Assembly: GCA_964353705.1 (NCBI GenBank)
Contig: CAYGXD010000003.1
Location: 891-64,890, forward strand
Length of the DNA: 64,000 nucleotides
Direction: 5' to 3'
From: an uncultured Eubacteriales bacterium
GTDB lineage: Bacteria > Acidobacteriota > Aminicenantia > Aminicenantales > UBA8522
Every line of letters begins with the position of its first letter. Positions within the stretch are counted from its first letter, which is position 1. Both the position numbers and the translations under genes were made by a program. A model generated the notes under the pieces. It searched no databases. It was given only the letters and a program-made list of their open reading frames with translations, and was not told where the DNA came from. This document shows positions 1 to 64,000 of the stretch, piece after piece.

Positions 1-649
1 TCAGATGCTCCAGTTCATAGCGGAAAAAGAAGCGCATGGGAAATGCCCATTCCCGGTTGTATTGACGTCCACCTTCATCCCAGGTAAAGGCCATGATCAC
101 TGACGTAATCTGATTGACGACGTCAGAAGTCGCGGAGGTCATGCGTCGGAGCCGCTGACCGGGAGCATACTCGCCGTCGAAATCGACAGTGGGAGGGAGC
201 CCATCGAGAAGCAGCTTCAAGTTGGGGACATACAGGTCGAAGACAAAGAGCCCGCCCGGAGTGAGATGATCGTATACGGTGTTGAGCGCCTTGATTTGGT
301 CTTCAATATCGATGATATGAGATAAAACGCGAAATGGGGCGATGATCAGGTCAAAGCGTTTCCCGAGGCCCATATTCACGAGATCGCCTTGCCGGATGCG
401 ATGATGATGGCGGGGCTCCAGTTTAGCGCGCAGCACGGAAAGCATCTCCTCGCTGTTATCCGCGCCGTGGACATCCGCTCCCCTGTCGAGCGCCTCGAGG
501 AAGATCCGGCCGGTCCCAACGCCGACCTCAAGAGACGGTCCACTGCATGAAACCAGCTTGTTCACGTAGTACGACTTGTCGGCGGCATCACGGACCTGCC
601 TATAGACGACGTCATAGAACTGCGCCACGAAGTCCGGATACTCGCTCAT
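1..649 (-). CDS. class I SAM-dependent methyltransferase (3-prime end runs off window start)
   Basis: Minus-strand ATG at 649 begins MSEYPDFVAQFYDVVYRQV... and contains SAM-binding motif I LEVGVGTGR and later a DLxxPF-like region. No stop codon before position 1. Confidence 0.7.
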   Translation of the reverse strand, partial: MSEYPDFVAQFYDVVYRQVRDAADKSYYVNKLVSCSGPSLEVGVGTGRIFLEALDRGADVHGADNSEEMLSVLRAKLEPRHHHRIRQGDLVNMGLGKRFDLIIAPFRVLSHIIDIEDQIKALNTVYDHLTPGGLFVFDLYVPNLKLLLDGLPPTVDFDGEYAPGQRLRRMTSATSDVVNQITSVIMAFTWDEGGRQYNREWAFPMRFFFRYELEHL

Positions 650-658
650 GGAAACTCC

Positions 659-1699
659 TCAATCCTTCGCCGCAAAGGAAAAATGCTGCTGGACCATAAC
701 CCAGCGGCCGTCTCGTTTTTCGAGAACGCCGGTCCAGCGCGTATTCTCCCAGTTCGCGGGCTGTCCCTTCCATTCGTTGATATCGTCAAGGAGACAGAAG
801 AACCAAGCCACGTCGCCGGATTGCGAGACCTTGATTTTAAGATCCCTGATCTCATAGCGGAGGGCCTTGAAGTCGGGGCTCGCCCAGATCTTCTCCGCCT
901 TCCTGAATTCCTCGATTCCCCTGACGACGGCTCCGTCGGGGTGCACTTCGAGGAAGTCCGGGTCATCGGCGATGACTCCGTAGAGGAGGGGGAAATCCTT
1001 GGTTTTAGCCCAGCCGATGCAGTCCCGGATGGATTGTTCAATCCGTCCGAGCTCGGCGGGGCGCAGGACGAAGACATTGTCGGCCTTGAGCCGGTCTTCG
1101 ATGACGGCGTCCAAAGTGAAACCGGCCGTACGCGCCTCTTCACCTACCGACTCCCACGTCAGCACCCTCCCGTTATCTTCGGTAAGCGAAGGTTTCGGCT
1201 CCACAAGGGCCACGATTCCCCACGGTTTCAAACTGGACAACAGGCTCTTGAGGAGGGGCACCGGGTCATCCACATGATGGTAAACCCAGGTCATGACAAC
1301 CAGGTCCAGGCTGTTTTGAGGAAAGCGGGCATCGTCGGGGAGGCTGAGGATGACCTCGACGTTGGCCAGCCCCTGGCGCCGGCATCGCGCCTTCAGATAT
1401 TCGACGGCCGCAGCGTCGATGTCATTGGCATAAACCTTGCCTTTATCGCCGACCCGGGCCGCGATATAGACGGTGACCCGGCCGTGTCCGGCGCCCACCT
1501 CGCCGACGATGAAGCCCGGCCGGATGCCGAGAATGTCCATGACCAGTTCCGGCGGCTGGACGTCGTTGAACCTTTTCTCCTGGGGTTCGGCGAGCTGTCC
1601 AGCGCTTTTGGCAGCTTGGGCCGCCTCCTGGGCGGTCAAGAAAACATTAAAAGCCGTCAGCAGAATACTGATAACGATGATTGTGCTTCCGCGATGTTT
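659..1699 (-). CDS. secreted or membrane-anchored SAM-dependent methyltransferase fused to a C-terminal NTF2/SnoaL-like (DUF4440-like) domain
   Basis: RBS GGAGAAAGG lies 5 nt before ATG at 1699 (MKHRGSTIIVISILLTAF...). Hydrophobic N-terminus, GEVGAGHGRVT motif I, and a C-terminal ~120 aa resembling NTF2-like folds. The longer ORF to 1741 lacks an RBS. Confidence 0.6.
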   Translation of the reverse strand, partial: KHRGSTIIVISILLTAFNVFLTAQEAAQAAKSAGQLAEPQEKRFNDVQPPELVMDILGIRPGFIVGEVGAGHGRVTVYIAARVGDKGKVYANDIDAAAVEYLKARCRRQGLANVEVILSLPDDARFPQNSLDLVVMTWVYHHVDDPVPLLKSLLSSLKPWGIVALVEPKPSLTEDNGRVLTWESVGEEARTAGFTLDAVIEDRLKADNVFVLRPAELGRIEQSIRDCIGWAKTKDFPLLYGVIADDPDFLEVHPDGAVVRGIEEFRKAEKIWASPDFKALRYEIRDLKIKVSQSGDVAWFFCLLDDINEWKGQPANWENTRWTGVLEKRDGRWVMVQQHFSFAAKD

Positions 1700-1850
1700 C
1701 ATGCGTCCTTTCTCCGTATTGTCTGCCATCACGTCCTTCACCCGGATTTCAATCCAGACCTCGAGTTCCAGAGTATCCTCTTTTAGTGTGACGATATCTG
1801 GCTATTCGGGAATGTCGGCTCTTCCCCAAATGTCCTTTCCCGGCCTCGGC

Positions 1851-3647
1851 TTATTGTTTGGGCCGGACCTTGTCGATGACATCGGCACGGGCCCAGTAAG
1901 CGTGGCTCTCGCCGTCGCGCTGGCTCAGGAAAAAAAGATACTTGCCGTCGGCTGTGACCAGCGGGCAGAGCTCGACAGACGGGCTGTTGACCTCGGGCCC
2001 CAACTTGACCGGATCGGACCAGGCGCCGTCCGTCGCCCGGAAGCTCACCCAGAGGTCGTACTGACGCTCGAAGAGGAGATAGCTCCCGTTTGGTGCGATA
2101 AAGGGAGTGTTCTCTCCGTCCGCGGAGTTGATTGGCTTGCCCACGTTCACCGGCTTTTCGTACTTTCCTCCCGAGAAGCGAGCCAGGTAGATATCCTGCA
2201 GGCCGAGGCTGTCTGCGGCCTGCCCGGCGAAATAGACATTTCGCTCCCGGTCCAGGGAGAACTCCCAATGCTTGTCCACAGAGTTGACGTTGGGGTCGAG
2301 AGGCTGGGGCTCGGACCAGCCGGCGGCCGTCCGGTCGGCGAACCAGATCTTCTCGCTTTCTTGCCCCTTTTCGCCGGGAAGCGGCCGGCGGGAGATGAAA
2401 TAGATCCTTTTGCCGTCGGGCGAAAAGAAGGGCACATCATCGTCAACATCCGGGCCCGAAAAGGACGCCCAGGCAGGCGGCGTCCAGCGGCCGTCGACCC
2501 GCTTCATCACGAGCAGGCCTCCCCGGGAATAGAGCTCACCCGGAAAGGACACCATCGGCGCCCAATAGACCTCGTTCCCATCCGGTGAAAAGACGGCCGT
2601 GCTGTGAATGCCCCAAATCGAGGAGATGATCCCCAGGCCGAATAGTTCGGGCTTTTCGCCCGGCGGTTTTTGGCCCAGATAATCTCCTTTGAGGACGGGG
2701 AACCGGATGTCGGATTTATCGGCGCCTTTTTCGGCCAGGAGCGCGGCCACTAGCTCCATTTTCCTCTCCAGAGCGACGTTGTATGCGGTCTGTCCCATGA
2801 TCGTCCGCACGTCGAGTGGAGATCCGTTCTTGATGAGCATCCGGGCGGCGTCCGTCCGGCCGTCGCGGGCGGCGTAATGCAGAGGCGTCCAGCCGAACCG
2901 GTCGGGCGTGGCCGGATTAAATCCTTTCTCCAGGATAAGGCCGACGATCTCGGCTGATCCGCCCGCCGCCGCGGAATGGAGGAGCCATTCGCCCGAGGCA
3001 TCCACGACCTTCAGGTCTTGAGATTTATCGGTCAAACGCCGGAAAAGACCGGCCAAGCCGTTGGAGGCCGCCTGGGAAAGCATCCCCTGCCAATTGCGGC
3101 CGCTCTCAGGTACAACGGCCCCTTTCTCGAGAAGAAGGTCCACAAAGTCGGTTTTTCCGCGCCAGGCGGCGAGCTCGAGCGCCGTGGACCCGAATTTATC
3201 CGCGGCGTTGACGTCCGCGCCGGCCTCGATGAGGACGCGGCCCGTGGCCGCTTGGCCTCGCTCGCGGGCGCAGAGAATAAGGGCCGTCCGCGCGTAATCG
3301 TCACGCGTCTCGAGGGCAGCCCCGCGCTTGAGCAGTGCGGCAACGGCTTCGTTGCGGTCATACATCGCCGCCAGGTGGAGCGGGGTTTTTTGCCGGGCGT
3401 CCTGGGGTTCGAGTTTCGCCCCCTTGTCGATGAAATAGTCTATGAGTTCGACCTTTCCTCCATGTGCGGCGTAATGCAAAGGGGTATCGCCGTCGCCGTC
3501 GCGCATTTCGAGGAGCTGCGGTGACTTCTCGATCAAAGCTTTGACGGCCGGGATATCCCCTTTGCGGAGCAAATCGAAGATCTCCTGCGGTTGCGCCGCG
3601 ACCGCCAGCGTCAAAACAAAAGCGAGAAATGTGGCTAATTTCCTCAT
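1851..3647 (-). CDS. secreted ankyrin-repeat / PD40 (TolB-like) beta-propeller fusion protein
   Basis: Signal peptide MRKLATFLAFVLTLAVAAQPQ. At least six ankyrin repeats (TPLHYAA..., TPLHLAA...). C-terminal half carries repeated FSPDG/SPDGKRIYF PD40 motifs. RBS GGAGAAAC before the ATG. Confidence 0.75.
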   Translation of the reverse strand: MRKLATFLAFVLTLAVAAQPQEIFDLLRKGDIPAVKALIEKSPQLLEMRDGDGDTPLHYAAHGGKVELIDYFIDKGAKLEPQDARQKTPLHLAAMYDRNEAVAALLKRGAALETRDDYARTALILCARERGQAATGRVLIEAGADVNAADKFGSTALELAAWRGKTDFVDLLLEKGAVVPESGRNWQGMLSQAASNGLAGLFRRLTDKSQDLKVVDASGEWLLHSAAAGGSAEIVGLILEKGFNPATPDRFGWTPLHYAARDGRTDAARMLIKNGSPLDVRTIMGQTAYNVALERKMELVAALLAEKGADKSDIRFPVLKGDYLGQKPPGEKPELFGLGIISSIWGIHSTAVFSPDGNEVYWAPMVSFPGELYSRGGLLVMKRVDGRWTPPAWASFSGPDVDDDVPFFSPDGKRIYFISRRPLPGEKGQESEKIWFADRTAAGWSEPQPLDPNVNSVDKHWEFSLDRERNVYFAGQAADSLGLQDIYLARFSGGKYEKPVNVGKPINSADGENTPFIAPNGSYLLFERQYDLWVSFRATDGAWSDPVKLGPEVNSPSVELCPLVTADGKYLFFLSQRDGESHAYWARADVIDKVRPKQ

Positions 3648-3738
3648 GGATGTTTCTCCTTTCTACATTTAATACGAAGGATTACCGGCACACCGGTCCG
3701 TTTGGGCAGGTTCCAGCATCATTTGATCCCTCCGTCGC

Positions 3739-4560
3739 TTAACATGAAAAAGTCGCGTCCCCTTCATCGGCTGCCGTATTGATAACCGGCCCCGTATTCC
3801 TGGCTTCCATCCAGTCGCCCGATGCATCCTTGAAACTGATGTAGAGATCGTAATTTCCGAAACCGCCCGGGTTATTGGAGTGAAATATCAAGCCCGTCTT
3901 ATCGGGAGAAACGCGGGGCGAGCTGATCCTGCCCCGATTGATCTTCTCGCTCAGCTTCACCGGCTCCTGCCATCTCCCGCCGCTCCACGCTGAACAATAG
4001 ACCTCCGCGGGCGGCCGACAGAAGTAGAAGCACGGTTCCGCGCTCAGGTACGGCTGCACCTCAACGCCGTCCGTGTTGATGGGGGCTCCCATATTTCTGG
4101 GCTCGCCCCATTTCCCTTCGGCCTTTTCGACAAACCAGATATCGGGCGTCCGTTCCGGCTCCCCGTCTTTATTCCGGGGTCTGTTCGAGACAAAAAATAG
4201 GGTGTTCCCGTCGGGAGATAGCGAGGGCTCGTTGGTGATAAAATCTCTTGAAAACGGCAGGATCTCCGGAGCTTTCCATTGCTCCCCATCCCGGACGATC
4301 CTCACGATCGTATTGAGATTGTCCGGCGGCTTCCTTTCCCAATAAATGATCTCGCTCCTATCCGGGGAGATATTCAATTTGGCCTGGGCCCCTTCTTTCG
4401 ATACAAGACCTGGCGCGAATATCTCGGGGATCATCCCCGGCGGCCTCTGGCCGAGGTAGGGGCCGGTGAGTTTAGGAAAATCGCCTGGCTGTGAAGACAA
4501 GCGCATGGCCACATAAAAGAGCAGCCCTAAAACGAACGCGGGCCTTTTCATCATGAGCAC
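3739..4560 (-). CDS. secreted PD40 beta-propeller repeat protein (TolB-like)
   Basis: Signal peptide. Motifs LSPDGNTLFF and VSPDKTGLIFHSN. Shares the motif PYLGQRPPGMIPEIF with DYLGQKPPGEKPELF of the 1851..3647 protein, suggesting paralogy. Confidence 0.7.
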   Translation of the reverse strand: MLMMKRPAFVLGLLFYVAMRLSSQPGDFPKLTGPYLGQRPPGMIPEIFAPGLVSKEGAQAKLNISPDRSEIIYWERKPPDNLNTIVRIVRDGEQWKAPEILPFSRDFITNEPSLSPDGNTLFFVSNRPRNKDGEPERTPDIWFVEKAEGKWGEPRNMGAPINTDGVEVQPYLSAEPCFYFCRPPAEVYCSAWSGGRWQEPVKLSEKINRGRISSPRVSPDKTGLIFHSNNPGGFGNYDLYISFKDASGDWMEARNTGPVINTAADEGDATFSC

Positions 4561-4570
4561 CTCGGCGAAA

Positions 4571-4885
4571 CTAATCTTTCGGTCTCAGGTCCTCGATGAA
4601 GCCGGCATCCACCCAGTGGATCTGGCCGCCGACTACGAAGAAAAGATATTTCCCATCCGCTGTCACAAAGGGATTGAGGCCGCCGGGGCTCTGGATGATC
4701 TCGCTGAGATCCCGGCCCGGAGTCCACGTCCCGTCCTTTTTCCTGTAGCTGATACAGAGCTTAGCCGGTTTTTGACTCCTGGTAAAAAGAAGATAGCTTC
4801 CGTCGGGGGAAATAAAGGGGGAATCGTCGCCCTGCTCCGTTTCTCTATAACTATCCTGAAAGACCGAATCCTGCCCGGCCTGCAT
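4571..4885 (-). pseudogene. C-terminal remnant of a PD40 paralog (no signal peptide, no RBS)
   Basis: The 104 aa ORF ends VTADGKYLFFVVGGQIHWVDAGFIEDLRPKD, near-identical in pattern to the C-terminus of the 1851..3647 protein (VTADGKYLFFLSQRDGESHAYWARADVIDKVRPKQ). No N-terminal propeller or signal sequence lies upstream. Confidence 0.45.
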
Positions 4886-4987
4886 CTGTACCTGAATGGC
4901 CAGGAGGGGAAAACTCTATTCGATGATTTTGATAGAAAGCCGGCAGAAGCTATCTACTCTTGAATAAAACAGGCCCCGGCCGCAGCG

Positions 4988-5434
4988 TCACGAGTGCTGG
5001 TGATAGATCTTGCCAACGATTTTCCAGCCGTCGGGGAAACGGTAGAGCGACAGGTAGTCGGTGAAGACGTGTTTGCCTTCCCGGCTGAGCTCGAGCTTGA
5101 CGGCGGCGGCGTTCCCCGTGACGTCGACCTGGACGAATTTGCAGGAGACGAGCGGAGGCTTCTGGCCCTGGGCCTTCCTCTTTTCCGCGGAAGCGATCCA
5201 ATCGGCGATAGGAAAGCGGGTTAGCTTTCCGTCCTGCAGGCCGAGCAGCACGAAGTCCGGATGGAATCCGGCCCGGGTCTTCTCCAGGTCCCCGAGGTTC
5301 ATCAGGCCGTCCACATAGGCGGTCTGGATGAAGGCCTTAATGGCCTCTTCGTCCTGGCCTCCCTGGGCCCGGAGGAAAACGGGTGCGGAAAGCAGGGCGA
5401 CGAGGACCGCGACGATCATGATTCTTTTTATCAT
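4988..5434 (-). CDS. secreted NTF2-like / DUF4440-family small protein
   Basis: RBS GGAAAGGAGAT before ATG at 5434 (MIKRIMIVAVLVALLSAPVFLRAQ signal peptide). The ~125 aa mature part has an NTF2-like pattern (YVDGLMNLGDLEK...FVQVDVTGNAAAV...YRFPDGWKIV). Confidence 0.55.
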   Translation of the reverse strand: MIKRIMIVAVLVALLSAPVFLRAQGGQDEEAIKAFIQTAYVDGLMNLGDLEKTRAGFHPDFVLLGLQDGKLTRFPIADWIASAEKRKAQGQKPPLVSCKFVQVDVTGNAAAVKLELSREGKHVFTDYLSLYRFPDGWKIVGKIYHQHS

Positions 5435-5523
5435 CGGATCTCCTTTCCCGGACAGCTTTTTCATGGCTGTTCTCGCTGCCGGTCAATTATTTTTAATGCA
5501 TCCGACAGAGACATGGGCGCCTT

Positions 5524-7281
5524 TCATCGCGGCAAAATGGTTGCCGGCTCCGCAAATTCTCCGCCATCCAAGCCTGCAGGCTGACTGTGTTCTCTATTAA
5601 TTCGCTCGATCATTTGTGCTGCGTTCTCATTATCAGGATTCAACTCCAGCGATTTCTTGTAGTACTGGAGTGAAAGATCCGTTTTTTTCATGTTGTAGCA
5701 GCATTCGCCCAGGCTGTCCCAGACATTGAAGGAGCTTGGAAAAAGCATGGTATTAAGAAGAAAGACCCGATACGCTCTTTCCAGATCGCCGTTCTGCATT
5801 AAAACATAGCCTTTGTCATTATTGCCGTCCTCAAGGATTCCGGGATCCAGCACTGTCCACCACTCATATTCCTTATATTTCTGCTTCAGCTGTTGATAAT
5901 GAACAACCGCCGCTTCCGCTCCTTCATCGGCCGCGAATTCTGCAACCGATCTCCAATCTCCACTCAAGATCAAATCCACAGCCGGATCAACTCCGTTGAA
6001 GTAATCATGGCTCGAAAACGCCGCCGGAAAATGGGGGATAAAATATTCAGGGTTGCTGAAAGGCCATCTGTTTGTATAGTGCTGACTGGCAATCCAAAGA
6101 GGAAAGCCGCTGTTGGGCAGATTGCCGGCAGGTCGGCTGTTGGAAAACAAGTCGGCGCCGCAGGCATCCGGCTCTCCCACAAATAAAGCCTTCGTATGAA
6201 CCGCGAGCTCATACATGAATATGGAAGCGGCACTGTACGTTTTCTTGCTCGAGATGACATAAAGACCGCCTTCTTTATTGATAAACTCCCTTCTGATGAT
6301 CTGATTAAGAAAGGGAAGTATCAAGGTGCCGTTGCCTCCATTGTTGTAGCGAAGGTCAATAATGAACTTGCTGATGTTCTGGGCATTTTGGTCGATATAA
6401 TCCCACATCCGGGCGGAGAACCGGGCAAAGCTTTCCTCATGATTGGGCTGGTTCATGACTTGATTGAATTGGAAATATATCGTTTTTTCTTTGACGAGGT
6501 GGTCAAACCAGTAGAATTGGATCCCCTGTCCTTGATTCCTAAAATGCAGCGACCCCCTTTCCCCAAGCCTCGCAAGGGGGCTGACATATTCCCCTTTTGT
6601 CGGGCCGACATTAAGAGGGAAGCTCCATCCGTACTCCACAGGGCTGTCCTCAAAGAGGGAAGAGAGGGTGAGTTTCGCCGGTTCTTCAGTACCCAGGACC
6701 AACTCCAGGTCCATATGGTCGGGGTTATCAATGACTTTCAAACCAGACAATACGCGGGCAAAGGAAATTCCATTCAAAGCCCAGTATCTTCTTCCAAACT
6801 TGTTGTCACCGCTGACGGCTTTTTCTATCGCGGCCAAGACATTTTCTATGGGCCGGCCATTTATGGCCCTTAAACGAGCCCCCAGAAACTTCTGCTGTTC
6901 TTTCTTGATTGTCGTGATGTAAACTCCATCTGTGAATTCAGACACCCGGAAGGGGAACCTCAAGTCAAGGAGATGGAAAAGGCCGTCATCCGACAAACCC
7001 GTATGCCCGTCTTCAATAATCGCCACTATTTTTCTTAGGGCCCAGTAGCATTCCAAATCCGCTCTTGATTGAGCGATTTCACGACGGGATTCGGCCACGA
7101 TCGAATCGAATCTTGTTTTGTCTGTTTTATAGAAAAGATGAGGATGCTTTGATTCTAATTTCGTGACGACGAATTCAAGATCTTCCAACCATTGTGCCGT
7201 TGTCAGCCGTTTTTCTTGGGAGGCAACAGGCTGGAAAGCAGCGGCCAAGATCAGGACTAAATAGAGAATCGGCCCTTTCAT
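5524..7281 (-). CDS. S41-family peptidase (C-terminal processing/tricorn-core type) with C-terminal TPR repeats, secreted
   Basis: RBS GAGAAAGGAG before ATG at 7281 (MKGPILYLVLILAAAF signal). IIDLRYNNGGNGTLILPF and SAASIFMYELA...VGEPD match the S41 LIxDLRxNxGG...SASExF...VGE pattern. C-terminus is TPR-like (YYKKSLELNPDNENAAQ). Confidence 0.7.
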   Translation of the reverse strand: MKGPILYLVLILAAAFQPVASQEKRLTTAQWLEDLEFVVTKLESKHPHLFYKTDKTRFDSIVAESRREIAQSRADLECYWALRKIVAIIEDGHTGLSDDGLFHLLDLRFPFRVSEFTDGVYITTIKKEQQKFLGARLRAINGRPIENVLAAIEKAVSGDNKFGRRYWALNGISFARVLSGLKVIDNPDHMDLELVLGTEEPAKLTLSSLFEDSPVEYGWSFPLNVGPTKGEYVSPLARLGERGSLHFRNQGQGIQFYWFDHLVKEKTIYFQFNQVMNQPNHEESFARFSARMWDYIDQNAQNISKFIIDLRYNNGGNGTLILPFLNQIIRREFINKEGGLYVISSKKTYSAASIFMYELAVHTKALFVGEPDACGADLFSNSRPAGNLPNSGFPLWIASQHYTNRWPFSNPEYFIPHFPAAFSSHDYFNGVDPAVDLILSGDWRSVAEFAADEGAEAAVVHYQQLKQKYKEYEWWTVLDPGILEDGNNDKGYVLMQNGDLERAYRVFLLNTMLFPSSFNVWDSLGECCYNMKKTDLSLQYYKKSLELNPDNENAAQMIERINREHSQPAGLDGGEFAEPATILPR

Positions 7282-7393
7282 AACGGCTCCTTTCTCTAGA
7301 GATAGGCACACCCATATGATCCTTTTGCCCCCAGATACGCGGGCTGGTAGTGATCCGATATTCCGTAAAACGGCCCGCAGGTTATGATTTGGG

Positions 7394-9802
7394 CTATGGC
7401 CATGGGGGATATTTTCCTAATCGAGTGAACAGCCTGAACCGGTCGCCCTTGTTCTCGGGACAAATGACCCGCGATGGCAGCTTCTTTGCGGCCGCTTCCC
7501 GAGCGAAGGCGCCGTACATGTATTCCCGGTTATAGGCATGGATCGGGAAGACGACACGAGGCTTGAGCGATTCGGCCTGCGGGAACTTCCCGATGAAGGC
7601 GAGGTCGATCGTTCCCGCCTTTTCGAGGAAATAATCCATATCGGCGCGGAAAGTATCGATCGGGCCCATATAGTCGCCCGAATGATAGATCGCTAGACCA
7701 TCCACTTTGACCAGATAGGCGACCTCGGGAACGTCGTTGTGCTCGCAATTCACGGTGAAGATCTCCATCGCCCCGAGTGTCTTCGTGGCCCTGGGCGCCG
7801 GCATGTCGATCGTGCGTTCCCCTTTCCTCGCATTCCAGCCGAAGGCGTAAGTGATATCTTTGATTATCGGACGCCAGGAGAGGATCACCGGATCGAAGTG
7901 ATCGCCATGGGCATGGGAGATAAAGACGGTGACATCTTGGTCTTTGATTTCATCCGGATTGACGAAGCCATTGGCCAGGGATGGCTTCTCCGGCCGCGGC
8001 CCGCCTCGGCTGAAGTAATCGAAAATGAGGAGACGGGTCCGGGTTTTGACCGCGAAACCGCAATGTCCCAGGGACCAGACGATCGCCTCTCCCTCCTTGA
8101 GGGGCTTGGCCAGTTGTGCGGCGACATCCTGAGGCGGTGGCCCCGGCGTCGGCTCCGCTCCGGCATCCTTAAGCTTTCCCGCGATGGCCGGGTACGAATA
8201 TTCCCCGGCCAGGTCAAGCGGAGTCCTCCCTTGCCCGTCTTTTATCTTTGGATCCGCCCCTTTTTGGAGAAGAAAGCTGACCATATCGGTCCGTCCTTTT
8301 TTTACGGCCAAGTGCAAGGGAGTTGACCCCTCAGGGTCCAGGGCATCGACCATGGCGCCCTTGTCAAGGAGCATCTGGGCGATTTCAAAGCTGCCCCCTT
8401 GAGCGGCCCGCTGGAAAGGCGTCCGGCCGGATTCGTCCTTCAGGTTGACGGGAACCCCTTTCCCCAACACAAACGATGCCGGCTGAGTCATTCCGAGATA
8501 GGCCACCCGATGAAGCGGATATTTGTCGAGTAGATCCCTGTTCTTGAGGGCTTCAGCCCGGGGCCAAAGCTTTTCGACTAGCCCGACAAAACCGTTCCCC
8601 AAAGGAAAGGTCAGAGGCGTTTCATTGAGTTTGTTCCGGACGTCGAGCTTCGCGCCGTGCTCGAGCAGCCATTCGATGACGTCTTCGCGGCCGGCCTGGC
8701 TGACATAGAGGAGGGGAGTCGATCCTTCTTCGTTCAGGGCGTTGACGTCCGCGCCGCGCTTGATCAGGACGTCGAGGAGGTGCAGATTGCCTGAGAACGC
8801 CGCGTCATGAAGGGGGGTGGACTGATAATAATCACGGCTCATGACGTTCGCTCCACGGGAGAGAAGGAAATCCGCGGCCTTATCCGACCCGGCTTCCGCG
8901 GCCTTGAGAAGCGGCGTACGGCCGTAGCGGTCAGGACCGTCAATAGGAAAACCGGCCTTTACGAGGCGGTCCATCAAGTCGATCATGTCGCCGGCCGCGG
9001 CGCAATGTAGGAGGCTCCGGCCGTCGCGACAGACGGCCTTCACGTCGGCGCCCTCAGCGATCAGCATGTCCACCATGTCTTGGCGTCCTCCCGAAGCGGC
9101 AAAGTGGAGGGGAGTTTGGCCGAGGTCATCGGCGGCGTTGACGTTCGTACCGCCGGCGAGCAGTTTTTCGACCAGGGCCTTCAACCCTCCCGCCGCCGCC
9201 GAATGAATCAGGGTTCCGCCGCCGTCATTTTTTGATGCCAAGTCAGCCCCGTGGGCCAGGAGGTAATCAACCAGCGAGAGGAATCCGGCCGAGGCCGCCC
9301 GGTGGAGGAGGGCTCTCCCCGCCTCTCCTGTGGTCTCGACCTTAAGGCCGCCTTCAAGAAGCGTCCCGACCGCCTCCGGATGCCGACCGTAGAAGGCTGA
9401 TTCGAGCGTGGATACGCCGCGTGTGCTCAGGGCATTGGGGTCGGCGCCGGCTTTGATCAGGGCCCGGGCCGCTTCGACCTGCCCGGCCCAGGCCGCCCAG
9501 TGGAGCGGCGTGAATCCGTCGGGATCGGTCGCCTTGATATCGGCGCCGTTGGCGATGAGGAAGGCGACGATTTCCATATTCCCCAAGTCGCAGGCGAAAT
9601 GGAGAGGGGTCCGTCCCCGGTCGTCTTTTTCGTCGACGGCCTTGGGATCTGCGACGACGAGCACCTTGACCTTGGCCAGGTCGCCCGCCCGGACAGCGTC
9701 ATGGATCTCTTGAGCACCGATAGTGATCGCAAGAACGGATATGAAAACTGGGAGGATAGCACTCCTTTTCATGGAAACGAGAATCCTCTTCAAATAGCTC
9801 AT
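7394..9802 (-). CDS. secreted ankyrin-repeat protein fused to a C-terminal metallo-beta-lactamase-fold domain
   Basis: Hydrophobic N-terminus. More than 12 ankyrin repeats (TPLHFAC, TPLHWAA, TLIHSAA...). C-terminal ~230 aa carry HCGFAVKT...ISHAHGDHFDP (MBL HxHxDH motif). RBS GGAGAAAGGGG lies upstream of ATG 9802. Confidence 0.7.
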   Translation of the reverse strand: MSYLKRILVSMKRSAILPVFISVLAITIGAQEIHDAVRAGDLAKVKVLVVADPKAVDEKDDRGRTPLHFACDLGNMEIVAFLIANGADIKATDPDGFTPLHWAAWAGQVEAARALIKAGADPNALSTRGVSTLESAFYGRHPEAVGTLLEGGLKVETTGEAGRALLHRAASAGFLSLVDYLLAHGADLASKNDGGGTLIHSAAAGGLKALVEKLLAGGTNVNAADDLGQTPLHFAASGGRQDMVDMLIAEGADVKAVCRDGRSLLHCAAAGDMIDLMDRLVKAGFPIDGPDRYGRTPLLKAAEAGSDKAADFLLSRGANVMSRDYYQSTPLHDAAFSGNLHLLDVLIKRGADVNALNEEGSTPLLYVSQAGREDVIEWLLEHGAKLDVRNKLNETPLTFPLGNGFVGLVEKLWPRAEALKNRDLLDKYPLHRVAYLGMTQPASFVLGKGVPVNLKDESGRTPFQRAAQGGSFEIAQMLLDKGAMVDALDPEGSTPLHLAVKKGRTDMVSFLLQKGADPKIKDGQGRTPLDLAGEYSYPAIAGKLKDAGAEPTPGPPPQDVAAQLAKPLKEGEAIVWSLGHCGFAVKTRTRLLIFDYFSRGGPRPEKPSLANGFVNPDEIKDQDVTVFISHAHGDHFDPVILSWRPIIKDITYAFGWNARKGERTIDMPAPRATKTLGAMEIFTVNCEHNDVPEVAYLVKVDGLAIYHSGDYMGPIDTFRADMDYFLEKAGTIDLAFIGKFPQAESLKPRVVFPIHAYNREYMYGAFAREAAAKKLPSRVICPENKGDRFRLFTRLGKYPPWP

Positions 9803-9882
9803 TTCTTTAGCCCCTTTCTCCTGACAAGACTAACCGCCTCCGCTTCAGCGAGTCCGCGGGAGCCTAGTCCCTTAGCGACCGC

Positions 9883-11523
9883 TCAATAATTCCAGGCTGA
9901 AGCATCTTCACCGGCCGGTGCGTTTTTCACGATGTGCTCTTTGAACAGCTGGTAGAGTTCGGCGTCGCGGGGGCCCCAGCAATGCGGCTTTCGGTCCCCG
10001 TACTTGACGACACCGGCATAGTAGGGATCTTTCGTGCTTTCCAGGAATTTTTCGAGCAGGACGACGGCATTGTTCAGATAGAACGTGTCCATATCGCCGA
10101 CATAAACATGAAGCTTGCCGGCGAGCTTCGGCCCCAGCCAGGACCAGTTGCTTTCGAGGTAGTGCCGGATGTCATATTTCTTCCACTGCTCCGCGACTTC
10201 ATGGTCGATTTTCCCGGTTTTCCAATCCCAGAGGGGCTTCGGGTACCCATCCTCGCCGATCGGAGTGTAGGCGGCTTCCCAGATGGCCCACTGGTTCCCG
10301 CTTCTGTGTTTGTCCCCGAGAGTCCATTCGTAATAGTAGGAGTCGCGCACCGTGTGCCACACCTGGCCGTCCGGGTCGCGGGCCTCGGGACGTTCGGTCG
10401 GGATGTGGTTGTGGATCCTGTAGTAGGCGTTTTCGTCCTGGTAGATGTTGATGAGCTCATAGTACCGGAAATCCACCGGGTCGGGGCAGAGCGACCAGGT
10501 GCCGCCGAAGAAATCCGGATGGAAAACCTGCATGGCCAGGCAGATCCAGCCTCCGGTCGAGCCGCCGGTAAGCACCCTCGCGTAGGGCTTCCGGATGATC
10601 CGGAAATGCTCCTCGACGTAGGGGATGAGCTCCTGCATGATGGCGTCGTCGTAAGGCCCGACGTTGGGCGAGTTGACGACATAGGAGTCATCGTAATAAG
10701 GGCAGGGGTGCTGGAAGGTAACGGTGATCATCCTCGGGAAATTTTCCGACGTCCAGAGCTTATAAAAGGGATTCCCTTCGGCGAAGCCATGCGGGGCCCT
10801 CAAAGAAAAATGGCCCTGGTTATAGCACACCGGGTAATAAACGTCAGGGTGGGTATCGTATCCTTCCGGAAGAAGAACCGTTGCTCCCAAGTAGATGGGC
10901 TGTCCCCAGAACTTGGTTAAGATTTCACTCTGGAACTTGACGCGCTTGACGTAGGCGGTGTCCGGCGGGATGACAACAGGCGGGATGACCTTATCGCAGA
11001 CCAACTGGATCGTCTTCCCCTCGCCGGGATCGATGAAGACCTTGCTGACGGCGCTGTACAAGTTGCCCGGCGAGATATTCCACCTCTGGCCTTCCCATTG
11101 ATCGTTATGCATCCACAGAGTATGTCCGTCCGACCGCTTGAACTCGGTATAGATGTTGACGAATCCCTGGAGATAGTATTCCCCCGGCGTGATTTTATTA
11201 ATGCTATCCAAGGGAAAGCCGAACACCGTTTCATCGACGACGGCTCCCTTCCCCGGTTTGAGGGCCTGGACGTTTTTTCCCCATATCGGGATCCCGGCCG
11301 GCGTATCATAACCGGTTTGGAGCCGTGGCTCCCGGCCGGCGTGCTTCGAGACGATCACATAGACGCGGCCGGTTATCGGTTCGGGATGGACGGCGGGAGA
11401 AAAAGAAATTTCAAACTGGAAAGACCCCGGCTTATCCTGGGCCGGAAGGTTGAGGCAAAGGACAAGAGAGGCCAAAACAGCCGCCAAGAGAAAGCCAAGC
11501 GGGTTGCGTTTCCTGGGTTTCAT
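9883..11523 (-). CDS. secreted alpha/beta-hydrolase (putative esterase family)
   Basis: RBS AGGATGGAG before ATG 11523 (MKPRKRNPLGFLLAAVLASLVLCL signal). LTGGSTGGWICLAMQVFHPDFFGG resembles the GxSxG nucleophile elbow of PF00756-type esterases. Confidence 0.5.
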   Translation of the reverse strand: MKPRKRNPLGFLLAAVLASLVLCLNLPAQDKPGSFQFEISFSPAVHPEPITGRVYVIVSKHAGREPRLQTGYDTPAGIPIWGKNVQALKPGKGAVVDETVFGFPLDSINKITPGEYYLQGFVNIYTEFKRSDGHTLWMHNDQWEGQRWNISPGNLYSAVSKVFIDPGEGKTIQLVCDKVIPPVVIPPDTAYVKRVKFQSEILTKFWGQPIYLGATVLLPEGYDTHPDVYYPVCYNQGHFSLRAPHGFAEGNPFYKLWTSENFPRMITVTFQHPCPYYDDSYVVNSPNVGPYDDAIMQELIPYVEEHFRIIRKPYARVLTGGSTGGWICLAMQVFHPDFFGGTWSLCPDPVDFRYYELINIYQDENAYYRIHNHIPTERPEARDPDGQVWHTVRDSYYYEWTLGDKHRSGNQWAIWEAAYTPIGEDGYPKPLWDWKTGKIDHEVAEQWKKYDIRHYLESNWSWLGPKLAGKLHVYVGDMDTFYLNNAVVLLEKFLESTKDPYYAGVVKYGDRKPHCWGPRDAELYQLFKEHIVKNAPAGEDASAWNY

Positions 11524-12232
11524 GTCTCCATCCTTTCTTCGATCAGGGAGATGGTAGTTCGAGACGCATCCTGAAGTCAAAACGATCGGGGAAGAGAAAG
11601 CCGCTTCATTTCCGGCGCGATCCGGATTTGGGATGGGCCCCTGTCACGGCTCGTCCCCGCCCATCCAGGCTACCGCCCAAGGGATCCTGCCAAGGGCTGA
11701 AGCTCATTTATTATGCTATCGGGGAGACGGCCATCCCTCCCCGGAAAAGCCATCCCAATTCTTCTTTTTATATTACGTTATTGCTTACATATTAGTAAAA
11801 AGAAAATCTGGCTCCTTTCTTCTTATCGGCATATCCCTTGATTGAATTAGCAATCCGTGTGCCAACTAGTGTCCCGTCTCGTAGATAAGTTGTTAAAGTC
11901 ATCGGGCTGGACGGGACACTCCCAGGGGGGAGTCAAGCTCCCCCCTCGGCGCTTCGCTGACCCCCTGAGGGGAACGACGCCGTCCCCCTCAAACTCCCTC
12001 GCGGTGGCACGTCTTCCGGTGGTTATTGAGTAGCCATGTTATTTGTGAGACGCACCACTAGGAGATCGGAGATCGCCTCTATATAATAGGAGGTCGAACG
12101 GCCGGGTGAAAGCCGGGAAGGACGCGCCGGCCGTAAAGAAACTTAACAAGTCGAGGTCGTAAGATCCAAGCGATCTCTCCCTAAGAAGGGTCGAGCGGAT
12201 GCCGGACCGGCGCCTCGCTGAAGGACGGACAG

Positions 12233-12871
12233 ATGAAAAGCCGGAGCGAACTCATCAAGGGCTATAACCTGATCTCCCACGCTTACTGGGAACGCTATGC
12301 TCACGAACTGGACTATAAGCCGTTCGACCGCGATCTCTTGCTTCGATTTGCCCGAAGCGTTCCGGCTCCTGCAGTCTGTGACCTCGGCTGCGGCTCCGGC
12401 CATATCGGCGCCCACCTGCAGTCGCTCGGCCTCGAGGTCATCGGGATTGACCTGTCGCCGGGAATGGTAGGGGAGGCCAGACGAAGATACCCTAAGGTCC
12501 GTTATGAAGTCGGGGACATGCTGGACCTGAAGCTCGAAGAGAATTCCCTGGGGGGCATCGTTGCTCTCTATTCCATCATCCACCTTCGCCGGGAAGATCT
12601 CGGTAAGGCATTTCTATGTATGGGCCGCATCCTCAAGCCCGGCGGGCTCTTATTAGCCGCGTTTCACCGTGGCCAAGGGGAAATCCACGAGGATGAAGAG
12701 CTGGGCTTTCCAGTTTCCTTCGACTGCACACTGTTTGAACCGGACGAGGTTGCCGGGGCTATGCAAAAAACGGGACTTGAGGTCATTGAGACCACGGTTC
12801 GAAGGCCTTATAAAGAAGAATACCAAACCTGCCGCGTCTACATCCTGGCCGAAAAGCCGCCGCGGCCCTAA
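12233..12871 (+). CDS. class I SAM-dependent methyltransferase
   Basis: Motif I VCDLGCGSGHIGAHL, motif II IGIDLSPGMV, post-II VALYSIIHL. 212 aa. Confidence 0.75.
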   Translation: MKSRSELIKGYNLISHAYWERYAHELDYKPFDRDLLLRFARSVPAPAVCDLGCGSGHIGAHLQSLGLEVIGIDLSPGMVGEARRRYPKVRYEVGDMLDLKLEENSLGGIVALYSIIHLRREDLGKAFLCMGRILKPGGLLLAAFHRGQGEIHEDEELGFPVSFDCTLFEPDEVAGAMQKTGLEVIETTVRRPYKEEYQTCRVYILAEKPPRP

Positions 12872-12909
12872 CGTTCCGCCTTGAAAAAGCGGAGGATCCC
12901 CCTCGGCAC

Positions 12910-14331
12910 TCAGGTGCCAGTTGCCGGGGTATCCTGTTTTTCAGTTTGCTTGAATTGCGCGAGGGCGTCCGCGGCGGCTTTGCCGAAGCCCTCGGAAACC
13001 GTCGGATGGTTGTAGACCATGTCCTTGATGTCCTCCGCCCGGGCGCCCAGTTTGACGGCCAGAGCGGCGAAGTGGATGATCTCCGCCGCGTCCTGCCCGG
13101 CGACATGGGCGCCGATCAGGCGGTGCGTCCCGCGGTCGAAGATGAGCTTGAAGAACCCGGTGACGTTCGCGTCCAGGCAGGAACGGACGAGGTCGTTATA
13201 ACCGCAGCGGCCGATGACGATCTCGGCTCCGCCGGTTCGGGCCCATTCCTCGGTGAGTCCGGCCGAGCCGACCTCGGGGTCGGTATAGATCCCCCAGGGC
13301 GCGCAGCTATAATCCATCTTGACCGGCTGCCCCATGGCATTCTCGGCCGCGATCCGGGCTTCGGCGACAGCCATGGACGAGAGCATGATCCGGGCCAGGA
13401 CATCACCCGCCGCGTAGATTCCGGCCACGGCCGTCTGCATGTGTTCATTGACCTGGAGCTCTCCCCGGGGCCCGGGCATAATGCCGGCCGCCGCCAGGCT
13501 GAGAGCGTCGGTATTCGGCCGGCGCCCGACGCCGATCATGATCCGGTCGGCTTCGACCGTCTCGCCGTTGGAGAGAGTCCCCCGAACGCGGCCGTCGGGA
13601 GCCGGCTCGACCCTTTCGAGGCCGGTCTCGGCCGTGAACCGGATTCCCCTTTTTTTGAATTCCCGAGTGATCAGGGCGGCCACATCATGATCCTGGCCAA
13701 GAAGCGCCCGCTGTGCCTTCTCGACGACGATCACCTCGGAGCCAAGGGAACGAAAGATCAAAGCCATCTCGCAACCGACGACTCCCGCTCCGATGATGAG
13801 CAAACGGCCGGGAACGGCATCCATAACCGTCAGGTCGTCCGGAGAAAGGATGACATTTCCGTCAAAGGGGATCCCGGGCAAGGCGATGGGCCGTGATCCG
13901 GTGGCGATGATCGTCCGGGGAGATACGATCTCGCGGACGGATCCGTCGGGCAGCCCGACATGGAGCGTCCGGGCATCCTTGAATGAGGCCGTTCCCGTCA
14001 ATGTTTCAATGGCGTGCTTGCGTACGAGTGTCGCCAGCACACCAAACTCACAAAGCATCGTCTTATGCCGGCTGTCAAGGATCGTCTTGTAGTCCGCCCG
14101 GGCGCCTTCGACAACGGGGACTCCATAGCGTTTGCCCTTCTTCAAGTTCTCCAGGAAATGGGCCGCATTGCTCAAGATCTTGCTGGGCAGGGTTCCCGTC
14201 CGGACGCAGCCTCCGCCGAGCTCGGCCTCACGGTTGATCATCAAGACCTTGGCGCCCAGCTGGGAAGCTCGCAGGGATGCGGAGATGCCCGCCTCGCCGC
14301 CGCCGATGACAATCAGGTCGTACGCGTTCAT
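12910..14331 (-). CDS. FAD/NAD(P)-binding pyridine nucleotide-disulfide oxidoreductase, single-Cys SthA-like (soluble transhydrogenase/dihydrolipoyl dehydrogenase family)
   Basis: RBS GGGGAGG lies 3 nt before ATG 14331 (MNAYDLIVIGGGEAG...). GGGCVRTGTLPSKIL has one Cys, as in SthA GGGCTHWGTIPSK. C-terminal dimerisation region AAEIIHFAALAV. Confidence 0.65.
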   Translation of the reverse strand: MNAYDLIVIGGGEAGISASLRASQLGAKVLMINREAELGGGCVRTGTLPSKILSNAAHFLENLKKGKRYGVPVVEGARADYKTILDSRHKTMLCEFGVLATLVRKHAIETLTGTASFKDARTLHVGLPDGSVREIVSPRTIIATGSRPIALPGIPFDGNVILSPDDLTVMDAVPGRLLIIGAGVVGCEMALIFRSLGSEVIVVEKAQRALLGQDHDVAALITREFKKRGIRFTAETGLERVEPAPDGRVRGTLSNGETVEADRIMIGVGRRPNTDALSLAAAGIMPGPRGELQVNEHMQTAVAGIYAAGDVLARIMLSSMAVAEARIAAENAMGQPVKMDYSCAPWGIYTDPEVGSAGLTEEWARTGGAEIVIGRCGYNDLVRSCLDANVTGFFKLIFDRGTHRLIGAHVAGQDAAEIIHFAALAVKLGARAEDIKDMVYNHPTVSEGFGKAAADALAQFKQTEKQDTPATGT

Positions 14332-14380
14332 GTCCTCCCCTTTCTCAGACCGCTCTCCGGGAAGGGCGAGCGGGCCGGCC

Positions 14381-15967
14381 TCAGAAGTTCTGGGTGAAAC
14401 TCCCCCAGAGATCTTCCTCAAGCTTCCAGTAGGCGGCGACAGCGTCCTCGGCCATCTTGACGCAGTAGGAGGTCAAGAACTCCCGCGCTTTGGCCGGGTT
14501 CTGCTTGTAAAGGCTCAAGGCTTCCTCTTCGACCTTTGCTTGGTCGGCAAAGGCCTTCTCTTCTATCGGCGACCAGACCTGGGCGATCGACTGGCTCATC
14601 GGCTGCCAATAGAGCAGGGCCAGCTGGCTAACCTTCCGGAATGCCCACCAGGCACACTCCCGACTGTATCCGCCCCGGCCGTCCACCATGTAGGAATCCG
14701 GCATCCGCGTGATGCCGCAGTAGAAGGGCGTGTGGGGTGTCGTCACGGGGTTGTCGTACCCCAGCCAGACGACGCCGCCTATCGGATCGGGAAGCCAGCT
14801 CCGCGACTGGGTGATCTGAAGGTAGGTCGCCCTCTTACAGGCGATCGTCCGTTCGGTCTGGACCTTGAGGAGCTCCATCATCTCCCGGTTCATAAACGGG
14901 TGGGCCACCGGGCTGGTTGAGGCTTTCCCGTCGCGGTTGACCTGGTAGAGAGTCCGGGTCATGTCGTAGGGGGTGCCTTGATAGGTGTCGCGGAAAATGT
15001 CCAGGACATCCTTGACCGTGAGCTTTTTCTCCGGCTTGACCGACAAGGGGAAGTTTTCGCCATTGGGGTCGAGCTTGAGCGAAGGAGCGAGAAGGCTGAG
15101 GGCCCGCCATTCGCGGCGGCGACAGCCCATGCTCTCCCGGGAGGCATAGGCATAGCAGAATTCGAAAGGCTTGCCGCTCGCCGGATCCCACCAACCCATT
15201 TCCTGGGCGAGGGAATGGATGTTGGCCGAAGCCATGAAGTTCTCCGGGTCGTTCAGGTTGAGCTGCCGGATCCGGCTGGCGTTGGCCGATACGCCGACCT
15301 CGTCGTCGGGGATCCGCACCGCCGCCCAGACCGCCCCCTTTTTCCCCGCACCGGGGCCAAGGATCTCGAAATGCCAGGTCTCCTTGGGGTCGGCGAAGGT
15401 GAAGCACTCTCCGTAGTCGTTATAGCCGTAAGTCTTGGTCAGGTCGTCGGCGATCCTGATTGCTTCCCGGGCGGTCTTTGCCCGCTCCAGGATGAGGCGG
15501 TAAAGCTCGGGGCAATCGATGATCCCCTCCTTGCTCCGGAGTTCCATCTTTCCGCCGAAGGTTGTTTCTCCGATCGCCAACTGGCATTCATTCATGACGG
15601 GATAGGCGGTGTTTATGTAAGCGAAAGTCTCGGGGGACTGCGGGATCTGGCCGCTCGGGAGGCGGTTCTTGTCGTCCGGCCGCCTCGTCTCTTTCGAGTG
15701 GTGATAAACGATACACATCTCTCCGGGTTTGTGCTTCAGGCGGGGAACGACGGTGATCCAGGTCCTGTCGGACATACTGTCGCAGGAGTGCGAGGTCATG
15801 GTCGAGCCGTCCGCCGAGGCCAGCTTCCCCACCAGGATGCTGGTGCAGGATTCAAAGGGCTCGTCGCCCGGGGCGAAAACGGCGTTATCGGGCCGATGAC
15901 CGGCCGCGCCCACGGCAAGCCATACCAGGATCAAGGCCGCAAAGATTCCAAAAGACCGTTTTTTCAC
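14381..15967 (-). CDS. C69-family dipeptidase (secreted, N-terminal Cys nucleophile)
   Basis: GTG start at 15967 preceded by AAAGGAG. Signal peptide is followed by FESCTSILVGK, the Cys-nucleophile context typical of peptidase C69. Confidence 0.65.
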   Translation of the reverse strand: MKKRSFGIFAALILVWLAVGAAGHRPDNAVFAPGDEPFESCTSILVGKLASADGSTMTSHSCDSMSDRTWITVVPRLKHKPGEMCIVYHHSKETRRPDDKNRLPSGQIPQSPETFAYINTAYPVMNECQLAIGETTFGGKMELRSKEGIIDCPELYRLILERAKTAREAIRIADDLTKTYGYNDYGECFTFADPKETWHFEILGPGAGKKGAVWAAVRIPDDEVGVSANASRIRQLNLNDPENFMASANIHSLAQEMGWWDPASGKPFEFCYAYASRESMGCRRREWRALSLLAPSLKLDPNGENFPLSVKPEKKLTVKDVLDIFRDTYQGTPYDMTRTLYQVNRDGKASTSPVAHPFMNREMMELLKVQTERTIACKRATYLQITQSRSWLPDPIGGVVWLGYDNPVTTPHTPFYCGITRMPDSYMVDGRGGYSRECAWWAFRKVSQLALLYWQPMSQSIAQVWSPIEEKAFADQAKVEEEALSLYKQNPAKAREFLTSYCVKMAEDAVAAYWKLEEDLWGSFTQNF

Positions 15968-16126
15968 GGAAAAACTCCTTTCTCAGGATCTCAAGGGCTC
16001 GGAGCCAAAATATACACCAGGCGTTTCCAGATTCCAACGAAAATCGGCGCCGGCCGGCGGACGCTCCGGTCATCATGGTCAATGAAAGGAGGAGCCGGAC
16101 GCCAGCTTCCTATTTTCAGCCGGGGT

Positions 16127-17584
16127 TCAATCGTTCGCTGTCTTCCCGTTCCGGGCCGGTCGTTGCTGCGCTTTTTTTATGATCCCTTTGGTGATATCCG
16201 GGAAAATGAGCTTGTGGAGGGGTTTTGTCAGAAACCAGTACAGCCTTCCCCAGAGGCCTTTCGGGTAATAGTGAGCCGTCACGGCCAGTTGACTGCCTTC
16301 GATGGAGAATTCCAGCCACGCCTTGCCCGGAACCTTCATCTGGTTGACGAGGAGAAGCCTTTTGCTTGGCTTCAGGTCGACAACTTTCCAGAAGTCCAGG
16401 CCGTCGCCGACCCGGAGCCTGTCGGGATCACGGCGTCCCCGGCTCAATCCGGGACCGGCGAATAGGATGTCGATGAATCCCCGCAGCCGCCACAGCCAAT
16501 CATATGTGAACCAGCCGTTGTCGCCCCCGATGGATTCCAACTCAGCAAAAACCGCCTGCGCTGGAAGGGCCCCGAAATCAGCCGAGACCGTCTCCCTGTA
16601 AACGGCCGATTCCAAATGGTCCCGCCCCTCGATGTCGCACGTTTTCTGGGCGCTGCTGTCGCACCAGCGGCTGACGACCTGCTTTCTTTCGATCTCGTTG
16701 AGCGCCCTCCGGAAGGATTCCTCATAGGCAAGGGGATGGATCCCCGGGAAATATTTCCGGGCGTTATCGTTTTGGATCGTCGTTTCCGATTTCAATCCTT
16801 GGATCAGGGCTTTGGCGATGGGATAAGGAACAGGCGTCATCAGCTTGAGCCAGTAGGAAGAGAGCCGGGGACTGAGAAGCGGCACGGGAATGATGATCCT
16901 TTTCAGTCCCATGACGCCGGCCGCCCGAAGAAGCATCTCTTTGAAGCTCATTTTGTCGGCGCCGATATCGACCGTGATGCTTCCCTCGACAAGTACGTCT
17001 TTGGCCTGGAAGAGATATTCGAGCACATCCAGGACACCGATGGGCTGGGTCAGCGTCCGGACCCATTTGGGTGTGGTCATGACGGGGAGGTTCTGGACAA
17101 GATGACGGATGATCTCGAAGCTGGCGCTTCCGGAGCCGATGATGACACCGGCCCGGAGCCAGACGGACTGGATCCGGTCGGGCCTTGAGCTCAGGATCTC
17201 TCCCGTTTCGAGCCGGCTTCTCAGGTGTTTGGAGGTTGTATCCTTCTTGCCCAACCCCCCGAGATAGATGATCCTTTTGACCTTGTTATCGATGCAGGCA
17301 TCGAGGAAATTATGGGCGCTCAACCGGTCAAGCTTTTCAAAATCCGCGCCGGCGCCCATCGAGTGAATCAGGTAATAGGCGACGTCCATGCCTTCAAGCC
17401 CTTTGTGGATGGATTTTTGGTCCAGGGTGTTCGCTTCGAAGAGTTCGACTCGATCCCCGATATCCGCCTGGACTTTCCGGGCATTCCGGATCAACAACCG
17501 GAGACGGACGGAGTCTTCGGCGGCCAGTTTTCCCTGGAGTCGTCTTCCTATATAGCCCGTGGCTCCGGTCAACAGGACATTCAT
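16127..17584 (-). CDS. NAD(P)-binding Rossmann (SDR-like) domain protein with C-terminal DUF2867-like domain
   Basis: N-terminus MNVLLTGATGYIGRRL (TGxxGxxG). The ~170 aa C-terminal region resembles DUF2867, which is commonly fused to this domain. Confidence 0.6.
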   Translation of the reverse strand: MNVLLTGATGYIGRRLQGKLAAEDSVRLRLLIRNARKVQADIGDRVELFEANTLDQKSIHKGLEGMDVAYYLIHSMGAGADFEKLDRLSAHNFLDACIDNKVKRIIYLGGLGKKDTTSKHLRSRLETGEILSSRPDRIQSVWLRAGVIIGSGSASFEIIRHLVQNLPVMTTPKWVRTLTQPIGVLDVLEYLFQAKDVLVEGSITVDIGADKMSFKEMLLRAAGVMGLKRIIIPVPLLSPRLSSYWLKLMTPVPYPIAKALIQGLKSETTIQNDNARKYFPGIHPLAYEESFRRALNEIERKQVVSRWCDSSAQKTCDIEGRDHLESAVYRETVSADFGALPAQAVFAELESIGGDNGWFTYDWLWRLRGFIDILFAGPGLSRGRRDPDRLRVGDGLDFWKVVDLKPSKRLLLVNQMKVPGKAWLEFSIEGSQLAVTAHYYPKGLWGRLYWFLTKPLHKLIFPDITKGIIKKAQQRPARNGKTAND

Positions 17585-17671
17585 GGCCGCTGGGACTCGT
17601 ATCCTTCAAAAGGCATTATACCTATTTTACAAAAAAACTCTGCCGGAAGGATAGCGGCGGTGCGTGGAGAT

Positions 17672-18190
17672 TCAATCCGTCTGCCGGAGGTTTTCGGCTT
17701 GGATCCAGGCCCGTACCCATTCAGGCAGAGGGGGCGACCAGCCCTCGCGGCCAAAGGCTTTCAATATGGTTTCCGAGGGGACGAGTTCCTTCTCCGTCCG
17801 GAGTCCGGCCCGGACCACGGCCTGGGCGGCCACCCGGCCGCCGTGAATGAATCCCTGGACGAAATAAAACCACCGCCCGTCGTGTCCGACGAGCGACGTT
17901 CGAAGAAGGAAACGGCTGAAGGGAGGAAGCCGCCGTCTGTACCGGATGCTCCCGCCGGCCACCACGAAAAACCAGCCCTTCCGTCGGGCGAACTGCATCA
18001 AGCCGGTCCGGGCGGCCAGATCGTACCGGCCCAGGTCCATGAGGGTCCAGTACCGGCCGTTATTCATCTCGGGGTAAGTATCGATATCGCCGGGCCAGAC
18101 CCGCAGTTTGAGCTCGCTCACGGCTTCGAGACCGAGCCGGGGCTTGACCAGGGACCCGGCAAGCACGCGGGCCACACGCAGATAGGGATA
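17672..18190 (-). CDS. hotdog-fold acyl-CoA thioesterase (4HBT_2 / YbgC-like)
   Basis: GGAGG lies 6 nt before ATG 18190. DIDTYPEMNNGRYWTLMDLGRYD matches the DxxxHxNNxxY signature of the 4HBT family. The upstream 24 codons of the ORF lack an RBS. Confidence 0.6.
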   Translation of the reverse strand, partial: YPYLRVARVLAGSLVKPRLGLEAVSELKLRVWPGDIDTYPEMNNGRYWTLMDLGRYDLAARTGLMQFARRKGWFFVVAGGSIRYRRRLPPFSRFLLRTSLVGHDGRWFYFVQGFIHGGRVAAQAVVRAGLRTEKELVPSETILKAFGREGWSPPLPEWVRAWIQAENLRQTD

Positions 18191-18429
18191 CATCCATGAC
18201 CTCCAAAATGATCCCCGGGGATCCGGAGGTTCCAGTATATTCCGGGAGCCCTGCGGAGGCAAACGGGAAACCCAGAACGCCAGGCTCCGCGCGGGTTATT
18301 TAGCGCTCGGCCGTTTGACATCCCGGCCGTTGAATCCGTATCATTCATGACGAAGGAGGGAGCTGTTTTTGTGCGGATTGAGAAATCTCAGTAGGAGACG
18401 GAATTTCTTCAGGAGTTGAAATTCAACCC

Positions 18430-18966
18430 ATGAATAAGAAAAAAATCTTCACTTGGGAGATCTTGGGCTTTGTCATAATCTCTCTCTCCGGAAGCTTTCT
18501 CCATTTTGTCTTTGAACTTTTGGGAGAATGGCCGCCTGCTGCCCTTATCGCCGCGGTCAATGAGAGCACTTGGGAACACCTCAAGCTCGCCTTCTGGCCC
18601 GCCCTTTTTTATGCCCTCATCGAGTGGCCGTTTTTTCGCCGGCAAGCAAAAAATTTCTGGACGGCCAAGGCGATCGGGCTTTTGGCCATGCCGCTGGTCA
18701 TCGTCTCGGTTTTTTACGGATACACGGCTTTGGCCGGCCGCAACTTTCTCTGGGCGGACATATCTTTGTTCGTCCTGGCCGTCCTGATCGGTCAGTTGCT
18801 GAGCTCCTGGATTTTGCTCCGTCCGTCCTTCGGCTCCAGGCGCAAAACCCCGACCGTGATACTCTTAATCCTGATGATCGCCGCCTTTTCGCTGTTGACC
18901 TTTTTCCCCCCGAAAAATCCTCTCTTCCGCGATCCGGTGACAGGTCAATACGGCATTTTGAGATGA
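18430..18966 (+). CDS. hypothetical integral membrane protein (4-5 TM helices)
   Basis: 178 aa with 4-5 hydrophobic segments (ILGFVIISLSGSF, LAMPLVIVSVFYGY, ISLFVLAVLIGQLL, ILLILMIAAFSLL). Confidence 0.45.
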   Translation: MNKKKIFTWEILGFVIISLSGSFLHFVFELLGEWPPAALIAAVNESTWEHLKLAFWPALFYALIEWPFFRRQAKNFWTAKAIGLLAMPLVIVSVFYGYTALAGRNFLWADISLFVLAVLIGQLLSSWILLRPSFGSRRKTPTVILLILMIAAFSLLTFFPPKNPLFRDPVTGQYGILR

Positions 18967-18980
18967 CATTCAGAACGGCT

Positions 18981-19490
18981 TCAGGAGGGGGTTTTTTCCC
19001 CGAATGACGCAGGTTTTCTCGCGGTTCTCTTTCTCTCGACGGGATCGTATTTCCTGACCTGCTGGAACTCGGTGACGATGATATAGGTATTGACCCTGAC
19101 TTGAAAAAGCCGGCAGGAAGGCGAATTGACGAAACTGTCCAGGTTGGGGTATTTCCTCAGGTACGAACCGAGGACCTCTTTTTTTGATCCGGCCTTGACC
19201 TCTTCGGCCCGGCCCAGGGCGGTTACGGCTATACCCCGGTAGAAATCGGCCCCGGCGATGCCACGGTTGTCAAAGAGCATGGACACCTGAGGAGACCGGA
19301 TGAGGTTGGCATGCTTTCGAGTATTGATTTCCGTGGCAAAATAGATGTGCTGAAGATCTCTGGTTGCCGTAAAAGCCACGAGGCTCTGATAGGGCGAGCC
19401 GCTTTCCCGGGTGGCCAGAACGCCGAGCTTCTGGCCGGCAAGAAGCCGCCGGATAACCGTCCGAATATCCAAAGGCGTTCTCCCTTTCAT
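18981..19490 (-). CDS. pyridoxamine 5-phosphate oxidase-like FMN-binding split-barrel protein
   Basis: LGVLATRESGSPYQSLVAFTATRD...IYFATEINTRKHANL pattern. Start chosen at the internal ATG (MKGRTPL); the ORF extends to a GTG at 19568, so the start is uncertain. Confidence 0.45.
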   Translation of the reverse strand: MKGRTPLDIRTVIRRLLAGQKLGVLATRESGSPYQSLVAFTATRDLQHIYFATEINTRKHANLIRSPQVSMLFDNRGIAGADFYRGIAVTALGRAEEVKAGSKKEVLGSYLRKYPNLDSFVNSPSCRLFQVRVNTYIIVTEFQQVRKYDPVERKRTARKPASFGEKTPS

Positions 19491-19748
19491 CGCCTCATTT
19501 TCGATGATTCCTCGCCATTTGTAAACAGGGAAACATAGGCAAAGTTTCATTATAATCTTCGCCGCCACCGCTTCGCGCCTGGATGCCTAGACTCTGTTTG
19601 GCTGAACCGAGAATCAAAAAATCCCCATACCGTCGGACCCGGCCCGGAGAGAAAGACAGGGAAAGAAAAGAAGGATTACCCATCGCCGCAGGAATCGACT
19701 ATAATCACTTTCCCGGGAAAATGGATGATGTCTATTGAGGAGAAATCC

Positions 19749-20447
19749 ATGAAAACGATCGGCCTCGTCGGCGGGATGAGCTGGGAGTCGACCCTGGAGT
19801 ATTACCGGGTCATCAACCAATACACAAAAGAAAGGCTAGGCGGGTTCCACTCGGCCAAAATCGTCATGTACTCCGTGGACTTCGCCGAGGTGGAGGTCCG
19901 GCAGCACCAAGGGAAATGGGACGAGCTGACCAAGCTGATGATCGACGCCGCGCAGAGGGTCGAGCGGGCCGGAGCGGACGTGCTCGTCATCTGCGCCAAC
20001 ACCATGCACAAGATGGCCGGGGACATCGGGAAGAATATCCGTATCCCCATACTGCACATCGGAGACATCACCGCCGGAGCGGTCAAGGCGAGCTCCATCC
20101 AAAAGGTCGGACTCCTGGGAACCCGGTTCACCATGGAGCAGGATTTCTACAAGCAGAGGTTGATCCAAAAGCACGGGCTCGAGGTCATCATCCCCGACGA
20201 AAAGGAAAGAGACGAGATCCACGGCATTCTCTACAATGAGCTCTGCCTGGGGGAGATAAGGGAGATTTCGAGAGAAACGTTCCGGAGGATCATCGCCAAC
20301 CTGGAAGCCCGAGGCGCCCAAGGCATCATCCTGGGCTGCACCGAGATCCCTTTGTTGGTGAGTCAGGAAGATTACAAGATCCCGCTCTTCGACACGACAA
20401 CCCTCCATGCCCGGGCGGCCGTGGATTTTGCTTTGAGCGGCTCTTGA
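19749..20447 (+). CDS. aspartate/glutamate/hydantoin racemase family protein (aspartate racemase-like)
   Basis: RBS GAGGAG lies 6 nt before ATG 19749 (MKTIGLVGGMSWESTLEYY). Two-Cys racemase pattern (VICANTMH ... ILGCTEIPLL). Confidence 0.7.
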   Translation: MKTIGLVGGMSWESTLEYYRVINQYTKERLGGFHSAKIVMYSVDFAEVEVRQHQGKWDELTKLMIDAAQRVERAGADVLVICANTMHKMAGDIGKNIRIPILHIGDITAGAVKASSIQKVGLLGTRFTMEQDFYKQRLIQKHGLEVIIPDEKERDEIHGILYNELCLGEIREISRETFRRIIANLEARGAQGIILGCTEIPLLVSQEDYKIPLFDTTTLHARAAVDFALSGS

Positions 20448-20501
20448 AAAATCCCCGGATTGCCTTCACAATAGGATTCCTTTGGAGACGCCGATGGCCG
20501 G

Positions 20502-21698
<1,197 letters not shown>

Positions 21699-21708
21699 GG
21701 ATAAGCCG

Positions 21709-22587
21709 ATGAGAAGGGAGGGGCGCCGGAAGTTCCGGGAAATCCTGGTCTCCTTTCCCTCTCTTTTCTGGCTCTCCCTGTTCTTCATCGTCCCCACGCT
21801 CTTCGTTTTCGCCATAGCTCTGAAGCCGGCCAATCCTTACGGCGGCATCGGTCCGGGCTGGACCTGGGACAACTTCCGTTCGCTGGCCAACCCGAACTAT
21901 CTCACCGTGGCCTGGCGGACAGTCTGGATCAGCGTCGTCTCAGCCGCCGCCTGCATCGTCCTGGCGATACCTATCGGCTATTACCTGGCCAGAGTGTCCG
22001 CCCGCTGGAGAAGTATTTTCCTCATGCTGATCATCGTTCCTTTTTGGACGAATTTCCTCATCCGGATCTTCGCCTGGAAAGTCCTCCTCCATCCGGAGGG
22101 CGTCATTAAGAAGGCCCTCGCTTTCGCAGGCCTCGTCGGGTCCCAGACTTCCCTCCTCTACAACGCCGAGGCCGTTGTTCTCGTCACCGTGTACACGTTT
22201 TTGCCGTTCACTATCCTGCCGATCTATGCCGCCGCGGAGAAGTTCGACTTCCAGCTGCTTGAGGCCGCCCGGGACCTCGGGGCCAGGCGCTTCCAGGCTT
22301 TCATCAAGGTTTTCCTTCCGGGTATCCGCCGCGGGCTTGTCACCGCCCTTTTATTTGTCTTCATCCCGGCCCTGGGATCATATGTCATTCCCGATATCGT
22401 CGGCGGCCCGGGCGGCGAGATGATCGGCAATAAAATCGCCCAGCGGGTCTTTGTCGACCGCAATCTTCCCCGGGCCGGCGCTCTGTCAGTGATCCTGATC
22501 CTGTCCGTCCTGGCCCCGTTGCTGGCCGTCCTGGTCATGCAGCGGAAAAGAGAGAAGCCCGGGTCCCTGCTCTCGGTGAACCGATGA
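21709..22587 (+). CDS. potB: polyamine ABC transporter permease
   Basis: ATG 21709 with GAGGA RBS immediately after the potA stop. Six TM segments and the EAA-like loop EAARDLGARRFQAFIKVFLP. The track ORF from 21496 is an unsupported upstream extension. Confidence 0.75.
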   Translation: MRREGRRKFREILVSFPSLFWLSLFFIVPTLFVFAIALKPANPYGGIGPGWTWDNFRSLANPNYLTVAWRTVWISVVSAAACIVLAIPIGYYLARVSARWRSIFLMLIIVPFWTNFLIRIFAWKVLLHPEGVIKKALAFAGLVGSQTSLLYNAEAVVLVTVYTFLPFTILPIYAAAEKFDFQLLEAARDLGARRFQAFIKVFLPGIRRGLVTALLFVFIPALGSYVIPDIVGGPGGEMIGNKIAQRVFVDRNLPRAGALSVILILSVLAPLLAVLVMQRKREKPGSLLSVNR

Positions 22588-23369
22588 GGCGCAGCCGCTG
22601 GCCCTTTGTCTTGACCCTGGCAGTACTCTTCTTTTTTTATCTCCCCATCATCATCCTGATCGTGAATTCGTTCAATGCTTCCCGGTTCGAGAGCGGCTGG
22701 CAGGGTTTTTCCCTGATGTGGTACAAGCGCCTCTTCCACGAACCGGAGATCTGGCGCGCAGCCAAGAACTCACTCCTCATTGCGGCCGGGGCCACAGCAG
22801 TATCCCTCATCATAGGGACGACCGCGGCTGTCGCCCTCCACCGCTTTGCCCGCAGCCGGCTGCAGCGCTTTCATTTCGGCCTCGTCTACACCCCGCTCGT
22901 CGTCCCGGAGATCCTGACGGGCATCAGCCTGCTCATGCTCTTCGTCGCCGCGGGAGTCGAACTGGGCCTCTTCACGATCTTCCTGGCCCACGTGACTTTT
23001 TGCATCAGTTTTGTCGCCATGACCGTGCTGGCCCGGCTTCAGGACTTCGATGAGTCGATCGTCGAGGCAGCCAGGGACCTGGGGGCGGGCTGGTGGGCGA
23101 CGGCCCGGCGGGTCCTCCTCCCCATGCTGCTTCCCGGTCTCATCGCCGGAGGGCTGCTGGCGTTCACCCTGTCCATTGACGATTTCGTCATCACCTTTTT
23201 TGTCGCCGGACCCGGCTCGACGACCCTGCCCATCCGGGTCTACAGCATGATAAAATTCGGGTCGCCGCCCCTGATCAACGCCCTCTCCACGATCCTCCTC
23301 GTTCTCACCTTTACGGCTGTGGCCGCGAGTCAACGGATATCCGGTTCGCGGCGTGCGGGGGCAAAATGA
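22584..23369 (+). CDS. potC: polyamine ABC transporter permease
   Basis: ATGA overlap with potB. EAARDLGAGWWATARRVLLP permease signature. 261 aa. Confidence 0.75.
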   Translation: MRRSRWPFVLTLAVLFFFYLPIIILIVNSFNASRFESGWQGFSLMWYKRLFHEPEIWRAAKNSLLIAAGATAVSLIIGTTAAVALHRFARSRLQRFHFGLVYTPLVVPEILTGISLLMLFVAAGVELGLFTIFLAHVTFCISFVAMTVLARLQDFDESIVEAARDLGAGWWATARRVLLPMLLPGLIAGGLLAFTLSIDDFVITFFVAGPGSTTLPIRVYSMIKFGSPPLINALSTILLVLTFTAVAASQRISGSRRAGAK

Positions 23370-24430
23370 ACAATCCACGGACTTGGAAATCGACGGCTAT
23401 TCTGGCCGCCGTCATCTGTTGCGGAGTGTTTGCGGCCGCGTTCCTCATCTGCTGCGGCCAAAGCGCCCGGACGCTGCACATTTACACTTGGGCCGATTAC
23501 TTCAAGCCCGCCCTCGTCGCCCGGTTTGAAAAGCAGAACGGCTGCCGTGTCGTCATCGACACCTATGATTCCAACGAGACCATGTACGCCAAGATCAAGG
23601 CTGGGGCCCGGGGGTACGACCTCCTGACACCGACGAGCTATATGGTCAGCCTGATGGATTCCCAGGGCATGGTCCTGAAGCTCGACCGCGGGCTGCTCCC
23701 GAACCTGGTCCATATCGACCCCGAATATCTGGATCTGGCGGTCGATAAGAACATGGACCATTCCGTCCCCTACATGATCGTCAATACGGGCATCGCCTAT
23801 CTCGGAAGCCGGGTCAACGACTTCGAACCGTCCTGGGCCATGTTCGACCGGACAGACTTGAAGGGTCGCATGACCATGCTCAACGACATGAGGGAAACGA
23901 TCGGCGCCGGACTCAAATTTCTCGGCTACAGCATCAACTCGACGAATGAGACGGAACTTGCGGCAGCCAAAGAATTGGTCATCCGCTGGAAGAGGAATAT
24001 CGCCAAGTACGAGAACGAGCAGTACAAGACCGGAGTCGCTTCGGGGGAATTTCTTCTCGTCCAGGGCTACAGCGGAGACATCCTGCAGGTGCAGCAGGAA
24101 AACCCGGATGTCCGGTTTGCCGTGCCCCGGGAGGGGACCACGATTTCCGTCGACGATCTGATCATCCCCGAGGGCGCCAAAGAGATTAGCTTAGCCCATG
24201 CCTTCATCAACTTCCTTCATGACCCGGAGGTGGCGGCGGAAAATATCGCCTTTCTGAGATACCTTTGTCCCAATAAGGACGCCTATGCCCTGCTGGCCGA
24301 GGGCCTGAGGAGAAATCCGGGCATTTTCATGGACCCCGACATCAGGGCCCGGAGCGAGATCATCGCCAACCTGGGGGAGGCGAACGCACTCTACATCAAG
24401 ATCTGGGACGAGATCAAAGCCGCGAAATAG
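23366..24430 (+). CDS. potD: polyamine ABC transporter periplasmic substrate-binding protein
   Basis: ATGA overlap with potC. Signal/anchor AILAAVICCGVFAAAFLICCG. PotD/PotF-like solute-binding fold, 354 aa. Confidence 0.7.
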   Translation: MNNPRTWKSTAILAAVICCGVFAAAFLICCGQSARTLHIYTWADYFKPALVARFEKQNGCRVVIDTYDSNETMYAKIKAGARGYDLLTPTSYMVSLMDSQGMVLKLDRGLLPNLVHIDPEYLDLAVDKNMDHSVPYMIVNTGIAYLGSRVNDFEPSWAMFDRTDLKGRMTMLNDMRETIGAGLKFLGYSINSTNETELAAAKELVIRWKRNIAKYENEQYKTGVASGEFLLVQGYSGDILQVQQENPDVRFAVPREGTTISVDDLIIPEGAKEISLAHAFINFLHDPEVAAENIAFLRYLCPNKDAYALLAEGLRRNPGIFMDPDIRARSEIIANLGEANALYIKIWDEIKAAK

Positions 24431-24445
24431 GCCGAACCCAAAGCC

Positions 24446-27802
<3,357 letters not shown>

Positions 27803-27804
27803 CT

Positions 27805-28821
27805 ATGAATCAGGAGAGAGTTTGGGCGGCCGCCGTTTGCGCGATCCTGGCAGGCGTTGTCGGGATTCACTGTTCGGCGGCCCGTCCCGGCAGGGAAGCC
27901 GGAGGCGACAACGGCTTGTTGAAAAAGGAGACGGAGATGACCAGGAAGATTCAGAAGACCGACAAAGAGTGGAAGGAAACCCTGACCCCGGAGCAATACC
28001 GGGTCTTGCGCCAGGCCGGGACCGAAAGGCCGTTCTCCGGAAAATATGATGATCATCAGGAAGAGGGCAGCTACGCCTGCGGCGCCTGCGGGTCCCGGCT
28101 GTTCACTTCAGAGACGAAATATGATCACGGCTTGGGCTGGCCCAGCTTCAAGGCCCCCATCGAAAAGGACCGCTTGGAGTTCCGGGAGGATCGTTCTCAC
28201 GGCATGGTCCGGACTGAGGTCCGCTGCGCCGCCTGTGGTTCCCATCTCGGTCATGTCTTTAATGACGGCCCGGCCCCGACAGGTGAGCACTACTGCATCA
28301 ACTCGATCGCCCTGGATTTCCTCCCGGCCGAAAGGCCCGAGGAGACGAAAAAAGCGGGGACGGAATCAGCCGTCTTCGCCGCCGGATGCTTCTGGGGGGT
28401 GGAGGACAAGTTCCTCCGGGTCAAGGGTGTTCTTTCCACCCGCGTCGGCTACAGCGGCGGTCATACCAAGGACCCGACCTACCAGAAGGTCTGCTCGGAC
28501 ACCACCGGTCACGCCGAATCCGTCGAAGTCGTCTTCGACCCAGAGGCGGTCAGCTACAAGGAGCTCCTGGAGGCCTTCTTCAGGTTCCATGACCCGACAC
28601 AAGTCAACCGGCAGGGGCCTGATGAGGGGACCCAATACAGATCGGCGATTTTCTATCTGGACGAGACCCAAAAAGAAGCCGCCCTCAAGGCGATAGAAGC
28701 CCTGAACAAATCCGGCCGGTTTGAACAGCCCATAGCCACTCATGTCCTTCCCGCATCCGAGTTCTACCAGGCTGAGGATTACCACCAGAAGTACTACGAA
28801 AAACTGCGCACCAGGAAGTAG
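27805..28821 (+). CDS. msrBA: fused peptide-methionine sulfoxide reductase MsrB-MsrA, secreted/periplasmic
   Basis: GAGGAG lies 5 nt before ATG 27805, then a signal-like N-terminus. MsrB zinc and catalytic motifs CGACGSRLF...CAACGSHLGHVFNDGP, followed by MsrA AVFAAGCFWGVE...YHQKYY. Confidence 0.8.
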   Translation: MNQERVWAAAVCAILAGVVGIHCSAARPGREAGGDNGLLKKETEMTRKIQKTDKEWKETLTPEQYRVLRQAGTERPFSGKYDDHQEEGSYACGACGSRLFTSETKYDHGLGWPSFKAPIEKDRLEFREDRSHGMVRTEVRCAACGSHLGHVFNDGPAPTGEHYCINSIALDFLPAERPEETKKAGTESAVFAAGCFWGVEDKFLRVKGVLSTRVGYSGGHTKDPTYQKVCSDTTGHAESVEVVFDPEAVSYKELLEAFFRFHDPTQVNRQGPDEGTQYRSAIFYLDETQKEAALKAIEALNKSGRFEQPIATHVLPASEFYQAEDYHQKYYEKLRTRK

Positions 28822-28889
28822 CAGTCCGGCCGGCCGGAGGCCGCATCTTGTCCCCCCGGCCGATAGGGTGTAAAATTGGGGAGAGTTCC

Positions 28890-30068
28890 ATGCGCATCAT
28901 CCTATTCACCGGAAAGGGAGGCGTGGGGAAGACGACCCTCGCCGCCTCGACCGCCCTCCTCTCGGCCCGCCAGGGCTACAAGACCCTGGTCATCTCCACG
29001 GACGCCGCCCACAGCCTCTCGGACTCCTTCGAGGTTCCGCTCGGCAACACTCCTCAGAGGATCACCTCCCGCCTCTTCGGGCAGGAGGTCAACGCCCTGG
29101 AGCAGATGGAGGCCAAGTGGGGCGACATCAAGTCCTATCTCACGGCTCTTTTCTCCTCCCAGGGAGTCAATTCGATCGAGGCCGAAGAGCTGAGCGTTTT
29201 CCCGGGTATGGAGGAGCTTTTCAGCCTGATGGAGATCCGCCGTTACCACAAGACCGCCGACTATGAGGTCGTCATAGTCGACTGCGCGCCGACCGGAGAC
29301 ACCCTCCGTCTCCTCAGCGCGCCGGAGATAACCAACTGGTATCTGAAGCATATCTTCCCCGTCCAGCGGACGGCGGCCAAAGCCGTCCGGCCCGTGGCCA
29401 GCCGGCTCCTCCCCTTCCCTTTTCCCGAGGACAGGGTTTTCGAGGCGATGAAGAAGCTGACCGGTGAGCTCGCCGAGATGAAGGAGATCCTCGAGGACGG
29501 CCGGACGACTTCGATCCGCCTCGTCGTCAACCCGGAAAAGATGGTCATCAAGGAGGCCCAGCGGGCCTATACGTTCTTCAGCCTCTTCGGCTACGCCGTC
29601 GATATGATTATCGTCAACCGGCTCCTTCCGGCGGCGGTGGAAGATCCCCATTTCCTCAAATGGAAAGCCATCCAGGAAAGCTACCTGCGGCTCATCGAGG
29701 AGAGTTTTTCGCCCATCCCCATATTCGCGGCCGAGCTGGCCGACCAGGAGGTCGTCGGGCGGGCTTCCCTCGAAAAAATGGGCGACGTAGTCTATCGGGG
29801 CAAGGACCCGGCCGGGCTCTTCTTCGCGCAGAAACCCCTTCAAATCGAGAAGGAAGACGGCTGTTTCGTCCTTTCCCTGCATCTGCCCTTTGTTGAAAAG
29901 GGCGACCTTGATCTCTTCCAAAAAGGAGAAGAGCTCTTTATCAAGGTGGGTCCTTTAAAAAGGAATATCCTGCTTCCCCGGGTTATCCTGAATCACTCGA
30001 TCCGGGGGGCCAAGTTCGTCGAGGAAAGGCTGAAGATCACATTCGATCCTGACCGCAAGGAGGCGTGA
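28890..30068 (+). CDS. ArsA/GET3-family P-loop ATPase with C-terminal HSP20-like domain
   Basis: GGGGAG RBS before ATG 28890. FTGKGGVGKTTLAASTAL deviant Walker A, DTAPTGDTLRLL switch region, and a C-terminal ~90 aa beta-rich tail (FVLSLHLPFVEKGDLDLFQKGEELFIKVG). Confidence 0.75.
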   Translation: MRIILFTGKGGVGKTTLAASTALLSARQGYKTLVISTDAAHSLSDSFEVPLGNTPQRITSRLFGQEVNALEQMEAKWGDIKSYLTALFSSQGVNSIEAEELSVFPGMEELFSLMEIRRYHKTADYEVVIVDCAPTGDTLRLLSAPEITNWYLKHIFPVQRTAAKAVRPVASRLLPFPFPEDRVFEAMKKLTGELAEMKEILEDGRTTSIRLVVNPEKMVIKEAQRAYTFFSLFGYAVDMIIVNRLLPAAVEDPHFLKWKAIQESYLRLIEESFSPIPIFAAELADQEVVGRASLEKMGDVVYRGKDPAGLFFAQKPLQIEKEDGCFVLSLHLPFVEKGDLDLFQKGEELFIKVGPLKRNILLPRVILNHSIRGAKFVEERLKITFDPDRKEA

Positions 30069-30070
30069 GC

Positions 30071-30280
30071 ATGGCGGCCGATAAAACGCGGGAAATCAAG
30101 ATCTCCCTGCCGGAAGAGCTGTTCACCCTGTTCCTCCCTCTCCAGGCTCAGGAACACCTGTTCAAGGCAAGGAAGGAAGTGCTCCTGGCTATCCGCTCGG
30201 TCATCGATGCCCGGCTTGAAGCGCTCGAAAAGCGAAGCTCCGGGAAGGCCGAGACAAAGCGGAAGATCAAGGTCGAGTAG
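30071..30280 (+). CDS. small hypothetical protein (69 aa, helical, Lys/Glu-rich) translationally coupled to the ArsA-like ATPase
   Basis: AAGGAGG lies 8 nt before ATG 30071, 3 nt after the ATPase stop. No recognisable domain. Confidence 0.4.
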   Translation: MAADKTREIKISLPEELFTLFLPLQAQEHLFKARKEVLLAIRSVIDARLEALEKRSSGKAETKRKIKVE

Positions 30281-30343
30281 CAGATTCCGCTTGATTCCCG
30301 GCCGGTCTTTAGGGCATTATTATACTCTGATTTTCTTACGACA

Positions 30344-31009
30344 ATGACTGAAACCGCCGCATCAACTCGCCCCCCGAACGCCCGGCTCCTGAGAGTCATC
30401 CCCAAAAGGTGGGAGGACGGCTTTGTCAACTCCCTGGCTAGGCTGTCCGATGTCCTTGTCCGCCTCGACATCAATCCCAACCTCATCACTTTTCTGGCCT
30501 TGTTGGCCGGCCTGGCCGCCGGCGTTCTCTTCGCCTTCCATCACCCGGGCTGGGCGGTTGTCCTGATCTTTGTCTGCGGCGCCTTGGATGTCATCGACGG
30601 GAAAGTCGCGGTCAAGTCCAAGAAACAAACCCTGTACGGCGCCATCTTCGACTCGACGCTCGACCGCTACTCGGAATTTTTTATTTATTTGGGCCTGGCC
30701 TATTATTTTCGGGGCCGCTGGCCGATGTGGATCCCCTATTTCACCTTTCTGGGCTCGACCATGGTCAGCTACACGCGGGCCCGGGCCGAGGGCCTGGGCA
30801 TCGAATGCAAGGTCGGGTTCATGCAGCGGGCCGAGCGGATGATCCTTCTCGTCCTGGGCACCCTCATCGGGACGATCTTCAAAGTCTTCGACCCGGCGAT
30901 GATCGCGGTCCTGACCGCGATCGCCGTCATCTCCAATTTCACCGCCATTGAAAGAACTCTCCTCGTGAAAAAGATCGAAAAGCAAAGGAATAAAGACAAG
31001 GAGGTCTGA
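30344..31009 (+). CDS. CDP-alcohol phosphatidyltransferase (phosphatidylinositol-phosphate synthase-like)
   Basis: Signature D-G-x2-A-R-x8-G-x3-D-x3-D present as [27 protein letters not shown]. 221 aa with about 6 TM helices, size and topology like PgsA1-type PIP synthases. Confidence 0.75.
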
Positions 31010-31013
31010 ACTC

Positions 31014-32147
31014 ATGGACAAAATCAGAGTGGCCATCATCGGGGTAGGCAATTGCGCCTGTTCGCTCGTCCAGGGGATCGAATATTACAAAAACGCCAAG
31101 GAAGGGGATTTCATCCCCGGTATCATGCACGTCAACCTGGGCGGCTATCATATCCGGGACGTCGAGTTCGTGGCCGCCTTCGACATCGACAAGAACAAGG
31201 TCGGCAAGGACCTGAGCGAGGCGGCTTTCACGTCGCCCAACAACACCAAGAAATTCGCGGAAGTCCCCTTCAAGAACGTCAGGGTCAAACGGGGCATGAC
31301 CCATGACGGCCTGGGCAAGTACCTCTCCCAGATCATCCAGAAAGCGCCGGGCGCCACGGCCGACATCATCTCCATCCTCAGGGAGACAAAAACCGACGTC
31401 GTGGTGAGCTATCTCCCGGTCGGGAGCGAAGAGGCCACCAAGTGGTACGTGGAGCAGGTCCTCGAGGCCGGCTGCGCCTTCATCAACTGCATCCCGGTGT
31501 TCATCGCCAGCGAGAGATACTGGCAGAAACGGTTTGAGGACCGCGGCCTTCCGATCATCGGCGACGACATCAAATCGCAGGTCGGGGCCACCATCCTCCA
31601 CCGCACCCTGGTCAACCTCTACCTGGACCGCGGCATGCCCATCGACCGGACCTATCAGCTGAACACGGGGGGAAATACCGACTTTCTCAACATGCTGGAG
31701 CGGGAAAGGCTGCAATCCAAGAAGATCTCCAAGACGAACGCCGTGACTTCCCAGATCAGGGCCCGCGGCCAGAGCATAGACGCCGACAACATCCACGTCG
31801 GCCCGAGCGACTATGTCCCCTGGCAGAAGGACAACAAGCTCTGCTTCCTGCGCATCGAGAGCCGCCATTTCGGCGATGTCCCGACGTATCTCGACTGCCG
31901 TTTGTCGGTCGAGGACTCGCCGAACTCCGCTGGGGTCGTCATCGACGCCATCCGCTGCGCGAAGCTGGCCCTGAACAGCGGGGTTTCGGGAGCGCTCTAT
32001 GCACCCTCGTCCTACTTCATGAAATCGCCGCCGCAGCAGTACACCGACACCGAAGCCAGAGACCTGACCGGGAAATTCATTGCCCGGTACGCTAAAAAAG
32101 AAGCGAAGCGTCCGGCCCGGAAAAAGGCCGCGCCGAAAAAGAAATAG
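31014..32147 (+). CDS. ino1: myo-inositol-1-phosphate synthase (archaeal/bacterial short form)
   Basis: N-terminus [26 protein letters not shown] (NAD-binding). Further MIPS-like blocks [20 protein letters not shown] and [12 protein letters not shown]. An unusual Lys-rich C-terminal tail [14 protein letters not shown]. Confidence 0.75.
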
Positions 32148-32211
32148 CCTTTCTTTGCTCTCAGCTTTGAACTCCTTGGGCAAGTCCGGTATAATCCGCG
32201 TCCCTTTCCTC

Positions 32212-33531
32212 ATGCGAAGTACCCGCTTTCTTCTTGTGTTGTTTTCCCTGGCCGGGGTCACCCGGGCTCAAGACCCCGCCGCTTCACCCTCGACCTATCG
32301 GGCATCCGCCAGCCTGGAAGGCGGCGTGGAGTCCGCCCAAAGGCGCTATATCCGGCCGCAGCTCGGGTTCGAATTCCCTTTGCGTTTCGGCCGGATCTTT
32401 ACCGATCTGGACTACTACCACCGCACGAACGGCGACCTCGAAGGAGAGATCGATTTTTGGGTGGACGTCGGGCTCAGAAGCCCGCTTTCTCCCCATTCCG
32501 AAATGGAAGTGCTCCTCCAGCACTTCTGCCGTCACAAGACATCCCTTGACTATCCCGTAGTCCTGGATATCAACGAGCTCTTGGCCCGCTACTGGTATCT
32601 GGCTGGAAGCCTCAAGCTCGGGTTCGGCGGCGGCACCTACCTCGGAACAAGCAATCATTATGATAATCTGCTTGTCCTGAACGTGGCCTGGTCCCGGATC
32701 TTCCGCTCTGAGCTTTCCGTCACGGCGGAAGTCAAGTGGGTCGATTTCCAGGAGCTTCTCTATGACTTCGAGCTCGCCATCGGGCTGGACTCGAGCGTCG
32801 ACCTCGTCGCCCGCCTCACCCGGCATTATGTCTATCCGCCGACCACCTATTTCGGCCTGCGCTTCAATTCTCATGACGCGGCGGAGGAGTGGATTGATCA
32901 ATTCCGGTTTCGGGGCGGGCTCCTTCCCGACGATGAGACCCGGAAAGTCTTTGCGGCGCTCGAGTTCAGCCTGCATTTTTTTGAGAAACCCCTCAGTCAG
33001 CTTCTTCTGACCCTGACCGGGGACATTCCGATTGAAAGGGGGAAGGCGTTCCTGGCCACCTTCCATCCGGAGGAGATCAAGTACCGGGCCGATGCCGTCT
33101 ACGAAAGGCGGCTCCGCCCGGACGTGTACGTATTTGGATACGGCCGCTATGATCTGCACATGCCGGTTGACGTGGCCCAACGGTTCGACTCGAGCTTCGG
33201 CCTCGGGCTGGGGCTTAAGAATCAGACGTACTTCAAGAAATTGGAGCGGAGCTTCAGGTATATCGTTTTCGCGGGCCGGAACTACAGCCACAGCTATGAT
33301 ATCGGAATGGCCGTCGGTCTCAATACGACCGGGAAGCCGGTCAATATCGGAGGGGACCTCCAGATGGACTTCAAGTCCGGCGAATTCCACGTGCTTTACG
33401 AGATCTTCGTTGAAGCCGGGAGAACGCCCAAGGTCAGGCCGTTTTTGGCATTCGAGCAGATAGCCGCGGAGACCAGAAACAAATCATTCCCCCGGTTCCT
33501 GTTCGGCGTCGAGCTCTATGCCTGGCATTGA
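32212..33531 (+). CDS. secreted hypothetical protein, possible outer-membrane beta-barrel
   Basis: Signal peptide MRSTRFLLVLFSLAGVTRAQ. Alternating hydrophobic/aromatic beta-strand-like periodicity, C-terminal ...FGVELYAWH. TATAAT lies ~17 nt upstream of the ATG with no SD. Confidence 0.4.
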   Translation: MRSTRFLLVLFSLAGVTRAQDPAASPSTYRASASLEGGVESAQRRYIRPQLGFEFPLRFGRIFTDLDYYHRTNGDLEGEIDFWVDVGLRSPLSPHSEMEVLLQHFCRHKTSLDYPVVLDINELLARYWYLAGSLKLGFGGGTYLGTSNHYDNLLVLNVAWSRIFRSELSVTAEVKWVDFQELLYDFELAIGLDSSVDLVARLTRHYVYPPTTYFGLRFNSHDAAEEWIDQFRFRGGLLPDDETRKVFAALEFSLHFFEKPLSQLLLTLTGDIPIERGKAFLATFHPEEIKYRADAVYERRLRPDVYVFGYGRYDLHMPVDVAQRFDSSFGLGLGLKNQTYFKKLERSFRYIVFAGRNYSHSYDIGMAVGLNTTGKPVNIGGDLQMDFKSGEFHVLYEIFVEAGRTPKVRPFLAFEQIAAETRNKSFPRFLFGVELYAWH

Positions 33532-33564
33532 GGGGACAATTATTCAACCGCCCCCGAACAGCGC

Positions 33565-35394
33565 CTACTCGACGGTCACGCTCTTGGCCAGGTTCCGGGG
33601 CTGGTCGACGTCGGCGCCGCGTTTGGCGGCGATGTGGTAAGCAAAAAGCTGGAGAGGAAGGACGGTCAGGAAGGGGCTCCAGAGGGGGGAGCAGGCAGGG
33701 ACACGAATCACCTCGTCCGCATGGCTTGAGATCTCTTCGTCACCCTCAAAGGCCAGCGCCAGGACATAGCCCGACCGCGCTTTGATCTCGGAGATATTGC
33801 CGAGCATCTTTTCATAGGCTCGATCCTTGGGAACCACGGCCAGTGTCGGCATATCCTCGTCTATCAGGGCGATGGGGCCGTGCTTCATCTCTCCGCCCGC
33901 ATAGCCCTCGGCGTGGAGATAGGAGATCTCTTTGAGCTTGAGGGCACCTTCCAAGGCGACCGGAAAGCTGACCCAGCGGCCGAGATAGAGAAAATGGGTG
34001 AAGGCCAGAAACCTCTGGGCGAGGTCCTCGAGACGCTTGGCATCGGCCAGGGTCCTCTCCAGCTTGTGCGGAACCCGCAGCAGGTCCTGGATAAGGGGAG
34101 TGCAGGTCGCTTCGTCACTCTTTCCATTGGCTTGGGCCAGATAGAGCGCCAGAAGGGCCAGGGCCGCCAGCTGGGCAGAAAATGTCTTGGTTGCGGCGAC
34201 ACCGATCTCAGGCCCGGCGTGGGTGTAGAGGGCCCTCCCGGCTTCCCGGGCGATGGTCGAATTGACCACATTGGAGATGGCCAGGGTGAGCCCGCCCGCC
34301 TTCTTGATCTCCCTCAGGGCGGCGAGAGTATCCGCCGTCTCGCCGGACTGGGAGATGACGACGACCAGGGTTCTTGGGTCCAGAAGAAGGTCATGGTAAC
34401 GGTACTCAGAGGCATATTCAACCGAGACGGGAACTTGGGCCAAAGATTCGATGAAATACTTACCAGCCAGCCCGGCATGATAGGATGTCCCACAGGCAAT
34501 GATCAGGACCCGCTCGATCGTCTTTGTCATCCGGAGAGATAGCCCGGCTTCATCGAGATAAACCCTCCCCGAACCCTGGGAGATGCGGCCCTCGAGCGTG
34601 TCCCGGATGACCTGGGGCTGTTCGAATATTTCCTTGAGCATGAAGTGCTTGAAGCCCTTTTTCTCGATCATCAGGGGGTTCCAGGAAAGATGGTCCACCT
34701 TCTTGCTCAAGGGATTGCCCTGAAAATCGAGGAACCGGACCCCCTGCCGTTCCAGCACGGCGATTTCTTTGTCCTCGAGGAAGACGACGCGGGAGGTATG
34801 TCCGAGGATGGCGTTGATATCGGAGGAGATAAGGAATTCATTATCTCCCAGGCCGACCACTGCCGGAGGGCCTGTCTTGGCGGCGACTATCTTGCCGGGA
34901 TCCCGCGTCGACATGGCGGCAACGGCGTAGGCGCCTTCGAGCTCCCGTATGGCCATTATCACAGCCTCCTCGAGAGAGCCCTTGAGATGCTTTTCTATGA
35001 GGTGAGCGATGACCTCGGTATCCGTCTCCGTTCGGAAGACGTGGCCCTCGCTGATGAGTTCTTCTTTGAGCAGGCTGTAGTTTTCGATGATGCCGTTGTG
35101 GACGACCACCACCGTTCCCGAGCAGTCCCGGTGCGGATGGGCGTTCTCCTCGCTCGGCCGGCCATGGGTGGCCCAGCGGGTGTGCCCCAGACCGCAGCTC
35201 CCCTCCAGGGGAGATGCCTTCAGGCTCTCGACAAGGTCGCGGATCTTCCCTTTAACCCGCCTGACCTGGATTTTGTTATCGCGGACGACAGCGACACCCG
35301 CGCTGTCATAGCCCCTGTATTCGAGCTTCTTGAGGCCGTCCAGTAAAATGGGGACCGCGTTGCCGGGTCCCAGGTAACCGATGATCCCGCACAC
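33565..35394 (-). CDS. glmS: glutamine--fructose-6-phosphate aminotransferase
   Basis: GTG start followed by CGIIGY (N-terminal Cys nucleophile), two SIS domains, C-terminal ...SVTVE. 609 aa. Confidence 0.9.
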   Translation of the reverse strand: MCGIIGYLGPGNAVPILLDGLKKLEYRGYDSAGVAVVRDNKIQVRRVKGKIRDLVESLKASPLEGSCGLGHTRWATHGRPSEENAHPHRDCSGTVVVVHNGIIENYSLLKEELISEGHVFRTETDTEVIAHLIEKHLKGSLEEAVIMAIRELEGAYAVAAMSTRDPGKIVAAKTGPPAVVGLGDNEFLISSDINAILGHTSRVVFLEDKEIAVLERQGVRFLDFQGNPLSKKVDHLSWNPLMIEKKGFKHFMLKEIFEQPQVIRDTLEGRISQGSGRVYLDEAGLSLRMTKTIERVLIIACGTSYHAGLAGKYFIESLAQVPVSVEYASEYRYHDLLLDPRTLVVVISQSGETADTLAALREIKKAGGLTLAISNVVNSTIAREAGRALYTHAGPEIGVAATKTFSAQLAALALLALYLAQANGKSDEATCTPLIQDLLRVPHKLERTLADAKRLEDLAQRFLAFTHFLYLGRWVSFPVALEGALKLKEISYLHAEGYAGGEMKHGPIALIDEDMPTLAVVPKDRAYEKMLGNISEIKARSGYVLALAFEGDEEISSHADEVIRVPACSPLWSPFLTVLPLQLFAYHIAAKRGADVDQPRNLAKSVTVE

Positions 35395-36665
35395 TATTTC
35401 CTCTTCTTCCGCCGGACCCAGCCCGGCCTCTCGACCTGCCGGCCGCGGGCCACGGCTAGGGCCTCGGGGGAGACATCCCTGGTGATGACGGAACCGGCGC
35501 CGACATAAGCCCGCCGTCCGATTTTTACCGGCGCGACAAGCTCGGTGCCCGAGCCGATAAAAGCTCCCTCCTCGATCACCGTCCGGGATTTCCTGACCCC
35601 GTCATAGTTGCATGTGATGGTGCCCGCCCCGATGTTGACGTCTTTCCCGACGATCGTATCCCCGAGGTAGGAAAGGTGTCCGGCCTTGGATCGCTCGCCG
35701 AAGACCGTGTTCTTCATCTCGACAAAATTCCCCACCTTGGCTTTCGACCGGACCACTGTATTCGGCCGCAAATGGGTGAAGGGGCCGACCTGAGCGTCGT
35801 CCTCGACACGGCTCCGTTCGAGCATCGTCGAACTGAGCACCTTAACCCTGTCGCCGAGATGCACATCGACCAGATGGACAAAGGGATAGATCCGGCATTG
35901 CGCGCCGATCCTGGTCTGTCCCTCGATTACGGCAGAAGGATAAATGACGGTTCCCCGGCCGATGCGGACGTCCAAGTCCACCCAGGTCGTCGCCGGGTCA
36001 AGCACGATGACTCCCCGCGATTCAAGCTGACTGATTTTTCTCCGCCGCAGATAGGCGACCGCTTGGGATATGACTTCGGCAGTGCTCACGGCCAAGGATT
36101 CCTCGGGACGCCGGATCCGGTAAATTCCGGTCTTCTTGCCCGATCCCGCCATGACCCGGATGAGGCCGTCTGTCCCGCTCCGTGTTTTTTTAGATCGGCG
36201 GAGCTGGCCGGCGGCCTCGACTATGTCCCGGACCTTGGCTACAAACAAGAGAGTTCCTGCGGCCCCTTCGGCCACGGTCAGGCTGTTCTTTTCTCTGCTG
36301 TGGACCCGGAGAAAGGCCCGGAGCGTTCGCGGGCTGAGCAGCGCGAGGCGGGCGTCCAGGACGAGAAGATCTTTAGATGGGTGTCTGCGCAGCCAATCCC
36401 CGGCGGAATCGACGGCGGAAAGGAAGCCCGCTGTCTCCCCGCCCCCCAACCACTGCAGGCCGGACGGAAGAAAGGAACCGTCGCTCTTCTCCTTCCCTGC
36501 GGCCCCGAAAGCCAGGATCTTCTCCGGCCTCAAGCTATGGACCGCCTCGACTGTAAGCTGGAGGATGGATCTTCCCAGCAGTCTCTGGTCCAAAGGTACG
36601 GCGGGGGTTCTGGTTCCTGTTCCTTTGCCTGTCAGCAAGACAAGCGCCAGCCGGTTCGGCCTCAT
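35394..36665 (-). CDS. glmU: GlmU-like bifunctional protein: divergent N-terminal nucleotidyltransferase domain plus left-handed beta-helix acetyltransferase
   Basis: C-terminal hexapeptide repeats and the acetyltransferase region (GKDVNIGAGTITCNYDG) are clear. The N-terminal LLTGKGTGTRTP deviates from the canonical LAAGKGTRM. Stop overlaps the glmS GTG by 1 nt. Confidence 0.65.
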   Translation of the reverse strand: MRPNRLALVLLTGKGTGTRTPAVPLDQRLLGRSILQLTVEAVHSLRPEKILAFGAAGKEKSDGSFLPSGLQWLGGGETAGFLSAVDSAGDWLRRHPSKDLLVLDARLALLSPRTLRAFLRVHSREKNSLTVAEGAAGTLLFVAKVRDIVEAAGQLRRSKKTRSGTDGLIRVMAGSGKKTGIYRIRRPEESLAVSTAEVISQAVAYLRRRKISQLESRGVIVLDPATTWVDLDVRIGRGTVIYPSAVIEGQTRIGAQCRIYPFVHLVDVHLGDRVKVLSSTMLERSRVEDDAQVGPFTHLRPNTVVRSKAKVGNFVEMKNTVFGERSKAGHLSYLGDTIVGKDVNIGAGTITCNYDGVRKSRTVIEEGAFIGSGTELVAPVKIGRRAYVGAGSVITRDVSPEALAVARGRQVERPGWVRRKKRK

Positions 36666-37171
36666 GTCATACGGGTGATCAGCTTGAACTTCTTATCGTC
36701 CCAGAGGGATTCAAAATCGATCTCGTTTTGCGCCAGGATGCGGTAGACCTTGTCTCTCTGGAAGGCCTTCTTCAGGCATTCCATGGCTTCATCCGCTTTC
36801 CCCATCAGGATATGGGCGTCGGCCATGAGATAATAGACCTTGCCCTCTTCTGCTTTTATCTCCATGGCCTTTTCCAGAAGCGTCAGGGCTTCCTCGTGGG
36901 CTCCGGAATTAATCTTGTAGATGCTTTGATAAATGTAATCGTCGCCGGTTTTCAGGGAAACCGTCTCCTTTTTGCCCCGTTCCTGGGTCATCCGAAGATA
37001 GATCTTGGCCCGGTCCAAGAGTTCCTTCTCCGTATCGTACTTTTCGGGAAAAGCCTTAAGAAGCTCCTGAGCTCTGTCGAACCTTCCCTTGTGGAATTCC
37101 TTCATGGCTTCGCTAAAAGCGGCCAGGGCCTTTTCATAAGCGTCTTTCTTGGTCTTTTCTTCCTTCACCAT
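36662..37171 (-). CDS. TPR-repeat protein
   Basis: 169 aa with three TPR-like units (AYEKALAAFSEAM..., ALTLLEKAMEI..., AMECLKKAFQRD). ATGA overlap with the glmU start. Confidence 0.55.
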   Translation of the reverse strand: MVKEEKTKKDAYEKALAAFSEAMKEFHKGRFDRAQELLKAFPEKYDTEKELLDRAKIYLRMTQERGKKETVSLKTGDDYIYQSIYKINSGAHEEALTLLEKAMEIKAEEGKVYYLMADAHILMGKADEAMECLKKAFQRDKVYRILAQNEIDFESLWDDKKFKLITRMT

Positions 37172-37244
37172 GGTCTCCTGAGTCGGGCGATTGTCGGCCG
37201 CCCCATTTTAACCCAGCGCGCGCCTTTTGACAAGGAAGGACTCC

Positions 37245-38111
37245 TCACCCCTGAAGGAACCGGGGGGCGGAGTCCTTTTCGTAGGCCCAGAAATCGGGAT
37301 GGTCGAGGAGGAAAAGGACGGCCTGATGATGGAGGCGATGGCCCGCCCGCTCTGCCCGGAAATGGCCGAACAAGGGATGCCCGAAGAGCGCCAGGTCACC
37401 GATTAGATCCAGGACTTTGTGGCGGACGAATTCGTCCCTGAAGCGGAGCTGTCCGCTGATGAGTCTCTCTTCATCCAGGACCACAGCGTTGTCCAGGCTT
37501 CCCCCCAGGGCCAAACCGCGCTTCCGGAGCTCGGCGGCTTCCTTGAGGAACCCGAACGTCCGGGCGGGAGCGATCTCTTCGCGAAAACGATCTTGAGTCA
37601 GGGACATAGATATGTCCTGTCGGCCGATGAGCGGATGGGAAAAATCAATAGCATAGGATACTCGGAAATCAGGGTCCGGAGAGAAGGAGAGGCTGGCCCC
37701 CTTCTCTTCCAGTGTATGCGGCTTAAGAATCCTGACAGCCACGACTGCCTGGGGAAGCGGCTGCAAGCCCGCTTGCAGGATGGCCTCCATCAGGGGAGCC
37801 GCGCTCCCGTCCAGGATAGGGATTTCCTCGCCCTCGAGTTCGATCTCCACGCTGACAAGGCCGAGGATATAAAGCACCGCCAGAAGGTGCTCCAGCGTCC
37901 GGATCCGGCCCGACTCGAAGACCAGGCAGGTACAATTCAGGGATTCGGTCTTACGGGGATCAATCTCAACCTCCAGGCTATCCAGGTCCATCCTCCGGAA
38001 TAGGATTTTTCCCTTTGAGGAAGGCTTGATGGTTAAGCTGACCTGCTTTCCCGAATGGATCCCGACGCCCGAGACCGAAACCGGGCGCTTGACCGTCCGC
38101 ATCTGGAACAT
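37245..38111 (-). CDS. lpxC: UDP-3-O-acyl-N-acetylglucosamine deacetylase
   Basis: MFQMRTVKRPVSVSGVGIHSGKQVSLTIKP, with HxxxD-type zinc ligands later in the sequence. 288 aa. Confidence 0.8.
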   Translation of the reverse strand: MFQMRTVKRPVSVSGVGIHSGKQVSLTIKPSSKGKILFRRMDLDSLEVEIDPRKTESLNCTCLVFESGRIRTLEHLLAVLYILGLVSVEIELEGEEIPILDGSAAPLMEAILQAGLQPLPQAVVAVRILKPHTLEEKGASLSFSPDPDFRVSYAIDFSHPLIGRQDISMSLTQDRFREEIAPARTFGFLKEAAELRKRGLALGGSLDNAVVLDEERLISGQLRFRDEFVRHKVLDLIGDLALFGHPLFGHFRAERAGHRLHHQAVLFLLDHPDFWAYEKDSAPRFLQG

Positions 38112-38196
38112 AGCGGGAGCTAGTATATCCTAAATGGGGACGTTCCCAAAGGCCCGGCTCTTGGTGAGTGGGAATCCGTATGGTAATATATCTCCC

Positions 38197-38940
38197 ATGA
38201 AGACGGAGCTCGAAGAGGTCCTGGAAAAGGTCTCCAGCGGGCAGATGTCCTCCGGCGAGGCCTTCCGGAGGCTCCAGGATTACCCTTACCAGGACCTCGG
38301 GTTTGCCAAGGTGGACCACCACCGGGAAGTCAGAAAAGGTTTCCCGGAGATCATATACGGCCAGGGAAAGACGGACTCCCAGATCATCGAGATCGCCCGG
38401 CAGATCTCGAAAAGAGGAAACAGCCTGCTCATCACCAGGGCTGCCCCACAGGTTTATCAGAAGGTCAAACGGAAGATCCCCGGCTGCCTCTACAATCCGC
38501 TGGGCAGGACGATCTGCCTGAAAAAGAAGCGGCCGGCGCCCGGAAAGGGCCGGATCGTTATCATCACGGCCGGGACCTCAGATATCCCCGTAGCTGAGGA
38601 GGCATTCGTAACCTGCGAGATGCTCGGCAATGAGACCGATCGGATTTACGACGTCGGGGTGGCGGGCATTCATCGGCTGTTCGGAGAGATGGACAGAATC
38701 CGGAAGGCGCGCTTGATCATCGTTGTGGCAGGCATGGAAGGCGCCCTGCCGAGCGTCGTGGCCGGGCTGGTCAAGGTGCCCGTCATCGCCGTCCCCACCA
38801 GTATCGGCTACGGAGCGAGTTTCCAGGGCCTTGCGGCTCTCCTCGCCATGCTCAACTCCTGCCCCGGCGGAGTGGCTGTCATGAACATCGATAACGGGTT
38901 CGGAGCCGGCTACCTGGCCAGCCTGATCAATCACCTCTGA
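38197..38940 (+). CDS. larB: LarB-like nickel-pincer cofactor biosynthesis protein (PurE-fold carboxylase/hydrolase)
   Basis: N-terminal helical extension MKTELEEVLEKVSSGQMSSGEAFRRLQ. PurE-like core IVIITAGTSDIPVAEEA...IIVVAGMEGALPSVVAGL. Start set at the internal ATG; the ORF begins at 38134 and neither ATG has an SD. Confidence 0.6.
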   Translation: MKTELEEVLEKVSSGQMSSGEAFRRLQDYPYQDLGFAKVDHHREVRKGFPEIIYGQGKTDSQIIEIARQISKRGNSLLITRAAPQVYQKVKRKIPGCLYNPLGRTICLKKKRPAPGKGRIVIITAGTSDIPVAEEAFVTCEMLGNETDRIYDVGVAGIHRLFGEMDRIRKARLIIVVAGMEGALPSVVAGLVKVPVIAVPTSIGYGASFQGLAALLAMLNSCPGGVAVMNIDNGFGAGYLASLINHL

Positions 38941-38950
38941 TAATAGCCTT

Positions 38951-40684
38951 ATGGAAATCATCGACCAGCTTCGGCAGGCCGCAGATATCGTTGATATCGC
39001 CTCGCAGTATACCACGCTGAAAAGGCGCGGGCGGAAACATGTCGGCCTCTGCCCCTTTCATTCGGAAAAGGGCCCTTCCTTTACGGTGGACTCCGAGAAG
39101 CAGCTTTTCCACTGCTTCGGCTGCGGAGTGGGCGGGGACGTCTTCACCCTGGTCATGGAGAAGGAGAACCTCACGTTCCCGGAAGCGTTGAGTCACCTGG
39201 CTGAGAAATACCACATTCCCCTGCCTCAAAAAAACAAACTCTCCCCCGAGCTCCAGAAGCTCGAGGAGAAAGTTTATAAGGTGAACGAGGCGGCTCTCGC
39301 GTTTTTCCGGCGGAGCCTCTTTCAGAAAGGAGAGGGGGAAACCGCGCTGGCTTACCTGAAAAAAAGGGACCTGTCCGACGACACCATGGAAGCCCTCAAG
39401 GTCGGTTATGCCCCGAATTCCTGGAACGCGCTCCTGACCTATTTTCAAGGGAGGCGCACGGAGCCCGCTCTCCTGGAAAAGGCCGGGCTCGTCGTCCCCG
39501 GTCAGAGAAAGCCTGAATACTATGACCGCTTCCGCGGCCGCGTCATCTTCCCCATCTTCAGCCTGAGCGGGAAAGTCGTCGCTTTCGGAGGCAGGACGAT
39601 CACCGACGCCGACCCCAAGTACCTCAATTCGCCCGATACGCCCGTCTATTCCAAAGGCAAGCTCCTCTATGGTCTGAACTGGACCAAGGAGGCCGTCCGG
39701 GAGGCCGGCGAGATCATCCTGGTCGAGGGCTATACCGACTTCGCTTCTCTCTACCAGGCCGGGATCCGGAACGCCGCCGCCTCGCTGGGGACGGCGCTCA
39801 CGCCCTTCCAGGTGGACATCGCCAGACGAGCCACAGGCCATGATTCCGCCAGGATCATCATCAACTACGACGGGGATTCGGCCGGAAAGAACGCCGCTTT
39901 CCGGGCCGTCCCTCTCTGTTTCGAGAAAGCCGTCCAAACCCAGGTCCTCGTCCTCCCGCAGAACCTTGACCCGGACGCGTTCATCCGGAAATTCGGGCCC
40001 CAGTCTTATCTCGACCTGGCCAGGAAGAGCGTCTCCGGACTCAAGTTCCTGGTCGATATGAACCTCCGGACAGGGAGGATGAGCGTTCCCGAGGAGAAGT
40101 CGAGGGTCATCAAGACGATCGTCGCCGAGCTCGACAAGATCCCGGACTCGATCGTCCGGAGCGAATACCTGCGACAGACAGGTGAGTATCTGGGTGTCGA
40201 CGAATCGATCCTGCGCCAGATTATAGAAAGGCGGCCGGCCGGACAGGCTAAGGAGGAAAAGGCCGGATTATTCCCCGCCGAAAGAAGGCTTCTGGAAATC
40301 CTCCTCCAAAATCCCCAGGTCGCGGTCCAAATCCTGGCTCAGACTGAAGAGGACGAGTTCTCGGGACTGGCCAGTGAAACCGCCCTCCGGTTTATGCGGG
40401 ATTGTGTCAGGACGAGAAAAAAAATCGTCCTGGCCGAACTCGGCAAGGCCATCTCCCCTCAACTTTCGCGATGGATATCCGAGGCGATGCTGGAAAGGCT
40501 GGGCCAGGGGACGATGGAAGAAGCCATGCAGAACCTCATATCCCTGCGCCGGACCCAGCTCGAAAGTCTCTCTCGCGCCCTGCAAAAGGAGATTGACCGC
40601 TGCCAGCGGAACGGAGAGAAGGAAAAGCTGGCCGCGCTTCTCACCCAGAGACAGGCTTTGACCAGGAAAATCATGTCGATGTGA
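38951..40684 (+). CDS. dnaG: DNA primase
   Basis: CHC2 zinc finger CPFHSEKGPSFTVDSEKQLFHCFGCGVGGD, Toprim ILVEGYTDFASL, C-terminal helicase-interaction region. Confidence 0.9.
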   Translation: MEIIDQLRQAADIVDIASQYTTLKRRGRKHVGLCPFHSEKGPSFTVDSEKQLFHCFGCGVGGDVFTLVMEKENLTFPEALSHLAEKYHIPLPQKNKLSPELQKLEEKVYKVNEAALAFFRRSLFQKGEGETALAYLKKRDLSDDTMEALKVGYAPNSWNALLTYFQGRRTEPALLEKAGLVVPGQRKPEYYDRFRGRVIFPIFSLSGKVVAFGGRTITDADPKYLNSPDTPVYSKGKLLYGLNWTKEAVREAGEIILVEGYTDFASLYQAGIRNAAASLGTALTPFQVDIARRATGHDSARIIINYDGDSAGKNAAFRAVPLCFEKAVQTQVLVLPQNLDPDAFIRKFGPQSYLDLARKSVSGLKFLVDMNLRTGRMSVPEEKSRVIKTIVAELDKIPDSIVRSEYLRQTGEYLGVDESILRQIIERRPAGQAKEEKAGLFPAERRLLEILLQNPQVAVQILAQTEEDEFSGLASETALRFMRDCVRTRKKIVLAELGKAISPQLSRWISEAMLERLGQGTMEEAMQNLISLRRTQLESLSRALQKEIDRCQRNGEKEKLAALLTQRQALTRKIMSM

Positions 40685-40713
40685 TATAATGTCCGGGATG
40701 CGAGGTATCCGTT

Positions 40714-42336
40714 TTGTCTTCTGAACATAAATACCAAAAAGACGAGATAAGCCAACTCCTCTCCAAGGGAAGAAAGCAGGGCTACCTGCTTTTTGATGAG
40801 GTCGACAAGACCTTCCACGAAGAGCTGGATTCAGAGGGAAATTTCGACGAATTCCTCAGCTCCATGGACGATTATGGGATCAAGATCCTCGGCGCCAAGA
40901 GGACCCAGCTCGTGTCGCAAAAAAGGAAGGGAGATCCGGTTTCCGTCCACGTGCTGGATCGGACAACCGACCCGGTCAAGCTGTACCTGCGCGAAATGGG
41001 CAACATCTCGCTCCTCACCCGAGAGGGGGAGATCGCGATCGCCCGCGAGATAGAGCGGGGCGAGAAGACCATAATCAAGGCCCTCTCCAAAACCCGGCTT
41101 GTGCTCAACCAGGTCCTCGCCCTGGAGGAACAGATAAAGACCAATCTCCTCATCTTTCTGGAGATGTTCGACCTGAGCGACGAGGAGATCACCGAGTACA
41201 AGCTGGAGGAAAAAAAGAAGGATGTCCTGGCCAAGATCAAGAGGATCCGGGATCTCTGCCGCCGTCTGGACAAGATTCCCAGTGCCAGGAAATATTATTT
41301 CGCCCGAGGCCGTTTCATCGTCCTGATGAGCCGGCTGGTCCGGGAGCTCAACATCCGGCCGGGCGAGCGGGAGAAGATCATTGACTCACTCCGGGGGCAT
41401 CTCAGGCAGATCAGCGATCTCGAGGATACCAAGGAAGAGCTCACCCTGGCCTCAACCCGCGTCCGGGGCAAGAAGAACGCCGAGCTCCTCAGGCAAAAGC
41501 TCCAGGAAGTCAACAAGCAATCCCGGGCTTACCATAAGGAGATCGGCCTGGACTCCCAGGGCCTGCGGAAAACCCTCCGGGCCATTACCACGGGCAAGAA
41601 GGTCAGCGACCAGGCCAAGAAAGAGCTGGTCGCAGCCAACCTGAGGCTCGTTGTCTCGATAGCCAAAAAATACAGCAACCGGGGGCTTCAATTCCTCGAT
41701 CTCATCCAGGAAGGGAACATGGGGCTGATGAAGGCGGTCGACAAGTTCGAATACCGCCGGGGGTATAAGTTCTCGACCTACGCCACCTGGTGGATCCGGC
41801 AGGCCATCACCCGGGCCATCGCCGACCAGGCCCGGACCATTCGCATTCCCGTCCATATGATCGAGACTATCAACAAGTTCATCCGGATTTCGCGCGGCCT
41901 TGTCCAGGAAGTCGGCCGGGAGCCATCGAACGAAGAGATCGCCAAGAAAATGGATATGCCGGTGGTCAAGGTCCGCAAAATCATCAAGATCGCCCAGGAA
42001 CCAATCTCCCTCGAAACGCCCATCGGCGAAGAAGAGGATAGCCATCTGGGAGATTTCATCGAAGACAAGCTCATGCCGTCGCCTCCCGACACGGTTATCC
42101 ATATCAACCTGCGCGAACAGATCGAGGAGGCCCTCAAGTCCTTGACCGAGAGAGAGGCTAAGGTCCTGAAGATGCGCTTTGGACTGGGGGACGGGAACGA
42201 GCACACCCTGGAAGAGGTCGGCCAGCAGTTCAAGGTCACCCGGGAGAGGATCCGCCAGATCGAGGCCAAAGCCCTCCGCAAGCTAAAACACCCCAGCCGC
42301 AGCCGAAAGCTGCGGTCATTCACCAACAACCACTAG
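40714..42336 (+). CDS. rpoD: RNA polymerase primary sigma factor
   Basis: TTG start with GAGG upstream. Region 2 [33 protein letters not shown] and the region 4.2 HTH. The usual dnaG-rpoD arrangement. Confidence 0.9.
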
Positions 42337-42383
42337 TCTTGCCGGTTTGACTATCCGGAACGGATTTGATATAAGAAGGCGGA

Positions 42384-42455
42384 GGGCCTATAGCTCAGCG
42401 GTAGAGCTACCGGCTCATAACCGGCAGGTCCCAGGTTCGAATCCTGGTAGGCCCA
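42384..42455 (+). tRNA. tRNA with CAT anticodon (tRNA-Met elongator type, or tRNA-Ile2 if lysidinylated)
   Basis: Cloverleaf with acceptor GGGCCTA/TAGGCCC, D-arm GCTC-AGCGGTA-GAGC, anticodon loop CTCATAA, T-arm CCAGG-TTCGAAT-CCTGG. The 1-72 pair is G-C, so it is not an initiator type. CCA is not encoded. Confidence 0.85.
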
Positions 42456-42476
42456 TATTGTTCCCGAGGAAGAGAT

Positions 42477-43238
42477 GTGGAAATCGATTTCGAGAGGCTG
42501 ATCCAGCTGCAGCAACTGGATATGGAGATCCGGGAACTTAGTCTCTTCCTTGAAAACATCCCCCCCCAGATAGAAGAAATCGACAAGAAGATAGAGGAGA
42601 GCGCCCTCCTGTCCGCCGCCGCCAAAGACAAGATGACCGGGAGCCAGAAAATAAGACGGGAGCTCGAGTCCGAGGTCAAGGACATCAAGTCCCAGATAGG
42701 CAAGTACAAGCGCCAGCTCAACGAAGTCAAGACGAACAAGGAATATACCGCCCTTCTTAAGGAGATCGAGGAATCCGAGAAAAAAGTGGACCGGCTGGAG
42801 GAGGCATTCATCTCCGAGATGCTGCTGGAGGACGATATCCAGAAAGAGATCAAGACGGCCGGCCAGAGGCACACCGAGACCCAGACCACGCTGACGCGGG
42901 AAAAGGAGTTGCTCTTCCAGAAGAAGAGCGAGACGGAAGAAAAGCTCCGGGTGCTCGGTCAACGAAGGGAAGAGCTTCTGCCCTCGATACCCCCCGAGCA
43001 GGTCAACCTTTATCTCAGGATCTCCCATAAAAAGGGAGGCACCGCCCTCTCCCCCGTCACAGACGATTTTTGTTCCTTATGCCACGTGCGCGTCCGGCCC
43101 CAGGTCCTAAACGAACTGCTCTCCGCCGGAAAGCTCATTCTCTGTGAGAATTGCGGCCGCATCCTCTACTGGCGGGAACAAAAGTCCGAAACCGAACCCG
43201 GGGCCGAGGCCGAAGGGACCGAAGCCAAGGTCGAATAA
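42477..43238 (+). CDS. zinc-ribbon domain protein (DUF164/COG1579-like coiled coil plus C4 zinc ribbon)
   Basis: GTG start after GAGGAAG. Long coiled coil, then CSLCHVRV...CENCGRILY. Confidence 0.6.
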   Translation: MEIDFERLIQLQQLDMEIRELSLFLENIPPQIEEIDKKIEESALLSAAAKDKMTGSQKIRRELESEVKDIKSQIGKYKRQLNEVKTNKEYTALLKEIEESEKKVDRLEEAFISEMLLEDDIQKEIKTAGQRHTETQTTLTREKELLFQKKSETEEKLRVLGQRREELLPSIPPEQVNLYLRISHKKGGTALSPVTDDFCSLCHVRVRPQVLNELLSAGKLILCENCGRILYWREQKSETEPGAEAEGTEAKVE

Positions 43239-43240
43239 AA

Positions 43241-45034
43241 CTACCCGCTGTTTTTCTCTTCCTCGTAAAGGGCGTCGATCAAGGTTTTGTATTTCTGTTC
43301 GATGATGTTCCGCTTGACCTTGAGGCTGGGGGTCATCTCTCCCTTCTCGATCTCGAAATCCCGGTCGAGAAGGGCGATCTTTTTGACCCTCTCGTACTGG
43401 GCCAGGTTGGGGGTGGCCCGGTCGACTTCGGCTTTAAGGAAACTGACCACCAGCCCGTTACGGACGAGCTCGGCGCGGCCGGCGAAGGGGACATTGCTCG
43501 ACCGGGCGTATTTTTCCAGCTTCTCGAAATTGGGCACGATCAGGGCGCAGACGAACCTGCGGCGGTCGCCGATGACAACGGCGTTGGAGATGTAGGGGTT
43601 GGTCTTGAGGAGGTTCTCGATCGGTTGAGGCGCGATATTCTTTCCGCCGGCCGTAACGATGATGTCTTTTTTGCGGTCGGTGATGACGACAAACCCGTCT
43701 TTGTCGATATGCCCGATATCTCCGGTGTGGAACCAGCCTCCTTCAAACGCTTCCCGGGTTTCGGCCTCCTTCTTGTAGTAGCCTTTCATCACGTGCGGCC
43801 CGCGGGTCAGGATCTCCCCGTCCGGAGCGATCTTGACATCCACTCCGGGGATGGGCTTGCCGACCGTCCCCAGCCTGATGTTCTCAAACGTGTTGACCGA
43901 GATCACGGGGGAAGTCTCCGTCAAGCCGTATCCCTCCAGGATGACGAGCCCCAGGGCGTAGAAAAACTCGGCGATGTCCTTGGACAGGGGCGCTCCTCCG
44001 GAGACGAAAAAGCGCACCCGGCCGCCGGTTTTTTCAATGATCTTGGAGTAGACCAGCTTGTGGGCCAGGTTTCTTTTTCTCTGGAGCCCGCCGGGGATCG
44101 TCTCCTTGTTCAGCTTGCGGCGGCCGTATTCCTTTCCCACCTTGAGCGCCCAATAGAAAATCCTTTTCTTCAGGGTCGAGCTGGAGAGGACGTTGTCCAT
44201 GACCTTGGCATAGATCTTCTCAAAAACGCGGGGAACACTGACCATGATGTTCGGCCGGATCTCGAGCAGATTCTCGCCCACCGTCTCGACGCTTTCGGCA
44301 TAACCGATCCGACAGCCCTTGAAAATATAAGTGAAGGTGACCATCCTTTCCAGGATGTGGGACAGCGGCAGGAAAGAAAGCACAGTATCTTTATCGGAAA
44401 ACTCAACGATGGTGGAAATGGTCTGGACGTTGCTCAGGAAATTGCTGTGGGTGAGGATGACTCCCTTGGGAAGACCGGTCGTGCCGGACGTATAGATGAG
44501 GGAAGCTTCGTCCTCGGGTTTGACCACGTTGACGAGCGACTCAAACAGCGCCGGGTCCTTCTCCTCGAGCTTGCGGCCCCGGCCCATGACCTGATCGACT
44601 GTGAGAACGCCCTCCGGCGCCTGTCCCAGGAAGGTGATGTAATGGCGGACTTTGCTCAGGCTGGACTTTACGGCCTCGACCTTCTTCCAGAGATCCTCGG
44701 AGGAAACGAAGACGGCCTTGGCGTCGGAATCATCGATGATGTACTTGATCTGCTCGGGGACCAGGGAGGTATAAATGGGGACGGTGATGGCCCCCAGGCA
44801 GAGGTTGGCGTGATCGGCGATGACCCATTCGGGCCGGTTCTCGGAAAGGAGGACGACCTTATCCCCTCTCTGGAGGCCAAGATCCCTGAGCCCCAGGCAC
44901 AGGTGCCTGACCCGCCGGCCGAACTCCTCGGTCGAGAGCGGCTGATAACGGCCTTCCGACTTGTAGAGCATGAAGTCCGGCTTGGGATAGTTCCTGACGG
45001 TATCCAGAAGAACATGGGCGAGCGTACCGGCCAT
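43241..45034 (-). CDS. long-chain fatty acid--CoA ligase (AMP-binding)
   Basis: AMP-binding motif YTSGTTGLPKGV, plus TGDIG and GKNIAPQPIE. 597 aa. Confidence 0.8.
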   Translation of the reverse strand: MAGTLAHVLLDTVRNYPKPDFMLYKSEGRYQPLSTEEFGRRVRHLCLGLRDLGLQRGDKVVLLSENRPEWVIADHANLCLGAITVPIYTSLVPEQIKYIIDDSDAKAVFVSSEDLWKKVEAVKSSLSKVRHYITFLGQAPEGVLTVDQVMGRGRKLEEKDPALFESLVNVVKPEDEASLIYTSGTTGLPKGVILTHSNFLSNVQTISTIVEFSDKDTVLSFLPLSHILERMVTFTYIFKGCRIGYAESVETVGENLLEIRPNIMVSVPRVFEKIYAKVMDNVLSSSTLKKRIFYWALKVGKEYGRRKLNKETIPGGLQRKRNLAHKLVYSKIIEKTGGRVRFFVSGGAPLSKDIAEFFYALGLVILEGYGLTETSPVISVNTFENIRLGTVGKPIPGVDVKIAPDGEILTRGPHVMKGYYKKEAETREAFEGGWFHTGDIGHIDKDGFVVITDRKKDIIVTAGGKNIAPQPIENLLKTNPYISNAVVIGDRRRFVCALIVPNFEKLEKYARSSNVPFAGRAELVRNGLVVSFLKAEVDRATPNLAQYERVKKIALLDRDFEIEKGEMTPSLKVKRNIIEQKYKTLIDALYEEEKNSG

Positions 45035-45147
45035 TTCTCCCTCCTGAGTTAAGGTGGGCTCATTGTAGATTCAGGCCGGGCGACTGTCAAGGAAAAGTTG
45101 AGAACCGGCCCGCCGGGGCGAGGGGATCCGGTTCCGCGCAGCAGGTT

Positions 45148-46176
45148 CTACTTGCTGACGTCCGAATCCTCGTCGGGCCAATTGTCGTCGGTGCGCTTCC
45201 AGGTCTTGTCCGGGTTGTAGCGTTCCATCGCTTTGACAATCTCGAGCGAGTCCGGCCCCAGGTCTTTTTCGTAGACGATCCCGTCATAGCTGACCATAAA
45301 GGTCTTGACTCCCGTAACTTGGTATTCGATTGGAACAGCGACGAGGGCGAATCCTCCGATCATCAGCCCCTTGATCACATAGTCGAGCTCCCCCAGAGGC
45401 GCCGCCGGCCCCTGCCCTTTTAAGACTTTGAAATAGTAGCCGTGGTAACCGGATCCCTTGACGGAGTAACCTTCCTCGATCGCGCGCGCAATCGCTTCGC
45501 TGATGGGGCCGCCCGGGGTGCCATCCGCATTCTTCCAAACCAAGCCATCCTTTTTCCCGGGAGTGCTGAAGATCTTCTGGGCGTACTGGTTGATCCCGGT
45601 GAGCTCGCGGGCCATCAACGCGTATTCGTATTGAGCTTCGACGAAGCCCCGGCAGATCTGGATGGCGTCCAGCTCATTGGCTCCAATGCGCCGGAAGACG
45701 ACCTCGTCGAGGCCCGCCGGGGAGTCAAAATACCACTTGCCCTCCTTTTTAACGAGCGGAACCGGAAATGGCCAATCCAGCTCGCCGACGATCAGGACCG
45801 CACGTTCCGGTGTCTTCGGATCCAGGTACACGGTGTGCTTCTCTCGAGCCTTTGCGGCGAAAGCTTCCACGGTGTTCCTATCCTGCACAGGGTCAGCCGC
45901 AGGCAGGAGATCCTTGCCCTCGGGACCGAAAATCTCCAAAAGAGCCGGCCCATCATAGCGCTCCGCTGCCTCAATCAAGGCAGCGGCCGCTTGCTGCGGT
46001 GTATCAAAAGCTTTTTGAGCGGAAGGGGCAGACGCTGAGGCTTTCTGCGCGGACTGCGGCTCCGCGGCTGAAATGACGCTCAGGGCGCCGGATAGGGCGG
46101 CCACGCCAATGGAGAGAAGAGCGCGCCGTACGACTTTCACGCCTGTTATTGAACTCATAGCCTTATCCTTGTTCAT
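45148..46176 (-). CDS. secreted DUF2950-like protein
   Basis: AAGGAGG lies 9 nt before ATG 46176. Signal peptide. Consistently adjacent to the DUF3300-like gene, as this pair usually is. Confidence 0.5.
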   Translation of the reverse strand: MNKDKAMSSITGVKVVRRALLSIGVAALSGALSVISAAEPQSAQKASASAPSAQKAFDTPQQAAAALIEAAERYDGPALLEIFGPEGKDLLPAADPVQDRNTVEAFAAKAREKHTVYLDPKTPERAVLIVGELDWPFPVPLVKKEGKWYFDSPAGLDEVVFRRIGANELDAIQICRGFVEAQYEYALMARELTGINQYAQKIFSTPGKKDGLVWKNADGTPGGPISEAIARAIEEGYSVKGSGYHGYYFKVLKGQGPAAPLGELDYVIKGLMIGGFALVAVPIEYQVTGVKTFMVSYDGIVYEKDLGPDSLEIVKAMERYNPDKTWKRTDDNWPDEDSDVSK

Positions 46177-46184
46177 GGTCTGGT

Positions 46185-47420
46185 TTACCTCCTTCTCCCG
46201 CCGCCGCCACGCGAGCCTCCAAAGCTCGAAGATCCCCGGGAACTGCTGGCTCGTGCGGAGCGGCCGCTTGTGCCGCTGGAAGCCCCGCCGAAGGCACCGG
46301 AGCTGCGCGATTTTCCGCCGTTGGAAACGCTCCGGCTGCCTACGCGGTCCCCGCCTCCACCGCCGCTGCGGTCCATCGTGCTGCCCTGTCGACTGCTTCC
46401 CGTTCTTGCCTGCTGCTGGCGCGCGCTGGACTGCCGCGCCGACATGGAATCGCCGCGCGCCGTCCCGCCGAATTTGTTGGCTGTCGCCCTGTCCGAGTAG
46501 GGAGCGCCGCCGCGATGCTGCGGGTTGTGCTGCCAGTTGTTGCCGCCGCCGCGGTTGATATTGGTGTTCCTATTGAAATCGTTGTGCACATTGATGTTGA
46601 CATCATTGTGCCCCCAGCCGCAGCCCCAGCCCCAGCCGCCGCCGAACGCGGCTCCCATGAACACTCCGATCCCGAACGAAATCGCCACGCCTGCGGCATA
46701 ATACCCCGGCGGGGGATAATAGATCGGCGGATAGGGATAGACAGGCGGGCCATAGATGACTGTCGGGTTATAGCTGGGAACATAGATCACCTGCGGATCA
46801 GACTGCTCGATGACGATCACCTCCTTGGTATCGACCACCTTGGTTTCCACCTTCTGCTGCTCGGAGGGTTTCAAGTTCCCCTTATCCTGGGCCTTTTTCC
46901 TCATGCGTTGGACCGCGTCCATGACATCAGCCTGCTGCGCCAGAAAAGCATTCCCCAGATCCGTAGCCCACTTGATGTCATCCGCCAGCCGCTTGACGAC
47001 ATCCGGAAGCGACGCCATGGCCTGGATGCTCGGATCCCAATCCTGCTTCTTCACCGCATCCGCCAGCGCCTGGTCTTTCAGGTCCTTGTTCTTCTCCAGC
47101 CACTGTTGAAGCTGGACGATCTCCAGGGGATATGTCGAGGCGACGAGGACCTGGCTGAGAAGCGGGTCGGGATAGAGGGCGATGGGAGCCACCAGCGAAT
47201 CCAGTTGATCAGTGGACAGTTTCACGGCGGCCTCGGGTGCGGCCGCTGTCTGCTCAGTGGCCGTCTGCGCCGCAATTGCCGAGATCATCCACTCTCCCGG
47301 CGCCAGGAGTGCGGCACAGAGAACGGCTAAAAAGACCTGAAAAGTCCGCCTCTCACGCCGGATTTTGGACAATAGTCTTAAGGTTATCGGAGGGGAGAAA
47401 AGCCTTGCTCTGACTGCCAT
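46185..47420 (-). CDS. secreted DUF3300-like protein with a Gly/Ser/Arg-rich low-complexity C-terminus
   Basis: AAGGAG lies 8 nt before ATG 47420. VAPIALYPDPLLSQVLVASTYPLEIVQLQQWL matches the DUF3300 core. The last ~150 aa are GGG/SS/RR repeats. Confidence 0.5.
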   Translation of the reverse strand: MAVRARLFSPPITLRLLSKIRRERRTFQVFLAVLCAALLAPGEWMISAIAAQTATEQTAAAPEAAVKLSTDQLDSLVAPIALYPDPLLSQVLVASTYPLEIVQLQQWLEKNKDLKDQALADAVKKQDWDPSIQAMASLPDVVKRLADDIKWATDLGNAFLAQQADVMDAVQRMRKKAQDKGNLKPSEQQKVETKVVDTKEVIVIEQSDPQVIYVPSYNPTVIYGPPVYPYPPIYYPPPGYYAAGVAISFGIGVFMGAAFGGGWGWGCGWGHNDVNINVHNDFNRNTNINRGGGNNWQHNPQHRGGAPYSDRATANKFGGTARGDSMSARQSSARQQQARTGSSRQGSTMDRSGGGGGDRVGSRSVSNGGKSRSSGAFGGASSGTSGRSARASSSRGSSSFGGSRGGGGRRR

Positions 47421-47590
47421 AAAGGTGCTCCTTTTATTTCAAGAGATTCCGGAATAGCCTTTTTCCCAAGGAAAAAGCGGCCCCAACTAAGAACGGCATC
47501 GGAAGATGCGAAAGCGGCTGTAACTATGAATGTTCACTCATAGATGATATTGAGGGAACCCGCCGTTGTCAATGGACGGCGAAGCCTGCT

Positions 47591-48715
47591 CTATTTCGCG
47601 CCGAAGTATTTGACGTCCTTTTTTTCTTCCTTTTCTGGTGCGGCGTTCGGATCCCATTTTCCAGCCATCCAATCCTCGTATTTTTTGAACATATAGCTGC
47701 GGAACTCTTTTCTGAGTTGAGGACCTTGTTCCGATTGGGCCAGATACTCCTGCATCAGTTTAAGCCGTCCGAGACCGGCCACCTGGATCAATTTCACTAT
47801 GCCGTCATAGGCCTCCCTGTAGGTTTTAGCGGGAAAGGTGACCGTGCGGTCTTTGTAATCGATCCCGGGAACCCCCTCCAGGATGCTGTGGTCGGCCGGA
47901 AATTGCGTCCGAAGCGCTGCCGTAAGCGGTTCGGTGAAGGCCAGATATTTCGCCCGGGAGAGGTTCTCGACAGCCTTTTTCGCTTTTTCCTGTATTTCGG
48001 CATGGACGACATCCAGGGGATAGAGCTCGGCATCGAACCAGTTGATCGCCTTTTTAACGGTGACATACTCCAGCCAGTCCAGGTACTCGAGCTGCACTTT
48101 CAAAACGTCATCCCCCGAGGCAAAGATGACCGGGACGCCGAACCGGCCCCATGAATAAGCGATGATCTCGGTTTCGTTTATGGATTTGCCGTTGATGATC
48201 CAGTCACAACCCCCGTTGTAGGTGTGAGCGATGAAGCCGCTTGAGCCTGTCTTCGCGTGCATGCAGACGACGGCGACGGCATCGTATTTTTCGGTTTCGG
48301 GCAGGTCGCTATAGGGGTCGAAGGGAGTATCTTTGTAGATCACCTGGGCCCGTGGATCGAGTTTGCCAAGATCGACATCGGGTTCCGGATTCCCGCTGCC
48401 GTGGGCATCAGTGACATCGACGACGTCGGCTCCGCCGGCAAACAATCCGGCGATGACGGCGTTGACATCCTGAGTCAGATTGTCCCTGCCTGTTTGATAG
48501 TCCGGATTTCCAAACCCGGTTTGCTCCATGCGGTTGACACCTGAAATTCCCTCCATGTCGTAATAGAGAAGGATTTTGGTCGTCCCGTCCGCATCCGGAC
48601 GAACGGCGTTTACAGTATAGGCGGGAATATCCGTTGCCGCTTTTTGTTCACGGCAGCAAAAAAACAGACCCGCAATCCACATAGCCAGCACGCCTGTCAA
48701 CAACACTTTTCTCAT
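47591..48715 (-). CDS. M55-family D-aminopeptidase (DppA-like) with a C-terminal extension, secreted
   Basis: KILLYYDMEGISGV, TDAHGSGNP and VCMHAKTGS align with the DppA pattern SVDMEGISG / NDSH / GYHA. About 100 extra C-terminal residues. Confidence 0.5.
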   Translation of the reverse strand: MRKVLLTGVLAMWIAGLFFCCREQKAATDIPAYTVNAVRPDADGTTKILLYYDMEGISGVNRMEQTGFGNPDYQTGRDNLTQDVNAVIAGLFAGGADVVDVTDAHGSGNPEPDVDLGKLDPRAQVIYKDTPFDPYSDLPETEKYDAVAVVCMHAKTGSSGFIAHTYNGGCDWIINGKSINETEIIAYSWGRFGVPVIFASGDDVLKVQLEYLDWLEYVTVKKAINWFDAELYPLDVVHAEIQEKAKKAVENLSRAKYLAFTEPLTAALRTQFPADHSILEGVPGIDYKDRTVTFPAKTYREAYDGIVKLIQVAGLGRLKLMQEYLAQSEQGPQLRKEFRSYMFKKYEDWMAGKWDPNAAPEKEEKKDVKYFGAK

Positions 48716-48841
48716 CCCCTGGACTCCTTTCCATCAATATGCTGCTGTCACCATAAGAGCTGAATTATTATAAAAAAATGACACAACAACTTCACTATAT
48801 AAAACAAATCGGCGGTTTTTCGTTATTCGCGGGCGTCCCGT

Positions 48842-49462
48842 TCAAAACAACGCCTGGGAATATTCCCGGAGTCGAGCCCGGCGGCGCCGCGCATCCGGCA
48901 TGCGGCTATCCAGTTCGGCCCAAAAGGCCCGGCCATGGCCTCGGACGCGGGTATGGACGAGTTCGTGAAGGATGACGTAATCGGCCAGGTCCGGCGGCAC
49001 GACGGCCAGGAGCGCGTTGAGTTGGATGCGGCCGGAGGGCGAGGCGCTGCCCCAGACGGTCCCCTGGCGGCGGACACTCAGGCGGCCGGGGCTATAGCCG
49101 TGCTCGCGGGCCAGAGCGTCCAGGCGCTTGGAGAGATACGCCCGGGCGGAGCGGCGGTCCAGACGCTCAGCGGCTTGGACCGTCTCACGGCAGCGGCTGC
49201 GGGCGCGCTCAATATGGGCGAGCGCGCGCCTGATCCAGCCAATCTTGGCGAGGGCGACTCTTCGCGCTTCCTGGAACGGCACGCGCCAGGGGACAGCAAC
49301 CCGGACCCTCCGGGAGGCCCGTACGGTCAGCGAGATGCGGCGGGCCCGCCGGGTCTTTTCGAACAGAACGGGGCCGACACCGTCGAGGCTGAACGTCCGA
49401 GATCTTCTTGGCGTCGCGCGGGGCTCACTGCCTTCAAGCATGGAATCGGCGCCCGTCCTCAC
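48842..49462 (-). CDS. YgjP-like (DUF45 / M48-related) zinc metallohydrolase
   Basis: HELVHTRVRGHGRAFWAEL (HExxH plus downstream) near the C-terminus. Size typical of DUF45. Confidence 0.6.
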   Translation of the reverse strand: MRTGADSMLEGSEPRATPRRSRTFSLDGVGPVLFEKTRRARRISLTVRASRRVRVAVPWRVPFQEARRVALAKIGWIRRALAHIERARSRCRETVQAAERLDRRSARAYLSKRLDALAREHGYSPGRLSVRRQGTVWGSASPSGRIQLNALLAVVPPDLADYVILHELVHTRVRGHGRAFWAELDSRMPDARRRRARLREYSQALF

Positions 49463-49518
49463 GACGCGATGATATTACCGGCCAAAGACAGGAGTCAAGG
49501 ACTCAGCATCCGGAGGGC

Positions 49519-49600
49519 GCGCTCTCAGCTCTCTTCGGCCTTGGGCACCGAGCAGATCTTGTCCCTGTTCGCCAGGTTGATCAGGCGCACGCTGGGCGGG
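49519..49600 (-). repeat. copy A of a GyrA-C-terminal-tail-like segment (3-prime gene-end fragment with stop codon)
   Basis: Minus-strand translation gives ...SVRLINLANRDKICSVPKAEES-stop (stop = revcomp of 49525-49527). About 80% identical over ~75 nt to copy C, with no upstream ORF attached. Confidence 0.6.
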
Positions 49601-49618
49601 CCGGACGGCCTCCGGACA

Positions 49619-49924
49619 TCAGGTCTTCTCCAGGAATTCCTTGAAGCGGGCCCGATAGGCCTTGAAGGCTGCAGCGCCCGCGTCGGTCAGACGGACGAGG
49701 GTTAGGGGGATGCGCCCGCGGTAGGTCTTTTCGATGGTGATGTAGCGGGCCTCCTCGAGCTTGGCCAGGTGCGAAGAGAGGTTCCCTTTAGTCAATCCGG
49801 TCTCGCGCTGAAGGTAGAGGAAATCGGCACTCTCGACGACCGAGAGGATGGCCGTCAGGGCGAGGCGGGCCGGCTCGTGGATGAGACGGTCGAGGCCGGC
49901 CAGGTCGCGAAGGTCAGTGGGCAT
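49619..49924 (-). CDS. winged-helix transcriptional regulator (HTH_34/PadR-like small regulator)
   Basis: 101 aa. ETGLTKGNLSSHLAKLEEARYITIEK is a wHTH recognition-helix plus wing pattern. Confidence 0.55.
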   Translation of the reverse strand: MPTDLRDLAGLDRLIHEPARLALTAILSVVESADFLYLQRETGLTKGNLSSHLAKLEEARYITIEKTYRGRIPLTLVRLTDAGAAAFKAYRARFKEFLEKT

Positions 49925-50561
49925 CGGTACCCTCCGTGCCTCCGGCGTCGGGGCGGGGCGAGCGCCTGAAGTAGACTATGAGGGCGGCCAGGCCGGAGAC
50001 GACCATGGCGGCGCCGAAGAGGCCATAGTAGAGGCTGACCCCCTTGATGTCGCCGAACCCGGACGCGGTGACAGCGACTCCGATTGCGGCCGAGGCCGCG
50101 GCGAGGACGTAGAAGCGGACAAGGCCGACCCTGTTGGCGATGAAGAAAACGGCGACGGCGAACAGAAGGCCGTTCAGAGCGGGAAAGAAGGCCTTGAGCG
50201 ACGGCGAGAGCGTGTAGAGCGCGGCGAGAGAAGCGCCTATGAGACCGGCGGTGATCGCGACGGCGGCGCGACGCTTCGGATTCGGCTCTTTTTTCTTGAA
50301 CGCCACGTAGCCGGTTCTGGGGTAGGTGATGCGGCGCTTGAAGTAGCGCATAAAGCGGCTGACGAGGAATCCGGATGAGAAGATGACGAAGACGAACAGG
50401 ACGCTGAGCACCGCGTTGAGCGGGGAGCCCTCGGGGATGGCCGCCTGGGCGAAGAAATAGCCCCCGAGCAGAAGGAAGATGAGGCCGAGCGCGATCTCGT
50501 TCAGGCCGTCGTCGTAGAAGCTCTGGACGGTCCGTTTCTCGATCCTTTTGATGTCGATCAT
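49914..50561 (-). CDS. integral membrane protein (4 TM) paired with the upstream wHTH regulator
   Basis: GGAG lies 9 nt before ATG 50561 (MIDIKRIEKRT...). Four long hydrophobic helices. Its 3-prime end overlaps the regulator start by 11 nt. Confidence 0.5.
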   Translation of the reverse strand: MIDIKRIEKRTVQSFYDDGLNEIALGLIFLLLGGYFFAQAAIPEGSPLNAVLSVLFVFVIFSSGFLVSRFMRYFKRRITYPRTGYVAFKKKEPNPKRRAAVAITAGLIGASLAALYTLSPSLKAFFPALNGLLFAVAVFFIANRVGLVRFYVLAAASAAIGVAVTASGFGDIKGVSLYYGLFGAAMVVSGLAALIVYFRRSPRPDAGGTEGTDAH

Positions 50562-50748
50562 GTTTTTTCTCCACTGTGGTTTGTAATACAAACTAGTTTG
50601 TATAATAACATGGATTTGGGGATTGTCAAGCGAAATCGTATTGGATTATGCTAAGCGCATATCAAGAAACCGCAGAACGTACCAAGGCCATCGAACGGAG
50701 GATCCATAAACGAAAGGCGAAGCGCCAGGGGAAAAAAAGGGATGGCCC

Positions 50749-50800
50749 TCATCTCTCCTCGGCCTTGGCCACTGAGCAGATCTTACTCCGGTCTTGCCTC
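50749..50800 (-). repeat. copy B of the GyrA-tail-like segment
   Basis: Minus-strand translation gives ...RSKICSVAKAEER-stop. A short (~50 nt) copy directly abutting an IS91-transposase C-terminal remnant on the other strand. Confidence 0.55.
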
Positions 50801-50888
50801 TTCTCGCCTTTTTCCTTTTTTCCGTATGCCCTGCTCCTTTTGCGGCGCCACGATGAAGATCATCGCTTTCCTCACCGCCTATAAAGCT

Positions 50889-51269
50889 ATGTCGCAATTC
50901 GGGAGAGACTACGCACCAACATTAAGAACGGAATATTCATTTGAAATCCCTATCAGTGATACCAATGTTCTGCTGGCCGCCTTTCTGACGGATGGAATCT
51001 GTGCCAAGCTTCTCACCCGCACACGCAAGCGCCGCTTTGATCTCTTCTTCTGCCCCCGCATCCTGAATGAATTTAAACGCATCATAAGCAAGAAGTTCAA
51101 GGCCGGCAGGGAAGAAACCGCCGCCGCAGTCGCCATCCTCCATGAGGCCGTCCAAACCATGGTGAAGCCGGTTACAGCGGATGAAAAGCGGTCCGAAGGT
51201 CACCCCGTTTTTCGCGCGGCATGGGATCGCAAAACCAAGATATCCCGGCCCGCGGACAGGTGTCAATAA
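50889..51269 (+). CDS. PIN_3-type PIN-domain protein (putative TA toxin), inside a mosaic ORF
   Basis: ISDTNVLLAAFLTDGICAKLL...FDLFFCPRILNEFKRIISKKF matches the PIN_3 pattern DTNVLxxA...ILxEYxxVL. The containing ORF (from 50742) reads through the repeat copy and a CSFCGATMKIIAFLTAY transposase-tail remnant. Start is uncertain and no SD is present. Confidence 0.4.
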   Translation: MSQFGRDYAPTLRTEYSFEIPISDTNVLLAAFLTDGICAKLLTRTRKRRFDLFFCPRILNEFKRIISKKFKAGREETAAAVAILHEAVQTMVKPVTADEKRSEGHPVFRAAWDRKTKISRPADRCQ

Positions 51270-51327
51270 CTCGAAATCCGGGGGGCGGGAGCTCCGGGGG
51301 GGATTGTCGGTCCGGACGGCTGAACAC

Positions 51328-51516
51328 TCAGTACTTTGGTTTTACGCCGGCCTGCTTGCACAGCTCGTTGGCTGTTATCCTATCTAAGGATTTATGCCTT
51401 TTCACGGGGATCGTCTTTTTGTCGTTCGTATAAATGGAATGGCTCTTGCCTTCGCGAAAAAGAAAGAACCCGTTTTCTTCGAGGTAACGGATGAGATCCC
51501 GGCGCTTGACGGACAT
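51328..51516 (-). CDS. hicA: HicA-family mRNA interferase toxin
   Basis: 62 aa: MSVKRRDLIRYLEENGFFLFREGKSHSIYTNDKKTIPVKRHKSLDRITANELCKQAGVKPKY. YcfA/HicA fold pattern (...GxxxxRxxGSHxxxx...P.H...L..G.L..I.KQAG). Confidence 0.8.
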   Translation of the reverse strand: MSVKRRDLIRYLEENGFFLFREGKSHSIYTNDKKTIPVKRHKSLDRITANELCKQAGVKPKY

Positions 51517-51735
51517 CTAAATCTGAGCAGGAATCTGCTCCAGCAGCGCGCCGCCCACGGGAATCTCTTTTTTTTGCCGGCGATAGGCCAAGATCATCTC
51601 ATGAAGAGCATCTTGGAGCATGGCTCGGCATTCTTCGAGGGTTTTCCCCTCCGTCACGACCTCCGGCCACTCGACGAGTTGGCCCATGTAACCGGATTTA
51701 ACCTTGATGTATTTAGCTATATAAGTGGAGAACAT
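51517..51735 (-). CDS. hicB: HicB-family antitoxin
   Basis: 72 aa immediately upstream of hicA (stop/start adjacent). GKTLEECRAMLQDALHEMILAY is the HicB N-domain pattern. TATAAT and AAAGGAGAG lie upstream of ATG 51735. Confidence 0.7.
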   Translation of the reverse strand: MFSTYIAKYIKVKSGYMGQLVEWPEVVTEGKTLEECRAMLQDALHEMILAYRRQKKEIPVGGALLEQIPAQI

Positions 51736-52079
51736 GATTTCTCTCCTTTATAAATCCATTATAACGGTTTTTAAAGGGAAAAAGGAGGAAACCCCTACAG
51801 AAAATAAAAAAAGGGCAGACTACCCTGAGAATAAGAATGAGAATAAGAATTTCGTTTTCGGCTGTGGTGGCCGAACGAGCCCTGGGGTGTCGATTTTCCC
51901 CTCCAAACATCGTGGGGAAGTATAAAGGACGACTCAAAAAGATGTCAAGGACAGCTTGGGGGTGTAGGTTATATCCGCAAGGCCTTCCGAGGCGCCTAAA
52001 GCACGGGAAATCACCCAGACCTCTCCTCCCGGTAGAGAGAAGATCATGAAAAATATCCGCTACTGGTCTCGGCGGCCCT

Positions 52080-52677
52080 CAGAACTTCCTGATAGGCTAG
52101 GTGCGTCGGAGGAGGTCTATCGGCGACAAAGCTTAGCTTGAGGTGGCCGATGATGCGATCCACCAAGGCATAATCGGTGAGGAAAGCGATGATCTTCATC
52201 GGGCCGCCGCATTGAGGGCAGACCAGCGGATCAACTTCTTAGACTTTACGGATCATCTCAGCCCCGCCCTTGGAGGGGATGGGCCGGAGCTCCTCCCTCC
52301 ACAACCCGGAGAGGAGAAGACCTCAGGTTTGCCTTCCTGACCTTCCCTCGATGGGCATTGGCATAGAGCCCGTAGTAGCGGACCATGACCTGGCCCCTGT
52401 CAGGAATGGGCGAGGTCACCCGGGCGATGAACTCCAGATAATCCATCGTCTCCAGTTCGGCCGCCTCCCGGCCCCAGCGGTAGCCGACCTTGCCCTCCCG
52501 CTCATCCAGGGAGAGGCGCTCCAGGGAAAGGACTGGCCGGACCATGTATTTCCCGACCCGTTCGGCTTCGATCTTTGTCCGGGCGCGGACCCGGCCGTGG
52601 ACGTTGAAACCACTATGCCGCCACGAAAGGATCCGCTCGACCCACTCCGGGCTAAGCAATCCTCTGCTCACCAGCAA
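52080..52677 (-). pseudogene. IS91-family (Y2) transposase C-terminal remnant, frameshifted
   Basis: ORF 52258..52677 ends ...RYYGLYANAHRGKVRKANL. In another frame just downstream (52143..52232, minus) comes CPQCGGPMKIIAFLTDYALVDRIIGHLKL, the characteristic IS91 TnpA C-terminal tail. No N-terminal HUH/Y2 domain is present. Confidence 0.55.
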
Positions 52678-52925
52678 TTTGACTTTTCAGGTCCGCTGGC
52701 TGAAGCAGCGTTTTCGTCCTTATTGCTCCCTCCAACTATCCCGAGGAAGAATAAAAACTGGCAATAAGAGACGTCAAGCACAACGACGGCGCGCGGGTGA
52801 TGTCGACAAGCCGGACCCGCCAGCGACAGAGTCGGCAGCCGCCCCGGGTTGCAACTTTTTACCAGCGCCTATAAAATTGCCAAGAAGACCAAGTTTCTAT
52901 CGATTTATAGAGGAGGAATCTGGGG

Positions 52926-54125
52926 ATGAATCAGAGAAAGAAAAACGCACCAATTTCTCGCTGTGTTTTGACCGCTTTGCTTTCGCTCTTTCTGGTTTTG
53001 CTTTCGTCGGCCTGTGCAAATAAGGAAGTATCCAAAAACCGGCAGCTTTCACAAATTACCCTGAAATTTAGGGAAAAGCTTCAGGTCTTCAAGAACCAGG
53101 TCGGATTTCCTGGAGCCACAGCGGCATTTGCTTTGCCGGAGGGGCCCTTTTCGTCAGTCGCCGTAGGAAATTCTGACGAGGAGAACAAGATCGAGATGAA
53201 GCCCCTGGATCGTATGCCAGCGGGGAGCGTTGGAAAGGCATTTGTGGCCGCATTGGCCATCCTCCTGGCCCAAGAGGGCAGGTTCAATCTGGACGACAAG
53301 ATCGAGAAGTGGCTGGGCGATGAAGACTGGTTTCCGAGGTTACCCAACCACGAAGATATAACCATCCGGACCCTCTTGAACCACAGGAGCGGCCTTAAGG
53401 ACCACGCCTTTGAGTCTGAAGAATTCGCCCGGGATCTGGGAAAAATGATGGCCACAAACCAGGACGCGGTCATCACGCCCGAACAATTGGTATCTTATGT
53501 TTTGGACATCCCTCCGCTTTTCAAAGTGGGGACGGATTTTCATTATTCAGATACAAATTATATCCTCGTTGGGATCATCATCGAGAAGGCCACACGATCG
53601 TCCTATTATGAGGAGCTAACGAACCGCACCTTGGCCAAGTTTAGCTTAAACAATACTCTCCCCGCGGATAAAAGGGAGCTCCCCGGAATTGTTCCCGGTT
53701 ATCTGGATCCCAACGGTCCATTCGGATTGTCAATAAAGAAAACCATCCAAGATGGACGGTTGATTTTTAATCCTCAGACAGAATGGACAGGCGGGGGGTT
53801 GATCTCGACTTCCGAGGATCTTGCACGATGGGCAAAGCTTTTGTACGGAGGGAAGCTCTCAGCAAAGCCTTATCTGGAGGAGATGTTGGACTTCGGCGGA
53901 TTCCAATATGGGTTGGGGGCAGGATTGAGAGAAACCGAGCTGGGGAGAGCGTACGGACACAGCGGTTATTTTCCCGGGTACAACACGGCTATGGGCTACT
54001 TTCCGGACCATAAAATAGCTGTGGCCATCCAAATCAACAGGGATTACGATGTGGGAGATCCCTCATCCCAGTTGGTTGAATTAGCCAAAGTCGTTATCGA
54101 AGAGCTTAAACCTCGAACCAAATAA
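52926..54125 (+). CDS. serine hydrolase of the beta-lactamase/PBP class C family, lipoprotein
   Basis: GAGGAGG RBS. Lipobox LLSSAC. SxxK motif AGSVGKAF and a YxN-like YSDTNY region. 399 aa. Confidence 0.7.
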   Translation: MNQRKKNAPISRCVLTALLSLFLVLLSSACANKEVSKNRQLSQITLKFREKLQVFKNQVGFPGATAAFALPEGPFSSVAVGNSDEENKIEMKPLDRMPAGSVGKAFVAALAILLAQEGRFNLDDKIEKWLGDEDWFPRLPNHEDITIRTLLNHRSGLKDHAFESEEFARDLGKMMATNQDAVITPEQLVSYVLDIPPLFKVGTDFHYSDTNYILVGIIIEKATRSSYYEELTNRTLAKFSLNNTLPADKRELPGIVPGYLDPNGPFGLSIKKTIQDGRLIFNPQTEWTGGGLISTSEDLARWAKLLYGGKLSAKPYLEEMLDFGGFQYGLGAGLRETELGRAYGHSGYFPGYNTAMGYFPDHKIAVAIQINRDYDVGDPSSQLVELAKVVIEELKPRTK

Positions 54126-54133
54126 TAGGAGAA

Positions 54134-56206
54134 TTAGCCGCCGCCGCCTGTCTTGGCTTTGGAAATCCTGTGCTTGTCGAACCAGCCGATCACATGCTGG
54201 ATTTTGGAGAGGTGATGGCTTGGACGGCTGAAGATCCCGTGGCTTTCTTCCGGGAACCGGACTAGGACAGATTCCACCCCTTTGAGTTTGAGACCCATAT
54301 AATACTGTTCGGATTCAGACATCGGCGTCCTAAAGTCTTGTTCCCCCGTAATCAAAATCGTGGGTGTCTTGACGTTTCCCACCAGAGATATGGGCGAGTA
54401 TTTCATATAGTGCTCTGAATGATCCCACGGAAATCCCGGGAAATTGTTTTTGATCCCCGCGTTCCCAATATCCGAAGTCAGGGTCAGGCTGTACCAATTG
54501 ACGACCGGATAAAGAGCGGCAGCCCCGCGAAACCGGTCGGTTTTCCCAATACACCAGCAGGTCAGAGTTCCCCCCGCGCTTCCACCGGTAATGAAGATGT
54601 TGTCCTCATCTATGGACCCTTTTTTTATGACCTCATCCACGCCCGAGATGAGATCGTAGTAGTCGTCGGAGGGAAACGTGTGGCTCGTTAAGTTGCTGAA
54701 TTCCTCGCCGTAGCTCGTGCTCCCCCTGTAATTGGGATAAAAGACGACATATCCGGCTGACGCCAAGAGCTGATGCTCGATGCTGAACCGGTCCCCATAA
54801 TTATTCCATGGTCCCCCATGTATCTCCAGGATCAAAGGATATTTCCGGGAAGAGCTAAAGTCCGGCGGCTTCACGATCCACCCCTGGATCTGGCGGCCGT
54901 CCTTTGAGCACGAGTACCAAATCTCTTCCACGGCGCCAAGCTTCTTCGACGCCAGAATATCCTCATTGATGGAGGTGATGAGCTTCACCTCTGGAGTTTG
55001 AGGTGTCCCGACCGCCAAATCACTGGGATGGTCAGGCCTCGAATAGGTGAAGGCAAAATGGCCATTGGGAGCCATGGTGTATGAGGCGCCCAGTATAATG
55101 CCGTAGGCCGTTCGGCCGTCTCCGATATTGCCGGCGAGTTTTTTCACCTGGCCAGCCAAAGAAACAGAGGCCAACGAGGTATGTCCTTTATCGTCGTAAA
55201 GAAAATAAAGTTCTTGACTGTCGGAGGTCCACTTTATCAGGTTGACGCTTCGATCGAGGTTTCCGGTCAATGAGCGAGCAGCACTGCCGTCTCTGTTCAT
55301 CACATAAAGCTCCGCGACATGATCCGCTTGGTATTTCTCATCAAATCCGGTGGAGGCGATATATTTCCCATTCGGGGAAGCGGTGGGAGAACTATCTTCT
55401 CCTCTTCGATTGGTTAAGGCCCTGATCTTTCCATCCGAGATTTCTAGCTCGAAGACCTCGGTATCTGATGTTGTGATTTCCCAGTTGTCACGGCGATCTG
55501 CAGACAAAATAATATGTTTCCCATCCGGTGTCCATTCTCCTCCAGGATGATTGAACTTCCCCTCGGTAATCTTTCGCGGAGTTCCGCCCGCTGAGGAAAT
55601 GATGTACAGATGGAGATATCCGGGAACATAGCCGACACCATCGAAGCGGTAAAGCGCTCTGTCTATGATTATAGGAGGCGGAGCCCAATTGGCATCTGGA
55701 GGAGGCGGAGGCAGGGTGGCAATAGCCGGAGGCATGGATAAGTCAACGGTAGCAAAGGTCACCTGTTTTCCGTCCGGAGACCAGGAGGCATTCATGGGAG
55801 GTACGGGCAGATCGGTAAGTTGAATGACCTGGTCGGTGTCTATCCCGCGCTTATAGAGTTGGGCCGCTCCTCCCTTGTCGGAGATGTAAATCATCTGGCT
55901 CCCATCAGGGGACCAACGGGGAGACTTGTCAGCCGAGAGGCCGGCCGTGAGAGGACGGTTCCCGGAGCCATCGAAATCAATTATCCACAGGTTGGAATAG
56001 AACTTATCGGACTTGATATCCGCAAAATTGCGAACATAGATTATTCTTTTGCCGTCGGGGGAAATCTGCGGATCTGATATCCATTCGAAATTGTAGTAAT
56101 CCTGAGCCGTAAAATACGTGGATTGGTCTTGAGCGGCAAGAGAAATGGACCTGGGAATTATGAAAATGAGAAACAAAACAGACATCTTTTTAAAATCTTC
56201 TAGCAT
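54134..56206 (-). CDS. S9-family serine peptidase (prolyl oligopeptidase/acylaminoacyl-peptidase type) with N-terminal PD40 propeller
   Basis: Signal peptide. WSPDGSQMIY/WSPDGKQVTF propeller blades. Catalytic GGSAGG (ITGGSAGGTLTC) plus downstream D and H regions. 690 aa. Confidence 0.8.
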   Translation of the reverse strand: MLEDFKKMSVLFLIFIIPRSISLAAQDQSTYFTAQDYYNFEWISDPQISPDGKRIIYVRNFADIKSDKFYSNLWIIDFDGSGNRPLTAGLSADKSPRWSPDGSQMIYISDKGGAAQLYKRGIDTDQVIQLTDLPVPPMNASWSPDGKQVTFATVDLSMPPAIATLPPPPPDANWAPPPIIIDRALYRFDGVGYVPGYLHLYIISSAGGTPRKITEGKFNHPGGEWTPDGKHIILSADRRDNWEITTSDTEVFELEISDGKIRALTNRRGEDSSPTASPNGKYIASTGFDEKYQADHVAELYVMNRDGSAARSLTGNLDRSVNLIKWTSDSQELYFLYDDKGHTSLASVSLAGQVKKLAGNIGDGRTAYGIILGASYTMAPNGHFAFTYSRPDHPSDLAVGTPQTPEVKLITSINEDILASKKLGAVEEIWYSCSKDGRQIQGWIVKPPDFSSSRKYPLILEIHGGPWNNYGDRFSIEHQLLASAGYVVFYPNYRGSTSYGEEFSNLTSHTFPSDDYYDLISGVDEVIKKGSIDEDNIFITGGSAGGTLTCWCIGKTDRFRGAAALYPVVNWYSLTLTSDIGNAGIKNNFPGFPWDHSEHYMKYSPISLVGNVKTPTILITGEQDFRTPMSESEQYYMGLKLKGVESVLVRFPEESHGIFSRPSHHLSKIQHVIGWFDKHRISKAKTGGGG

Positions 56207-56373
56207 TGAACTCTCCCGTCTTTATCGCCAGGCACTTTCTGATTCGCGGGCTGGTTTCCTGAGCTACGGATTCGGTCCGTATAATAGTTTACTTTGATAG
56301 GAAATGACTGACACGTTCATGGCAATGTCCTTTCTTTAGAAGACGGGGCTCTGTCTCGCGACAACCCGCTCCG

Positions 56374-57042
56374 TCAATCCTGCTGGGCCGCTTTCATCAG
56401 ACTCTGCACCCCGGCTTCCGGACCGCCGGAATAGCCAAACACGGCCGTACCGGCCACAAACACCCGCGCGCCGGCGGCGTAGGCCGCCCGGATCGTGGGG
56501 AGTTCGACGCCGCCGTCTATTTCCAATTCGCAGTGGGGATTGCGGGCGTCCAGTATCTCGCGCACTTGCCGGATTTTCCGCAGGGTGTAGTCGATGAACG
56601 ATTGCCCTCCAAAGCCGGGATTGACCGTCATCACCAATACCAGATCCAGTTTTTCGATGACTTCGTCGAGCGTGGGCACGGGTGTCGCCGGGCAGAGAGC
56701 GACTCCCGCTTTTTTGCCCAGACGCTTGATGTGCTGGATCGAACGGTCGAGGTGGACGACGGCTTCCTGGTGCACGATGATCAAATCCGCCCCCGCCTTC
56801 GCAAAGTCTTCCAGATAACGGTCGGGGTTAACGATCATCAAATGCGCTTCGAGCAAGCGTGTTGTGGCGCGGCGCATCGCTTTGAGCAGCGGCATCCCGA
56901 AGCTGATGTTGGGTACGAAAACACCATCCATCACATCCACCTGAAAGCGCTTCGCGCCGCCTCGTTCCGCGGCTTGCACTTGTTCCTGAAGCTTCAATAA
57001 ATCGGCCGCCAGGATCGATGGGCAGATTTGAGCGGTGGACAT
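56374..57042 (-). CDS. rpe: ribulose-phosphate 3-epimerase
   Basis: MSTAQICPSILAADLLKLQEQV...HLMIVNP...MTVNPGFGGQ...GGV. Canonical Rpe. Confidence 0.9.
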   Translation of the reverse strand: MSTAQICPSILAADLLKLQEQVQAAERGGAKRFQVDVMDGVFVPNISFGMPLLKAMRRATTRLLEAHLMIVNPDRYLEDFAKAGADLIIVHQEAVVHLDRSIQHIKRLGKKAGVALCPATPVPTLDEVIEKLDLVLVMTVNPGFGGQSFIDYTLRKIRQVREILDARNPHCELEIDGGVELPTIRAAYAAGARVFVAGTAVFGYSGGPEAGVQSLMKAAQQD

Positions 57043-57045
57043 TTT

Positions 57046-57762
57046 TCAGATCTTCCGCATCCGGTATTGAATCCCGCTCGCTCCCGCGACGATCAAATCG
57101 GTGGCGAGCCCGATGAACAAACCATGCTCGACGATGCCCGCGCGTGAAGTCAAAGCCAGCGCCAGTTGTCGCGGCTCGGCGATGGGCCCAAAATGACAAT
57201 CCAAGATCATGTTGCCCGAATCAGTGACGAACGGGGTTCCGTCCCGATTTTTGCGGATCGTGTATTTGGCGCCAAGAGATTCGAGATAGCGCGCCTGCGA
57301 CTTCCAACCGAAGGGGATCACTTCGACGGGCACAGGCCAATGTGTTCCCAGGCGGGGCGACGGTTTGGTTTCATCCACAACGATAATCTCGCGTTGGCTC
57401 ACCTGCGCCACGATCTTCTCTCGCAGCAACGCGCCGCCGCCGCCTTTGATCAAGTTCATTTCCGGGTCGACTTCATCGGCGCCGTCGATCGTCACGTCGA
57501 GATCTTCGGGCAAGTCGTCGGGCAGCATGGGAATGCCGAGCCGGACGGCTTCTTCGGCCGTGGCCTTCGAGGTCGCAAAGGCGACGATGTCTCTCAGTTC
57601 GCCCGTTTTCAGCAGTTCCGCGATACGGCGCGTGGCAAAGATGGCCGTGCTGCCGGTGCCCAGTCCAACCTTCATCCCTGAGCGCACGAATTGCACCGCG
57701 CGCTTGGCGGCCGCTTCTTTGAAATGCGCTTCCGGATCCGCTGAAGTCGAGCCTCTACTCAT
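57046..57762 (-). CDS. rpiA: ribose-5-phosphate isomerase A
   Basis: KVGLGTGSTAIFATRRIAEL, DGADEVD and KGGGGAL blocks. 238 aa. Confidence 0.85.
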   Translation of the reverse strand: MSRGSTSADPEAHFKEAAAKRAVQFVRSGMKVGLGTGSTAIFATRRIAELLKTGELRDIVAFATSKATAEEAVRLGIPMLPDDLPEDLDVTIDGADEVDPEMNLIKGGGGALLREKIVAQVSQREIIVVDETKPSPRLGTHWPVPVEVIPFGWKSQARYLESLGAKYTIRKNRDGTPFVTDSGNMILDCHFGPIAEPRQLALALTSRAGIVEHGLFIGLATDLIVAGASGIQYRMRKI

Positions 57763-57764
57763 GT

Positions 57765-57944
57765 TTACTCCGTATAGTCCGCTGCCGCCAGCCGCGCATA
57801 AATCGCTTTGGGCGTTCCCCCGCCGGACACCGCGAGGATAAATCGGCCGCGCTCGGCGATGGCGGCGGCGGCAACAGCCGTGATGAAATCGGCCGCGCCG
57901 GCGATAAAACCCGGTTTATCGGGAAAGACATGCAACTGAGTCAT
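57765..57944 (-). pseudogene. pgl: N-terminal 59-codon fragment of a 6-phosphogluconolactonase (Pgl/DevB, NagB-fold) gene
   Basis: Minus-strand ATG 57944 gives MTQLHVFPDKPGFIAGAADFITAVAAAAIAERGRFILAVSGGGTPKAIYARLAAADYTE, then TAA 3 nt before the rpiA ATG. FxLALSGGSTP...Y..LA is the Pgl N-terminal signature. No continuation exists in any frame. Confidence 0.5.
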
Positions 57945-58041
57945 ATTGGTCTCACCATTTCTTGAACATTAACATAAAAGGCCGCGCGGAACAATTCCCC
58001 AGGCTTGACGGGCGCCGCCGGGCTTAGTCCGAGCCATCTTC

Positions 58042-58308
58042 TCAAATCGCGAAGTCCTTTCCCAACCGATAGGCCTGTTCGAGCCAGGCGCGCCGCGCCA
58101 TCTTCGCGCCCCAGGGGTCGAGCTTCACCTTGATGATCAGCTTGCCGTCCGATGTGCTGACCCACGGCTCATCGAAGACATAAGCGCGAGCGGGGTCGAG
58201 GCCGAGCTCCGCCAGACGGATGCCCCCTTCAATCGTCCGTGTCCGGTCGTCGAGGTTGAAGGCGTTGACGGCGACCCGGCGTCCGAGCGCTTCGAGGGCC
58301 CCTGCCAA
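58042..58308 (-). CDS. small conserved hypothetical protein (about 88 aa), paralog of a gene ending at the window edge
   Basis: Coding sense ...NAFNLDDRTRTIEGGIRLAELGLDPARAYVFDEPWVSTSDGKLIIKVKLDPWGAKMARRAWLEQAYRLGKDFAI. Must start after the kinase stop (58322), so a TTG start at 58308 is proposed. The ORF track's 183 aa version overlaps the kinase and is rejected. Confidence 0.35.
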   Translation of the reverse strand: MAGALEALGRRVAVNAFNLDDRTRTIEGGIRLAELGLDPARAYVFDEPWVSTSDGKLIIKVKLDPWGAKMARRAWLEQAYRLGKDFAI

Positions 58309-58321
58309 TAGCGGTGGCCGG

Positions 58322-61300
58322 CTATCGAGCCCGGAGGGCGGCCAGCCTCTTTCGGGCCTCCTCCACCTGGGCGAGCCCCTGGTCCGCCTCTTTCCAGACC
58401 TCGAGGACTTTCTCATACTGCTTGACGGCTGCCCGGAGCTGGCCCTTTTTCTCGTAAAGCCGGGCCAGTCTAAGGCGGCTGAATGAATGGACCAGGCTGA
58501 ATTCTGTTTTTTCCGGGTCGAGGAGTCGCTCGTATTCGGCAACAGCCTTGTCCAGGTCACCTTGGCTCTCGAAAGCCCTGGCGACAAAATCATCAGTGTA
58601 GGGCATACTCCTCTGAATGATGGTGATCGGGACTGAGAGATTCAGGGCCGGCAGGGAGCGTTTCCGGAATTCCGAGGCGGCCTCGTCCGCCAGGCCACGA
58701 GCCAGAAGAGTCTCCGCGGATAGGAGCAGGTAAACATCCCGTACCTCCCCGATTCCCTCGGAGCCGGCGGATTCGTCGAGGAACGACTTGACCTCGGCCA
58801 GCTTTGACCCGGCTTCGTCCAGGCGGTTTTCCTTGAGGTCCAGAAGACCGAGATAAACTCGGGTCAACGCCTTATTCAAGGGTTCCGGCCGGATCCGGTA
58901 CTGATTGCGGTTGTCATAAAAGGCCTGGACATACTTACGGAAAAGGTCGCTTTTGCCCCATTCATAGGAGATCCATTCCAGTTGTTTGAACTTGCTGCAG
59001 AAATAGGAATAGTTCTGGATGTTCCTGTAGAGATCCCCCGCGCGCTCGAACGCGCTCAGGGCGAGTTCAACCTTTCCCTGGAGAGAGTAGTACAGACCCT
59101 TGAACTCAAGGGCATAAGCCCGCATTCCATCGGACTGGGCCGCGGGGATGAAGTCGTCGATCCAGCGCAGGGCTTCGGCATAATTTTCTCTCAAGGCATA
59201 ACAGTAGGCGATCCGGAACTGGGCGCTGAAATCCGGCTTGATCCGGACAACCTCCTTGAATTTTTCGATGGCCTTGTCCAGCTTTCCCATTTTGAAGTAG
59301 AGTTCGCCCATGGAGTCATGGGGATTGGCGTCTCCGGGCGAAACCGAGGCGTATTTTTTAAAATAGGCAAGAGCTCCGCCAAAGTCGTTCTTGGACGCGT
59401 AAGAATAGGCCAGCCAGTTCATGGCCGCGCCGAACTTGGGGTCGAGCGCTAGGGCTTTTTTAAATTCCGGGATGGCCCGGTCGAACGCTCCTTGACCATA
59501 GTAATACTCTCCCAGGCTGACCAAAGCCCTTTTCTCTTGGGGGTATTCGGCGGCGATCCGCTCGAGCAGGTTAAGAGAACTTTCCGCCTTGCCCTCGAGA
59601 TATCGGGCCGTGAGGGCTTCGGCATAGAGGCCCTCCTTCCCCGCCAGTCTTTTGCCGAATTCCCGCGCCTTTTTAAAGGCGTCCCGCGCCCCCGCAAGGT
59701 CGCTCTGCGCCAGGTTCGCCTGTCCCAAGTAGAAGTAGGCCATGGCGAACTCAGGGTCGAGAGCGACCGCCATTTCCAGAAACCTGCGGGCGTCGGGATA
59801 ATACCATTTCTCAAAAGCCTCCCTTCCCTGGAGAAAGAGGTTGTACGCCTCCATGGATCCGGTCGTGACCTCCATAATGGGTGTGGCGGCGGCCTGTGTC
59901 ACACCCTCCGCCTGGATTCCTCTGGCGATCGCCCGACTCAGCTCATCGATCTGCGTTTTGAGGATGCTGTCCACGCCTTCGCCCCGGGAGCCGGCTGTCT
60001 TGATGAGCTGCTTGGACCTCACATCCAGAACCTTGGCGTCGGTGGCAAATGTATTGCCTCCCTTGGTGAAAGTGCCCAGGATAATCGCCTCAATGCCGTC
60101 CAGCCGGCAGAGCTCGAATCCGAGGTCACTGTCGATGACCTTGACGTTCTCGCGGTTCGACCTTTTGAGAAGGTCATAAAGCCTTTCCCATGTCGTGACA
60201 CGAAAGAACTTTGACTGCTCCAGGCTGGTGATCAGCAGGTTGGGGATCGCGTCCTGGAGATAGTCATAGCTTGGATCACCGGTCTGGTTGCTGAAACTGA
60301 CGACGGCAACGGCCAGTTTCTCCCCGGGAACGGCCGGAGGGTTTCTCCGGAAGGACTTCCAGGCAAAAAACGCGGCCGCCAGGACGGCCAGGAAGGCAAA
60401 AGCGAAAGCCCCCCTCTTTCGCAGCGCTCGGGCCCTGCTACCGGGGGGGAACGGACTCGGCCTTTCCCGGACAGGGCACGTGGAGCCGGTCACGATCGAT
60501 GTCGGGGCTTCCTCCAGGTCCCGGAGGAGTTCCTCGGCGCTCTGATACCGGCTCTCCCGTTTCTTCTCCAGGCACCTGAGAATAATCCGGTCCAGCGAGC
60601 CCGGGAGCTCAGGGTTTATCGACCGCGGCGGCCTGGGGAGCTCAGTGATCTGTTGAGCAAGGATTTCCGGGCGAGAATCGCCTATGAAGGGGACTCCTCC
60701 CGTGACCATCTCATAAAGAATGACACCCAGGGAATAGATGTCGGAGCGTTCGTCGGCTTCCTGTCCTGCGGCCTGCTCCGGACTCAGGTACTCGGGAGTG
60801 CCGGGAATCGCCGCGGCCCCGGTCCCCAAATCCATGATCCGCGCGTTTCCCTCCTGGTCGACCGTGATGTTCGTAGGCTCGAGGTTGCCGTGGATAACTC
60901 CCTGCCGGTGGGCCTCCGCGAGCCCCGCGCAAACCTGTTGGGCCAGCCGGACGCTCGCGCCCAAGCTCAGCCGCTTCGTCATCTGGATCATGCTCTTCAG
61001 GTTCTCTCCCTGGACGTACTCCATGGTGATGTAGTAAGTTTCTTTTTCTTGACCCAGGGGGTAGACACGGCAAATATTCCGGTGGGAAATCTTTCCGGTG
61101 ATCTTCAAGGCGTTCTGAAGCCGGGCGATAGTTCTGCTGTCCGCGGCGATCTCGGGCAGAATGATCTTCAGGACGACCGTTTCGTTGATTTTCGCGTCGA
61201 AAGCCTTGAAGACTTTGCCCATTCGCCCCGACCCCAGGTCTTCGATGATCTTGTACCGGCCGGCAAAAATCGAACCGGGACCGAGCTGGTCACGCGGCTC

Positions 61301-61417
61301 GGCGAGGGACCAGGTCTCGGCTTCAGGGATAGCCTGATCCCGTCCGAAGCGGAAGCCGCACCGGGAACAAAAGCGGGCGCCCTCCGCGTTCTCTGCTTGG
61401 CATAGAGGACACTTCAT
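58322..61417 (-). CDS. Ser/Thr protein kinase with N-terminal zinc ribbon, a TM segment and C-terminal TPR repeats
   Basis: MKCPLCQAENAEGARFCSRCGF, then Hanks kinase motifs (GRMGKVFKA ATP-binding loop, HRNICRV, DLGTG), a hydrophobic stretch FAFAFLAVLAAAFFAW, and about 10 TPR units. Confidence 0.8.
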   Translation of the reverse strand: MKCPLCQAENAEGARFCSRCGFRFGRDQAIPEAETWSLAEPRDQLGPGSIFAGRYKIIEDLGSGRMGKVFKAFDAKINETVVLKIILPEIAADSRTIARLQNALKITGKISHRNICRVYPLGQEKETYYITMEYVQGENLKSMIQMTKRLSLGASVRLAQQVCAGLAEAHRQGVIHGNLEPTNITVDQEGNARIMDLGTGAAAIPGTPEYLSPEQAAGQEADERSDIYSLGVILYEMVTGGVPFIGDSRPEILAQQITELPRPPRSINPELPGSLDRIILRCLEKKRESRYQSAEELLRDLEEAPTSIVTGSTCPVRERPSPFPPGSRARALRKRGAFAFAFLAVLAAAFFAWKSFRRNPPAVPGEKLAVAVVSFSNQTGDPSYDYLQDAIPNLLITSLEQSKFFRVTTWERLYDLLKRSNRENVKVIDSDLGFELCRLDGIEAIILGTFTKGGNTFATDAKVLDVRSKQLIKTAGSRGEGVDSILKTQIDELSRAIARGIQAEGVTQAAATPIMEVTTGSMEAYNLFLQGREAFEKWYYPDARRFLEMAVALDPEFAMAYFYLGQANLAQSDLAGARDAFKKAREFGKRLAGKEGLYAEALTARYLEGKAESSLNLLERIAAEYPQEKRALVSLGEYYYGQGAFDRAIPEFKKALALDPKFGAAMNWLAYSYASKNDFGGALAYFKKYASVSPGDANPHDSMGELYFKMGKLDKAIEKFKEVVRIKPDFSAQFRIAYCYALRENYAEALRWIDDFIPAAQSDGMRAYALEFKGLYYSLQGKVELALSAFERAGDLYRNIQNYSYFCSKFKQLEWISYEWGKSDLFRKYVQAFYDNRNQYRIRPEPLNKALTRVYLGLLDLKENRLDEAGSKLAEVKSFLDESAGSEGIGEVRDVYLLLSAETLLARGLADEAASEFRKRSLPALNLSVPITIIQRSMPYTDDFVARAFESQGDLDKAVAEYERLLDPEKTEFSLVHSFSRLRLARLYEKKGQLRAAVKQYEKVLEVWKEADQGLAQVEEARKRLAALRAR

Positions 61418-61485
61418 CGCTGGCTCGCCTCAGCGCTCAGGTGGCTTCAACCGATACTAAGATAGCATAAAACCTGGGGACGCGC

Positions 61486-61690
61486 TCAGCTTTCTTCGGC
61501 CTTGGCCACCGAGCAGATCTTGTCCCCGTTCTCCAGGTTGATCAGACGGACGCCCTGAGTGGCGCGGCCGACCGCCCTGACCTGTTTGGTCTGGATGCGG
61601 ATGACTTTGCCGCTCAAGGTGACAATCAGCAGGTCGTCTTCCGCGACGCCCAGCACGGCCACGGCCGGCCCGATCTTGGGCGTAGACGAC
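61486..61690 (-). repeat. copy C (longest) of the GyrA-C-terminal-tail-like segment; about 68 codons of a GyrA beta-pinwheel-blade-like 3-prime fragment
   Basis: Minus translation gives PKIGPAVAVLGVAEDDLLIVTLSGKVIRIQTKQVRAVGRATQGVRLINLENGDKICSVAKAEES-stop. GRATQGVxLIxL plus the acidic tail are typical of a GyrA/ParC C-terminal domain. No upstream start and no long ORF in that frame. Confidence 0.55.
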
Positions 61691-61791
61691 GAGGGGTAAG
61701 GAGGTCAGGGCGGAAGTGGAGAGAGATTTGACATGCTGATCCCGGTCGGATAGTCTTTCCTAAAACAAGATCCCTAGAGAAAGGAGGAAAC

Positions 61792-63741
61792 ATGATAAGG
61801 AAGATGTTTTGCCTGCTTGTGATTTTCGGGTTCATAGCCTGCGGAATCGCAGATGCGAAGATTGGGGCAGGAGACCAATCAAAATCTCAGCCAGGGCCCC
61901 GGCCCATAACGACGAACAAGGACAGAGTTCTCATGGCGGCCGTCCAGGCAAGGATCGCCGCGCCACAGCCCTCTCGAGGCTACATAACAACCTGGGACGG
62001 AAGGCCGAAGTTCGCGATAGGAATCGGAGGGATCAACTATAACCTCAAGCTTGGGGATCGAGTCTTCGGTTGGGCGGCCGCCGACCGGGCGACGGTCGGA
62101 GTCGCGGCGGAGGCCGTCGAGGAAGGCCGGTCCGGCAGGTCCTGGAACACGCTCACCTCGATCGGGAACGAAGTCAAAATCCTGACTGGCCAAGCGAGCG
62201 GCGAGAAGGGAGTCGTCATCGGCAAGTTCCTGGATATCGTCAGCTTCGGGAACTTCGACCTGATCCATTTCGACGACTCGGCCCTGGAGAAACTTGCGAT
62301 CGGAGACCTCGTCCAGGTGAAAGCCAGCGGGGCCGGGCTTGAGATCGAAGGTTTCAAGGACGTCTTCATCCACGGCCTGGCGCCCGATGTCCTTGAAAAA
62401 TTCGGCCTCCAGGATGTCGGCGGAAGGCTCGAGGTTCCCGTCGTTAAGGCGATCCCGGCCGAGATCATGGGACAGGGAGCTGGCATGGGCAGCCTCACCG
62501 GCGTCTGGCATATCCAGACCTGCTACTCTCCCGATATCAAAAAATACGGCCTGGACGAGCTTCGGTTCGGGGACCTTGTCCTGCTTCAAGACGTCCAGAC
62601 CGACTACGGCAAAGGCTATTACAAGGGGGGCGCCACGGTCGGAGTCGTGAGCAGCGGGCCGAGCGACATGTCGGGCCTGGGGATCGGAGTAACGCCGGTG
62701 CTCTCGACCAGGTTCGGCAAGCTCGTGCCGCGGATTGATCCGGGCTCGAATATCGGTCGTTATCTTGGCATAGAAATGGCGGCCGCGCGAATCGAAGCCG
62801 GCCGAATCTCTTCTTCCGAGGCGGCCGCTCCCCTCGCCCAAAAAGCCAAGAGCTCGCCATCCGGCCTCCTGAGGACCAACAAGGACGAGCTGATCATGAC
62901 GGCTGTCCAGGGAGTTGTTTCGCCCACGGAAGGCGCGGAGTATTCGACGAGCTACGACGGCCGACCGGTCCAGACACTCGGCATGGGTTCCATCAACTAT
63001 ACGGTTTCGATCGGAGATTCCACATACGGCTGGGCCGCCTCGGACCATGTGGAGCCCGACGTCACCATCCAGGGGCAGGAGAAGCCGTCCCCCTGGGAAG
63101 CAGCGGTGGCGTCACTCGCCTGTATCGGGAACGAGGCGCTTGTCATTTCGGGCGAGGCGACCGGATCCAAAGGGATCTATCTCGGAAGACACGCCGGTTC
63201 GGATGACAAAGTCTGGTTTCCCAAGGAAGTCAAGGAGAAACTCGCCCTGAACGACAAGGTCCAGGTCAGGGCCAAAGGAGTCGGGCTCAAGATCCTGGGC
63301 TTCGAGGATGTGAGGGTGAACAAGGTTTCTCCGGAGCTGCTCGAGAACATGGGGATCACGATCGAAGGCGGACAGCTGGTCGTCCCCGTGGTGATGGAAA
63401 TTCCCGCCCACATCATGGGCTCGGGGCTCGGGTTTCCGTTTATCGAGGCGCTGGATTACGATATTCAAACGACCTGCCCGGAAATCGTCGAGACGTACAA
63501 TCTCAAGAAACTCAGGCTGGGGGACGTGGTGGCGATCAGGGACGCCTATGATGTTTACGGCCCCGGCAGGTATGAAGGCGCGGTGACGATCGCCACCATC
63601 ATCCATGGTTTCAGCAATCTCTCCGGACACGGACCGGGCGTCAACGTGGTGCTGAGCGCGCTGCCTGGAAAGATCAAAACGCGCCTCGACCCGGAGGCCA
63701 ATACGGCCTATTATCTGGGGATTAGGGCCAGGCCCAGATAA
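61792..63741 (+). CDS. secreted protein of unknown function built from two homologous ~300 aa halves
   Basis: AAAGGAGGAAAC RBS. Signal peptide MIRKMFCLLVIFGFIACG. Half 1 (TNKDRVLMAAVQ...WDGRPKFAIGIGGINYNLKLGDRVFGWAAAD) is repeated as half 2 (TNKDELIMTAVQ...YDGRPVQTLGMGSINYTVSIGDSTYGWAASD), with further collinear matches (GEKGVVIGKF / GSKGIYLGRH; VPVVKAIPAEIMG / VPVVMEIPAHIMG). Confidence 0.6.
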   Translation: MIRKMFCLLVIFGFIACGIADAKIGAGDQSKSQPGPRPITTNKDRVLMAAVQARIAAPQPSRGYITTWDGRPKFAIGIGGINYNLKLGDRVFGWAAADRATVGVAAEAVEEGRSGRSWNTLTSIGNEVKILTGQASGEKGVVIGKFLDIVSFGNFDLIHFDDSALEKLAIGDLVQVKASGAGLEIEGFKDVFIHGLAPDVLEKFGLQDVGGRLEVPVVKAIPAEIMGQGAGMGSLTGVWHIQTCYSPDIKKYGLDELRFGDLVLLQDVQTDYGKGYYKGGATVGVVSSGPSDMSGLGIGVTPVLSTRFGKLVPRIDPGSNIGRYLGIEMAAARIEAGRISSSEAAAPLAQKAKSSPSGLLRTNKDELIMTAVQGVVSPTEGAEYSTSYDGRPVQTLGMGSINYTVSIGDSTYGWAASDHVEPDVTIQGQEKPSPWEAAVASLACIGNEALVISGEATGSKGIYLGRHAGSDDKVWFPKEVKEKLALNDKVQVRAKGVGLKILGFEDVRVNKVSPELLENMGITIEGGQLVVPVVMEIPAHIMGSGLGFPFIEALDYDIQTTCPEIVETYNLKKLRLGDVVAIRDAYDVYGPGRYEGAVTIATIIHGFSNLSGHGPGVNVVLSALPGKIKTRLDPEANTAYYLGIRARPR

Positions 63742-63932
63742 GGATATCGGCCTGCCGGGTGATATCCCCATGGCCATCACCCGGAGGCAATACCTGGGCT
63801 CAGTCGTGCAGCATGTCAAATTGAACTGGGAAGGCGACCCGCTGTGCCTCAGTTTTAGGGCGCGGCGCGGCTGGACCGGCTAATCTTCCTCGAAGAAATG
63901 AGCGCGGAGATCCTCTTCGGGCATTTCAATTC

Positions 63933-64000
63933 GCGAAGTCCTTTCCCAACCGATAGGCTTGCTCGAGCCAAGCGCGCCGCATCTCCGGGCTCGAAACGTC
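63933..64000 (-). CDS. 3-prime end of a paralog of the 58042..58308 gene (gene body lies beyond the window end)
   Basis: Minus translation ends ...EMRRAWLEQAYRLGKDFAN-stop. About 87% nt identity over ~60 nt with 58045..58105 and an identical C-terminal peptide RRAWLEQAYRLGKDFA. Confidence 0.4.

Follow-up and report, generated by a model that had tools for sequence, protein, structure and literature searches.

A run of minus-strand genes in the window (the whole 64-kb stretch of DNA that was analysed) is, judged by comparison with homologous loci, a genuine gene cluster, conserved among Aminicenantes-like bacteria of sediments, and its ankyrin-MBL (Ank-MBL) and ankyrin-PD40 (Ank-PD40) fusion proteins are members of large, unstudied protein families. 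We favour, at somewhat better than even confidence, the reading that this conserved Aminicenantes-like cluster is probably co-transcribed and that its products are Sec-exported and cooperate outside the cytoplasm. The block consists of the following genes, with export assigned by a leader heuristic:

9883 to 11523, minus strand: exported alpha/beta-hydrolase esterase (Pfam PF00756)
7394 to 9802, minus strand: exported Ank-MBL fusion with ~16 ankyrin repeats, 802 aa (Pfam, repeat map, fold)
5524 to 7311, minus strand: exported S41-like domain with C-terminal TPR tail (Pfam)
4988 to 5464, minus strand: exported NTF2-like protein, Lumazine_bd_2/SnoaL_2 (Pfam, E = 2.3e-21)
4571 to 4885, minus strand: leaderless PD40 remnant, 104 aa, probable pseudogene (translation, homologue alignment)
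3739 to 4560, minus strand: exported stand-alone TolB-like PD40 propeller, 273 aa, 3'-truncated (Pfam)
1851 to 3647, minus strand: exported Ank-PD40 fusion with ~9 ankyrin repeats, 598 aa (Pfam, AF2 propeller)
659 to 1741, minus strand: leader-bearing class-I SAM-methyltransferase (MT) fold with SnoaL_3 (Pfam)

The open reading frames that the first-pass annotation had described as consecutive and on the minus strand were recovered where it had placed them, and its domain calls (Ank-PD40, PD40, NTF2-like, S41-like plus TPR, Ank-MBL and esterase) proved correct by Pfam, with the MBL score lying below cutoff. The MT-SnoaL3 gene at 659-1741 is an eighth member beyond the range first described and is part of the conserved cluster. 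We scored leaders heuristically by a positive n-region, a hydrophobic core of 9-10 residues and a cleavage-like site between A and Q. Signal peptides had been claimed for all seven genes; by this heuristic, six of the seven carry leader-like N-termini, as does the eighth gene, and the fragment at 4571-4885 is leaderless. About 11 of the 43 called ORFs of the window outside the block also had a leader-bearing appearance (a background of ~26%); leaders on seven of eight consecutive genes exceed chance (by a binomial estimate, p ≈ 5e-4 for at least 7 of 8). A tblastn search with the block's own proteins placed both ankyrin genes of the window and its three PD40 genes or fragments inside the block, with no further Ank or PD40 copy in the remaining ~52 kb. 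Promoter and terminator scans came out at chance level. A gene for a secreted C69 dipeptidase lies nearby (14381-15967).

The Ank-MBL protein comprises a leader (9713-9802), an ankyrin array (8153-9712), a Pro-rich linker and an MBL domain (7433-8128). The ankyrin calls are supported by HMMs in both fusion proteins, which carry tandem repeats of ~33 residues matching Ank profiles (Ank_2 E = 4.7e-96 with ~16 repeats in a 33-residue register in Ank-MBL; Ank_2 E = 6.6e-52 with ~9 repeats of 33-residue period in Ank-PD40). The MBL domain scored 23.1 bits against Lactamase_B_3, just below the 24-bit Pfam cutoff, which Ank-MBL homologues pass at 42.6 bits (L007, ~35% identical) and 55.4 bits (L012, 75% identical). 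Seven predicted metal ligands (H630, H632, D634, H635, H707, D733 and H755) make up an HxHxDH...H...D...H site, and all seven columns are invariant in a 17-sequence alignment with identity down to 45%. Foldseek, with an AF2 model of the domain at pLDDT 88.7, matched UlaG (2wyl, E = 2.7e-15) and Igni18 (6hrg, 1e-11), as well as 3bv6 and NAPE-PLD. Because the metal site is intact, orthologues score above the cutoff and the fold agrees, the call is secure, and on sequence and model the domain is assigned to the MBL-fold metallo-hydrolase superfamily, PF13483 group. It has the fold and full ligand set in common with the UlaG/Igni18/T. maritima-type hydrolases of PF13483, but identity to the UlaG group is at most 20%, and the present protein is exported (heuristic leader) with an N-terminal ankyrin array of ~520 residues, whereas UlaG acts in the cytoplasm, as a lactonase in ascorbate catabolism. 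An identity as a class B beta-lactamase was rejected on structural grounds: the top 50 PDB fold matches were UlaG, Igni18, NAPE-PLD, tRNase Z-like PNGM-1, CmlA/FrsH and similar proteins, with no clinical B1-B3 enzyme among them.

The Ank-MBL protein shares 44% identity with P0151, a collinear homologue of equal length (802 aa), at 45% over the ankyrin array and 47% over the MBL domain with one gap; for the closer homologue L054 the two values are 90% and 89%. Array length across Ank-MBL proteins varies by whole 66-residue repeat pairs. In these comparisons the array and the enzyme change at about the same slow pace, and nothing points to diversification of the array.

Downstream, the Ank-PD40 protein is built of a leader (3591-3647), an ankyrin array (2712-3590) and a propeller (1854-2702; PD40 E = 1e-17). 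Its propeller was modelled by AF2 at pLDDT 93.4, with TolB propellers as the best PDB matches (E ~ 2e-8), and more than 15 loci have an orthologue of the protein, 70-83% identical, downstream of Ank-MBL. The propellers of this protein and of the stand-alone PD40 protein resemble TolB in having a high-confidence propeller model with TolB and TolB/Pal complexes as best PDB matches. They differ from it in their distance (TM ~0.53, identity ~15%), in lacking the N-terminal TolA-binding domain, in place of which stand ankyrin repeats or nothing, and in occurring as several paralogues per locus. We rejected an identity as TolB itself, since only the propeller is present and the NCBIfam TolB model (TIGR02800) was not matched at E ≤ 0.001; a related PD40 protein in L007 reached 24.6 bits, where the cutoff is 343.

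The other two PD40 genes are damaged. The stand-alone gene (orthologues 89% identical in L082 and 81% in L002) aligns with residues 1 to ~267 of homologues of ~307 aa and lacks the last ~35-40 residues. The 104-aa ORF matches residues ~201-297 of PD40 homologues of ~300 aa at 66-77% identity (77% to P0363 and P0349) and has an in-frame stop just upstream. As it is leaderless and matches only the last ~90 residues of PD40 proteins, we read it as a 5'-truncated remnant and probable pseudogene. With two PD40 genes decayed, not every part of the block is under selection here.

At the upstream end, the esterase (likely start ATG 11523, ORF open to TTG 11580) has the leader MKPRKRNPLGFLLAAVLASLVLCLNLPA, with heuristic cleavage before QD. 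It belongs to PF00756 by an HMM score of 40.7 bits (cutoff 22; region ~10366-10884) and by a nucleophile elbow motif, GGSTGG, which aligns with the equivalent motif of esterase 8z91, its PDB sequence match at E = 1.8e-8; ferulic-acid esterase 7xrt matched weakly (E = 0.0066). Orthologues of 81-88% identity lie directly upstream of Ank-MBL in L053, L054, L056-58, L068, L072, L075 and L094, and in L091 the orthologue is ~3.7 kb upstream. The NTF2-like gene (likely start ATG 5434) has orthologues (73% in L012, 71% in L110) that likewise sit between Ank-MBL and Ank-PD40. The MT-SnoaL3 protein, with leader MKHRGSTIIVISILLTAFNVFLTA and heuristic cleavage before QE, joins a SAM-methyltransferase fold (1052-1579) to SnoaL_3 (668-1042). 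It shares a conserved motif I (ExGAGxG) and post-I acidic residue with the L007 and L011 MTs and P0147, and its orthologues 72-77% identical follow Ank-PD40 in L075, L078 and L082.

The S41-like/TPR gene (likely start ATG 7281) combines a Peptidase_S41 match (6127-6411) with a TPR tail (5602-5826; TPR_1/2/8). Its catalytic-domain HMM match places it in S41 (PF03572, 34.9-36.1 bits against a cutoff of 24, covering only positions 17-133 of the 165-position profile), and no PDZ domain was matched in Pfam. The only non-TPR PDB sequence match, not significant, was the IRBP module, a non-catalytic S41 non-peptidase homologue. Compared by eye with the E. coli Tsp motif, the nucleophile Ser is apparently retained (TYSAAS), and GEPDACGA set against GEPTFGKG would put Gly at the position of the general-base Lys. 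Without a PDZ domain, and by eye apparently without the canonical catalytic Lys, the label of protease is therefore uncertain. Orthologues of 70-87% identity lie directly downstream of Ank-MBL, and in L075, L094, L078, L053 and L067 they overlap or abut it.

Conservation of these genes as neighbours in a relative was a test set by the first-pass annotation, and the synteny comparison bore it out, with block orthologues co-directional in many metagenome contigs at 70-90% identity, in the same order and with some genes overlapping. The order esterase, Ank-MBL, S41-TPR, (MT), Ank-PD40, MT-SnoaL3 recurs in L056, L075, L078, L094, L053, L064 and L076, and L110 and L012 carry the NTF2/PD40 variant found in the window. 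Among loci with at least 2.5 kb downstream, 25 of 34 had PD40, MT, SnoaL3, S41-TPR or NTF2 within 6 kb, and 320 of 322 neighbour domain hits were co-directional; most of the 80 metagenome loci, however, come from close relatives and several from the same studies, so that they are not independent. More distant phyla retain only Ank-MBL, sometimes with PD40 or MT; the MBL gene adjoins an exported MT in L003 (Acidobacteriota), L008 (Gemmatimonadota), L011 and L007. The esterase and S41-TPR genes are lineage-specific and absent from the clusters of other phyla. Content also differs between close strains (tandem paralogues, fragments, deletion chimeras), the L011 locus has different content beside the same lpdA-like gene, and the block families have many paralogues in the lineage.

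The first-pass annotation implied that exported ankyrin fusions are rare, an impression contradicted by their spread: a signal peptide-Ank(n)-MBL architecture occurs in 107 of the best 150 clusters, at 50% identity, of the MBL family of this protein, across several uncultured phyla, and Ank-PD40 is found again in MAGs of Aminicenantes, Eisenbacteria and Bacteroidales. To the Ank-MBL, Ank-PD40 and MT-SnoaL3 fusions of the window, homologues add MBL-PD40 (P0053), signal peptide-MBL-MT (P0147), DJ-1/PfpI-MBL (P0175) and SnoaL3-PD40 (P0336, P0337 and P0367); L012 seems to hold an MBL-MT fusion as well, but only if a frameshift is read through. These pairwise fusions connect the modules into one fusion graph. 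The architecture had been called uncharacterised, and our search of a literature library agreed, returning nothing on an Ank-MBL/Ank-PD40 cluster, no paper combining ankyrin and Aminicenantes and, among the matches listed for exported ankyrin with MBL, only unrelated ones.

The domains, the MBL metal site, the heuristic leaders, the gene order and the pairwise fusions are supported directly, whereas any physical association, compartment, substrate and chemistry of the block products are inferred. The block has two types of protein-binding scaffold, ankyrin solenoids and TolB-like PD40 propellers, each set between signal peptide and mature domain or encoded beside catalytic modules. The latter comprise a di-metal MBL-fold hydrolase (UlaG/Igni18-like, PF13483), a PF00756 serine esterase, the S41-like/TPR protein, SAM-methyltransferase-fold proteins and NTF2-fold proteins. 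In the periplasm or envelope, the scaffolds may hold the enzymes to one another or to a shared substrate, protein-linked or macromolecular in nature, on which the hydrolases, and possibly the methyltransferase, would then act sequentially. The boldest form of this reading, that ankyrin solenoids and TolB-like propellers join the MBL hydrolase in a single complex with exported proteins of SAM-methyltransferase fold and NTF2 fold, forming an unrecognised and widespread extracytoplasmic multi-enzyme system of Acidobacteriota/FCB-type uncultured bacteria, is a tentative proposal to which we give a fairly low probability. We know of no supply of the SAM cofactor for a methyltransferase in the periplasm.

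Nutrient scavenging, in line with the suggestion of the first-pass annotation that the module might degrade an envelope or exogenous polymer or ester, is in our judgement unlikely. In this reading an exogenous polymer containing ester or peptide bonds would be held by the Ank, PD40 and TPR modules and broken down by three exported enzymes, namely the esterase, the MBL hydrolase and the S41 peptidase. Heuristic export leaders on three hydrolase-type domains agree with it, as do the esterase 8z91 and weak ferulic-acid esterase matches and the proximity of the C69 dipeptidase gene. However, neither a transporter nor a TonB-dependent receptor, a SusCD pair or a glycoside hydrolase belongs to the conserved core, and ankyrin and TolB-like propeller modules bind protein, not polysaccharide. 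Moreover, the exported MT and NTF2 modules fit simple depolymerisation poorly, and it is doubtful that the S41-like domain is catalytically competent.

We give a low probability to a role in envelope maintenance or quality control, by analogy with Prc-NlpI, CtpA-LbcA or Tol-Pal, whose targets would be wall enzymes or envelope proteins of the cell itself. One polypeptide does pair an S41-type domain with TPR in an exported protein (heuristic leader), the best structural matches of the propeller are TolB and TolB/Pal complexes, and there is sub-threshold NCBIfam similarity to the PorE and CHU_0125 OmpA-like envelope proteins. Yet in Prc-NlpI and CtpA-LbcA the TPR adaptor is separate, whereas here it is fused, with no PDZ domain detected and a Lys that does not align by eye. 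TolB N-terminal and peptidoglycan-binding domains are likewise lacking, every NCBIfam score is far under cutoff, and strain-variable content with decayed copies would be unusual for core envelope functions.

Exported bacterial ankyrin proteins include P. aeruginosa AnkB and Bdellovibrio Bd3460. Another, Tli, is an exported T6SS immunity protein with six ankyrin repeats that binds the Tle lipase (PMC11470151). Like the fusion proteins of the block (heuristic leader), these three have a signal peptide followed directly by an ankyrin solenoid, which in the three acts in the periplasm by binding a protein partner; they are, however, small, ankyrin-only and each encoded with the gene of one particular enzyme or toxin, whereas the arrays described here (up to ~16 repeats) are fused to an enzyme or propeller in a multi-enzyme cluster without a toxin gene. 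A Tli-type T6SS immunity identity was rejected, since neither the block nor related loci contain a lipase or T6SS gene and the arrays are fused. Screening with PADLOC also rejected known anti-phage defence, as only the ankyrin-containing models PDC-M72A, Ankyrin and MzaA and the methyltransferase model mad2 matched, consistent with shared Ank repeats and the MT fold. The precedent of Tli, the strain-to-strain changes of content with tandem paralogues, fragments and deletion chimeras, and the different content in L011 beside the same lpdA-like gene would suit a conflict island, encoding periplasmic immunity or neutralising proteins (Tli-like ankyrin, NTF2-type immunity folds, decoy TolB-like propellers) or secreted effectors against competitors or grazers. 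We consider this very improbable: none of the adjacent genes is of toxin, Rhs, T6SS or lipase-effector type, PADLOC matches are limited to ankyrin-containing and methyltransferase models, the MBL and MT catalytic sites are conserved, and the ankyrin array evolves at the slow rate of the enzyme and shows no sign of diversifying.

A chance or historical juxtaposition of secreted families abundant in Aminicenantes is already disfavoured and scarcely credible, for although these families are rich in paralogues and the clusters of other phyla have neither esterase nor S41-TPR, order and strand are repeated in dozens of contigs with overlapping genes, several pairwise fusions span phyla, and the remaining ~52 kb of the window yielded no other Ank or PD40 copy by tblastn.

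Bacterial ankyrin repeats are usually treated as host-targeting effectors or as periplasmic partners of rare occurrence. In the present case a family of exported metallo-hydrolases that counts hundreds of divergent members has long ankyrin arrays as its standard N-terminal module, and gene order and fusions tie these arrays to TolB-like propellers and exported methyltransferase-fold proteins. Even if there is no complex, a recurrent cluster is now correctly annotated, with two decayed genes flagged and the impression of rarity corrected. If the parts do form a complex, they would constitute enzyme machinery of a new type, located in the envelope or outside the cell, in phyla that abound in sediments (Aminicenantes, Zixibacteria, WOR-3 and Marinimicrobia), with long ankyrin arrays used by bacteria as periplasmic enzyme scaffolds. 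Such a complex would imply methyl transfer or new SAM-fold chemistry outside the cytoplasm, and one would have to ask how a SAM-type enzyme functions there.

The block comprises eight successive minus-strand ORFs that together span 11.58 to 0.66 kb and are separated by gaps of 10-110 nt. The domain calls of the first-pass annotation were confirmed by Pfam, which also assigned domains to g0, a gene beyond the range of that annotation.

Genes of the block with Pfam assignments (Ank, ankyrin; MBL, metallo-beta-lactamase; PD40, TolB-like propeller)
g7, 9883-11523(11580), minus strand: PF00756 esterase
g6, 7394-9802, minus strand: Ank array and MBL-fold domain
g5, 5524-7311, minus strand: S41-like domain and TPR
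g4, 4988-5464, minus strand: NTF2-like Lumazine_bd_2
g3, 4571-4885, minus strand: PD40 fragment
g2, 3739-4560, minus strand: PD40
g1, 1851-3647, minus strand: Ank array and PD40
g0, 659-1741, minus strand: class-I SAM-methyltransferase fold (MT) and SnoaL_3

A tblastn search of the 64-kb window with the block's own proteins found two Ank genes and three PD40 genes or fragments, all inside the block. Pfam scans at permissive settings, run on both terminal regions of g7 and on the N-terminal region of g5, returned nothing further, and PDB sequence searches with g5 matched only TPR designs plus a non-significant IRBP entry; its S41-like domain is without PDZ, and the catalytic Lys is without counterpart in a by-eye alignment. 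The numbers of promoters and terminators predicted essentially matched those for shuffled sequence (5 vs 4.9 expected, and 16 vs 15.1 expected), and these scans are uninformative on operon structure. Antisense ORFs of 300-370 aa, typical at the G+C content of the window, lie over real genes at 683-1786, 1473-2588 and 9934-10920 on the plus strand, one of them opposing g0. At 14381-15967 on the minus strand, 3 kb upstream of the block, is a gene for a leader-bearing 528-aa protein, taken to be a putative C69-type dipeptidase.

All seven genes g1-g7 had been said to begin with signal peptides; in a heuristic scan of N-termini this held for six, the exception being the leaderless fragment g3, and a leader was also predicted on g0. 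Each has a basic n-region, a hydrophobic core of 9-10 residues and a junction of the ...A-Q kind. Because similar leaders were called by the same heuristic on only about 11 of the 43 window ORFs outside the block, seven leaders among eight consecutive genes are unlikely by chance (about 5e-4, an estimate). All predicted block leaders end directly before Gln (TA-QE, GA-QE, PA-QD, AS-QE, RA-QG, AA-QP and SS-QP, the hyphen marking the junction), as do several in related loci (L007, L011 and L012). The Bacteroidetes 'Q-rule' refers to the pyroglutamate N-termini of SPase I substrates; the block's junctions resemble it, but in an Aminicenantes-like genome.

In g6 about 16 ankyrin repeats, spanning residues ~31-550, come directly after the leader, and a Pro-rich linker connects them to an MBL domain of 230 residues. 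The Pfam Lactamase_B_3 score was marginal (23.1 vs a cutoff of 24), and an exact-sequence look-up matched no record. The nearest PDB entry to the MBL domain by sequence, 3bv6, reached just E=0.12, so the fold was established by modeling. The AF2 model was confident (pLDDT 88.7), with its best PDB matches to UlaG, V. cholerae 3bv6, a T. maritima MBL, Igni18 and NAPE-PLD, each at no more than 20% identity. The seven canonical ligands (H630, H632, D634, H635, H707, D733 and H755) do not vary across an alignment whose members go down to 45% identity. We regard g6 as a predicted MBL-fold hydrolase of the lactonase/phosphodiesterase-like group; a class B beta-lactamase was rejected, as the best fold matches are UlaG, Igni18 and NAPE-PLD-type proteins.

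Exported Ank fusions had been described as rare, a description that our searches contradict. A profile search with the MBL domain among 1.84 billion cluster representatives recovered 2232, 414 of them at E≤1e-30. In 107 of the best 150 of these 2232, the MBL domain is preceded by an ankyrin array in which from two to twelve or more repeats are detectable, and most of the 107 have a hydrophobic N-terminus. The other members of the 150 are mostly leader-bearing stand-alone enzymes of ~290 aa. Ank-MBL proteins occur, as labelled, in Aminicenantes, WOR-3, Zixibacteria, Neomarinimicrobiota and a Chrysiogenales-labelled MAG, and on a neighbour-joining tree the Ank fusion, which forms large clades, must have been gained or lost about 10 times. 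Ank-PD40 proteins, too, turn up repeatedly; examples come from Aminicenantes contigs of 1-2 Mb and from MAGs of Eisenbacteria and Bacteroidales. Neither fusion is rare, and the architecture is far less unusual than had been assumed. A literature search turned up no work on ankyrin in Aminicenantes, and the matches listed for exported ankyrin-MBL proteins, or for SAM methyltransferases in the periplasm, were unrelated.

The two parts of g6 evolve in step. The homologue P0151 (802 aa) is collinear with g6 with one gap, at 45% identity in the Ank region and 47% in the MBL region, and closer orthologues gave paired values of 90/89, 78/81 and 72/71%. The regions thus diverge at similar rates, from which it follows that the array is as constrained as the enzyme. 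To judge from these alignments, such constraint favours a partner or substrate that is itself conserved, and a rapidly diversifying, arms-race ankyrin binder was rejected on the same grounds. Length differences among Ank-MBL orthologues (loci L064 and L084 against window 8153-9712) are exact 66-residue gaps, each amounting to two complete ankyrin repeats lost or gained. Far shorter arrays of 3-4 repeats sit on closely related MBL domains in L001 and P0021. In g1, about 9 ankyrin repeats precede a propeller modeled at pLDDT 93.4 whose best structural match is TolB. The motif that opens this propeller, FPxLxGxYLGQxPPG, is also where the mature form of g2 and other stand-alone homologues begins, and in both g1 and g6 the array seems to have been inserted behind the leader of a domain that was already exported.

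We mapped related loci by per-domain HMMs. The nearest genome, the Aminicenantes MAG L012 (75% identity), has SnoaL3, PD40, Ank-MBL(-MBL), NTF2, Ank-X, Ank-PD40 and MBL then MT, all co-directional. Two ORF structures in this long-read MAG, a single 897-aa Ank-MBL-MBL ORF (3925-6618) and a frameshift-split Ank-PD40 orthologue (8784-9884, 9344-10588), reflect real fusion or decay, or sequencing error. A metagenome scan added 80 loci, whose MBL domains mostly show 66-94% identity; these loci are not phylogenetically independent. The order esterase, Ank-MBL, S41-TPR, (MT), Ank-PD40, MT-SnoaL3 was found in L056, L075, L078, L094, L053, L064 and L076, and L110 resembles the window (Ank-MBL, PD40, NTF2, PD40, Ank-PD40). 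Ank-MBL and S41-TPR genes overlap or abut in L075, L094, L078, L053 and L067. A partner family lies within 6 kb in 25 of the 34 loci having at least 2.5 kb downstream (PD40 in 21, Ank-PD40 in 12), the esterase is upstream of Ank-MBL in 10 of 27, and co-directionality holds for 320 of 322 domain hits. The block genes are thus conserved as neighbours in relatives. Twelve genome loci had indicated that esterase and S41-TPR are non-conserved neighbours, which the metagenome scan overturned for close relatives; in other phyla only Ank-MBL is retained, sometimes with PD40 or MT. An lpdA-like pyridine-nucleotide-disulfide oxidoreductase at window 12910-14421 is 73% identical to L011 7864-9324, which in that Aminicenantes MAG adjoins a minimal cluster (leader-PD40 fragment, MBL, MT) very unlike the window's; a common flank with differing content suggests a variable island at a conserved locus.

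By Rosetta-stone logic, pairwise fusion and adjacency of the modules are the strongest argument that they act together. Single polypeptides combine MBL with PD40 (P0053), a leader-MBL with MT (P0147), MT with SnoaL3 (g0), SnoaL3 with PD40 (P0336, P0337 and P0367), DJ-1/PfpI with MBL (P0175) and MBL with MBL (P0126 and L012), and in L012 an MBL gene and the following MT are separated by a frameshift alone. Owing to these fusions, single-linkage clustering of ORFs across loci gave one component. Stand-alone MBL genes adjoin predicted exported MT genes in Acidobacteriota, Gemmatimonadota and Aminicenantes loci, and in L007, which encodes a ~35% identical Ank-MBL homologue, all three MTs bear leaders (4535-5233, 7168-7809 and 9272-9925). 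SAM-binding motif I (ExGAGxG) is kept in g0, in the L007 and L011 MTs and in P0147, as is the post-I acidic residue. We know of no SAM supply outside the cytoplasm, which leaves an exported SAM enzyme without an obvious cofactor source.

Part of the block has decayed. The 104-aa ORF g3 has an in-frame stop immediately upstream and aligns only to residues ~201-297 of ~300-aa PD40 proteins (66-77% identity), and g2 is missing its 3'-terminal ~35-40 codons relative to ~307-aa homologues, with 91 nt between its truncated end and the next gene. This C-terminal-only match and 3' shortfall identify two decayed PD40 copies in tandem at 3739-4885; they derive from different paralogues, g3 being 77% identical to P0363. 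Four metagenome ORFs (P0109, P0110, P0111 and P0319) appear to be internal-deletion chimeras of cluster genes, for example a leader-Ank joined to the last 60 MBL residues and then SnoaL3, or Ank joined to mid-PD40 at a common 'YFI' microhomology. Such ORFs point to clusters in which recombination or decay is frequent, unless they arose in assembly.

Taken together, we lean slightly toward a functionally linked extracytoplasmic enzyme-plus-scaffold module, with much lower confidence in any specific chemistry. Its rivals are scavenging of nutrients, a quality control of the envelope like that by Prc-NlpI or Tol-Pal, a conflict or immunity island, and mere juxtaposition. PADLOC matched only ankyrin-containing and methyltransferase models, attributed to common repeats and fold, and a defence identity was rejected. 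NCBIfam models for Legionella Ank effectors, MzaA, PorE and CHU_0125 all scored far below cutoff, again reflecting common repeats. Against mere juxtaposition stand the conserved order and the fusions. The finding is real, and the block proves more coherent than one window alone could reveal. It belongs to a large family cluster that is uncharacterised, and its moderate interest lies chiefly in what it offers to biochemistry.

Follow-up and report, generated by a model that had tools for sequence, protein, structure and literature searches.

A Get3/ArsA-fold ATPase with an alpha-crystallin domain and its AF_1253-family neighbor form a two-gene cassette in Candidatus Aminicenantes and distant lineages

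A gene for a Get3/ArsA-fold ATPase with a C-terminal alpha-crystallin domain and a directly following gene for a small helical protein of the AF_1253 family constitute a two-gene cassette that is kept across phyla and across the bacterial-archaeal divide, and that apparently has not been described so far. The cassette was found in a 64,000-nucleotide stretch of a Candidatus Aminicenantes genome (the window), where it opens a row of five co-directional genes on the + strand (28890-33531), all of which were confirmed as ORFs. In the preliminary description, the five were taken together as one membrane-biogenesis or lipid-remodelling unit. That reading does not hold; the row probably consists of three separate units that happen to adjoin, i.e., the ATPase with its small partner, an inositol-lipid gene pair, and an unrelated secreted barrel protein. 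The lead to follow is the ATPase-AF_1253 cassette.

The ATPase gene (28890..30068, + strand) is preceded by a promoter-like site, TTGTCC-17-TAAAAT (28848..28876, + strand), which is a consensus match only (9/12 in a consensus scan), and its neighbors in the window include msrBA, the two inositol-lipid genes, and glmS. Its product of 392 aa comprises an ATPase domain (aa 1-302) and an alpha-crystallin, or HSP20-like, domain (aa 324-385). Pfam found all four families expected at the locus (ArsA_ATPase, ArsA_HSP20, CDP-OH_P_transf, and Inos-1-P_synth), and thereby confirmed both ATPase domains, with 299.5 bits for PF02374 (ArsA_ATPase; cut-off 24.3, 3.5e-89) and 73.1 bits for PF17886 (ArsA_HSP20; cut-off 22.5, 1.4e-20, residues 324-385). 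The protein also lies above the NCBIfam cut-off for the TRC40/GET3/ArsA family (TIGR00345, 249.9 vs 135 bits). Its sequence contains the P-loop (deviant Walker A) GKGGVGKT, the switch I motif DAAHS (in DAAHSLSD), and the switch II motif DCAPTG, but no CXXC, the only two cysteines being those in DCAPTG and EDGCF.

The same architecture, one Get3/ArsA domain followed by an alpha-crystallin domain, is known from Get3d of Arabidopsis and Nostoc (PMC10248533) and from the ‘group 6’ bacterial and ‘group 11’ archaeal homologs (PMC6593721). Like the present ATPase, Get3d-like homologs are devoid of the CXXC zinc motif, and the green-sulfur and Chloroflexi members have an intact P-loop lysine and switch motifs. 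However, in sequence the protein matches archaeal Get3 better (3zq6, 177 bits) than either NosGet3d, with 84 bits, or AtGet3d, with 60; it also falls below the NosAFP equivalog cut-off of NCBIfam (165 vs 325 bits) and comes from a non-phototroph. Judged by these scores, it belongs to a subfamily other than that of the cyanobacterial and plant Get3d proteins. Its best-scoring solved relatives, the archaeal Get3 proteins of M. thermautotrophicus (3zq6, the closest) and M. jannaschii (3ug6, 146 bits), are single-domain chains of 324-349 aa that, unlike this ATPase, have no alpha-crystallin domain. We know of no small partner of these archaeal proteins.

The arsenical pump-driving ATPase ArsA has two homologous halves and about 580 aa. 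It is of the same fold family as the present ATPase and, with ArsD, offers a model of a small protein dedicated to such an ATPase, whereas the protein described here is a single half of 392 aa with no pseudo-dimer, no cysteine triad, and no ars genes nearby. An identity as arsenic-pump ArsA was rejected on its single domain and on its scores against TIGR04291 (90 vs 650 bits) and NF041417 (124.7 vs 800 bits). In line with its treatment in the preliminary description as a homolog from outside arsenic operons, no ars-operon family (arsR, arsB, ACR3, arsC, or arsD) occurs next to it, nor beside related ATPases in the loci whose gene tables carry Pfam annotation.

The small gene (30071..30280, + strand) encodes a soluble protein of 69 aa. 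Its AAGGAGG ribosome-binding site had been placed 3 nt after the ATPase stop; the tight coupling of the two genes stands, but the site actually lies within the last ATPase codons (30057..30063, + strand), and it is the ATG, at 30071, that follows the stop (30066-30068), with a distance of 2 nt. Assignment to AF_1253 (PF27253) is a precomputed annotation carried by an identical protein (P0001) and by all 86 close homologs; the local Pfam copy, which does not include this model, returned 0 matches. A profile search with the family gave 447 cluster representatives. The protein has no hydrophobic segment, its maximum Kyte-Doolittle value over 19-residue windows being 0.67, and the AlphaFold model agrees with its earlier description as helical: one long helix (residues 24-61) between extended termini. 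The helix displays a conserved face of His29, Ala33, Glu36, Ala40, and Ser43, and the termini are nearly invariant, with EIKI at the start and KIKVE (a K-I-x-V/I-E tail) at the end.

Within Aminicenantes, AF_1253 lies directly 3' of an ArsA/Get3 ATPase gene with alpha-crystallin domain in 40 of 40 loci. The same order was found in all seven distant lineages that were looked up, one of them archaeal, where the upstream gene encodes both ArsA_ATPase and ArsA_HSP20. These distant AF_1253 members (33-50% identity) sit in wholly different neighborhoods (L069-L075, L156, L158, and L159), such as an archaeal contig that carries Ribosomal_S3Ae and LSM (L158). A further sample consisted of 80 metagenomic loci without taxonomic label, seeded with AF_1253 proteins of a kind that, where named, is Chloroflexota/Dehalococcoidia; here the ATPase is directly upstream in 30 of 50 loci. 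The remaining 20, apparently from one lineage, have AF_1253 with no upstream ATPase, so the adjacency is not obligatory. Conversely, the Bacteroidota and Chlorobi members examined have the alpha-crystallin-bearing ATPase but no AF_1253 gene, and in a rough neighbor-joining tree they fall apart from the partner-bearing ATPases. The passages on operons and neighbors in two studies of alpha-crystallin-bearing homologs discuss no neighboring gene (PMC10248533, PMC6593721).

What such a cassette may do can be proposed by analogy with its relatives. Get3d binds tail-anchored proteins (PMC10248533), shielding of hydrophobic client segments has been shown in vitro for Get3d and archaeal Get3, and only AtGet3d and archaeal Get3 are known to take up tail-anchored or other hydrophobic clients in a groove (PMC10248533, PMC6593721). 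By the same token, the ATPase would act in chaperoning or targeting, under the control of ATP, and would cover the hydrophobic segments of its clients, be they tail-anchored or other membrane proteins. ATPases of this type are spread among non-phototrophic bacteria and archaea, and the number of tail-anchored proteins in bacteria is uncorrelated with the presence of such homologs (PMC6593721), so that tail-anchored proteins are only candidate clients of the bacterial ATPase. AF_1253, encoded 2 nt downstream, could then be the dedicated regulatory subunit of the ATPase and dock onto its alpha-crystallin domain, which in Get3d occupies the Get4-binding site (PMC10248533). Contact would be made through the conserved helix face and the extended, near-invariant termini.

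A precedent for such docking may exist in the small heat-shock proteins, whose C-terminal I-x-I/V motif docks in the beta4/beta8 groove of the alpha-crystallin domain. The K-I-x-V/I-E tail of AF_1253 and the alpha-crystallin domain of its cognate ATPase would be an analogous arrangement, albeit with the motif and the domain on two different proteins. We tentatively suggest, as a possibility that still has the odds against it, that AF_1253 is the missing dedicated partner of the prokaryotic alpha-crystallin Get3 proteins in bacteria and archaea, with its tail docking as I-x-I does and its helix face lying on the ATPase dimer. If true, AF_1253 would regulate, much as Get4 or Get1 does, a prokaryotic GET-type chaperone cycle that has hitherto gone undescribed.

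The pair could instead be a stress holdase, i.e., a small-heat-shock-like system for damaged proteins that is largely independent of membrane insertion. This we consider unlikely. The alpha-crystallin domain itself speaks for it, as do a canonical HSP20 gene just upstream of the pair in one distant locus (L075) and a gene for methionine-sulfoxide reductase B/A that immediately precedes the pair in the window and in close relatives; however, these adjoining stress genes are not kept across lineages. Holdase switching of yeast Get3, moreover, relies on CXXC cysteines, and these are absent from the present ATPase. [quoted passage not shown]

The third and fourth genes are a recognizable, ordinary inositol-lipid gene pair, as had been proposed, and the domain matches of both products bear this out. 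The third (30344..31009, + strand) encodes a CDP-alcohol phosphatidyltransferase of the inositol-phosphate (PIP/AIP synthase) type, 221 aa in length, with 57 bits for PF01066 (CDP-OH_P_transf; 3.4e-15). Its top PDB matches are the solved PIP synthases 6h53, 5d91, and 6wm5, with the mycobacterial and Renibacterium enzymes scoring best (64-65 bits). Its top NCBIfam matches are AIP synthase (150 bits, cut-off 180), the BT_1523 PIPS (137, cut-off 350), and PIPSynth (107, cut-off 170), and it stays below every NCBIfam equivalog cut-off for PIPS or AIPS. The signature D-x2-D-G-x2-A-R-x8-G-x3-D-x3-D (aa 82-107) is present in its four Asp, its Gly residues, and its spacing, but the Arg is replaced, here by Val, as it is replaced in 39 of 39 Aminicenantes orthologs. 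In both respects the enzyme departs from PgsA1 and BT_1523, and because of the missed cut-offs and the lost Arg its substrate is not certain.

The fourth gene (31014..32147, + strand) starts 4 nt past the transferase stop and encodes a myo-inositol-3-phosphate synthase (MIPS) of 377 aa (PF01658, Inos-1-P_synth, 112 bits, cut-off 27, 2e-32), which closely resembles Ino1 of M. tuberculosis (1GR0), with 445 bits for residues 3-356. With 493.7 bits against TIGR03450, it falls under the mycothiol-type equivalog cut-off of 638. In relatives the two genes are likewise 1-6 nt apart or overlap. A PIPS-type transferase and a MIPS also occur together as PgsA1/Ino1 in mycobacteria and as BT_1523/BT_1526 in Bacteroides (PMC9246714); here they are tightly coupled, and in contrast to the Bacteroides cluster with BT_1525 (PMC9246714) there is no PgpA-like PIP phosphatase gene among them. 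MIPS would convert glucose-6-phosphate to inositol-3-phosphate, which the transferase may join with CDP-diacylglycerol to give phosphatidylinositol phosphate, and a phosphatase encoded elsewhere would release phosphatidylinositol.

That the ATPase, the small protein, the two lipid enzymes, and the barrel form one unit, in which the ATPase might insert or chaperone the lipid enzymes or the barrel, is quite improbable, even though the gene order has something to offer in its favor. The order ATPase-small gene-PIPS-MIPS recurs in most Aminicenantes genomes, with PIPS in 33 of 36 loci and MIPS in 24 of 36, and the ATPase-PIPS adjacency is kept at ATPase identities of ~67-90% with only a ~64-nt spacer. 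The consensus scan found no terminator-like site on the + strand of the spacer, and envelope genes (glmS, glmU-like, lpxC) are abundant nearby. However, PIPS and MIPS were found beside the pair in 0 of 32 metagenomic loci and 0 of the seven distant lineages. Wherever the gene order is broken in Aminicenantes, the break is at the junction of the small gene with PIPS: L036 and L040, two loci with ATPase identities of 56-57%, are interrupted there by 2 kb of unrelated genes, and two others (L025 and L038) have the pair with neither lipid gene. In eight loci, MIPS is absent after PIPS. The convergent glmS-glmU-TPR-lpxC block is as well conserved as the ATPase-small gene-PIPS order, so lineage synteny is the best account of the adjacency, whose conservation is generic and no evidence of function. 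In addition, the transferase, with its hydrophobic segments, is multi-pass and not tail-anchored, and none of the 63 genome loci retrieved along with the ATPase has a barrel homolog, which holds for the closest relatives (L001 and L002) as well.

The pair and PIPS may nonetheless be co-transcribed in Aminicenantes. The ~63-64-nt spacer before the transferase gene contains a -35-like block, CTTGATT (30290..30296, + strand), which is kept in 20 aligned orthologous spacers with diverged flanks, and an AT-rich -10-like CATTAT (30315-30320, + strand) 18 nt 3' of it. The block does not reach the consensus scanner's threshold; from its conservation we infer a candidate promoter of the transferase gene.

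ATPases of the SIMIBI class also act in metal and cofactor delivery (ArsA/ArsD, CooC, UreG, and HypB). Such a role for the pair, with the small protein as metallochaperone or adaptor, is very improbable: although the invariant His29, Glu36, and Asp46 share one side of the AF_1253 helix and ArsA has its small partner ArsD, Cys-rich and His-rich motifs are missing from both proteins, the two ATPase cysteines form no site, no metalloenzyme or transporter gene consistently adjoins the pair, and the ATPase falls far short of the arsenical ArsA model (90 bits, cut-off 650).

The fifth gene (32212..33531, + strand) lies outside the conserved units. Its product is a secreted beta-barrel protein of the outer membrane that belongs to no described family. 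Counted from the ATG 17 nt past the promoter-like site TTGAAC-17-TATAAT (32167..32195, + strand; 10/12 in the consensus scan), it has 439 aa. The signal peptide and barrel-like periodicity first noticed in it are matched by a signal peptide and a closed antiparallel barrel in the model, whose 24 strands probably make up two 12-stranded barrels. The gene would be transcribed separately and is lineage-restricted. Its homologs number only 38, and in distant genomes they lie elsewhere: those with 42-50% identity are located in a different context, flanked by genes for a tRNA methyltransferase and an ABC transporter.

In the preliminary description, five co-directional genes were suggested to form one membrane-biogenesis or lipid-remodelling unit. 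The five open reading frames were confirmed from the sequence at 28890-30068, 30071-30280, 30344-31009, 31014-32147 and 32212-33531 of the + strand, and the genes had been identified correctly. The first protein contains Pfam ArsA_ATPase (3.5e-89) and ArsA_HSP20 (1.4e-20), the latter an alpha-crystallin domain; the third contains CDP-OH_P_transf (3.4e-15); and the fourth contains Inos-1-P_synth (2e-32), with inositol-3-phosphate synthase as its nearest NCBIfam model (MIPS). The second protein (69 aa) and the fifth (the barrel protein) had no match in the Pfam library release searched. The proposal of a single unit did not hold, as the first two genes occur without the inositol genes outside the Aminicenantes, the barrel is not conserved, and the gene order breaks at the junction of the small and transferase genes. 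In the five-gene arrangement, three units are juxtaposed in a lineage-specific way. Both the ATPase type and the inositol module are of known kinds, and the new, testable element is the cross-domain cassette of the ATPase and its small partner, AF_1253. A tempting false lead, that GET-like targeting is tied to inositol-lipid synthesis in bacteria, is thereby removed.

The order was followed in 63 genome loci fetched with the ATPase as a query, onto which the window proteins were mapped. Copies 90% identical to the ATPase gene were found in genomes labelled Candidatus Aminicenantes, and database entries identical to the small protein and the barrel come from a 70.7-kb contig. The small gene directly follows an ATPase with an alpha-crystallin domain in all 40 Aminicenantes loci having enough upstream sequence, and the transferase and MIPS are also present in 33 and 24 of 36 loci, respectively. 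Because the convergent glmS-glmU-TPR-lpxC block is likewise retained in Aminicenantes loci, conservation at this level reflects general synteny. All order breaks are located at the small gene/transferase junction: two loci (L036 and L040) carry 2 kb with two unrelated open reading frames at this point, and in two others (L025 and L038) the ATPase-small gene pair is followed by other genes. MIPS is absent after the transferase in eight loci. The inserted frames (L036 2750-4747, also in L040; 306 and 355 aa) appear by eye to be phosphotransacylase-like and butyrate/acetate kinase-like. The gene directly upstream of the ATPase gene, in the window (27793-28821) and in close relatives, encodes an MsrB/MsrA fusion, a methionine-sulfoxide reductase whose N-terminal leader is hydrophobic.

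The small protein belongs to PF27253 (AF_1253), a family newer than the Pfam release used for the domain search; a precomputed match to it is present in 86 of 86 close homologs, and the gene tables use the same name. When 1.84 billion representatives were searched with a profile, 447 AF_1253 clusters were obtained, mostly of 60-115 aa, with a conserved strand-like segment at the N-terminus, a core of the form (L/I)P-x-E-x3-H-x3-A-x-KE-x-LLA-x-RS-x-ID, and a C-terminal K-I-x-V/I-E. Distant members on long contigs (33-50% identity; seven lineages, L069/L070, L071/L072, L073/L074, L075, L156, L158 and L159) have an ArsA_ATPase+ArsA_HSP20 gene immediately upstream. Their neighbourhoods are wholly different from one another, and none of the seven contexts contains a CDP-OH_P_transf or Inos-1-P_synth gene. 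One of them, L158, was judged archaeal from its Ribosomal_S3Ae, LSM and DUF749 genes. In another, the unlabelled metagenomic contig L075, a canonical HSP20 small heat-shock gene (1111-1587) lies just upstream of the pair.

As the broad AF_1253 alignment had no stretch conserved enough for a metagenome scan, a narrower alignment was used, made of proteins of the kind whose source, if named, is Chloroflexota or Dehalococcoidia. The scan yielded 80 unlabelled loci. An ATPase with the alpha-crystallin domain is directly upstream of AF_1253 in 30 of the 50 with at least 1.3 kb of upstream sequence, and inositol genes are found in none of the 32 with at least 2.5 kb downstream. Since AF_1253 pairs with the ATPase across lineages without the inositol genes, the selected unit is therefore a two-gene cassette and not a set of five genes. 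In the other 20 of the 50 loci, AF_1253 has no ATPase upstream. Judged from the four that were read (L104, L110, L126 and L131), all with the same convergent gene downstream, these exceptions look like one lineage with a solitary AF_1253 or a split pair. Upstream of the solitary gene, three of the four have a large multi-pass membrane protein, amino-acid-permease-like by its look, and L131 has unrelated genes. The AF_1253 gene is missing from twelve Bacteroidota and Chlorobi loci whose ATPase has the alpha-crystallin domain; in a rough neighbour-joining tree, the partner-bearing ATPases cluster together, apart from those twelve. From the loci, 78 ATPase-AF_1253 pairs were collected, reduced to 34 at 80% identity. 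One database protein (P0052, 120 aa) matches AF_1253 and, at its N-terminus, the ArsA/CbiA P-loop, which suggests that some contigs have either a second ATPase gene starting immediately behind the small gene or a gene call that is fused or frameshifted.

In NCBIfam, the ATPase passes the TRC40/GET3/ArsA cut-off and falls far short of the arsenical ArsA models. Among solved structures, it is closest to archaeal Get3 (3zq6, 177 bits), Chlamydomonas ArsA1 and Methanocaldococcus jannaschii Get3, whereas NosGet3d and AtGet3d match less well (84 and 60 bits). The P-loop lysine, switch I and switch II are present, and the only two cysteines do not form a CXXC motif. A defence role was dropped, as the PADLOC models matched the ATPase only weakly, at the P-loop (E 4.5e-5 to 5e-3, 14-20 bits), and did not match the small protein or the barrel. 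A role in arsenic resistance was ruled out by domain architecture, scores and context. The architecture itself has already been catalogued: PMC6593721 describes a group of 301 bacterial sequences with the TRC40-insert and the alpha-crystallin domain, some of them from Acidobacteria, Chloroflexi and Bacteroidetes, as well as an archaeal group (n=21). The paper states that the function of these groups is unknown and that numbers of tail-anchored proteins are uncorrelated with the presence of these homologs. For Get3d, PMC10248533 shows in vitro binding of tail-anchored proteins and an alpha-crystallin domain packed against the ATPase dimer where Get4 would bind. The 'operon' and 'neighbor' passages of these two papers contain no discussion of a gene neighbouring the alpha-crystallin-bearing homologs. 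Our literature search gave no mention of the ATPase-AF_1253 pair; full-text searches for AF_1253 returned nothing and those for 'AF1253' only unrelated papers. The partner gene, kept beside the ATPase in contigs of Aminicenantes, of the Chloroflexota type, of other bacteria and of archaea, offers a concrete, clonable handle, with which co-expression, the structure of the complex and regulation of the ATPase are open to direct test.

Modelled alone, AF_1253 forms a short helix and a long helix (residues 24-61) with extended, lower-confidence termini, and a PDB sequence search gave no meaningful match. The 69-aa protein has no hydrophobic segment, and the idea that it is itself a tail-anchored client was rejected for that reason. 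The invariant residues His29, Ala33, Glu36, Ala40 and Ser43 share one helical face, a pattern typical of a packing interface. Small heat-shock proteins insert an I-x-I/V anchoring motif into alpha-crystallin domains, and the terminal I-x-V of AF_1253 resembles this motif. On the basis of this likeness and the invariant helical face, we propose that AF_1253 may be a regulatory subunit of a Get3-type chaperone and would dock on the alpha-crystallin domain and the ATPase dimer.

The spacing of the genes was also compared. The AAGGAGG site described for the small gene is present, but it lies inside the end of the ATPase frame, and the ATG is 2 nt past the stop codon. Another AAGGAGG accompanies the transferase and MIPS genes, which lie 4 nt apart. 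In most Aminicenantes, some 60-65 nt separate the small gene from the transferase gene. This spacer has a CTTGA(T/A)T block (CTTGATT at 30290-30296, + strand) that is kept across divergent Aminicenantes spacers (L002-L064) while its flanks diverge; in the window, an AT-rich hexamer follows 18 nt downstream. A separate promoter, with this block as its probable -35 element, is an inference, because the CTTGATT site is below the threshold of the consensus scanner. The same scan gave sigma-70-like sites for the barrel gene (10/12 matches, 17 nt before the ATG) and the ATPase gene (9/12). A riboswitch reading was dropped, as the region gave only two Rfam matches, both below the gathering score (E 0.13 and 0.46) and not credible.

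The barrel protein has only 38 homologs, none with a Pfam domain, and none in the 63 genome loci. Homologs of 66% identity follow MIPS (L064-L066), and at 42-50% identity the neighbours are a tRNA methyltransferase on one side and an ABC transporter on the other. A PDB sequence search gave no meaningful match, the only PDB folds that Foldseek matched were generic large barrels (TM about 0.3), and BLASTP of its two halves revealed no internal repeat. In the closest relatives (L001 and L002), glmS directly follows MIPS. Many other Aminicenantes have in this slot a signal-peptide protein of ~940 aa (L010 9101-11935; L013 7142-9964) and not the 439-aa barrel.

The claim of an inositol-lipid gene pair was upheld, as the transferase and MIPS match the two-step route to PIP that mycobacteria and Bacteroides are established to use (PMC9246714), but no PgpA-like phosphatase is adjacent. 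The transferase aligns best with PIP synthases of mycobacteria and Renibacterium, an alignment that takes in the SYxKARAEG and ERxER region, and its nearest NCBIfam models are archaetidylinositol-phosphate and PIP synthases, with all equivalog cut-offs missed. The CDP-alcohol signature (aa 82-107; window 30587-30664, + strand) retains all four Asp residues and their spacing, with Val in place of the Arg of DGxxAR. This Arg is absent from 39 of 39 Aminicenantes orthologs, which have V, A, E, I, L, S, G or K instead, and Lys follows the DG. The enzyme is predicted to be of the PIP-synthase type with an atypical signature; its substrate assignment is tentative, because the equivalog cut-offs are missed and the signature Arg is replaced. 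The Aminicenantes are hereby recorded as encoding a PIPS-MIPS pair whose catalytic signature is atypical. MIPS aligns to M. tuberculosis Ino1 with 445 bits, and beyond the aligned part it ends in a Lys/Arg/Pro-rich tail (aa ~357-377, window 32080-32147).

Follow-up and report, generated by a model that had tools for sequence, protein, structure and literature searches.

A strain-variable patch of toxin-antitoxin genes and dead IS91 pieces within a pile-up of inserted genes behind gyrA in an uncultured Aminicenantes bacterium

Introduction

The window analyzed here, a stretch of 64,000 nt from an uncultured Aminicenantes bacterium, contains at 49.5-52.7 kb a patch that an earlier note had described as degraded and accessory, marked by repeated mobile-element traffic, and set between a conserved YgjP-like gene and a serine hydrolase gene. 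The question raised by this locus is what the patch is made of and what it belongs to. The patch consists of strain-variable toxin-antitoxin genes and dead IS91 pieces; its contents are ordinary, and it is one unit of a pile-up, about 20 kb long, of inserted genes behind gyrA. Each unit of this array ends in a leftover gyrA 3' end, apparently dragged along by a rolling-circle transposon.

Results

All the features previously listed in the patch are present at or near the positions given for them, based on the sequence and on Pfam, and the core reading of repeated mobile-element traffic holds, as the IS91 pieces are real, the patch was independently reassembled, and strains at 93-94% identity (L008, L009, and L034) have everything past 50805 replaced by a SnoaL-like gene. 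Comparison with relatives showed that the region is not conserved, and because related strains lack 50806-52429 and carry the SnoaL-like gene there instead, the patch is accessory. In independent assemblies (L007, L013, and L016-L018) it is reproduced at 99.6-100% identity. The description of the patch as degraded is correct for the IS91 sequences, which are dead, but not for a regulator-membrane protein gene pair, which is intact and kept in all relatives.

Two C-terminal IS91 transposase remnants had been reported, and both are real, although their limits needed to be redrawn. The larger is a pseudogene holding only the C-terminal half of the gene (52047..52677, minus strand), interrupted by a single frameshift near 52296-52299 and by a TAA in frame at 52239-52241. 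It matches Pfam PF04986 (Y2_Tnp, IS91) at 52258-52677(-) with E=6e-12 over profile positions 85-179 of 183, and the NCBIfam IS91 model NF033538 over positions 214-317 of 356. The two-tyrosine Y2 motif RYYGLYANAHRG and a CxxC zinc ribbon are kept, and neither an HUH motif nor the N-terminal Zn_Tnp_IS91 domain is found in this remnant, which begins about 45 residues past the HPHLH...TEGG region of its homologues. Judged from these sequence features, it is a member of the IS91 family by descent, but a dead one. The smaller remnant is a 42-nt piece on the plus strand (50841..50882, CSFCGATMKIIAFLTAY) that forms an inverted repeat with 52170-52211, to which it is 90% complementary (tblastn E=3e-4); the head-to-head junction that it makes with a gyrA fragment recurs in L044.

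The stretch at 51750..52100 had been regarded as AT-rich, noncoding, and carrying a short tandem repeat. The composition is indeed unusual, with a GC content of 0.46 for 51736-52046 compared to 0.579 for the whole window and 0.49 for the 5th percentile of 300-nt windows, and the tandem is a 12-nt repeat (TGAGAATAAGAA x2.1, at 51826-51850), but the stretch is a conserved IS91 3' non-coding end (51826..52046, minus strand), putatively the oriIS side, and the IS91 terminal motif GAAATTCTTAT underlies the tandem. This end contains an outward promoter-like sequence, TTGACA-18-TATACT, at 51948->51919(-). An outward promoter at the ori end appears to be common to ISCR1 and the IS91 elements of the array. 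The left end of the element (GTCGCCGnnnGTTGAC...) lies about 85 nt upstream of the transposase start codon and the right end (...AAAAnnnAAtTTCCTAT) about 200 nt past the stop codon; the two are mutually unrelated, and the element is without terminal inverted repeats. The terminal motif was obtained by aligning six or seven copies, and it is putatively ori-side by comparison with the oriIS core of IS91 and ISCR elements. Past this motif, flanks vary among copies and no consistent tetranucleotide (CTTG/GTTC) is seen. The family assignment of the copies is based on Y2_Tnp, Zn_Tnp_IS91, and NF033538; the model for ISCR clade Ia (NF052416) gave 24 bits against a cut-off of 925, which places them outside that clade. 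Gene calls usually divide the transposase into two ORFs, with the break near the motif TEGG. None of the copies encountered was intact, and no call for either the N-terminal or the C-terminal part exceeded 250 aa, so that any activity of the element would be historical.

The toxin-antitoxin cargo begins with an intact hicB-hicA pair on the minus strand, in which hicB (51517-51735; HicB/UPF0150, PF21748, E=1e-8) is followed by hicA (51328-51516; HicA_toxin, PF07927, E=1e-11), with the two genes abutting at 51516/51517 and, as formerly described, a TATAAT and an AAGGAG upstream of hicB at about 51740-51770. Adjacent small genes with these two folds are what defines HicAB modules, and hicBA is thus a predicted type II toxin-antitoxin operon and may be a working addiction or stress module. 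The 72-aa HicB has no DNA-binding extension. HicAB and PIN toxin modules are typical cargo of variable regions. The second gene of this kind is a partial PIN_3 gene (50889..51269, plus strand; domain at 50958-51179) inside a 175-aa ORF (50742-51269) which, as already recognized, reads through foreign fragments, its first 49 codons running through the antisense of gyrA fragment 2 (described below) and the small IS91 piece. The PIN_3 match covers only profile positions 5-82 of 115, and the TIGR00305 match covers positions 5-72 of 115, with 21.7 bits against an NCBIfam cut-off of 29.15. The first conserved Asp is present (ISDTNV), but the C-terminal third is not recognizable, so that the full set of conserved acidic residues of a complete PIN domain is not there, and no partner antitoxin gene was found. 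Missing both its C-terminal third and an antitoxin partner, the gene is probably a pseudogene and its product probably inactive.

The regulator-membrane protein pair is a two-gene operon on the minus strand. The downstream gene encodes a winged-helix regulator (wHTH; HTH_34, ArsR-like; 49619..49924; Pfam E=3e-24), identical copies of which were found on 12 contigs, and it overlaps by 11 nt, in agreement with the overlap reported before, the gene for a multi-TM membrane protein (49914..50591) of 215 aa (start codon ATG, 50561) or 225 aa (start codon TTG, 50591), for which no Pfam or NCBIfam match was obtained. Upstream lies a strong promoter-like sequence, TTGACA-16-TG-TATTAT (50629->50602, 11/12 matches), and just 3' of it an 18-nt perfect palindrome (50586-50603) that overlaps the -10 hexamer by 2 nt. 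From its position, the palindrome is a probable operator of the wHTH protein, which probably autoregulates its own operon through this site. The pair behaves as a discrete unit between two gyrA 3' fragments, and it occupies a different position in contig Ga0315275_10002197, where the gene order is AMP-binding / fragment / wHTH-membrane / M55-YgjP. The palindrome, three gyrA 3' fragments, and a degenerate IS91 left-end relic at ~50650-50723 had all been missed earlier.

These gyrA fragments are 5'-truncated copies on the same strand, each terminating at the gyrA stop codon. Fragment 1 (49525..49611, minus strand) comprises 23-30 codons and lies 8 nt past the wHTH stop; fragment 2 (50749..50805, minus strand) comprises 36 nt by BLAST and 57 nt in common with L008; fragment 3 (61486..61692, minus strand), of 66-68 codons, is outside the patch but part of the same system. 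Within the window, 49520-49592 and 61481-61553 share 90% identity (E=1e-22), and the 68-aa fragment matches Pfam DNA_gyraseA_C with E=4e-13. Fragment 1 is decayed, with 4 non-synonymous changes among 6-9 differing codons, whereas fragment 3 differs from real gyrA alleles in 8-22 synonymous and 0-3 non-synonymous codons; its divergence being almost only synonymous, fragment 3 is young. There is in fact an age polarity in the window, with the least decayed fragment nearest to gyrA and the decayed fragment 1 farthest from it. More than 25 distinct fragments were found in related metagenome contigs, ranging between 31 and 215+ nt and all terminating at the stop codon; the core common to all is the last 31 nt only, and the 5' ends vary, with breakpoints not consistently on CTTG/GTTC-type tetranucleotides. 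A protein search with the gyrA fragment returned 34 matches, all of 37-119 aa with unrelated N-termini. Whenever the same contig holds both (L019, L028, L029, L038, and L040), fragments are co-oriented with the real gyrA, and the arrays of L019, L029, L038, L040, and the window carry one to three of them downstream. In L006, a 35-nt gyrA fragment stands in place of the DUF3300-DUF2950 pair of the window. Among species-representative loci, fragments were seen in only 2 of 80 (L115 and L122), and species with inserts at the same site are mostly fragment-free.

The position of gyrA in relatives explains this setting. An AMP-binding gene directly follows gyrA (≤250 nt) in 35 of 52 GTDB Aminicenantes species, inserts of 0.7-8.4 kb separate the two genes in 15 others of the 52, and the empty site was seen in L042 and L054. 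This site is an insertion hotspot across the class. In the window, the AMP-binding gene is at 43241-45034, and since its adjacency to gyrA is ancestral, everything from 45101 to beyond 64000 is an insertion array. The YgjP-like gene (48842-49462, minus strand; Pfam E=1e-37) and the serine hydrolase gene, formerly taken as the flanks, are therefore both inside it and are no conserved anchors. The gyrA gene of the present strain is probably located on the minus strand about 2 kb past the right-hand end of the window, as judged from the contig of another strain, L026, on which the adjacency of gyrA to the window rests: it is 98% identical to window 61709-64000 and has gyrA 1.8 kb further on. Array units go down to 1.2 kb in size. 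No integrase was found among the array genes inside the window (19 kb of array), where the recombinase gene (of tyrosine or serine type) that marks one end of an integrase island is thus lacking, and no integrase family with at least two members was found among 69 ORFs from 20 related arrays (single-ORF families were not all listed).

Fragments and IS91 ends are repeatedly found together. In the window, fragment 2 is followed by a terminator-like 25-nt sequence of gyrA (GGGCCATCCCTTTTTTTCCCCTGGC) and then by the degenerate left-end, terIS-side, remnant (together 50650..50748, minus strand), as seen by alignment with L044, L047, L134, and L135. The left terminus GTCGCCGnnnGTTGAC lies 27-28 nt past the gyrA TGA in L044, L047, and L028, and it is degenerate after window fragment 2 as it is after those of L025, L038, and L051; in L026, L044, and L047, gyrA or a fragment of it is followed by IS91. 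Overall, 21 of 43 gyrA TGA junctions have IS91 left-end or 3'-end sequence within about 60 nt, or IS91 coding sequence directly, and about half of the 43, including that of window fragment 3, show no IS91 trace. All seven independent IS91 copies lie 0-113 nt past the stop codon of a co-oriented gene with the terIS side facing that gene, the stop codon being 83-382 nt before the transposase start. Insertion directly after the stop codons of genes in the same orientation is not known as a property of IS91. Besides terminator targeting, lagging-strand targeting and purifying selection are possible causes of this co-orientation bias. L134 has, on the terIS side of an IS91, an orphan C-terminal piece of GroEL that is 92 aa long and matches Pfam positions 413-487 of 490.

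Discussion

On balance, we favor a reading of the region as two units of an accretion array that grew between gyrA and the AMP-binding gene. In the gyrA sense, unit A would comprise the IS91 3' half with its ori-side end, hicB-hicA, the partial PIN gene, the inverted IS91 scrap, and fragment 2, and unit B the terminator with the IS91 left-end relic, the membrane protein, the wHTH regulator, and fragment 1. YgjP-M55 comes next, apparently driven by an IS91-derived outward promoter: the YgjP leader and first ~25 codons (49404..49518, minus strand), with a promoter-like TTGACT-18-TATCAT at 49498->49469, are homologous to the initial ~100 nt of the 3'-terminal module in an IS91 subfamily (blastn to the L026 IS91 3' end, E=2e-11), from which we infer an IS91 origin for this leader.

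Because of the gyrA fragments and their link to IS91 ends, we attribute this architecture, with some confidence, to one-ended rolling-circle capture of gene ends, after which the captured pieces would reinsert or recombine homologously, as has been proposed for ISCR1 complex integrons. An Aminicenantes IS91 element would insert just past the stop codon or the terminator of a gene in the same orientation, such as gyrA, with its terIS side facing the gene. If termination at terIS failed, replication would run back into the gyrA 3' end and stop at variable points, generating units composed of a 5'-truncated gyrA end, stop codon, terminator, and IS91. Such units could reinsert behind other genes, pick these up, and return to gyrA, either by a new insertion or by homologous recombination through the gyrA fragment. 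In the resulting order, gyrA would be followed by cargo, a fragment, and an IS91 relic, then by older cargo with another fragment, and so forth, with the IS91 copies decaying later. The gyrA fragments and the groEL fragment on the terIS side would be footprints consistent with one-ended transposition.

It is possible, though unlikely, that the intergenic site is simply permissive and that no dedicated mechanism operates there, with DNA of relatives arriving by transformation and homologous or illegitimate recombination, fragments arising as local duplications and deletions, and IS91 surviving best downstream of genes. The inserts found at this site in 15 species without fragments or IS91, the missing IS91 traces at about half of the junctions, and a Flavodoxin_2 3' fragment at 58042-58096 with no adjoining IS91 sequence would fit such an account, and the shuffling of units among strains needs only recombination between repeats. 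It does not predict, however, that every fragment ends exactly at the stop codon with only the 5' end varying, nor the orientation bias of all seven IS91 copies, nor the repeated finding of IS91 termini directly next to the gyrA terminator.

We regard as improbable that the array consists of tandem small islands inserted by a site-specific integrase, with the gyrA 3' end as attB, replaced ends left as partial repeats (attR), and IS91 incidental. Same-orientation partial 3'-end copies with a sharp boundary at the gene end are the classic mark of such islands, which at tRNA and protein gene 3' ends are likewise flanked by direct partial repeats and form tandem arrays with the newest member next to the gene; the hotspot at gyrA across the class is also as expected, and the age polarity would result from any model that places new insertions next to gyrA. 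This explanation is opposed by the lack of integrases in the window array and of recurrent integrase families in the related ones, the very small units, the highly variable repeat length, of which only the last 31 nt are shared by all, the presence of the native terminator and an IS91 left end next to fragments, and the same pattern in another genome, where the fragment beside IS91 is from groEL. That the contig is a chimeric MAG assembly joined at repeats is hardly credible, as the breaks of Logan contigs at 52429 (in the IS91 remnant) and 61522 (in fragment 3), which would suit it, mark repeats or strain-variable points in the samples, and every patch junction is spanned at 99.6-100% identity by independent assemblers and samples, with L007 (ENA, 5154 nt) covering 48809-53962 and L016 plus L013 (JGI) and L011-L018 covering the rest.

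The proposed capture of gene ends by IS91 has known counterparts. In IS91, terIS is on the 5' side of tnpA, and one-ended transposition, occurring at 1-10%, mobilizes DNA beyond terIS (PMC13181058). The copies described here resemble IS91, IS1294, and IS801 in their dissimilar ends without terminal inverted repeats and in the transposase 5' side facing the captured DNA, as for terIS read-through (PMC13181058), but no CTTG/GTTC target was evident next to the ori end or at fragment breakpoints. ISCR1-linked integrons consist of a truncated 3'-CS, ISCR1, a variable region, and a 3'-CS duplication, with the transposase 5' side of an IS91-type element abutting the conserved segment, captured genes on the ori side, and then a 5'-truncated duplicate of that segment, and their assembly was proposed to occur via one-ended transposition and homologous recombination (PMC3575428). 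The same layout (conserved segment, IS, cargo, 5'-truncated duplicate) is seen in L026, L044, L047, and the arrays. Here, however, the segment that is duplicated comes from the 3' end of an essential chromosomal gene, gyrA, and not from the integron 3'-CS, and there are several stacked units. Toxin-antitoxin, housekeeping-like, and unknown genes take the place of resistance genes as cargo, the elements occur in an uncultured Aminicenantes bacterium, all IS91 copies are degenerate, and the fit of the transposases to the general IS91 model is far better than to that of the ISCR clade. Eukaryotic Helitrons, which are rolling-circle HUH elements, also accumulate host gene fragments stepwise through terminator read-through (PMC4778049); the elements described here are prokaryotic, have no helicase domain, and carry the extreme 3' ends of the gene just upstream instead of internal exons. 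As to the cargo, HicA_toxin and UPF0150/HicB folds in abutting genes and a PIN_3 domain are shared with HicAB and PIN (VapC-like) modules, but hicB precedes hicA and the short HicB also departs from typical HicAB.

Only tentatively do we propose a broader role, in which this Aminicenantes IS91 lineage would target the terminator or stop-codon region of co-oriented, often highly expressed housekeeping genes (gyrA, groEL) and act, through one-ended rolling-circle transposition, as a prokaryotic Helitron-like element that carries off 3' ends, stacks captured genes behind an essential gene, and expresses some of them from its own outward promoter. If this were true, the YgjP leader could be an example of cargo expressed from the IS91 outward promoter.

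Gene content of the patch

The region at 49500-52700 represents two units of an accretion array that is anchored at gyrA and bounded by fragments of the 3' end of this gene, and the array was most likely built by a rolling-circle element of the IS91 family. Taken one by one, none of the components of the patch is unusual: besides a hicBA module and a PIN gene in decay, there are the regulator-membrane operon, which is intact, and remains of IS91, which are dead. Our inventory, based on ORF listing, Pfam and NCBIfam, recovered the features that an earlier note had listed from the sequence alone. The YgjP-like metallopeptidase gene (48842-49462, minus strand) and the HTH_34 winged-helix regulator gene (49619-49924, minus strand) were identified on this basis, and the latter is indeed overlapped, by 11 nt, by the membrane-protein gene upstream of it, a minus-strand ORF with multiple transmembrane segments and without known family (49914-50561 or 50591). 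Ahead of this operon is a strong promoter-like site (50629->50602, 11-of-12 sigma-70-like), directly 3' of which a perfect 18-nt palindrome (50586-50603, TTTGTATAATAA... / ...TACAAACTAGTTTGTA) shares 2 nt with the -10 hexamer and is likely an autoregulatory operator. The PIN_3 domain is, as the note had it, embedded in a larger frame, and only residues 73-146 of the 175-aa plus-strand ORF (50742-51269) match the profile (positions 5-82 of 115). The hicB-hicA pair of the note was also recovered; hicB (51517-51735) and hicA (51328-51516) directly abut each other on the minus strand. The GC content is 0.65 in the YgjP/regulator/membrane block (48842-50591), above the 95th percentile of 300-nt windows, versus 0.51 in the adjoining PIN/hicBA block, so that neighbouring array units differ sharply in composition.

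Mobile-element traffic, the note's general reading of the patch, was right, and both of its IS91 transposase remnants are real, although the minus-strand one spans 52047-52677 rather than 52080..52677. This C-terminal half carries one frameshift (near 52296-52299) and one in-frame TAA (52239-52241); its two-tyrosine motif is kept, but the zinc domain and HUH motif are missing, and the remnant is therefore dead. The second remnant is a 42-nt piece (50841-50882) that is 90% complementary to 52170-52211. As for the stretch that had been called AT-rich and noncoding, its low GC (0.46 for 51736-52046 vs 0.579 for the whole window) and its 12-nt tandem (51826-51850) were confirmed, but the stretch is in fact the 3' non-coding end of IS91, with the tandem repeat lying on the terminal motif AAAAnnnAAtTTCCTAT. 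An Rfam scan of 49300-53000 at E<=1 returned one chance-level snoRNA match only, hence no known RNA resides there.

Comparison with related strains

About 50 related contigs were gathered by exact-protein look-ups and one metagenome DNA scan. The patch was recovered at 99.6-100% identity in independent assemblies (one contig, L007, covers 48809-53962), which rules out a chimera. In three strains that are 93-94% identical (L008, L009, L034), the YgjP gene, gyrA fragment 1, the regulator and membrane genes and gyrA fragment 2 are kept; the IS91 piece, PIN, hicBA and the IS91 remnant are missing, replaced by a SnoaL-like gene directly upstream of fragment 2, which bears out the description of the patch as accessory. 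The upstream ORF of L008, considered at one point to be gyrA, is a SnoaL/ketosteroid-isomerase-like lipoprotein. In contig Ga0315275_10002197, the regulator-membrane unit has the AMP-binding gene on one side and M55-YgjP on the other. A DUF3300-DUF2950 pair (45102-47584; Pfam E=1e-77 and 8e-105) is missing from L006 (94-97% identical), where 120 nt, including a 35-nt gyrA fragment, are found. Five independent Logan assemblies begin a contig at 52429, within the IS91 remnant, and one of these contigs stops at 61522, within gyrA fragment 3; repeats at these two positions fragment short-read assemblies of this genome.

Fragments of gyrA

The earlier note overlooked the gyrA fragments. A direct repeat of 47-73 nt occurs at 49520-49592, 50745-50784 and 61481-61553 (at fragments 1, 2 and 3, respectively); its minus-strand translation is ...GVRLINLENGDKICSVAKAEES*. 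In the longest copy, 68 aa match a blade of the GyrA C-terminal beta-propeller (E=4e-13), none of the three has a gyrA body attached, and all are 5'-truncated copies that comprise the last 12-68 codons of gyrA, on one strand and ending at the stop codon. The possibility that the 47-nt repeat at 49514-49560 and 50738-50784 was part of an IS91 gene was discarded because the third copy (61481) encodes the GyrA C-terminal blade. Searching 5.8 billion proteins with a fragment returned 34 matches, each 37-119 aa long and with unrelated N-termini, and the related contigs hold more than 25 distinct gyrA fragments, 31-215+ nt in length, each terminating at the stop codon. Compared with real alleles, fragment 3, which lies closest to gyrA, has 8-22 codons with synonymous and 0-3 with non-synonymous differences, a level within allelic diversity; in fragment 1, the farthest, 4 of the 6-9 differing codons are non-synonymous. 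The newest material thus adjoins gyrA. That these fragments might be functional mini-proteins or gyrase-toxin decoys was rejected, given that their lengths and N-termini vary freely, that many are missing a start codon, and that the oldest copy gathers non-synonymous changes.

An exact-pattern scan of GTDB species genomes for the fragment gave no match, and the phenomenon is concentrated in one species-level lineage. Only L115 and L122 among 80 GTDB species-representative loci have gyrA self-fragments downstream of gyrA, and most species with inserts at the gyrA site have no gyrA fragments.

The gyrA locus in Aminicenantes

The window comes from a Candidatus Aminicenantes (Acidobacteriota) bacterium. 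Within this group, the AMP-binding gene (43241-45034 in the window) lies at most 250 nt after gyrA in 35 of 52 species representatives; 15 other species carry inserts of 0.7-8.4 kb between the two, and the site is empty in L042 and L054. We infer the position of gyrA relative to the window from L026, a contig 98% identical to 61709-64000 in which the real gyrA stop lies 1.8 kb past the DUF4438 gene, and the DNA from 45101 to beyond 64000 (at least 19 kb) would be inserted material. The inserted genes would include YgjP, M55, serine hydrolase, S9 peptidase, rpe, rpiA, a kinase and DUF4438; YgjP, which had been taken for a conserved flank, would therefore belong to the insertion itself, as would the serine hydrolase. 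In L019, L028, L029, L038 and L040, the real gyrA is followed by one to three co-oriented fragments, with varied cargo of 0.7-5 kb in between. The cargo of related arrays includes ParE/Phd, HicA, methylases, flavodoxin-like reductases, DUF72 and TPR proteins.

Ends and position of the IS91 element

In L026, L044 and L047, IS91 sequence follows the real gyrA or a fragment immediately and in the same orientation, whereas in L086 and L091, which are distant species, about 1 kb lies in between. Alignment of independent copies places its left terminus, GTCGCCGnnnGTTGAC, about 85 nt ahead of the transposase start. This terminus lies 27-28 nt after the gyrA TGA, just beyond the terminator-like CCTCCTTTTT, while in another genome it lies 12 nt past a racemase stop codon, and in a third one 113 nt past the stop of an orphan 92-aa GroEL C-terminal fragment. 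In the window, a degenerate terminator and IS91 left end follow fragment 2 (~50748->50650). The 3' non-coding end, common to the window, L044, L031, L030 and L026, comprises the stop codon, about 90 nt, TTGACA-17/18-TATACT, 75-95 nt and then AAAAnnnAAtTTCCTAT, after which the copies diverge. In the window, the TTGACA/TATACT pair makes up a promoter-like site at 51948->51919. A right end at the CCTACACCCC/CAAG junction (51959) was abandoned because homology between copies runs about 110 nt further. A subfamily version of this 3' module directly follows gyrA or a fragment in L029, L035 and L040; in the window, the YgjP gene has its promoter, a promoter-like site at 49498->49469, and its initial ~25 codons in what corresponds to the first ~100 nt of this version. 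Overall, 21 of 43 TGA junctions either have IS91-derived sequence at a distance of up to about 60 nt or run straight into IS91 coding sequence; no IS91 trace was seen at the other half or so.

Besides gyrA, upstream genes were inspected at loci L134, L135-L137, L138, L139, L140-L142 and L143-L147. In all seven independent IS91 copies the upstream gene (gyrA, the groEL fragment, racemase, ParE/YoeB, GH38, peptidase M16 and MacB) is co-oriented, with its stop 83-382 nt before the transposase start; under random orientation, the chance of this is about 0.008 for one specified orientation and 0.016 two-sided. Wherever the left end could be placed, it lies 12-113 nt after a stop codon. The GroEL fragment (L134:3524-3802, Cpn60_TCP1 positions 413-487 of 490), on an 827-kb contig, has its own perfect intrinsic terminator and lies on the terIS side of the IS91 copy, and it is preceded by RibD_C rather than by groEL.

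Searches found about 1,660 C-terminal and 905 N-terminal IS91 homologues, with no intact element among the matches listed (best 120 of each search, P0035-P0274), all of which are at most 250 aa. Among these, C-terminal calls repeatedly begin at (V/L/M)TEGG, with lengths of 237-243 aa. In this lineage, the transposase gene seems to be routinely split at one point, near TEGG, perhaps through mass decay or through a frameshift that the copies share, whether programmed or not. No target tetranucleotide was demonstrable for the IS91 copies, and CTTG/GTTC/CGAG pseudo-termination sites at fragment breakpoints followed no consistent pattern.

Origin of the array

IS91 has terIS on the 5' side of tnpA and oriIS on the 3' side, and termination fails in 1-10% of events, mobilising DNA beyond terIS (PMC13181058). 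A co-oriented IS91 behind gyrA would, upon read-through, take along the gyrA terminator together with more or less of the 3' end of the gene, which fits the fixed 3' and variable 5' boundaries of the fragments. Units carrying a fragment would then insert behind other genes and capture them; in four cases (the regulator gene, SnoaL, M55 and the 422-aa protein of L030) the 5' edge of the fragment lies 3-17 nt after the cargo stop codon. If such units came back to gyrA, whether they inserted there or recombined through the fragment, they would yield the order conserved segment, IS, cargo and truncated duplicate, the same layout as in ISCR1-linked class 1 integrons (PMC3575428). Assembly may have proceeded by either transposition or homologous recombination, and shuffling of units between strains needs only recombination between fragments. 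A model in which an integrase built the array is disfavoured, as the repeats differ widely in length and a set of 69 array ORFs contains no recurrent recombinase family.

Implications

On its own, the patch is routine, a variable spot that holds toxin-antitoxin genes and leftover transposon pieces; it is the larger pattern that could matter, and the value added by our analysis is the architecture. Most known natural footprints of IS91-type one-ended transposition are those on resistance plasmids (ISCR1) and in a few plant pathogens. The array looks like a chromosomal case from the environment, in a phylum that is uncultured, and it has a readable fossil series of gene-end fragments whose decay state follows distance from gyrA. 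Our literature search found no paper naming both Aminicenantes and IS91. A preference of IS91 for inserting just behind stop codons is possible. If our reading is true, rolling-circle gene capture would have a simple sequence signature in metagenomes, in the form of orphaned gene 3' ends that flank IS91 on its terIS side; the breaks of these assemblies downstream of gyrA would be explained; and short genes called as "DNA gyrase subunit A" in such genomes should be regarded with caution as relics.

Cargo of other units

The same 55 nt (93% identical), reading ...RRAWLEQAYRLGKDFA(I/N)*, form the 3' end of two different ORFs, at 58042-58096 and 63926-63980. The 63926 copy is the true 3' end of a Flavodoxin_2 gene that is intact in L026, and the 58042 copy is a 5'-truncated orphan fused behind a C-terminal piece of the 422-aa protein, which in L025, L030 and L052 is followed by a gyrA fragment in place of the Flavodoxin_2 end. 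Here again the homology does not extend past the stop codon; the DNA beside this orphan gave no sign of IS91 sequence. The 88-aa ORF at 58042-58308 had been considered a glycoside-hydrolase remnant, a reading that was dropped because neither it nor its full-length L030 relative has a Pfam match. A 61-aa gene call at 57759-57944, annotated beside rpiA in relatives, matches Glucosamine_iso (6-phosphogluconolactonase-like); it contains a stop codon within its translation and looks like a truncated pgl gene. Lastly, toxin-antitoxin cargo recurs beside gyrA fragments or IS91 copies in related contigs (ParE/Phd, HicA, YoeB/Phd and an intact PIN_3; L019:5356-5900, L019:10671-11436, L138:2245-2747 and L031:651-1052), and these genes are not orthologous to those of the window.

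Follow-up and report, generated by a model that had tools for sequence, protein, structure and literature searches.

Tandem accretion at the 3' end of a housekeeping gene is known from ICESt1, ICESt3 and the CIMEs at fda in Streptococcus thermophilus, where the arrays include integrase-less CIMEs, and islands at tRNA genes accrete likewise. To our knowledge, gyrA has not been described as a target of such integrative elements. ISCR1, an IS91-like element, builds complex class 1 integrons in which a partial duplicate of the 3'-conserved segment accompanies captured genes. Campbell-type insertion-duplication and homology-facilitated illegitimate recombination occur in naturally transformable bacteria, mainly in laboratory experiments, and we know of no natural multi-block array that records many such events at one gene end. 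IS91 itself moves by one-ended transposition, with one fixed and one variable end, and its oriIS lies downstream of tnpA and has subterminal palindromes and an adjacent CTTG/GTTC-type tetranucleotide (PMC13181058). Outward promoters are described for ISCR1 (PMC6218425), and integrase-free 'core' defense hotspots are described between conserved genes (PMC10250203, PMC10121019). How defense and accessory genes build up at fixed hotspots without the hallmarks of mobile elements is an open question.

Here, we analyze a stretch of 64,000 nucleotides (the window) from an uncultured Aminicenantes bacterium that carries three fragments of the gyrA 3' end. The best explanation is that these segments are recombination scars and that the DNA behind gyrA is an accretion hotspot in this Aminicenantes lineage; a literature search for a gyrA-linked hotspot returned nothing specific. 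Since each insertion would have left a dated scar in the form of a truncated gyrA end, event order, junctions, and donor-like and empty states become readable from sequence across strains. This opens the mechanism of accretion to testing in an uncultured lineage that branches deeply; homology-anchored recombination, a hidden recombinase, and rolling-circle capture are the candidates. For annotation, the short ORFs of these genomes that are labeled 'DNA gyrase subunit A' should be read as scars, not genes.

Displaced gyrA ends and the blocks between them

A sequence-only reading of the window had noted three same-orientation segments resembling the 3' end of gyrA, and all three were confirmed. 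They lie on the minus strand and each reaches a TGA stop:

61486-61684, minus: gyrA-tail copy 3, 199 nt, 64 codons and TGA; peptide PKIGPAVAVLGVAEDDLLIVTLSGKVIRIQTKQVRAVGRATQGVRLINLENGDKICSVAKAEES, then stop
50749-50785, minus: gyrA-tail copy 2, 37 nt clearly recognizable; peptide KICSVAKAEER, then stop
49525-49609, minus: gyrA-tail copy 1, 85 nt; peptide ending ...VRLINLANRDKICSVPKAEES, then stop

The copy 3 peptide matches Pfam PF03989 (DNA_gyraseA_C; E=4.6e-13, 48.8 bits against a cut-off of 27 bits) and is a C-terminal blade of GyrA that fits the GyrA/ParC beta-pinwheel blade profile. Alignment with the intact gyrA of relatives upheld this origin: the protein is 95-100% identical to the last 64 GyrA residues of L001, L087, L088, L089, L177 and L167 (in L001, L087 and L167, whose contigs contain the whole gene, GyrA is 828-837 aa long), and DNA identity to the gyrA 3' end of close relatives is 84-92%. 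Homology begins at profile position 252 of 450, is collinear with the extreme GyrA C-terminus and stops at the TGA; it is recognizable over 64-66 codons only, somewhat fewer than the 68 or so first estimated. Copy 2 possibly extends about 15-20 nt further, as judged by comparison with L184, where its equivalent measures 52 nt and adjoins a different upstream gene. A 29-nt core pattern with up to three mismatches matched copies 1 and 3 and had no match in any of 100 shuffled sequences; copy 2, with just a partial overlap with this pattern, had no match to it. Chance accounts for none of the three copies. As the sequence-only reading had stated, none is attached to a gyrase ORF, and the window contains no gyrA ORF. 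An 802-aa ORF at 7394-9802 was considered as gyrA and rejected; it encodes an ankyrin/metallo-hydrolase protein.

The copies had been thought to flank one element of about 12 kb. Instead, they mark the borders of consecutive blocks in an array at least 21 kb long, which probably extends from gyrA, a short way past position 64000, to 45100:

63927-64000, minus: gene X (flavodoxin-fold), 247 aa long in L088 and L089; only its 3' end falls inside the window
63876-63923, minus: HicA 3'-end fragment, PEEDLRAHFFEED and stop, directly after the gene X stop
61792-63741, plus: double DUF4438 gene, belonging to the block that is bounded by copy 3 and the presumed intact gyrA
50786-61485, minus: composite block between copies 3 and 2, comprising the next eleven entries as well as IS91 remnants
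58322-61417: Ser/Thr kinase-TPR protein
58042-58290: gene-end fragments, namely the next two
58097-58290, minus: fragment related to the 3' end of a 727-aa gene
58042-58096, minus: orphan gene X 3'-end fragment, last 17 codons and stop, duplicating the end at 63927-64000
57765-57944: 6-phosphogluconolactonase N-terminal fragment
57046-57762: rpiA
56374-57042: rpe
54134-56206: S9 peptidase
52926-54125, plus: beta-lactamase-fold protein
51328-51735: HicB/HicA
50742-51269, plus: PIN protein
49619-50591, minus: block between copies 2 and 1, encoding a membrane protein at 49914-50591 and, at 49619-49924, a winged-helix regulator (HTH_34, E=2.7e-24)
47591-49462, minus: YgjP-like and M55 peptidase block
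45102-47584, minus: DUF3300 and DUF2950 insertion, where L182 has 120 nt carrying tail c0
43241-45100, minus: acyl-CoA synthetase (gene 43241-45034) and promoter, directly after gyrA in empty-site relatives

In L088, a 98% identical contig, 1.17 kb separate gene X from the end of an intact gyrA upstream of it, and L089 has an intact HicA at the position of the HicA fragment. The composite block is matched by L198, which is 99.98% identical over 61522-52429, and the membrane protein/winged-helix block also stands between tails in L182-L189.

The gyrA locus in related genomes

Related arrays take the same form, with gyrA followed by cargo, a tail, further cargo and a further tail. Intact gyrB-gyrA heads the arrays of L001 and L167, and in L087-L089 and L177 an intact or contig-cut gyrA is followed by downstream tails. 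The empty site that the sequence-only reading had suggested seeking in relatives is present in the more distant L091, L094 and L194, where gyrA leads directly to the acyl-CoA synthetase. L182 (94-98% identical to the window) has a fourth gyrA tail, c0, which is 36 nt long, sits immediately before the synthetase promoter and forms the distal bound of the YgjP-like/M55 block. This tail bears the AKASES ending of the distant empty-site relatives and is the oldest scar. A degenerate tail before the synthetase promoter was also sought in the window and is absent, DUF3300/DUF2950 standing in its place. Growth of the arrays can be read from a block encoding MBL-AAT: in L167 it follows intact gyrA, whereas in L179 that same gyrA end precedes it as a tail cut back to profile position 130, and newer RM and SIR2 blocks lie upstream. 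The array therefore grows at its gyrA-proximal end.

The cargo of related arrays includes BglII-type RM, DpnI, GmrSD, SIR2_2, AbiEii, ParE/Phd, YoeB/Phd, HicAB, PIN and NTP_transf_2, an enrichment in defense, restriction and toxin-antitoxin genes that marks these arrays as defense islands or hotspots. Defense-type cargo in the window itself comprises only HicAB and PIN, besides metabolic and peptidase genes. No extra tails downstream of gyrA were found in the GTDB species representatives L008 and L011 (7-10 kb downstream), nor in Bacteroidota or other phyla, the only matches being internal blade self-similarity; for L007, L009 and L010 the sequence covers about 0.5-6 kb downstream of gyrA. As sampled here, the arrays appear restricted to a single clade of Aminicenantes.

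All 26 independent tails are co-oriented, and 22 of them extend to the stop codon. They differ in age. Copy 3 shows 14-18 synonymous and 0-1 nonsynonymous codon differences from the four closest intact gyrA tails, which equals the pattern between intact genes. Because these differences are almost only synonymous, copy 3 would have been functional until recently, and it resembles a working gyrA end whose displacement is recent. Copy 1, with three private amino-acid changes in 21 codons, is by its sequence a decaying pseudogene end. The progressive divergence claimed by the sequence-only reading thus holds, the distal copies being more decayed than the proximal ones. Polymorphisms are shared in a mosaic fashion among the tail copies of one array, as expected if recombination occurs within tails.

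Origin of the displaced tails

We favor, with middling confidence, repeated integrase-independent insertion-duplication by homologous recombination within the gyrA tail as the best reading of these sequences. DNA carrying a gyrA 3' portion together with foreign genes would recombine homologously inside the resident gyrA tail; this DNA could derive from the gyrA locus of another strain, or could be a circle that such a locus released by excision or rolling-circle replication. What happens might be a single-crossover (Campbell-type) insertion-duplication, or might be anchored by homology with its far end joined illegitimately. Intact gyrA would be rebuilt with the new genes now behind it, and the old gyrA end would be pushed downstream as a 5'-truncated, 3'-complete fragment on the same strand. 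Repeated rounds would generate the series gyrA, block, tail, block, tail and so on up to the original neighbor, while displaced tails would decay, eroding from the 5' side. An element-encoded integrase would be unnecessary, and IS91-family rolling-circle elements may supply the tail-carrying circles. Neither circular junctions nor pairs of donor and recipient were recovered. Propagation would be well explained by homology-anchored recombination, but not by itself the first start of a new block right after the stop codon.

The sequence-only reading had proposed site-specific integration. In this scenario, integrative elements with the gyrA 3' end in their attachment site would integrate serially through a tyrosine or serine integrase, and the integrases would later be lost, or mobilization would occur in trans as for CIMEs. 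The architecture is the classic one, with a restored target gene, a displaced co-oriented 3' fragment, tandem arrays, and empty sites in relatives. Homology always ends at one place on the 3' side, the stop codon plus 1-4 nt. In addition, copy 2 has nearly the same 5' limit in the window and in L184 although the DNA that directly precedes it differs between the two, which looks more site-like than random. Against site-specific integration, the 5' limits of the 26 tails (profile positions 45, 130, 157, 204-217, 252, 297, 306-321, 328, 340, 364, 383-395 and 414) are scattered over about 370 nt without att-like classes, as are the tail lengths (36-390 nt). Cargo genes are truncated at some junctions: an MT-A70 gene is cut by a tail 5' junction, and a YoeB gene call overlaps a tail's start. 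The tails are coding fragments with neither a conserved core nor an attC-like structure, and the last 30 nt of decayed tails show no extra conservation of the kind expected of a recombination core.

No recombinase gene was seen in the sampled sequence either. The earlier statement that the window lacks an integrase was correct for the 19 window proteins scanned, and the search beyond the window was also empty. Pfam listed no family of tyrosine or serine recombinases, resolvases and large serine recombinases included, and none of DDE transposases in 13 arrays spanning about 120 kb, the search covering precomputed Pfam lists of the arrays on their contigs together with direct scans. Unannotated array proteins, rescanned as potential hidden recombinases, yielded none; one is DpnI, and the others gave weak deoxyribosyltransferase-like or ATPase matches. 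For an integron, the 1-2 genes upstream of gyrB in L167 encode no integrase (a GTPase and a PIN/antitoxin pair), this check being limited to L167 because the L001 contig starts inside gyrB. Moreover, the duplication process is generic rather than gyrA-specific, since the tail of the 727-aa gene is present in three same-strand, 3'-complete copies in the related locus L172 and that of gene X is duplicated likewise in the window. The ends of the duplicated genes share no common target motif (gyrA ...GCTGAG, 727-aa gene ...GATAGGGA, gene X ...TTTGAG). What survives of the original proposal is that gene ends were displaced where DNA inserts behind gyrA, a site at which a restored target and an empty site were found and an integrase and defined att repeats were not; we regard site-specific integration itself as unlikely.

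Alternatively, the tails could stem from rolling-circle capture by an IS91/ISCR-like element. The features that bear on this possibility in the window are as follows:

52044-52677, minus: pseudogene of an IS91-family (Y2_Tnp) transposase, reduced to the C-terminal half and split between two reading frames (PF04986, E=5.5e-12)
50841-50882, plus: inverted 42-nt copy of the transposase C-terminal region, paired with 52170-52211 (90% complementary), about 55 nt from the copy 2 5' limit
49396-49519, minus: element E, a repeat of about 130 nt that begins 6 nt after the copy 1 stop

The element would lie behind gyrA with its terIS side toward the gene, and replication from oriIS would overrun into the tail. 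Circles with a tail of variable length and neighboring DNA might then transpose beside new genes, or homologous recombination might restore them to a chromosome at a gyrA tail. ISCR1 and the partial duplications of the 3'-conserved segment in complex class 1 integrons are explained by this model too. Of about 12 arrays, 4 contain Y2_Tnp remnants, among them L088, where one lies 200 nt after the intact gyrA stop in the predicted orientation. Element E has a promoter-like TTGACT-N17-TAATAT, palindromes and a degenerate end of the ...TTTCCTATC type. It sits about 75 nt downstream of IS91-family transposase remnants in L088, L172 and L177, the placement of an IS91 oriIS with subterminal palindromes (PMC13181058). 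Element E directly adjoins the stop codon in 6-7 tails and in one intact gyrA, the DNA to its right varies between strains, and its copies, like the tails, are all co-oriented. The recurrence of element E after stops hints at a more specific, transposon-linked process. One fixed and one variable end are the signature of one-ended transposition, and away from gyrA, the valS-ABC locus has a tail and an RM block with antisense IS91 remnants.

However, no intact Y2 HUH transposase was found in any locus or among the 120 listed of 1379 homologues (113-207 aa), only C-terminal pseudogene pieces; no terIS was found, and every copy seen is decayed. Next to most tails, window copies 2 and 3 among them, there is neither element E nor an IS remnant. 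Element E has no consistent flanking CTTG/GTTC tetranucleotide, with GTTC or GTCC about 8 nt past its end in only 2-3 copies. Its first half is also simply the gene X promoter, and it is a candidate oriIS by position and general form only. As a candidate structured RNA, element E gave no Rfam match and no covariation. Rolling-circle capture is thus a tentative explanation, and an improbable one on balance.

Quite doubtful is the idea that the gyrA tail, possibly with element E, is the attachment site of an undescribed cassette-accretion system, an integron-like analogue for defense and toxin-antitoxin genes in Aminicenantes. Its driver would be a recombinase encoded elsewhere or a trans-acting IS91-type rolling-circle enzyme, and the end of an essential gene would act as a portable docking sequence.

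It is very improbable that the arrays are an artifact of metagenome assemblers fusing unrelated contigs through the shared gyrA-tail repeat. Two Logan contigs, L176 and L198, enter copy 3 from either side and break inside it, so that the join across 61523-61653 is seen only in the window assembly; look-ups with the exact DUF4438 and kinase proteins for sequence past 64000 led to nothing but short Logan contigs, which end within copy 3. However, copies 1 and 2 were recovered with both flanks in independent ENA, JGI and Logan assemblies (L183, 99.6%; L187-189, 99.7-100%), several tails are read through by many independent contigs, and the tails of an array are only 82-90% alike over at most 200 nt. 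It is scarcely credible that the tails are functional small genes or regulatory DNA, such as a one-blade GyrA decoy for gyrase-targeting toxins (ParE) or retained terminators: many are called as 37-111-aa ORFs in public data, copy 3 holds a 58-aa ORF, and a ParE/Phd pair lies between two tails in L001, but lengths and starts are arbitrary, no start or ribosome-binding context is conserved, many copies carry frameshifts, lost stops or private nonsynonymous changes, and the synonymous pattern of copy 3, equal to that of intact genes, is explained by recent displacement.

Comparison with described systems

Chromosomal integron cassette arrays resemble the gyrA arrays in their short toxin-antitoxin-rich blocks, a recurring site and growth at the proximal end. 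In contrast to integrons, the gyrA arrays have no intI, their recurring site is a coding fragment of arbitrary length instead of a conserved attC-like structure, and their blocks carry their own promoters and genes in mixed orientations. Core defense hotspots share with the gyrA arrays a variable defense, toxin-antitoxin and restriction cargo beside a conserved core gene, without mobile-element hallmarks. We know of no duplicated gene-end scars reported from such hotspots, whereas the scars of the gyrA arrays record the order and junctions of insertions.

The likeness to ISCR1 complex class 1 integrons lies in partial duplicates of variable length that bracket captured genes, IS91-family sequence beside the conserved segment, a putative outward-facing promoter at the element end, and the proposed insertion by homologous recombination with no integrase. 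Unlike those integrons, the gyrA arrays have only decayed transposase remnants, most blocks have none, and an essential chromosomal gene, not an integron, provides the conserved segment with its end. ICE/CIME arrays match in having an intact head gene, co-oriented 3' fragments between accessory blocks, empty sites and integrase-less blocks. They differ in that no integrase-bearing member was seen in any gyrA array, the gyrA repeats vary in length around no fixed att core, junctions sometimes cut cargo, and the tails of other genes are duplicated as well. With insertion-duplication, the process that we favor, the gyrA arrays would share an independence from any dedicated recombinase, a single homologous anchor, an arbitrary join at the far end, and direct duplication of the anchor around the insert.

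Gene ends of gyrA in the window

The sequence-only reading had described three same-strand copies of a segment resembling the gyrA 3' end. These are present as claimed, all on the minus strand and all ending at TGA:

61486-61684, minus: copy 3, 199 nt, 64 codons plus stop
49525-49609, minus: copy 1, 85 nt
50749-50785, minus: copy 2, 37 nt

A 29-nt core pattern (three mismatches or fewer) matched copies 1 and 3 and had no occurrence in 100 shuffles, and the copy 3 peptide matched PF03989, the GyrA C-terminal blade family (E=4.6e-13). No gyrA gene was found within the 64-kb window. The proteins matched by a search with the 64-residue peptide were all short orphans (37-111 aa), many of which their source labels as 'DNA gyrase subunit A'; the nearest genomes are Candidatus Aminicenantes/Aminicenantales MAGs. 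One related contig (L001) carries, on a single strand, intact gyrB, an 837-aa gyrA, two TPR genes, a 131-nt gyrA 3'-end segment (hereafter 'tail'), a ParE/Phd pair and a 205-nt tail, and its intact GyrA C-terminus (...PKIGPAVAVLGVAEHDLLIVTVSGKVIRIQTKQVRASGRATQGVRLINLENGDKICSVAKAEES, then stop) shares 95% identity with copy 3. Given this array and the Aminicenantes relatives, the segment represents a true gyrA 3' end of the lineage, as had been proposed; the outcome named as refuting that proposal did not occur. Between copy 3 and the four closest intact tails, 14-18 codons differ synonymously and 0-1 nonsynonymously. Because intact tails differ among themselves in the same pattern, copy 3 appears to have belonged to a functional gyrA until recently.

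Array order and growth in relatives

Window 61709-64000 is matched at 98% identity by contig L088, where 1.17 kb separate the end of an intact gyrA from a downstream gene for a 247-aa flavodoxin-fold protein (gene X). The right edge of the window cuts gene X (last codons, 63927-64000). L089 has the same gyrA-gene X order, and by both contigs the window genome's own gyrA very probably lies about 2 kb past position 64000. The sequence-only reading had called for a search for an empty site, and relatives supply one: in the more distant L091, L094 and L194, the acyl-CoA synthetase of window 43241-45034 directly follows gyrA, homology to the window beginning at the synthetase promoter, and this junction is the empty site. 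L182 (94-98% identity to the window) retains a fourth tail, c0, of 36 nt, with the M55 peptidase on one side and the synthetase promoter on the other; the tail's ending, AKASES plus stop, is that of the distant relatives. In the window, a DUF3300 and DUF2950 pair (45102-47584, minus) replaces the 120 nt carrying c0 (L182 2677-2796). From these comparisons the array of the lineage is therefore read as gyrA; gene X, DUF4438; copy 3; kinase ... HicAB, PIN; copy 2; membrane protein, wHTH; copy 1; YgjP, M55; (c0); synthetase.

A 450-nt profile of intact gyrA ends recovered 26 independent tails in 13 arrays. All 26 are oriented like gyrA, and 22 reach the stop codon, with homology ending at TGA plus 1-4 nt. 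Their 5' limits are scattered over profile positions 45, 130, 157, 204-217, 252, 297, 306-321, 328, 340, 364, 383-395 and 414. An MT-A70 methylase gene loses its last 25-30 codons at one 5' junction and a tail begins inside a YoeB gene call; other 5' junctions fall 0-22 nt after a complete gene. An MBL-AAT block follows intact gyrA in L167 and the same tail, cut at position 130, in L179, where RM and SIR2 blocks have been added upstream of that tail; arrays grow at the gyrA-proximal end. Tails within one array share polymorphisms as a mosaic. Decayed tails are no better conserved over their last 30 nt than elsewhere.

Tails accompanied by restriction-modification cargo were also observed away from gyrA, beside other core genes, at a valS-ABC transporter locus (L190-L193, L096, L097), with antisense IS91 remnants immediately upstream, and at an atp-brkB-lpxD locus (L178). 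Array segments seem to have moved there, or the genomes to have been rearranged.

Other genes contribute duplicated ends or fragments as well:

L172 10292-12475: gene for a 727-aa protein of unassigned function
L172 13629-14112, 16552-16826, 18239-18932: copies of its 3' end
window 58042-58096, minus: last 55 nt of gene X (17 codons plus stop)
window 58097-58290, minus: fragment of the 727-aa gene family, fused to the preceding segment
window 63927-63980, minus: the corresponding end of gene X itself
window 63876-63923: HicA end

The three copies in L172 lie downstream of their gene in the same orientation, all complete at the 3' end and variable at the 5' end, and toxin-antitoxin-like and amidase cargo separates them. 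The two gene X ends, 5.8 kb apart, bracket DUF4438, copy 3 and the kinase, and are interleaved with gyrA tails, not nested. From these duplicated ends and other gene fragments, the tail-making process is therefore generic and not specific to gyrA, which is simply the conserved gene heading the hotspot.

Cargo, IS91 remnants and element E

Defence and toxin-antitoxin cargo of related arrays includes BglII-type restriction-modification, DpnI, GmrSD, SIR2, AbiEii, ParE/Phd, YoeB/Phd, HicAB, PIN and nucleotidyltransferase genes, alongside metabolic genes; the cargo of the window is HicAB, PIN, peptidases, rpe/rpiA and a kinase. Directly upstream of rpiA and rpe lie the first 59 codons of a 6-phosphogluconolactonase gene (57765-57944, minus), a truncated pentose-phosphate gene within the accreted region. 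Neither the annotated arrays, about 120 kb, nor a rescan of ten unannotated array proteins showed an integrase, resolvase or DDE transposase family. Transposition-related sequence consists only of decayed C-terminal pieces of IS91-family Y2 transposases. Window 52258-52677 (minus) had 1379 homologues of its Y2 transposase fragment, and none of the 120 listed (113-207 aa) was full-length, suggesting that these metagenomes contain numerous IS91-family copies that have decayed or are cut by contig ends.

A repeat of about 130 nt, element E, is present in more than 20 copies, every one in the orientation of gyrA:

window 49396-49519, minus: element E
window 51229-51288, minus: partial copy
L087 7729-7850; L088 2560-2691; L172 1122-1253 and 18924-19050; L177 6449-6572; L179 1773-1902; L195 426-555; L167 6940-7004: further copies

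It comprises a strong promoter-like box, palindromes and an end ...GGAATTTCCTATC (TTTCCTATC-type), and had no Rfam match and no covariation. It begins a few nucleotides past the stop of 6-7 tails, and does so too after an intact gyrA (L167), the tail of the 727-aa gene and two further genes. Three copies (L088, L172 and L177) sit some 75 nt downstream from a transposase remnant. IS91 has its oriIS at this position, and its one-ended transposition mobilises the DNA on the far side, that of terIS (PMC13181058). The L088 remnant lies 200 nt past the gyrA stop, its terIS side facing gyrA. DNA to the right of element E varies among strains, and the first half of the element alone forms the promoter of gene X. 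Element E may thus be an oriIS end or a mobile promoter module.

Two further repeats were observed. A 42-nt inverted repeat (50841-50882, plus; 52170-52211, minus; 90% complementary) encodes the same IS91 transposase C-terminal stretch in both arms, with HicAB and PIN between, and suggests IS-mediated inversion or a composite structure. A MITE-like repeat of about 200 nt (ACTAGTGTCCCGTCTCG ... hairpins ... CACCACTAG; window 11866-12061, plus; L088 6224-6429), without a significant Rfam match, occupies in L088 the place of copy 3, at most 10-15 nt from the junction.

Origin of the tails and comparison with known systems

Repeated insertion-duplication at the gyrA tail is the best-supported account, with an even chance of being correct. 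Incoming DNA, in which foreign genes come after a stretch of the gyrA 3' end, would recombine within the resident tail, rebuilding gyrA and displacing its old end; the far junction would be arbitrary, and deletions at the 5' side would later shorten the tails. The scheme explains why tails share one orientation, keep their 3' ends and begin at scattered points, why cargo genes are cut and growth is proximal, why the newest tail has diverged only synonymously, why other genes also have duplicated tails and why integrases are lacking. It does not by itself account for the first start of a new block right after the stop, for the frequent presence of element E after stops, or for the different DNA in L184 and the window at nearly the same copy 2 5' limit. 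An IS91/ISCR-like rolling-circle origin of tail-carrying circles, unlikely overall, would also account for the fixed-end/variable-end pattern and resembles how the ISCR1 model explains partial 3'-CS duplications. The site-specific integrative elements favoured by the sequence-only reading, in a CIME-like form with the recombinase acting in trans, are likewise doubtful: displaced gyrA ends and the empty site agree with them, the scattered 5' limits and integrase-free arrays do not. An assembly artefact is highly improbable, independently assembled ENA, JGI and Logan contigs (L183, L187-L189) containing copies 1 and 2 with both flanks, 99.6-100% identical, although two Logan contigs enter copy 3 from opposite sides and end inside it, its join being known from the window assembly alone. 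Functional tail peptides are also highly improbable, with three private amino-acid changes among the 21 codons of copy 1.

That gene ends are displaced where DNA inserts is a classical idea, and the mechanism here is a proposal; the ordered scars make the mechanism of accretion in an integrase-free defence hotspot directly testable. The gyrA arrays share the architecture of known tandem island accretion at a gene 3' end. They differ in having no integrase-bearing member in any sampled array, in arbitrary repeat lengths, in the involvement of other gene tails, in their association with IS91-type ends, and in having gyrA as target and Aminicenantes as hosts.
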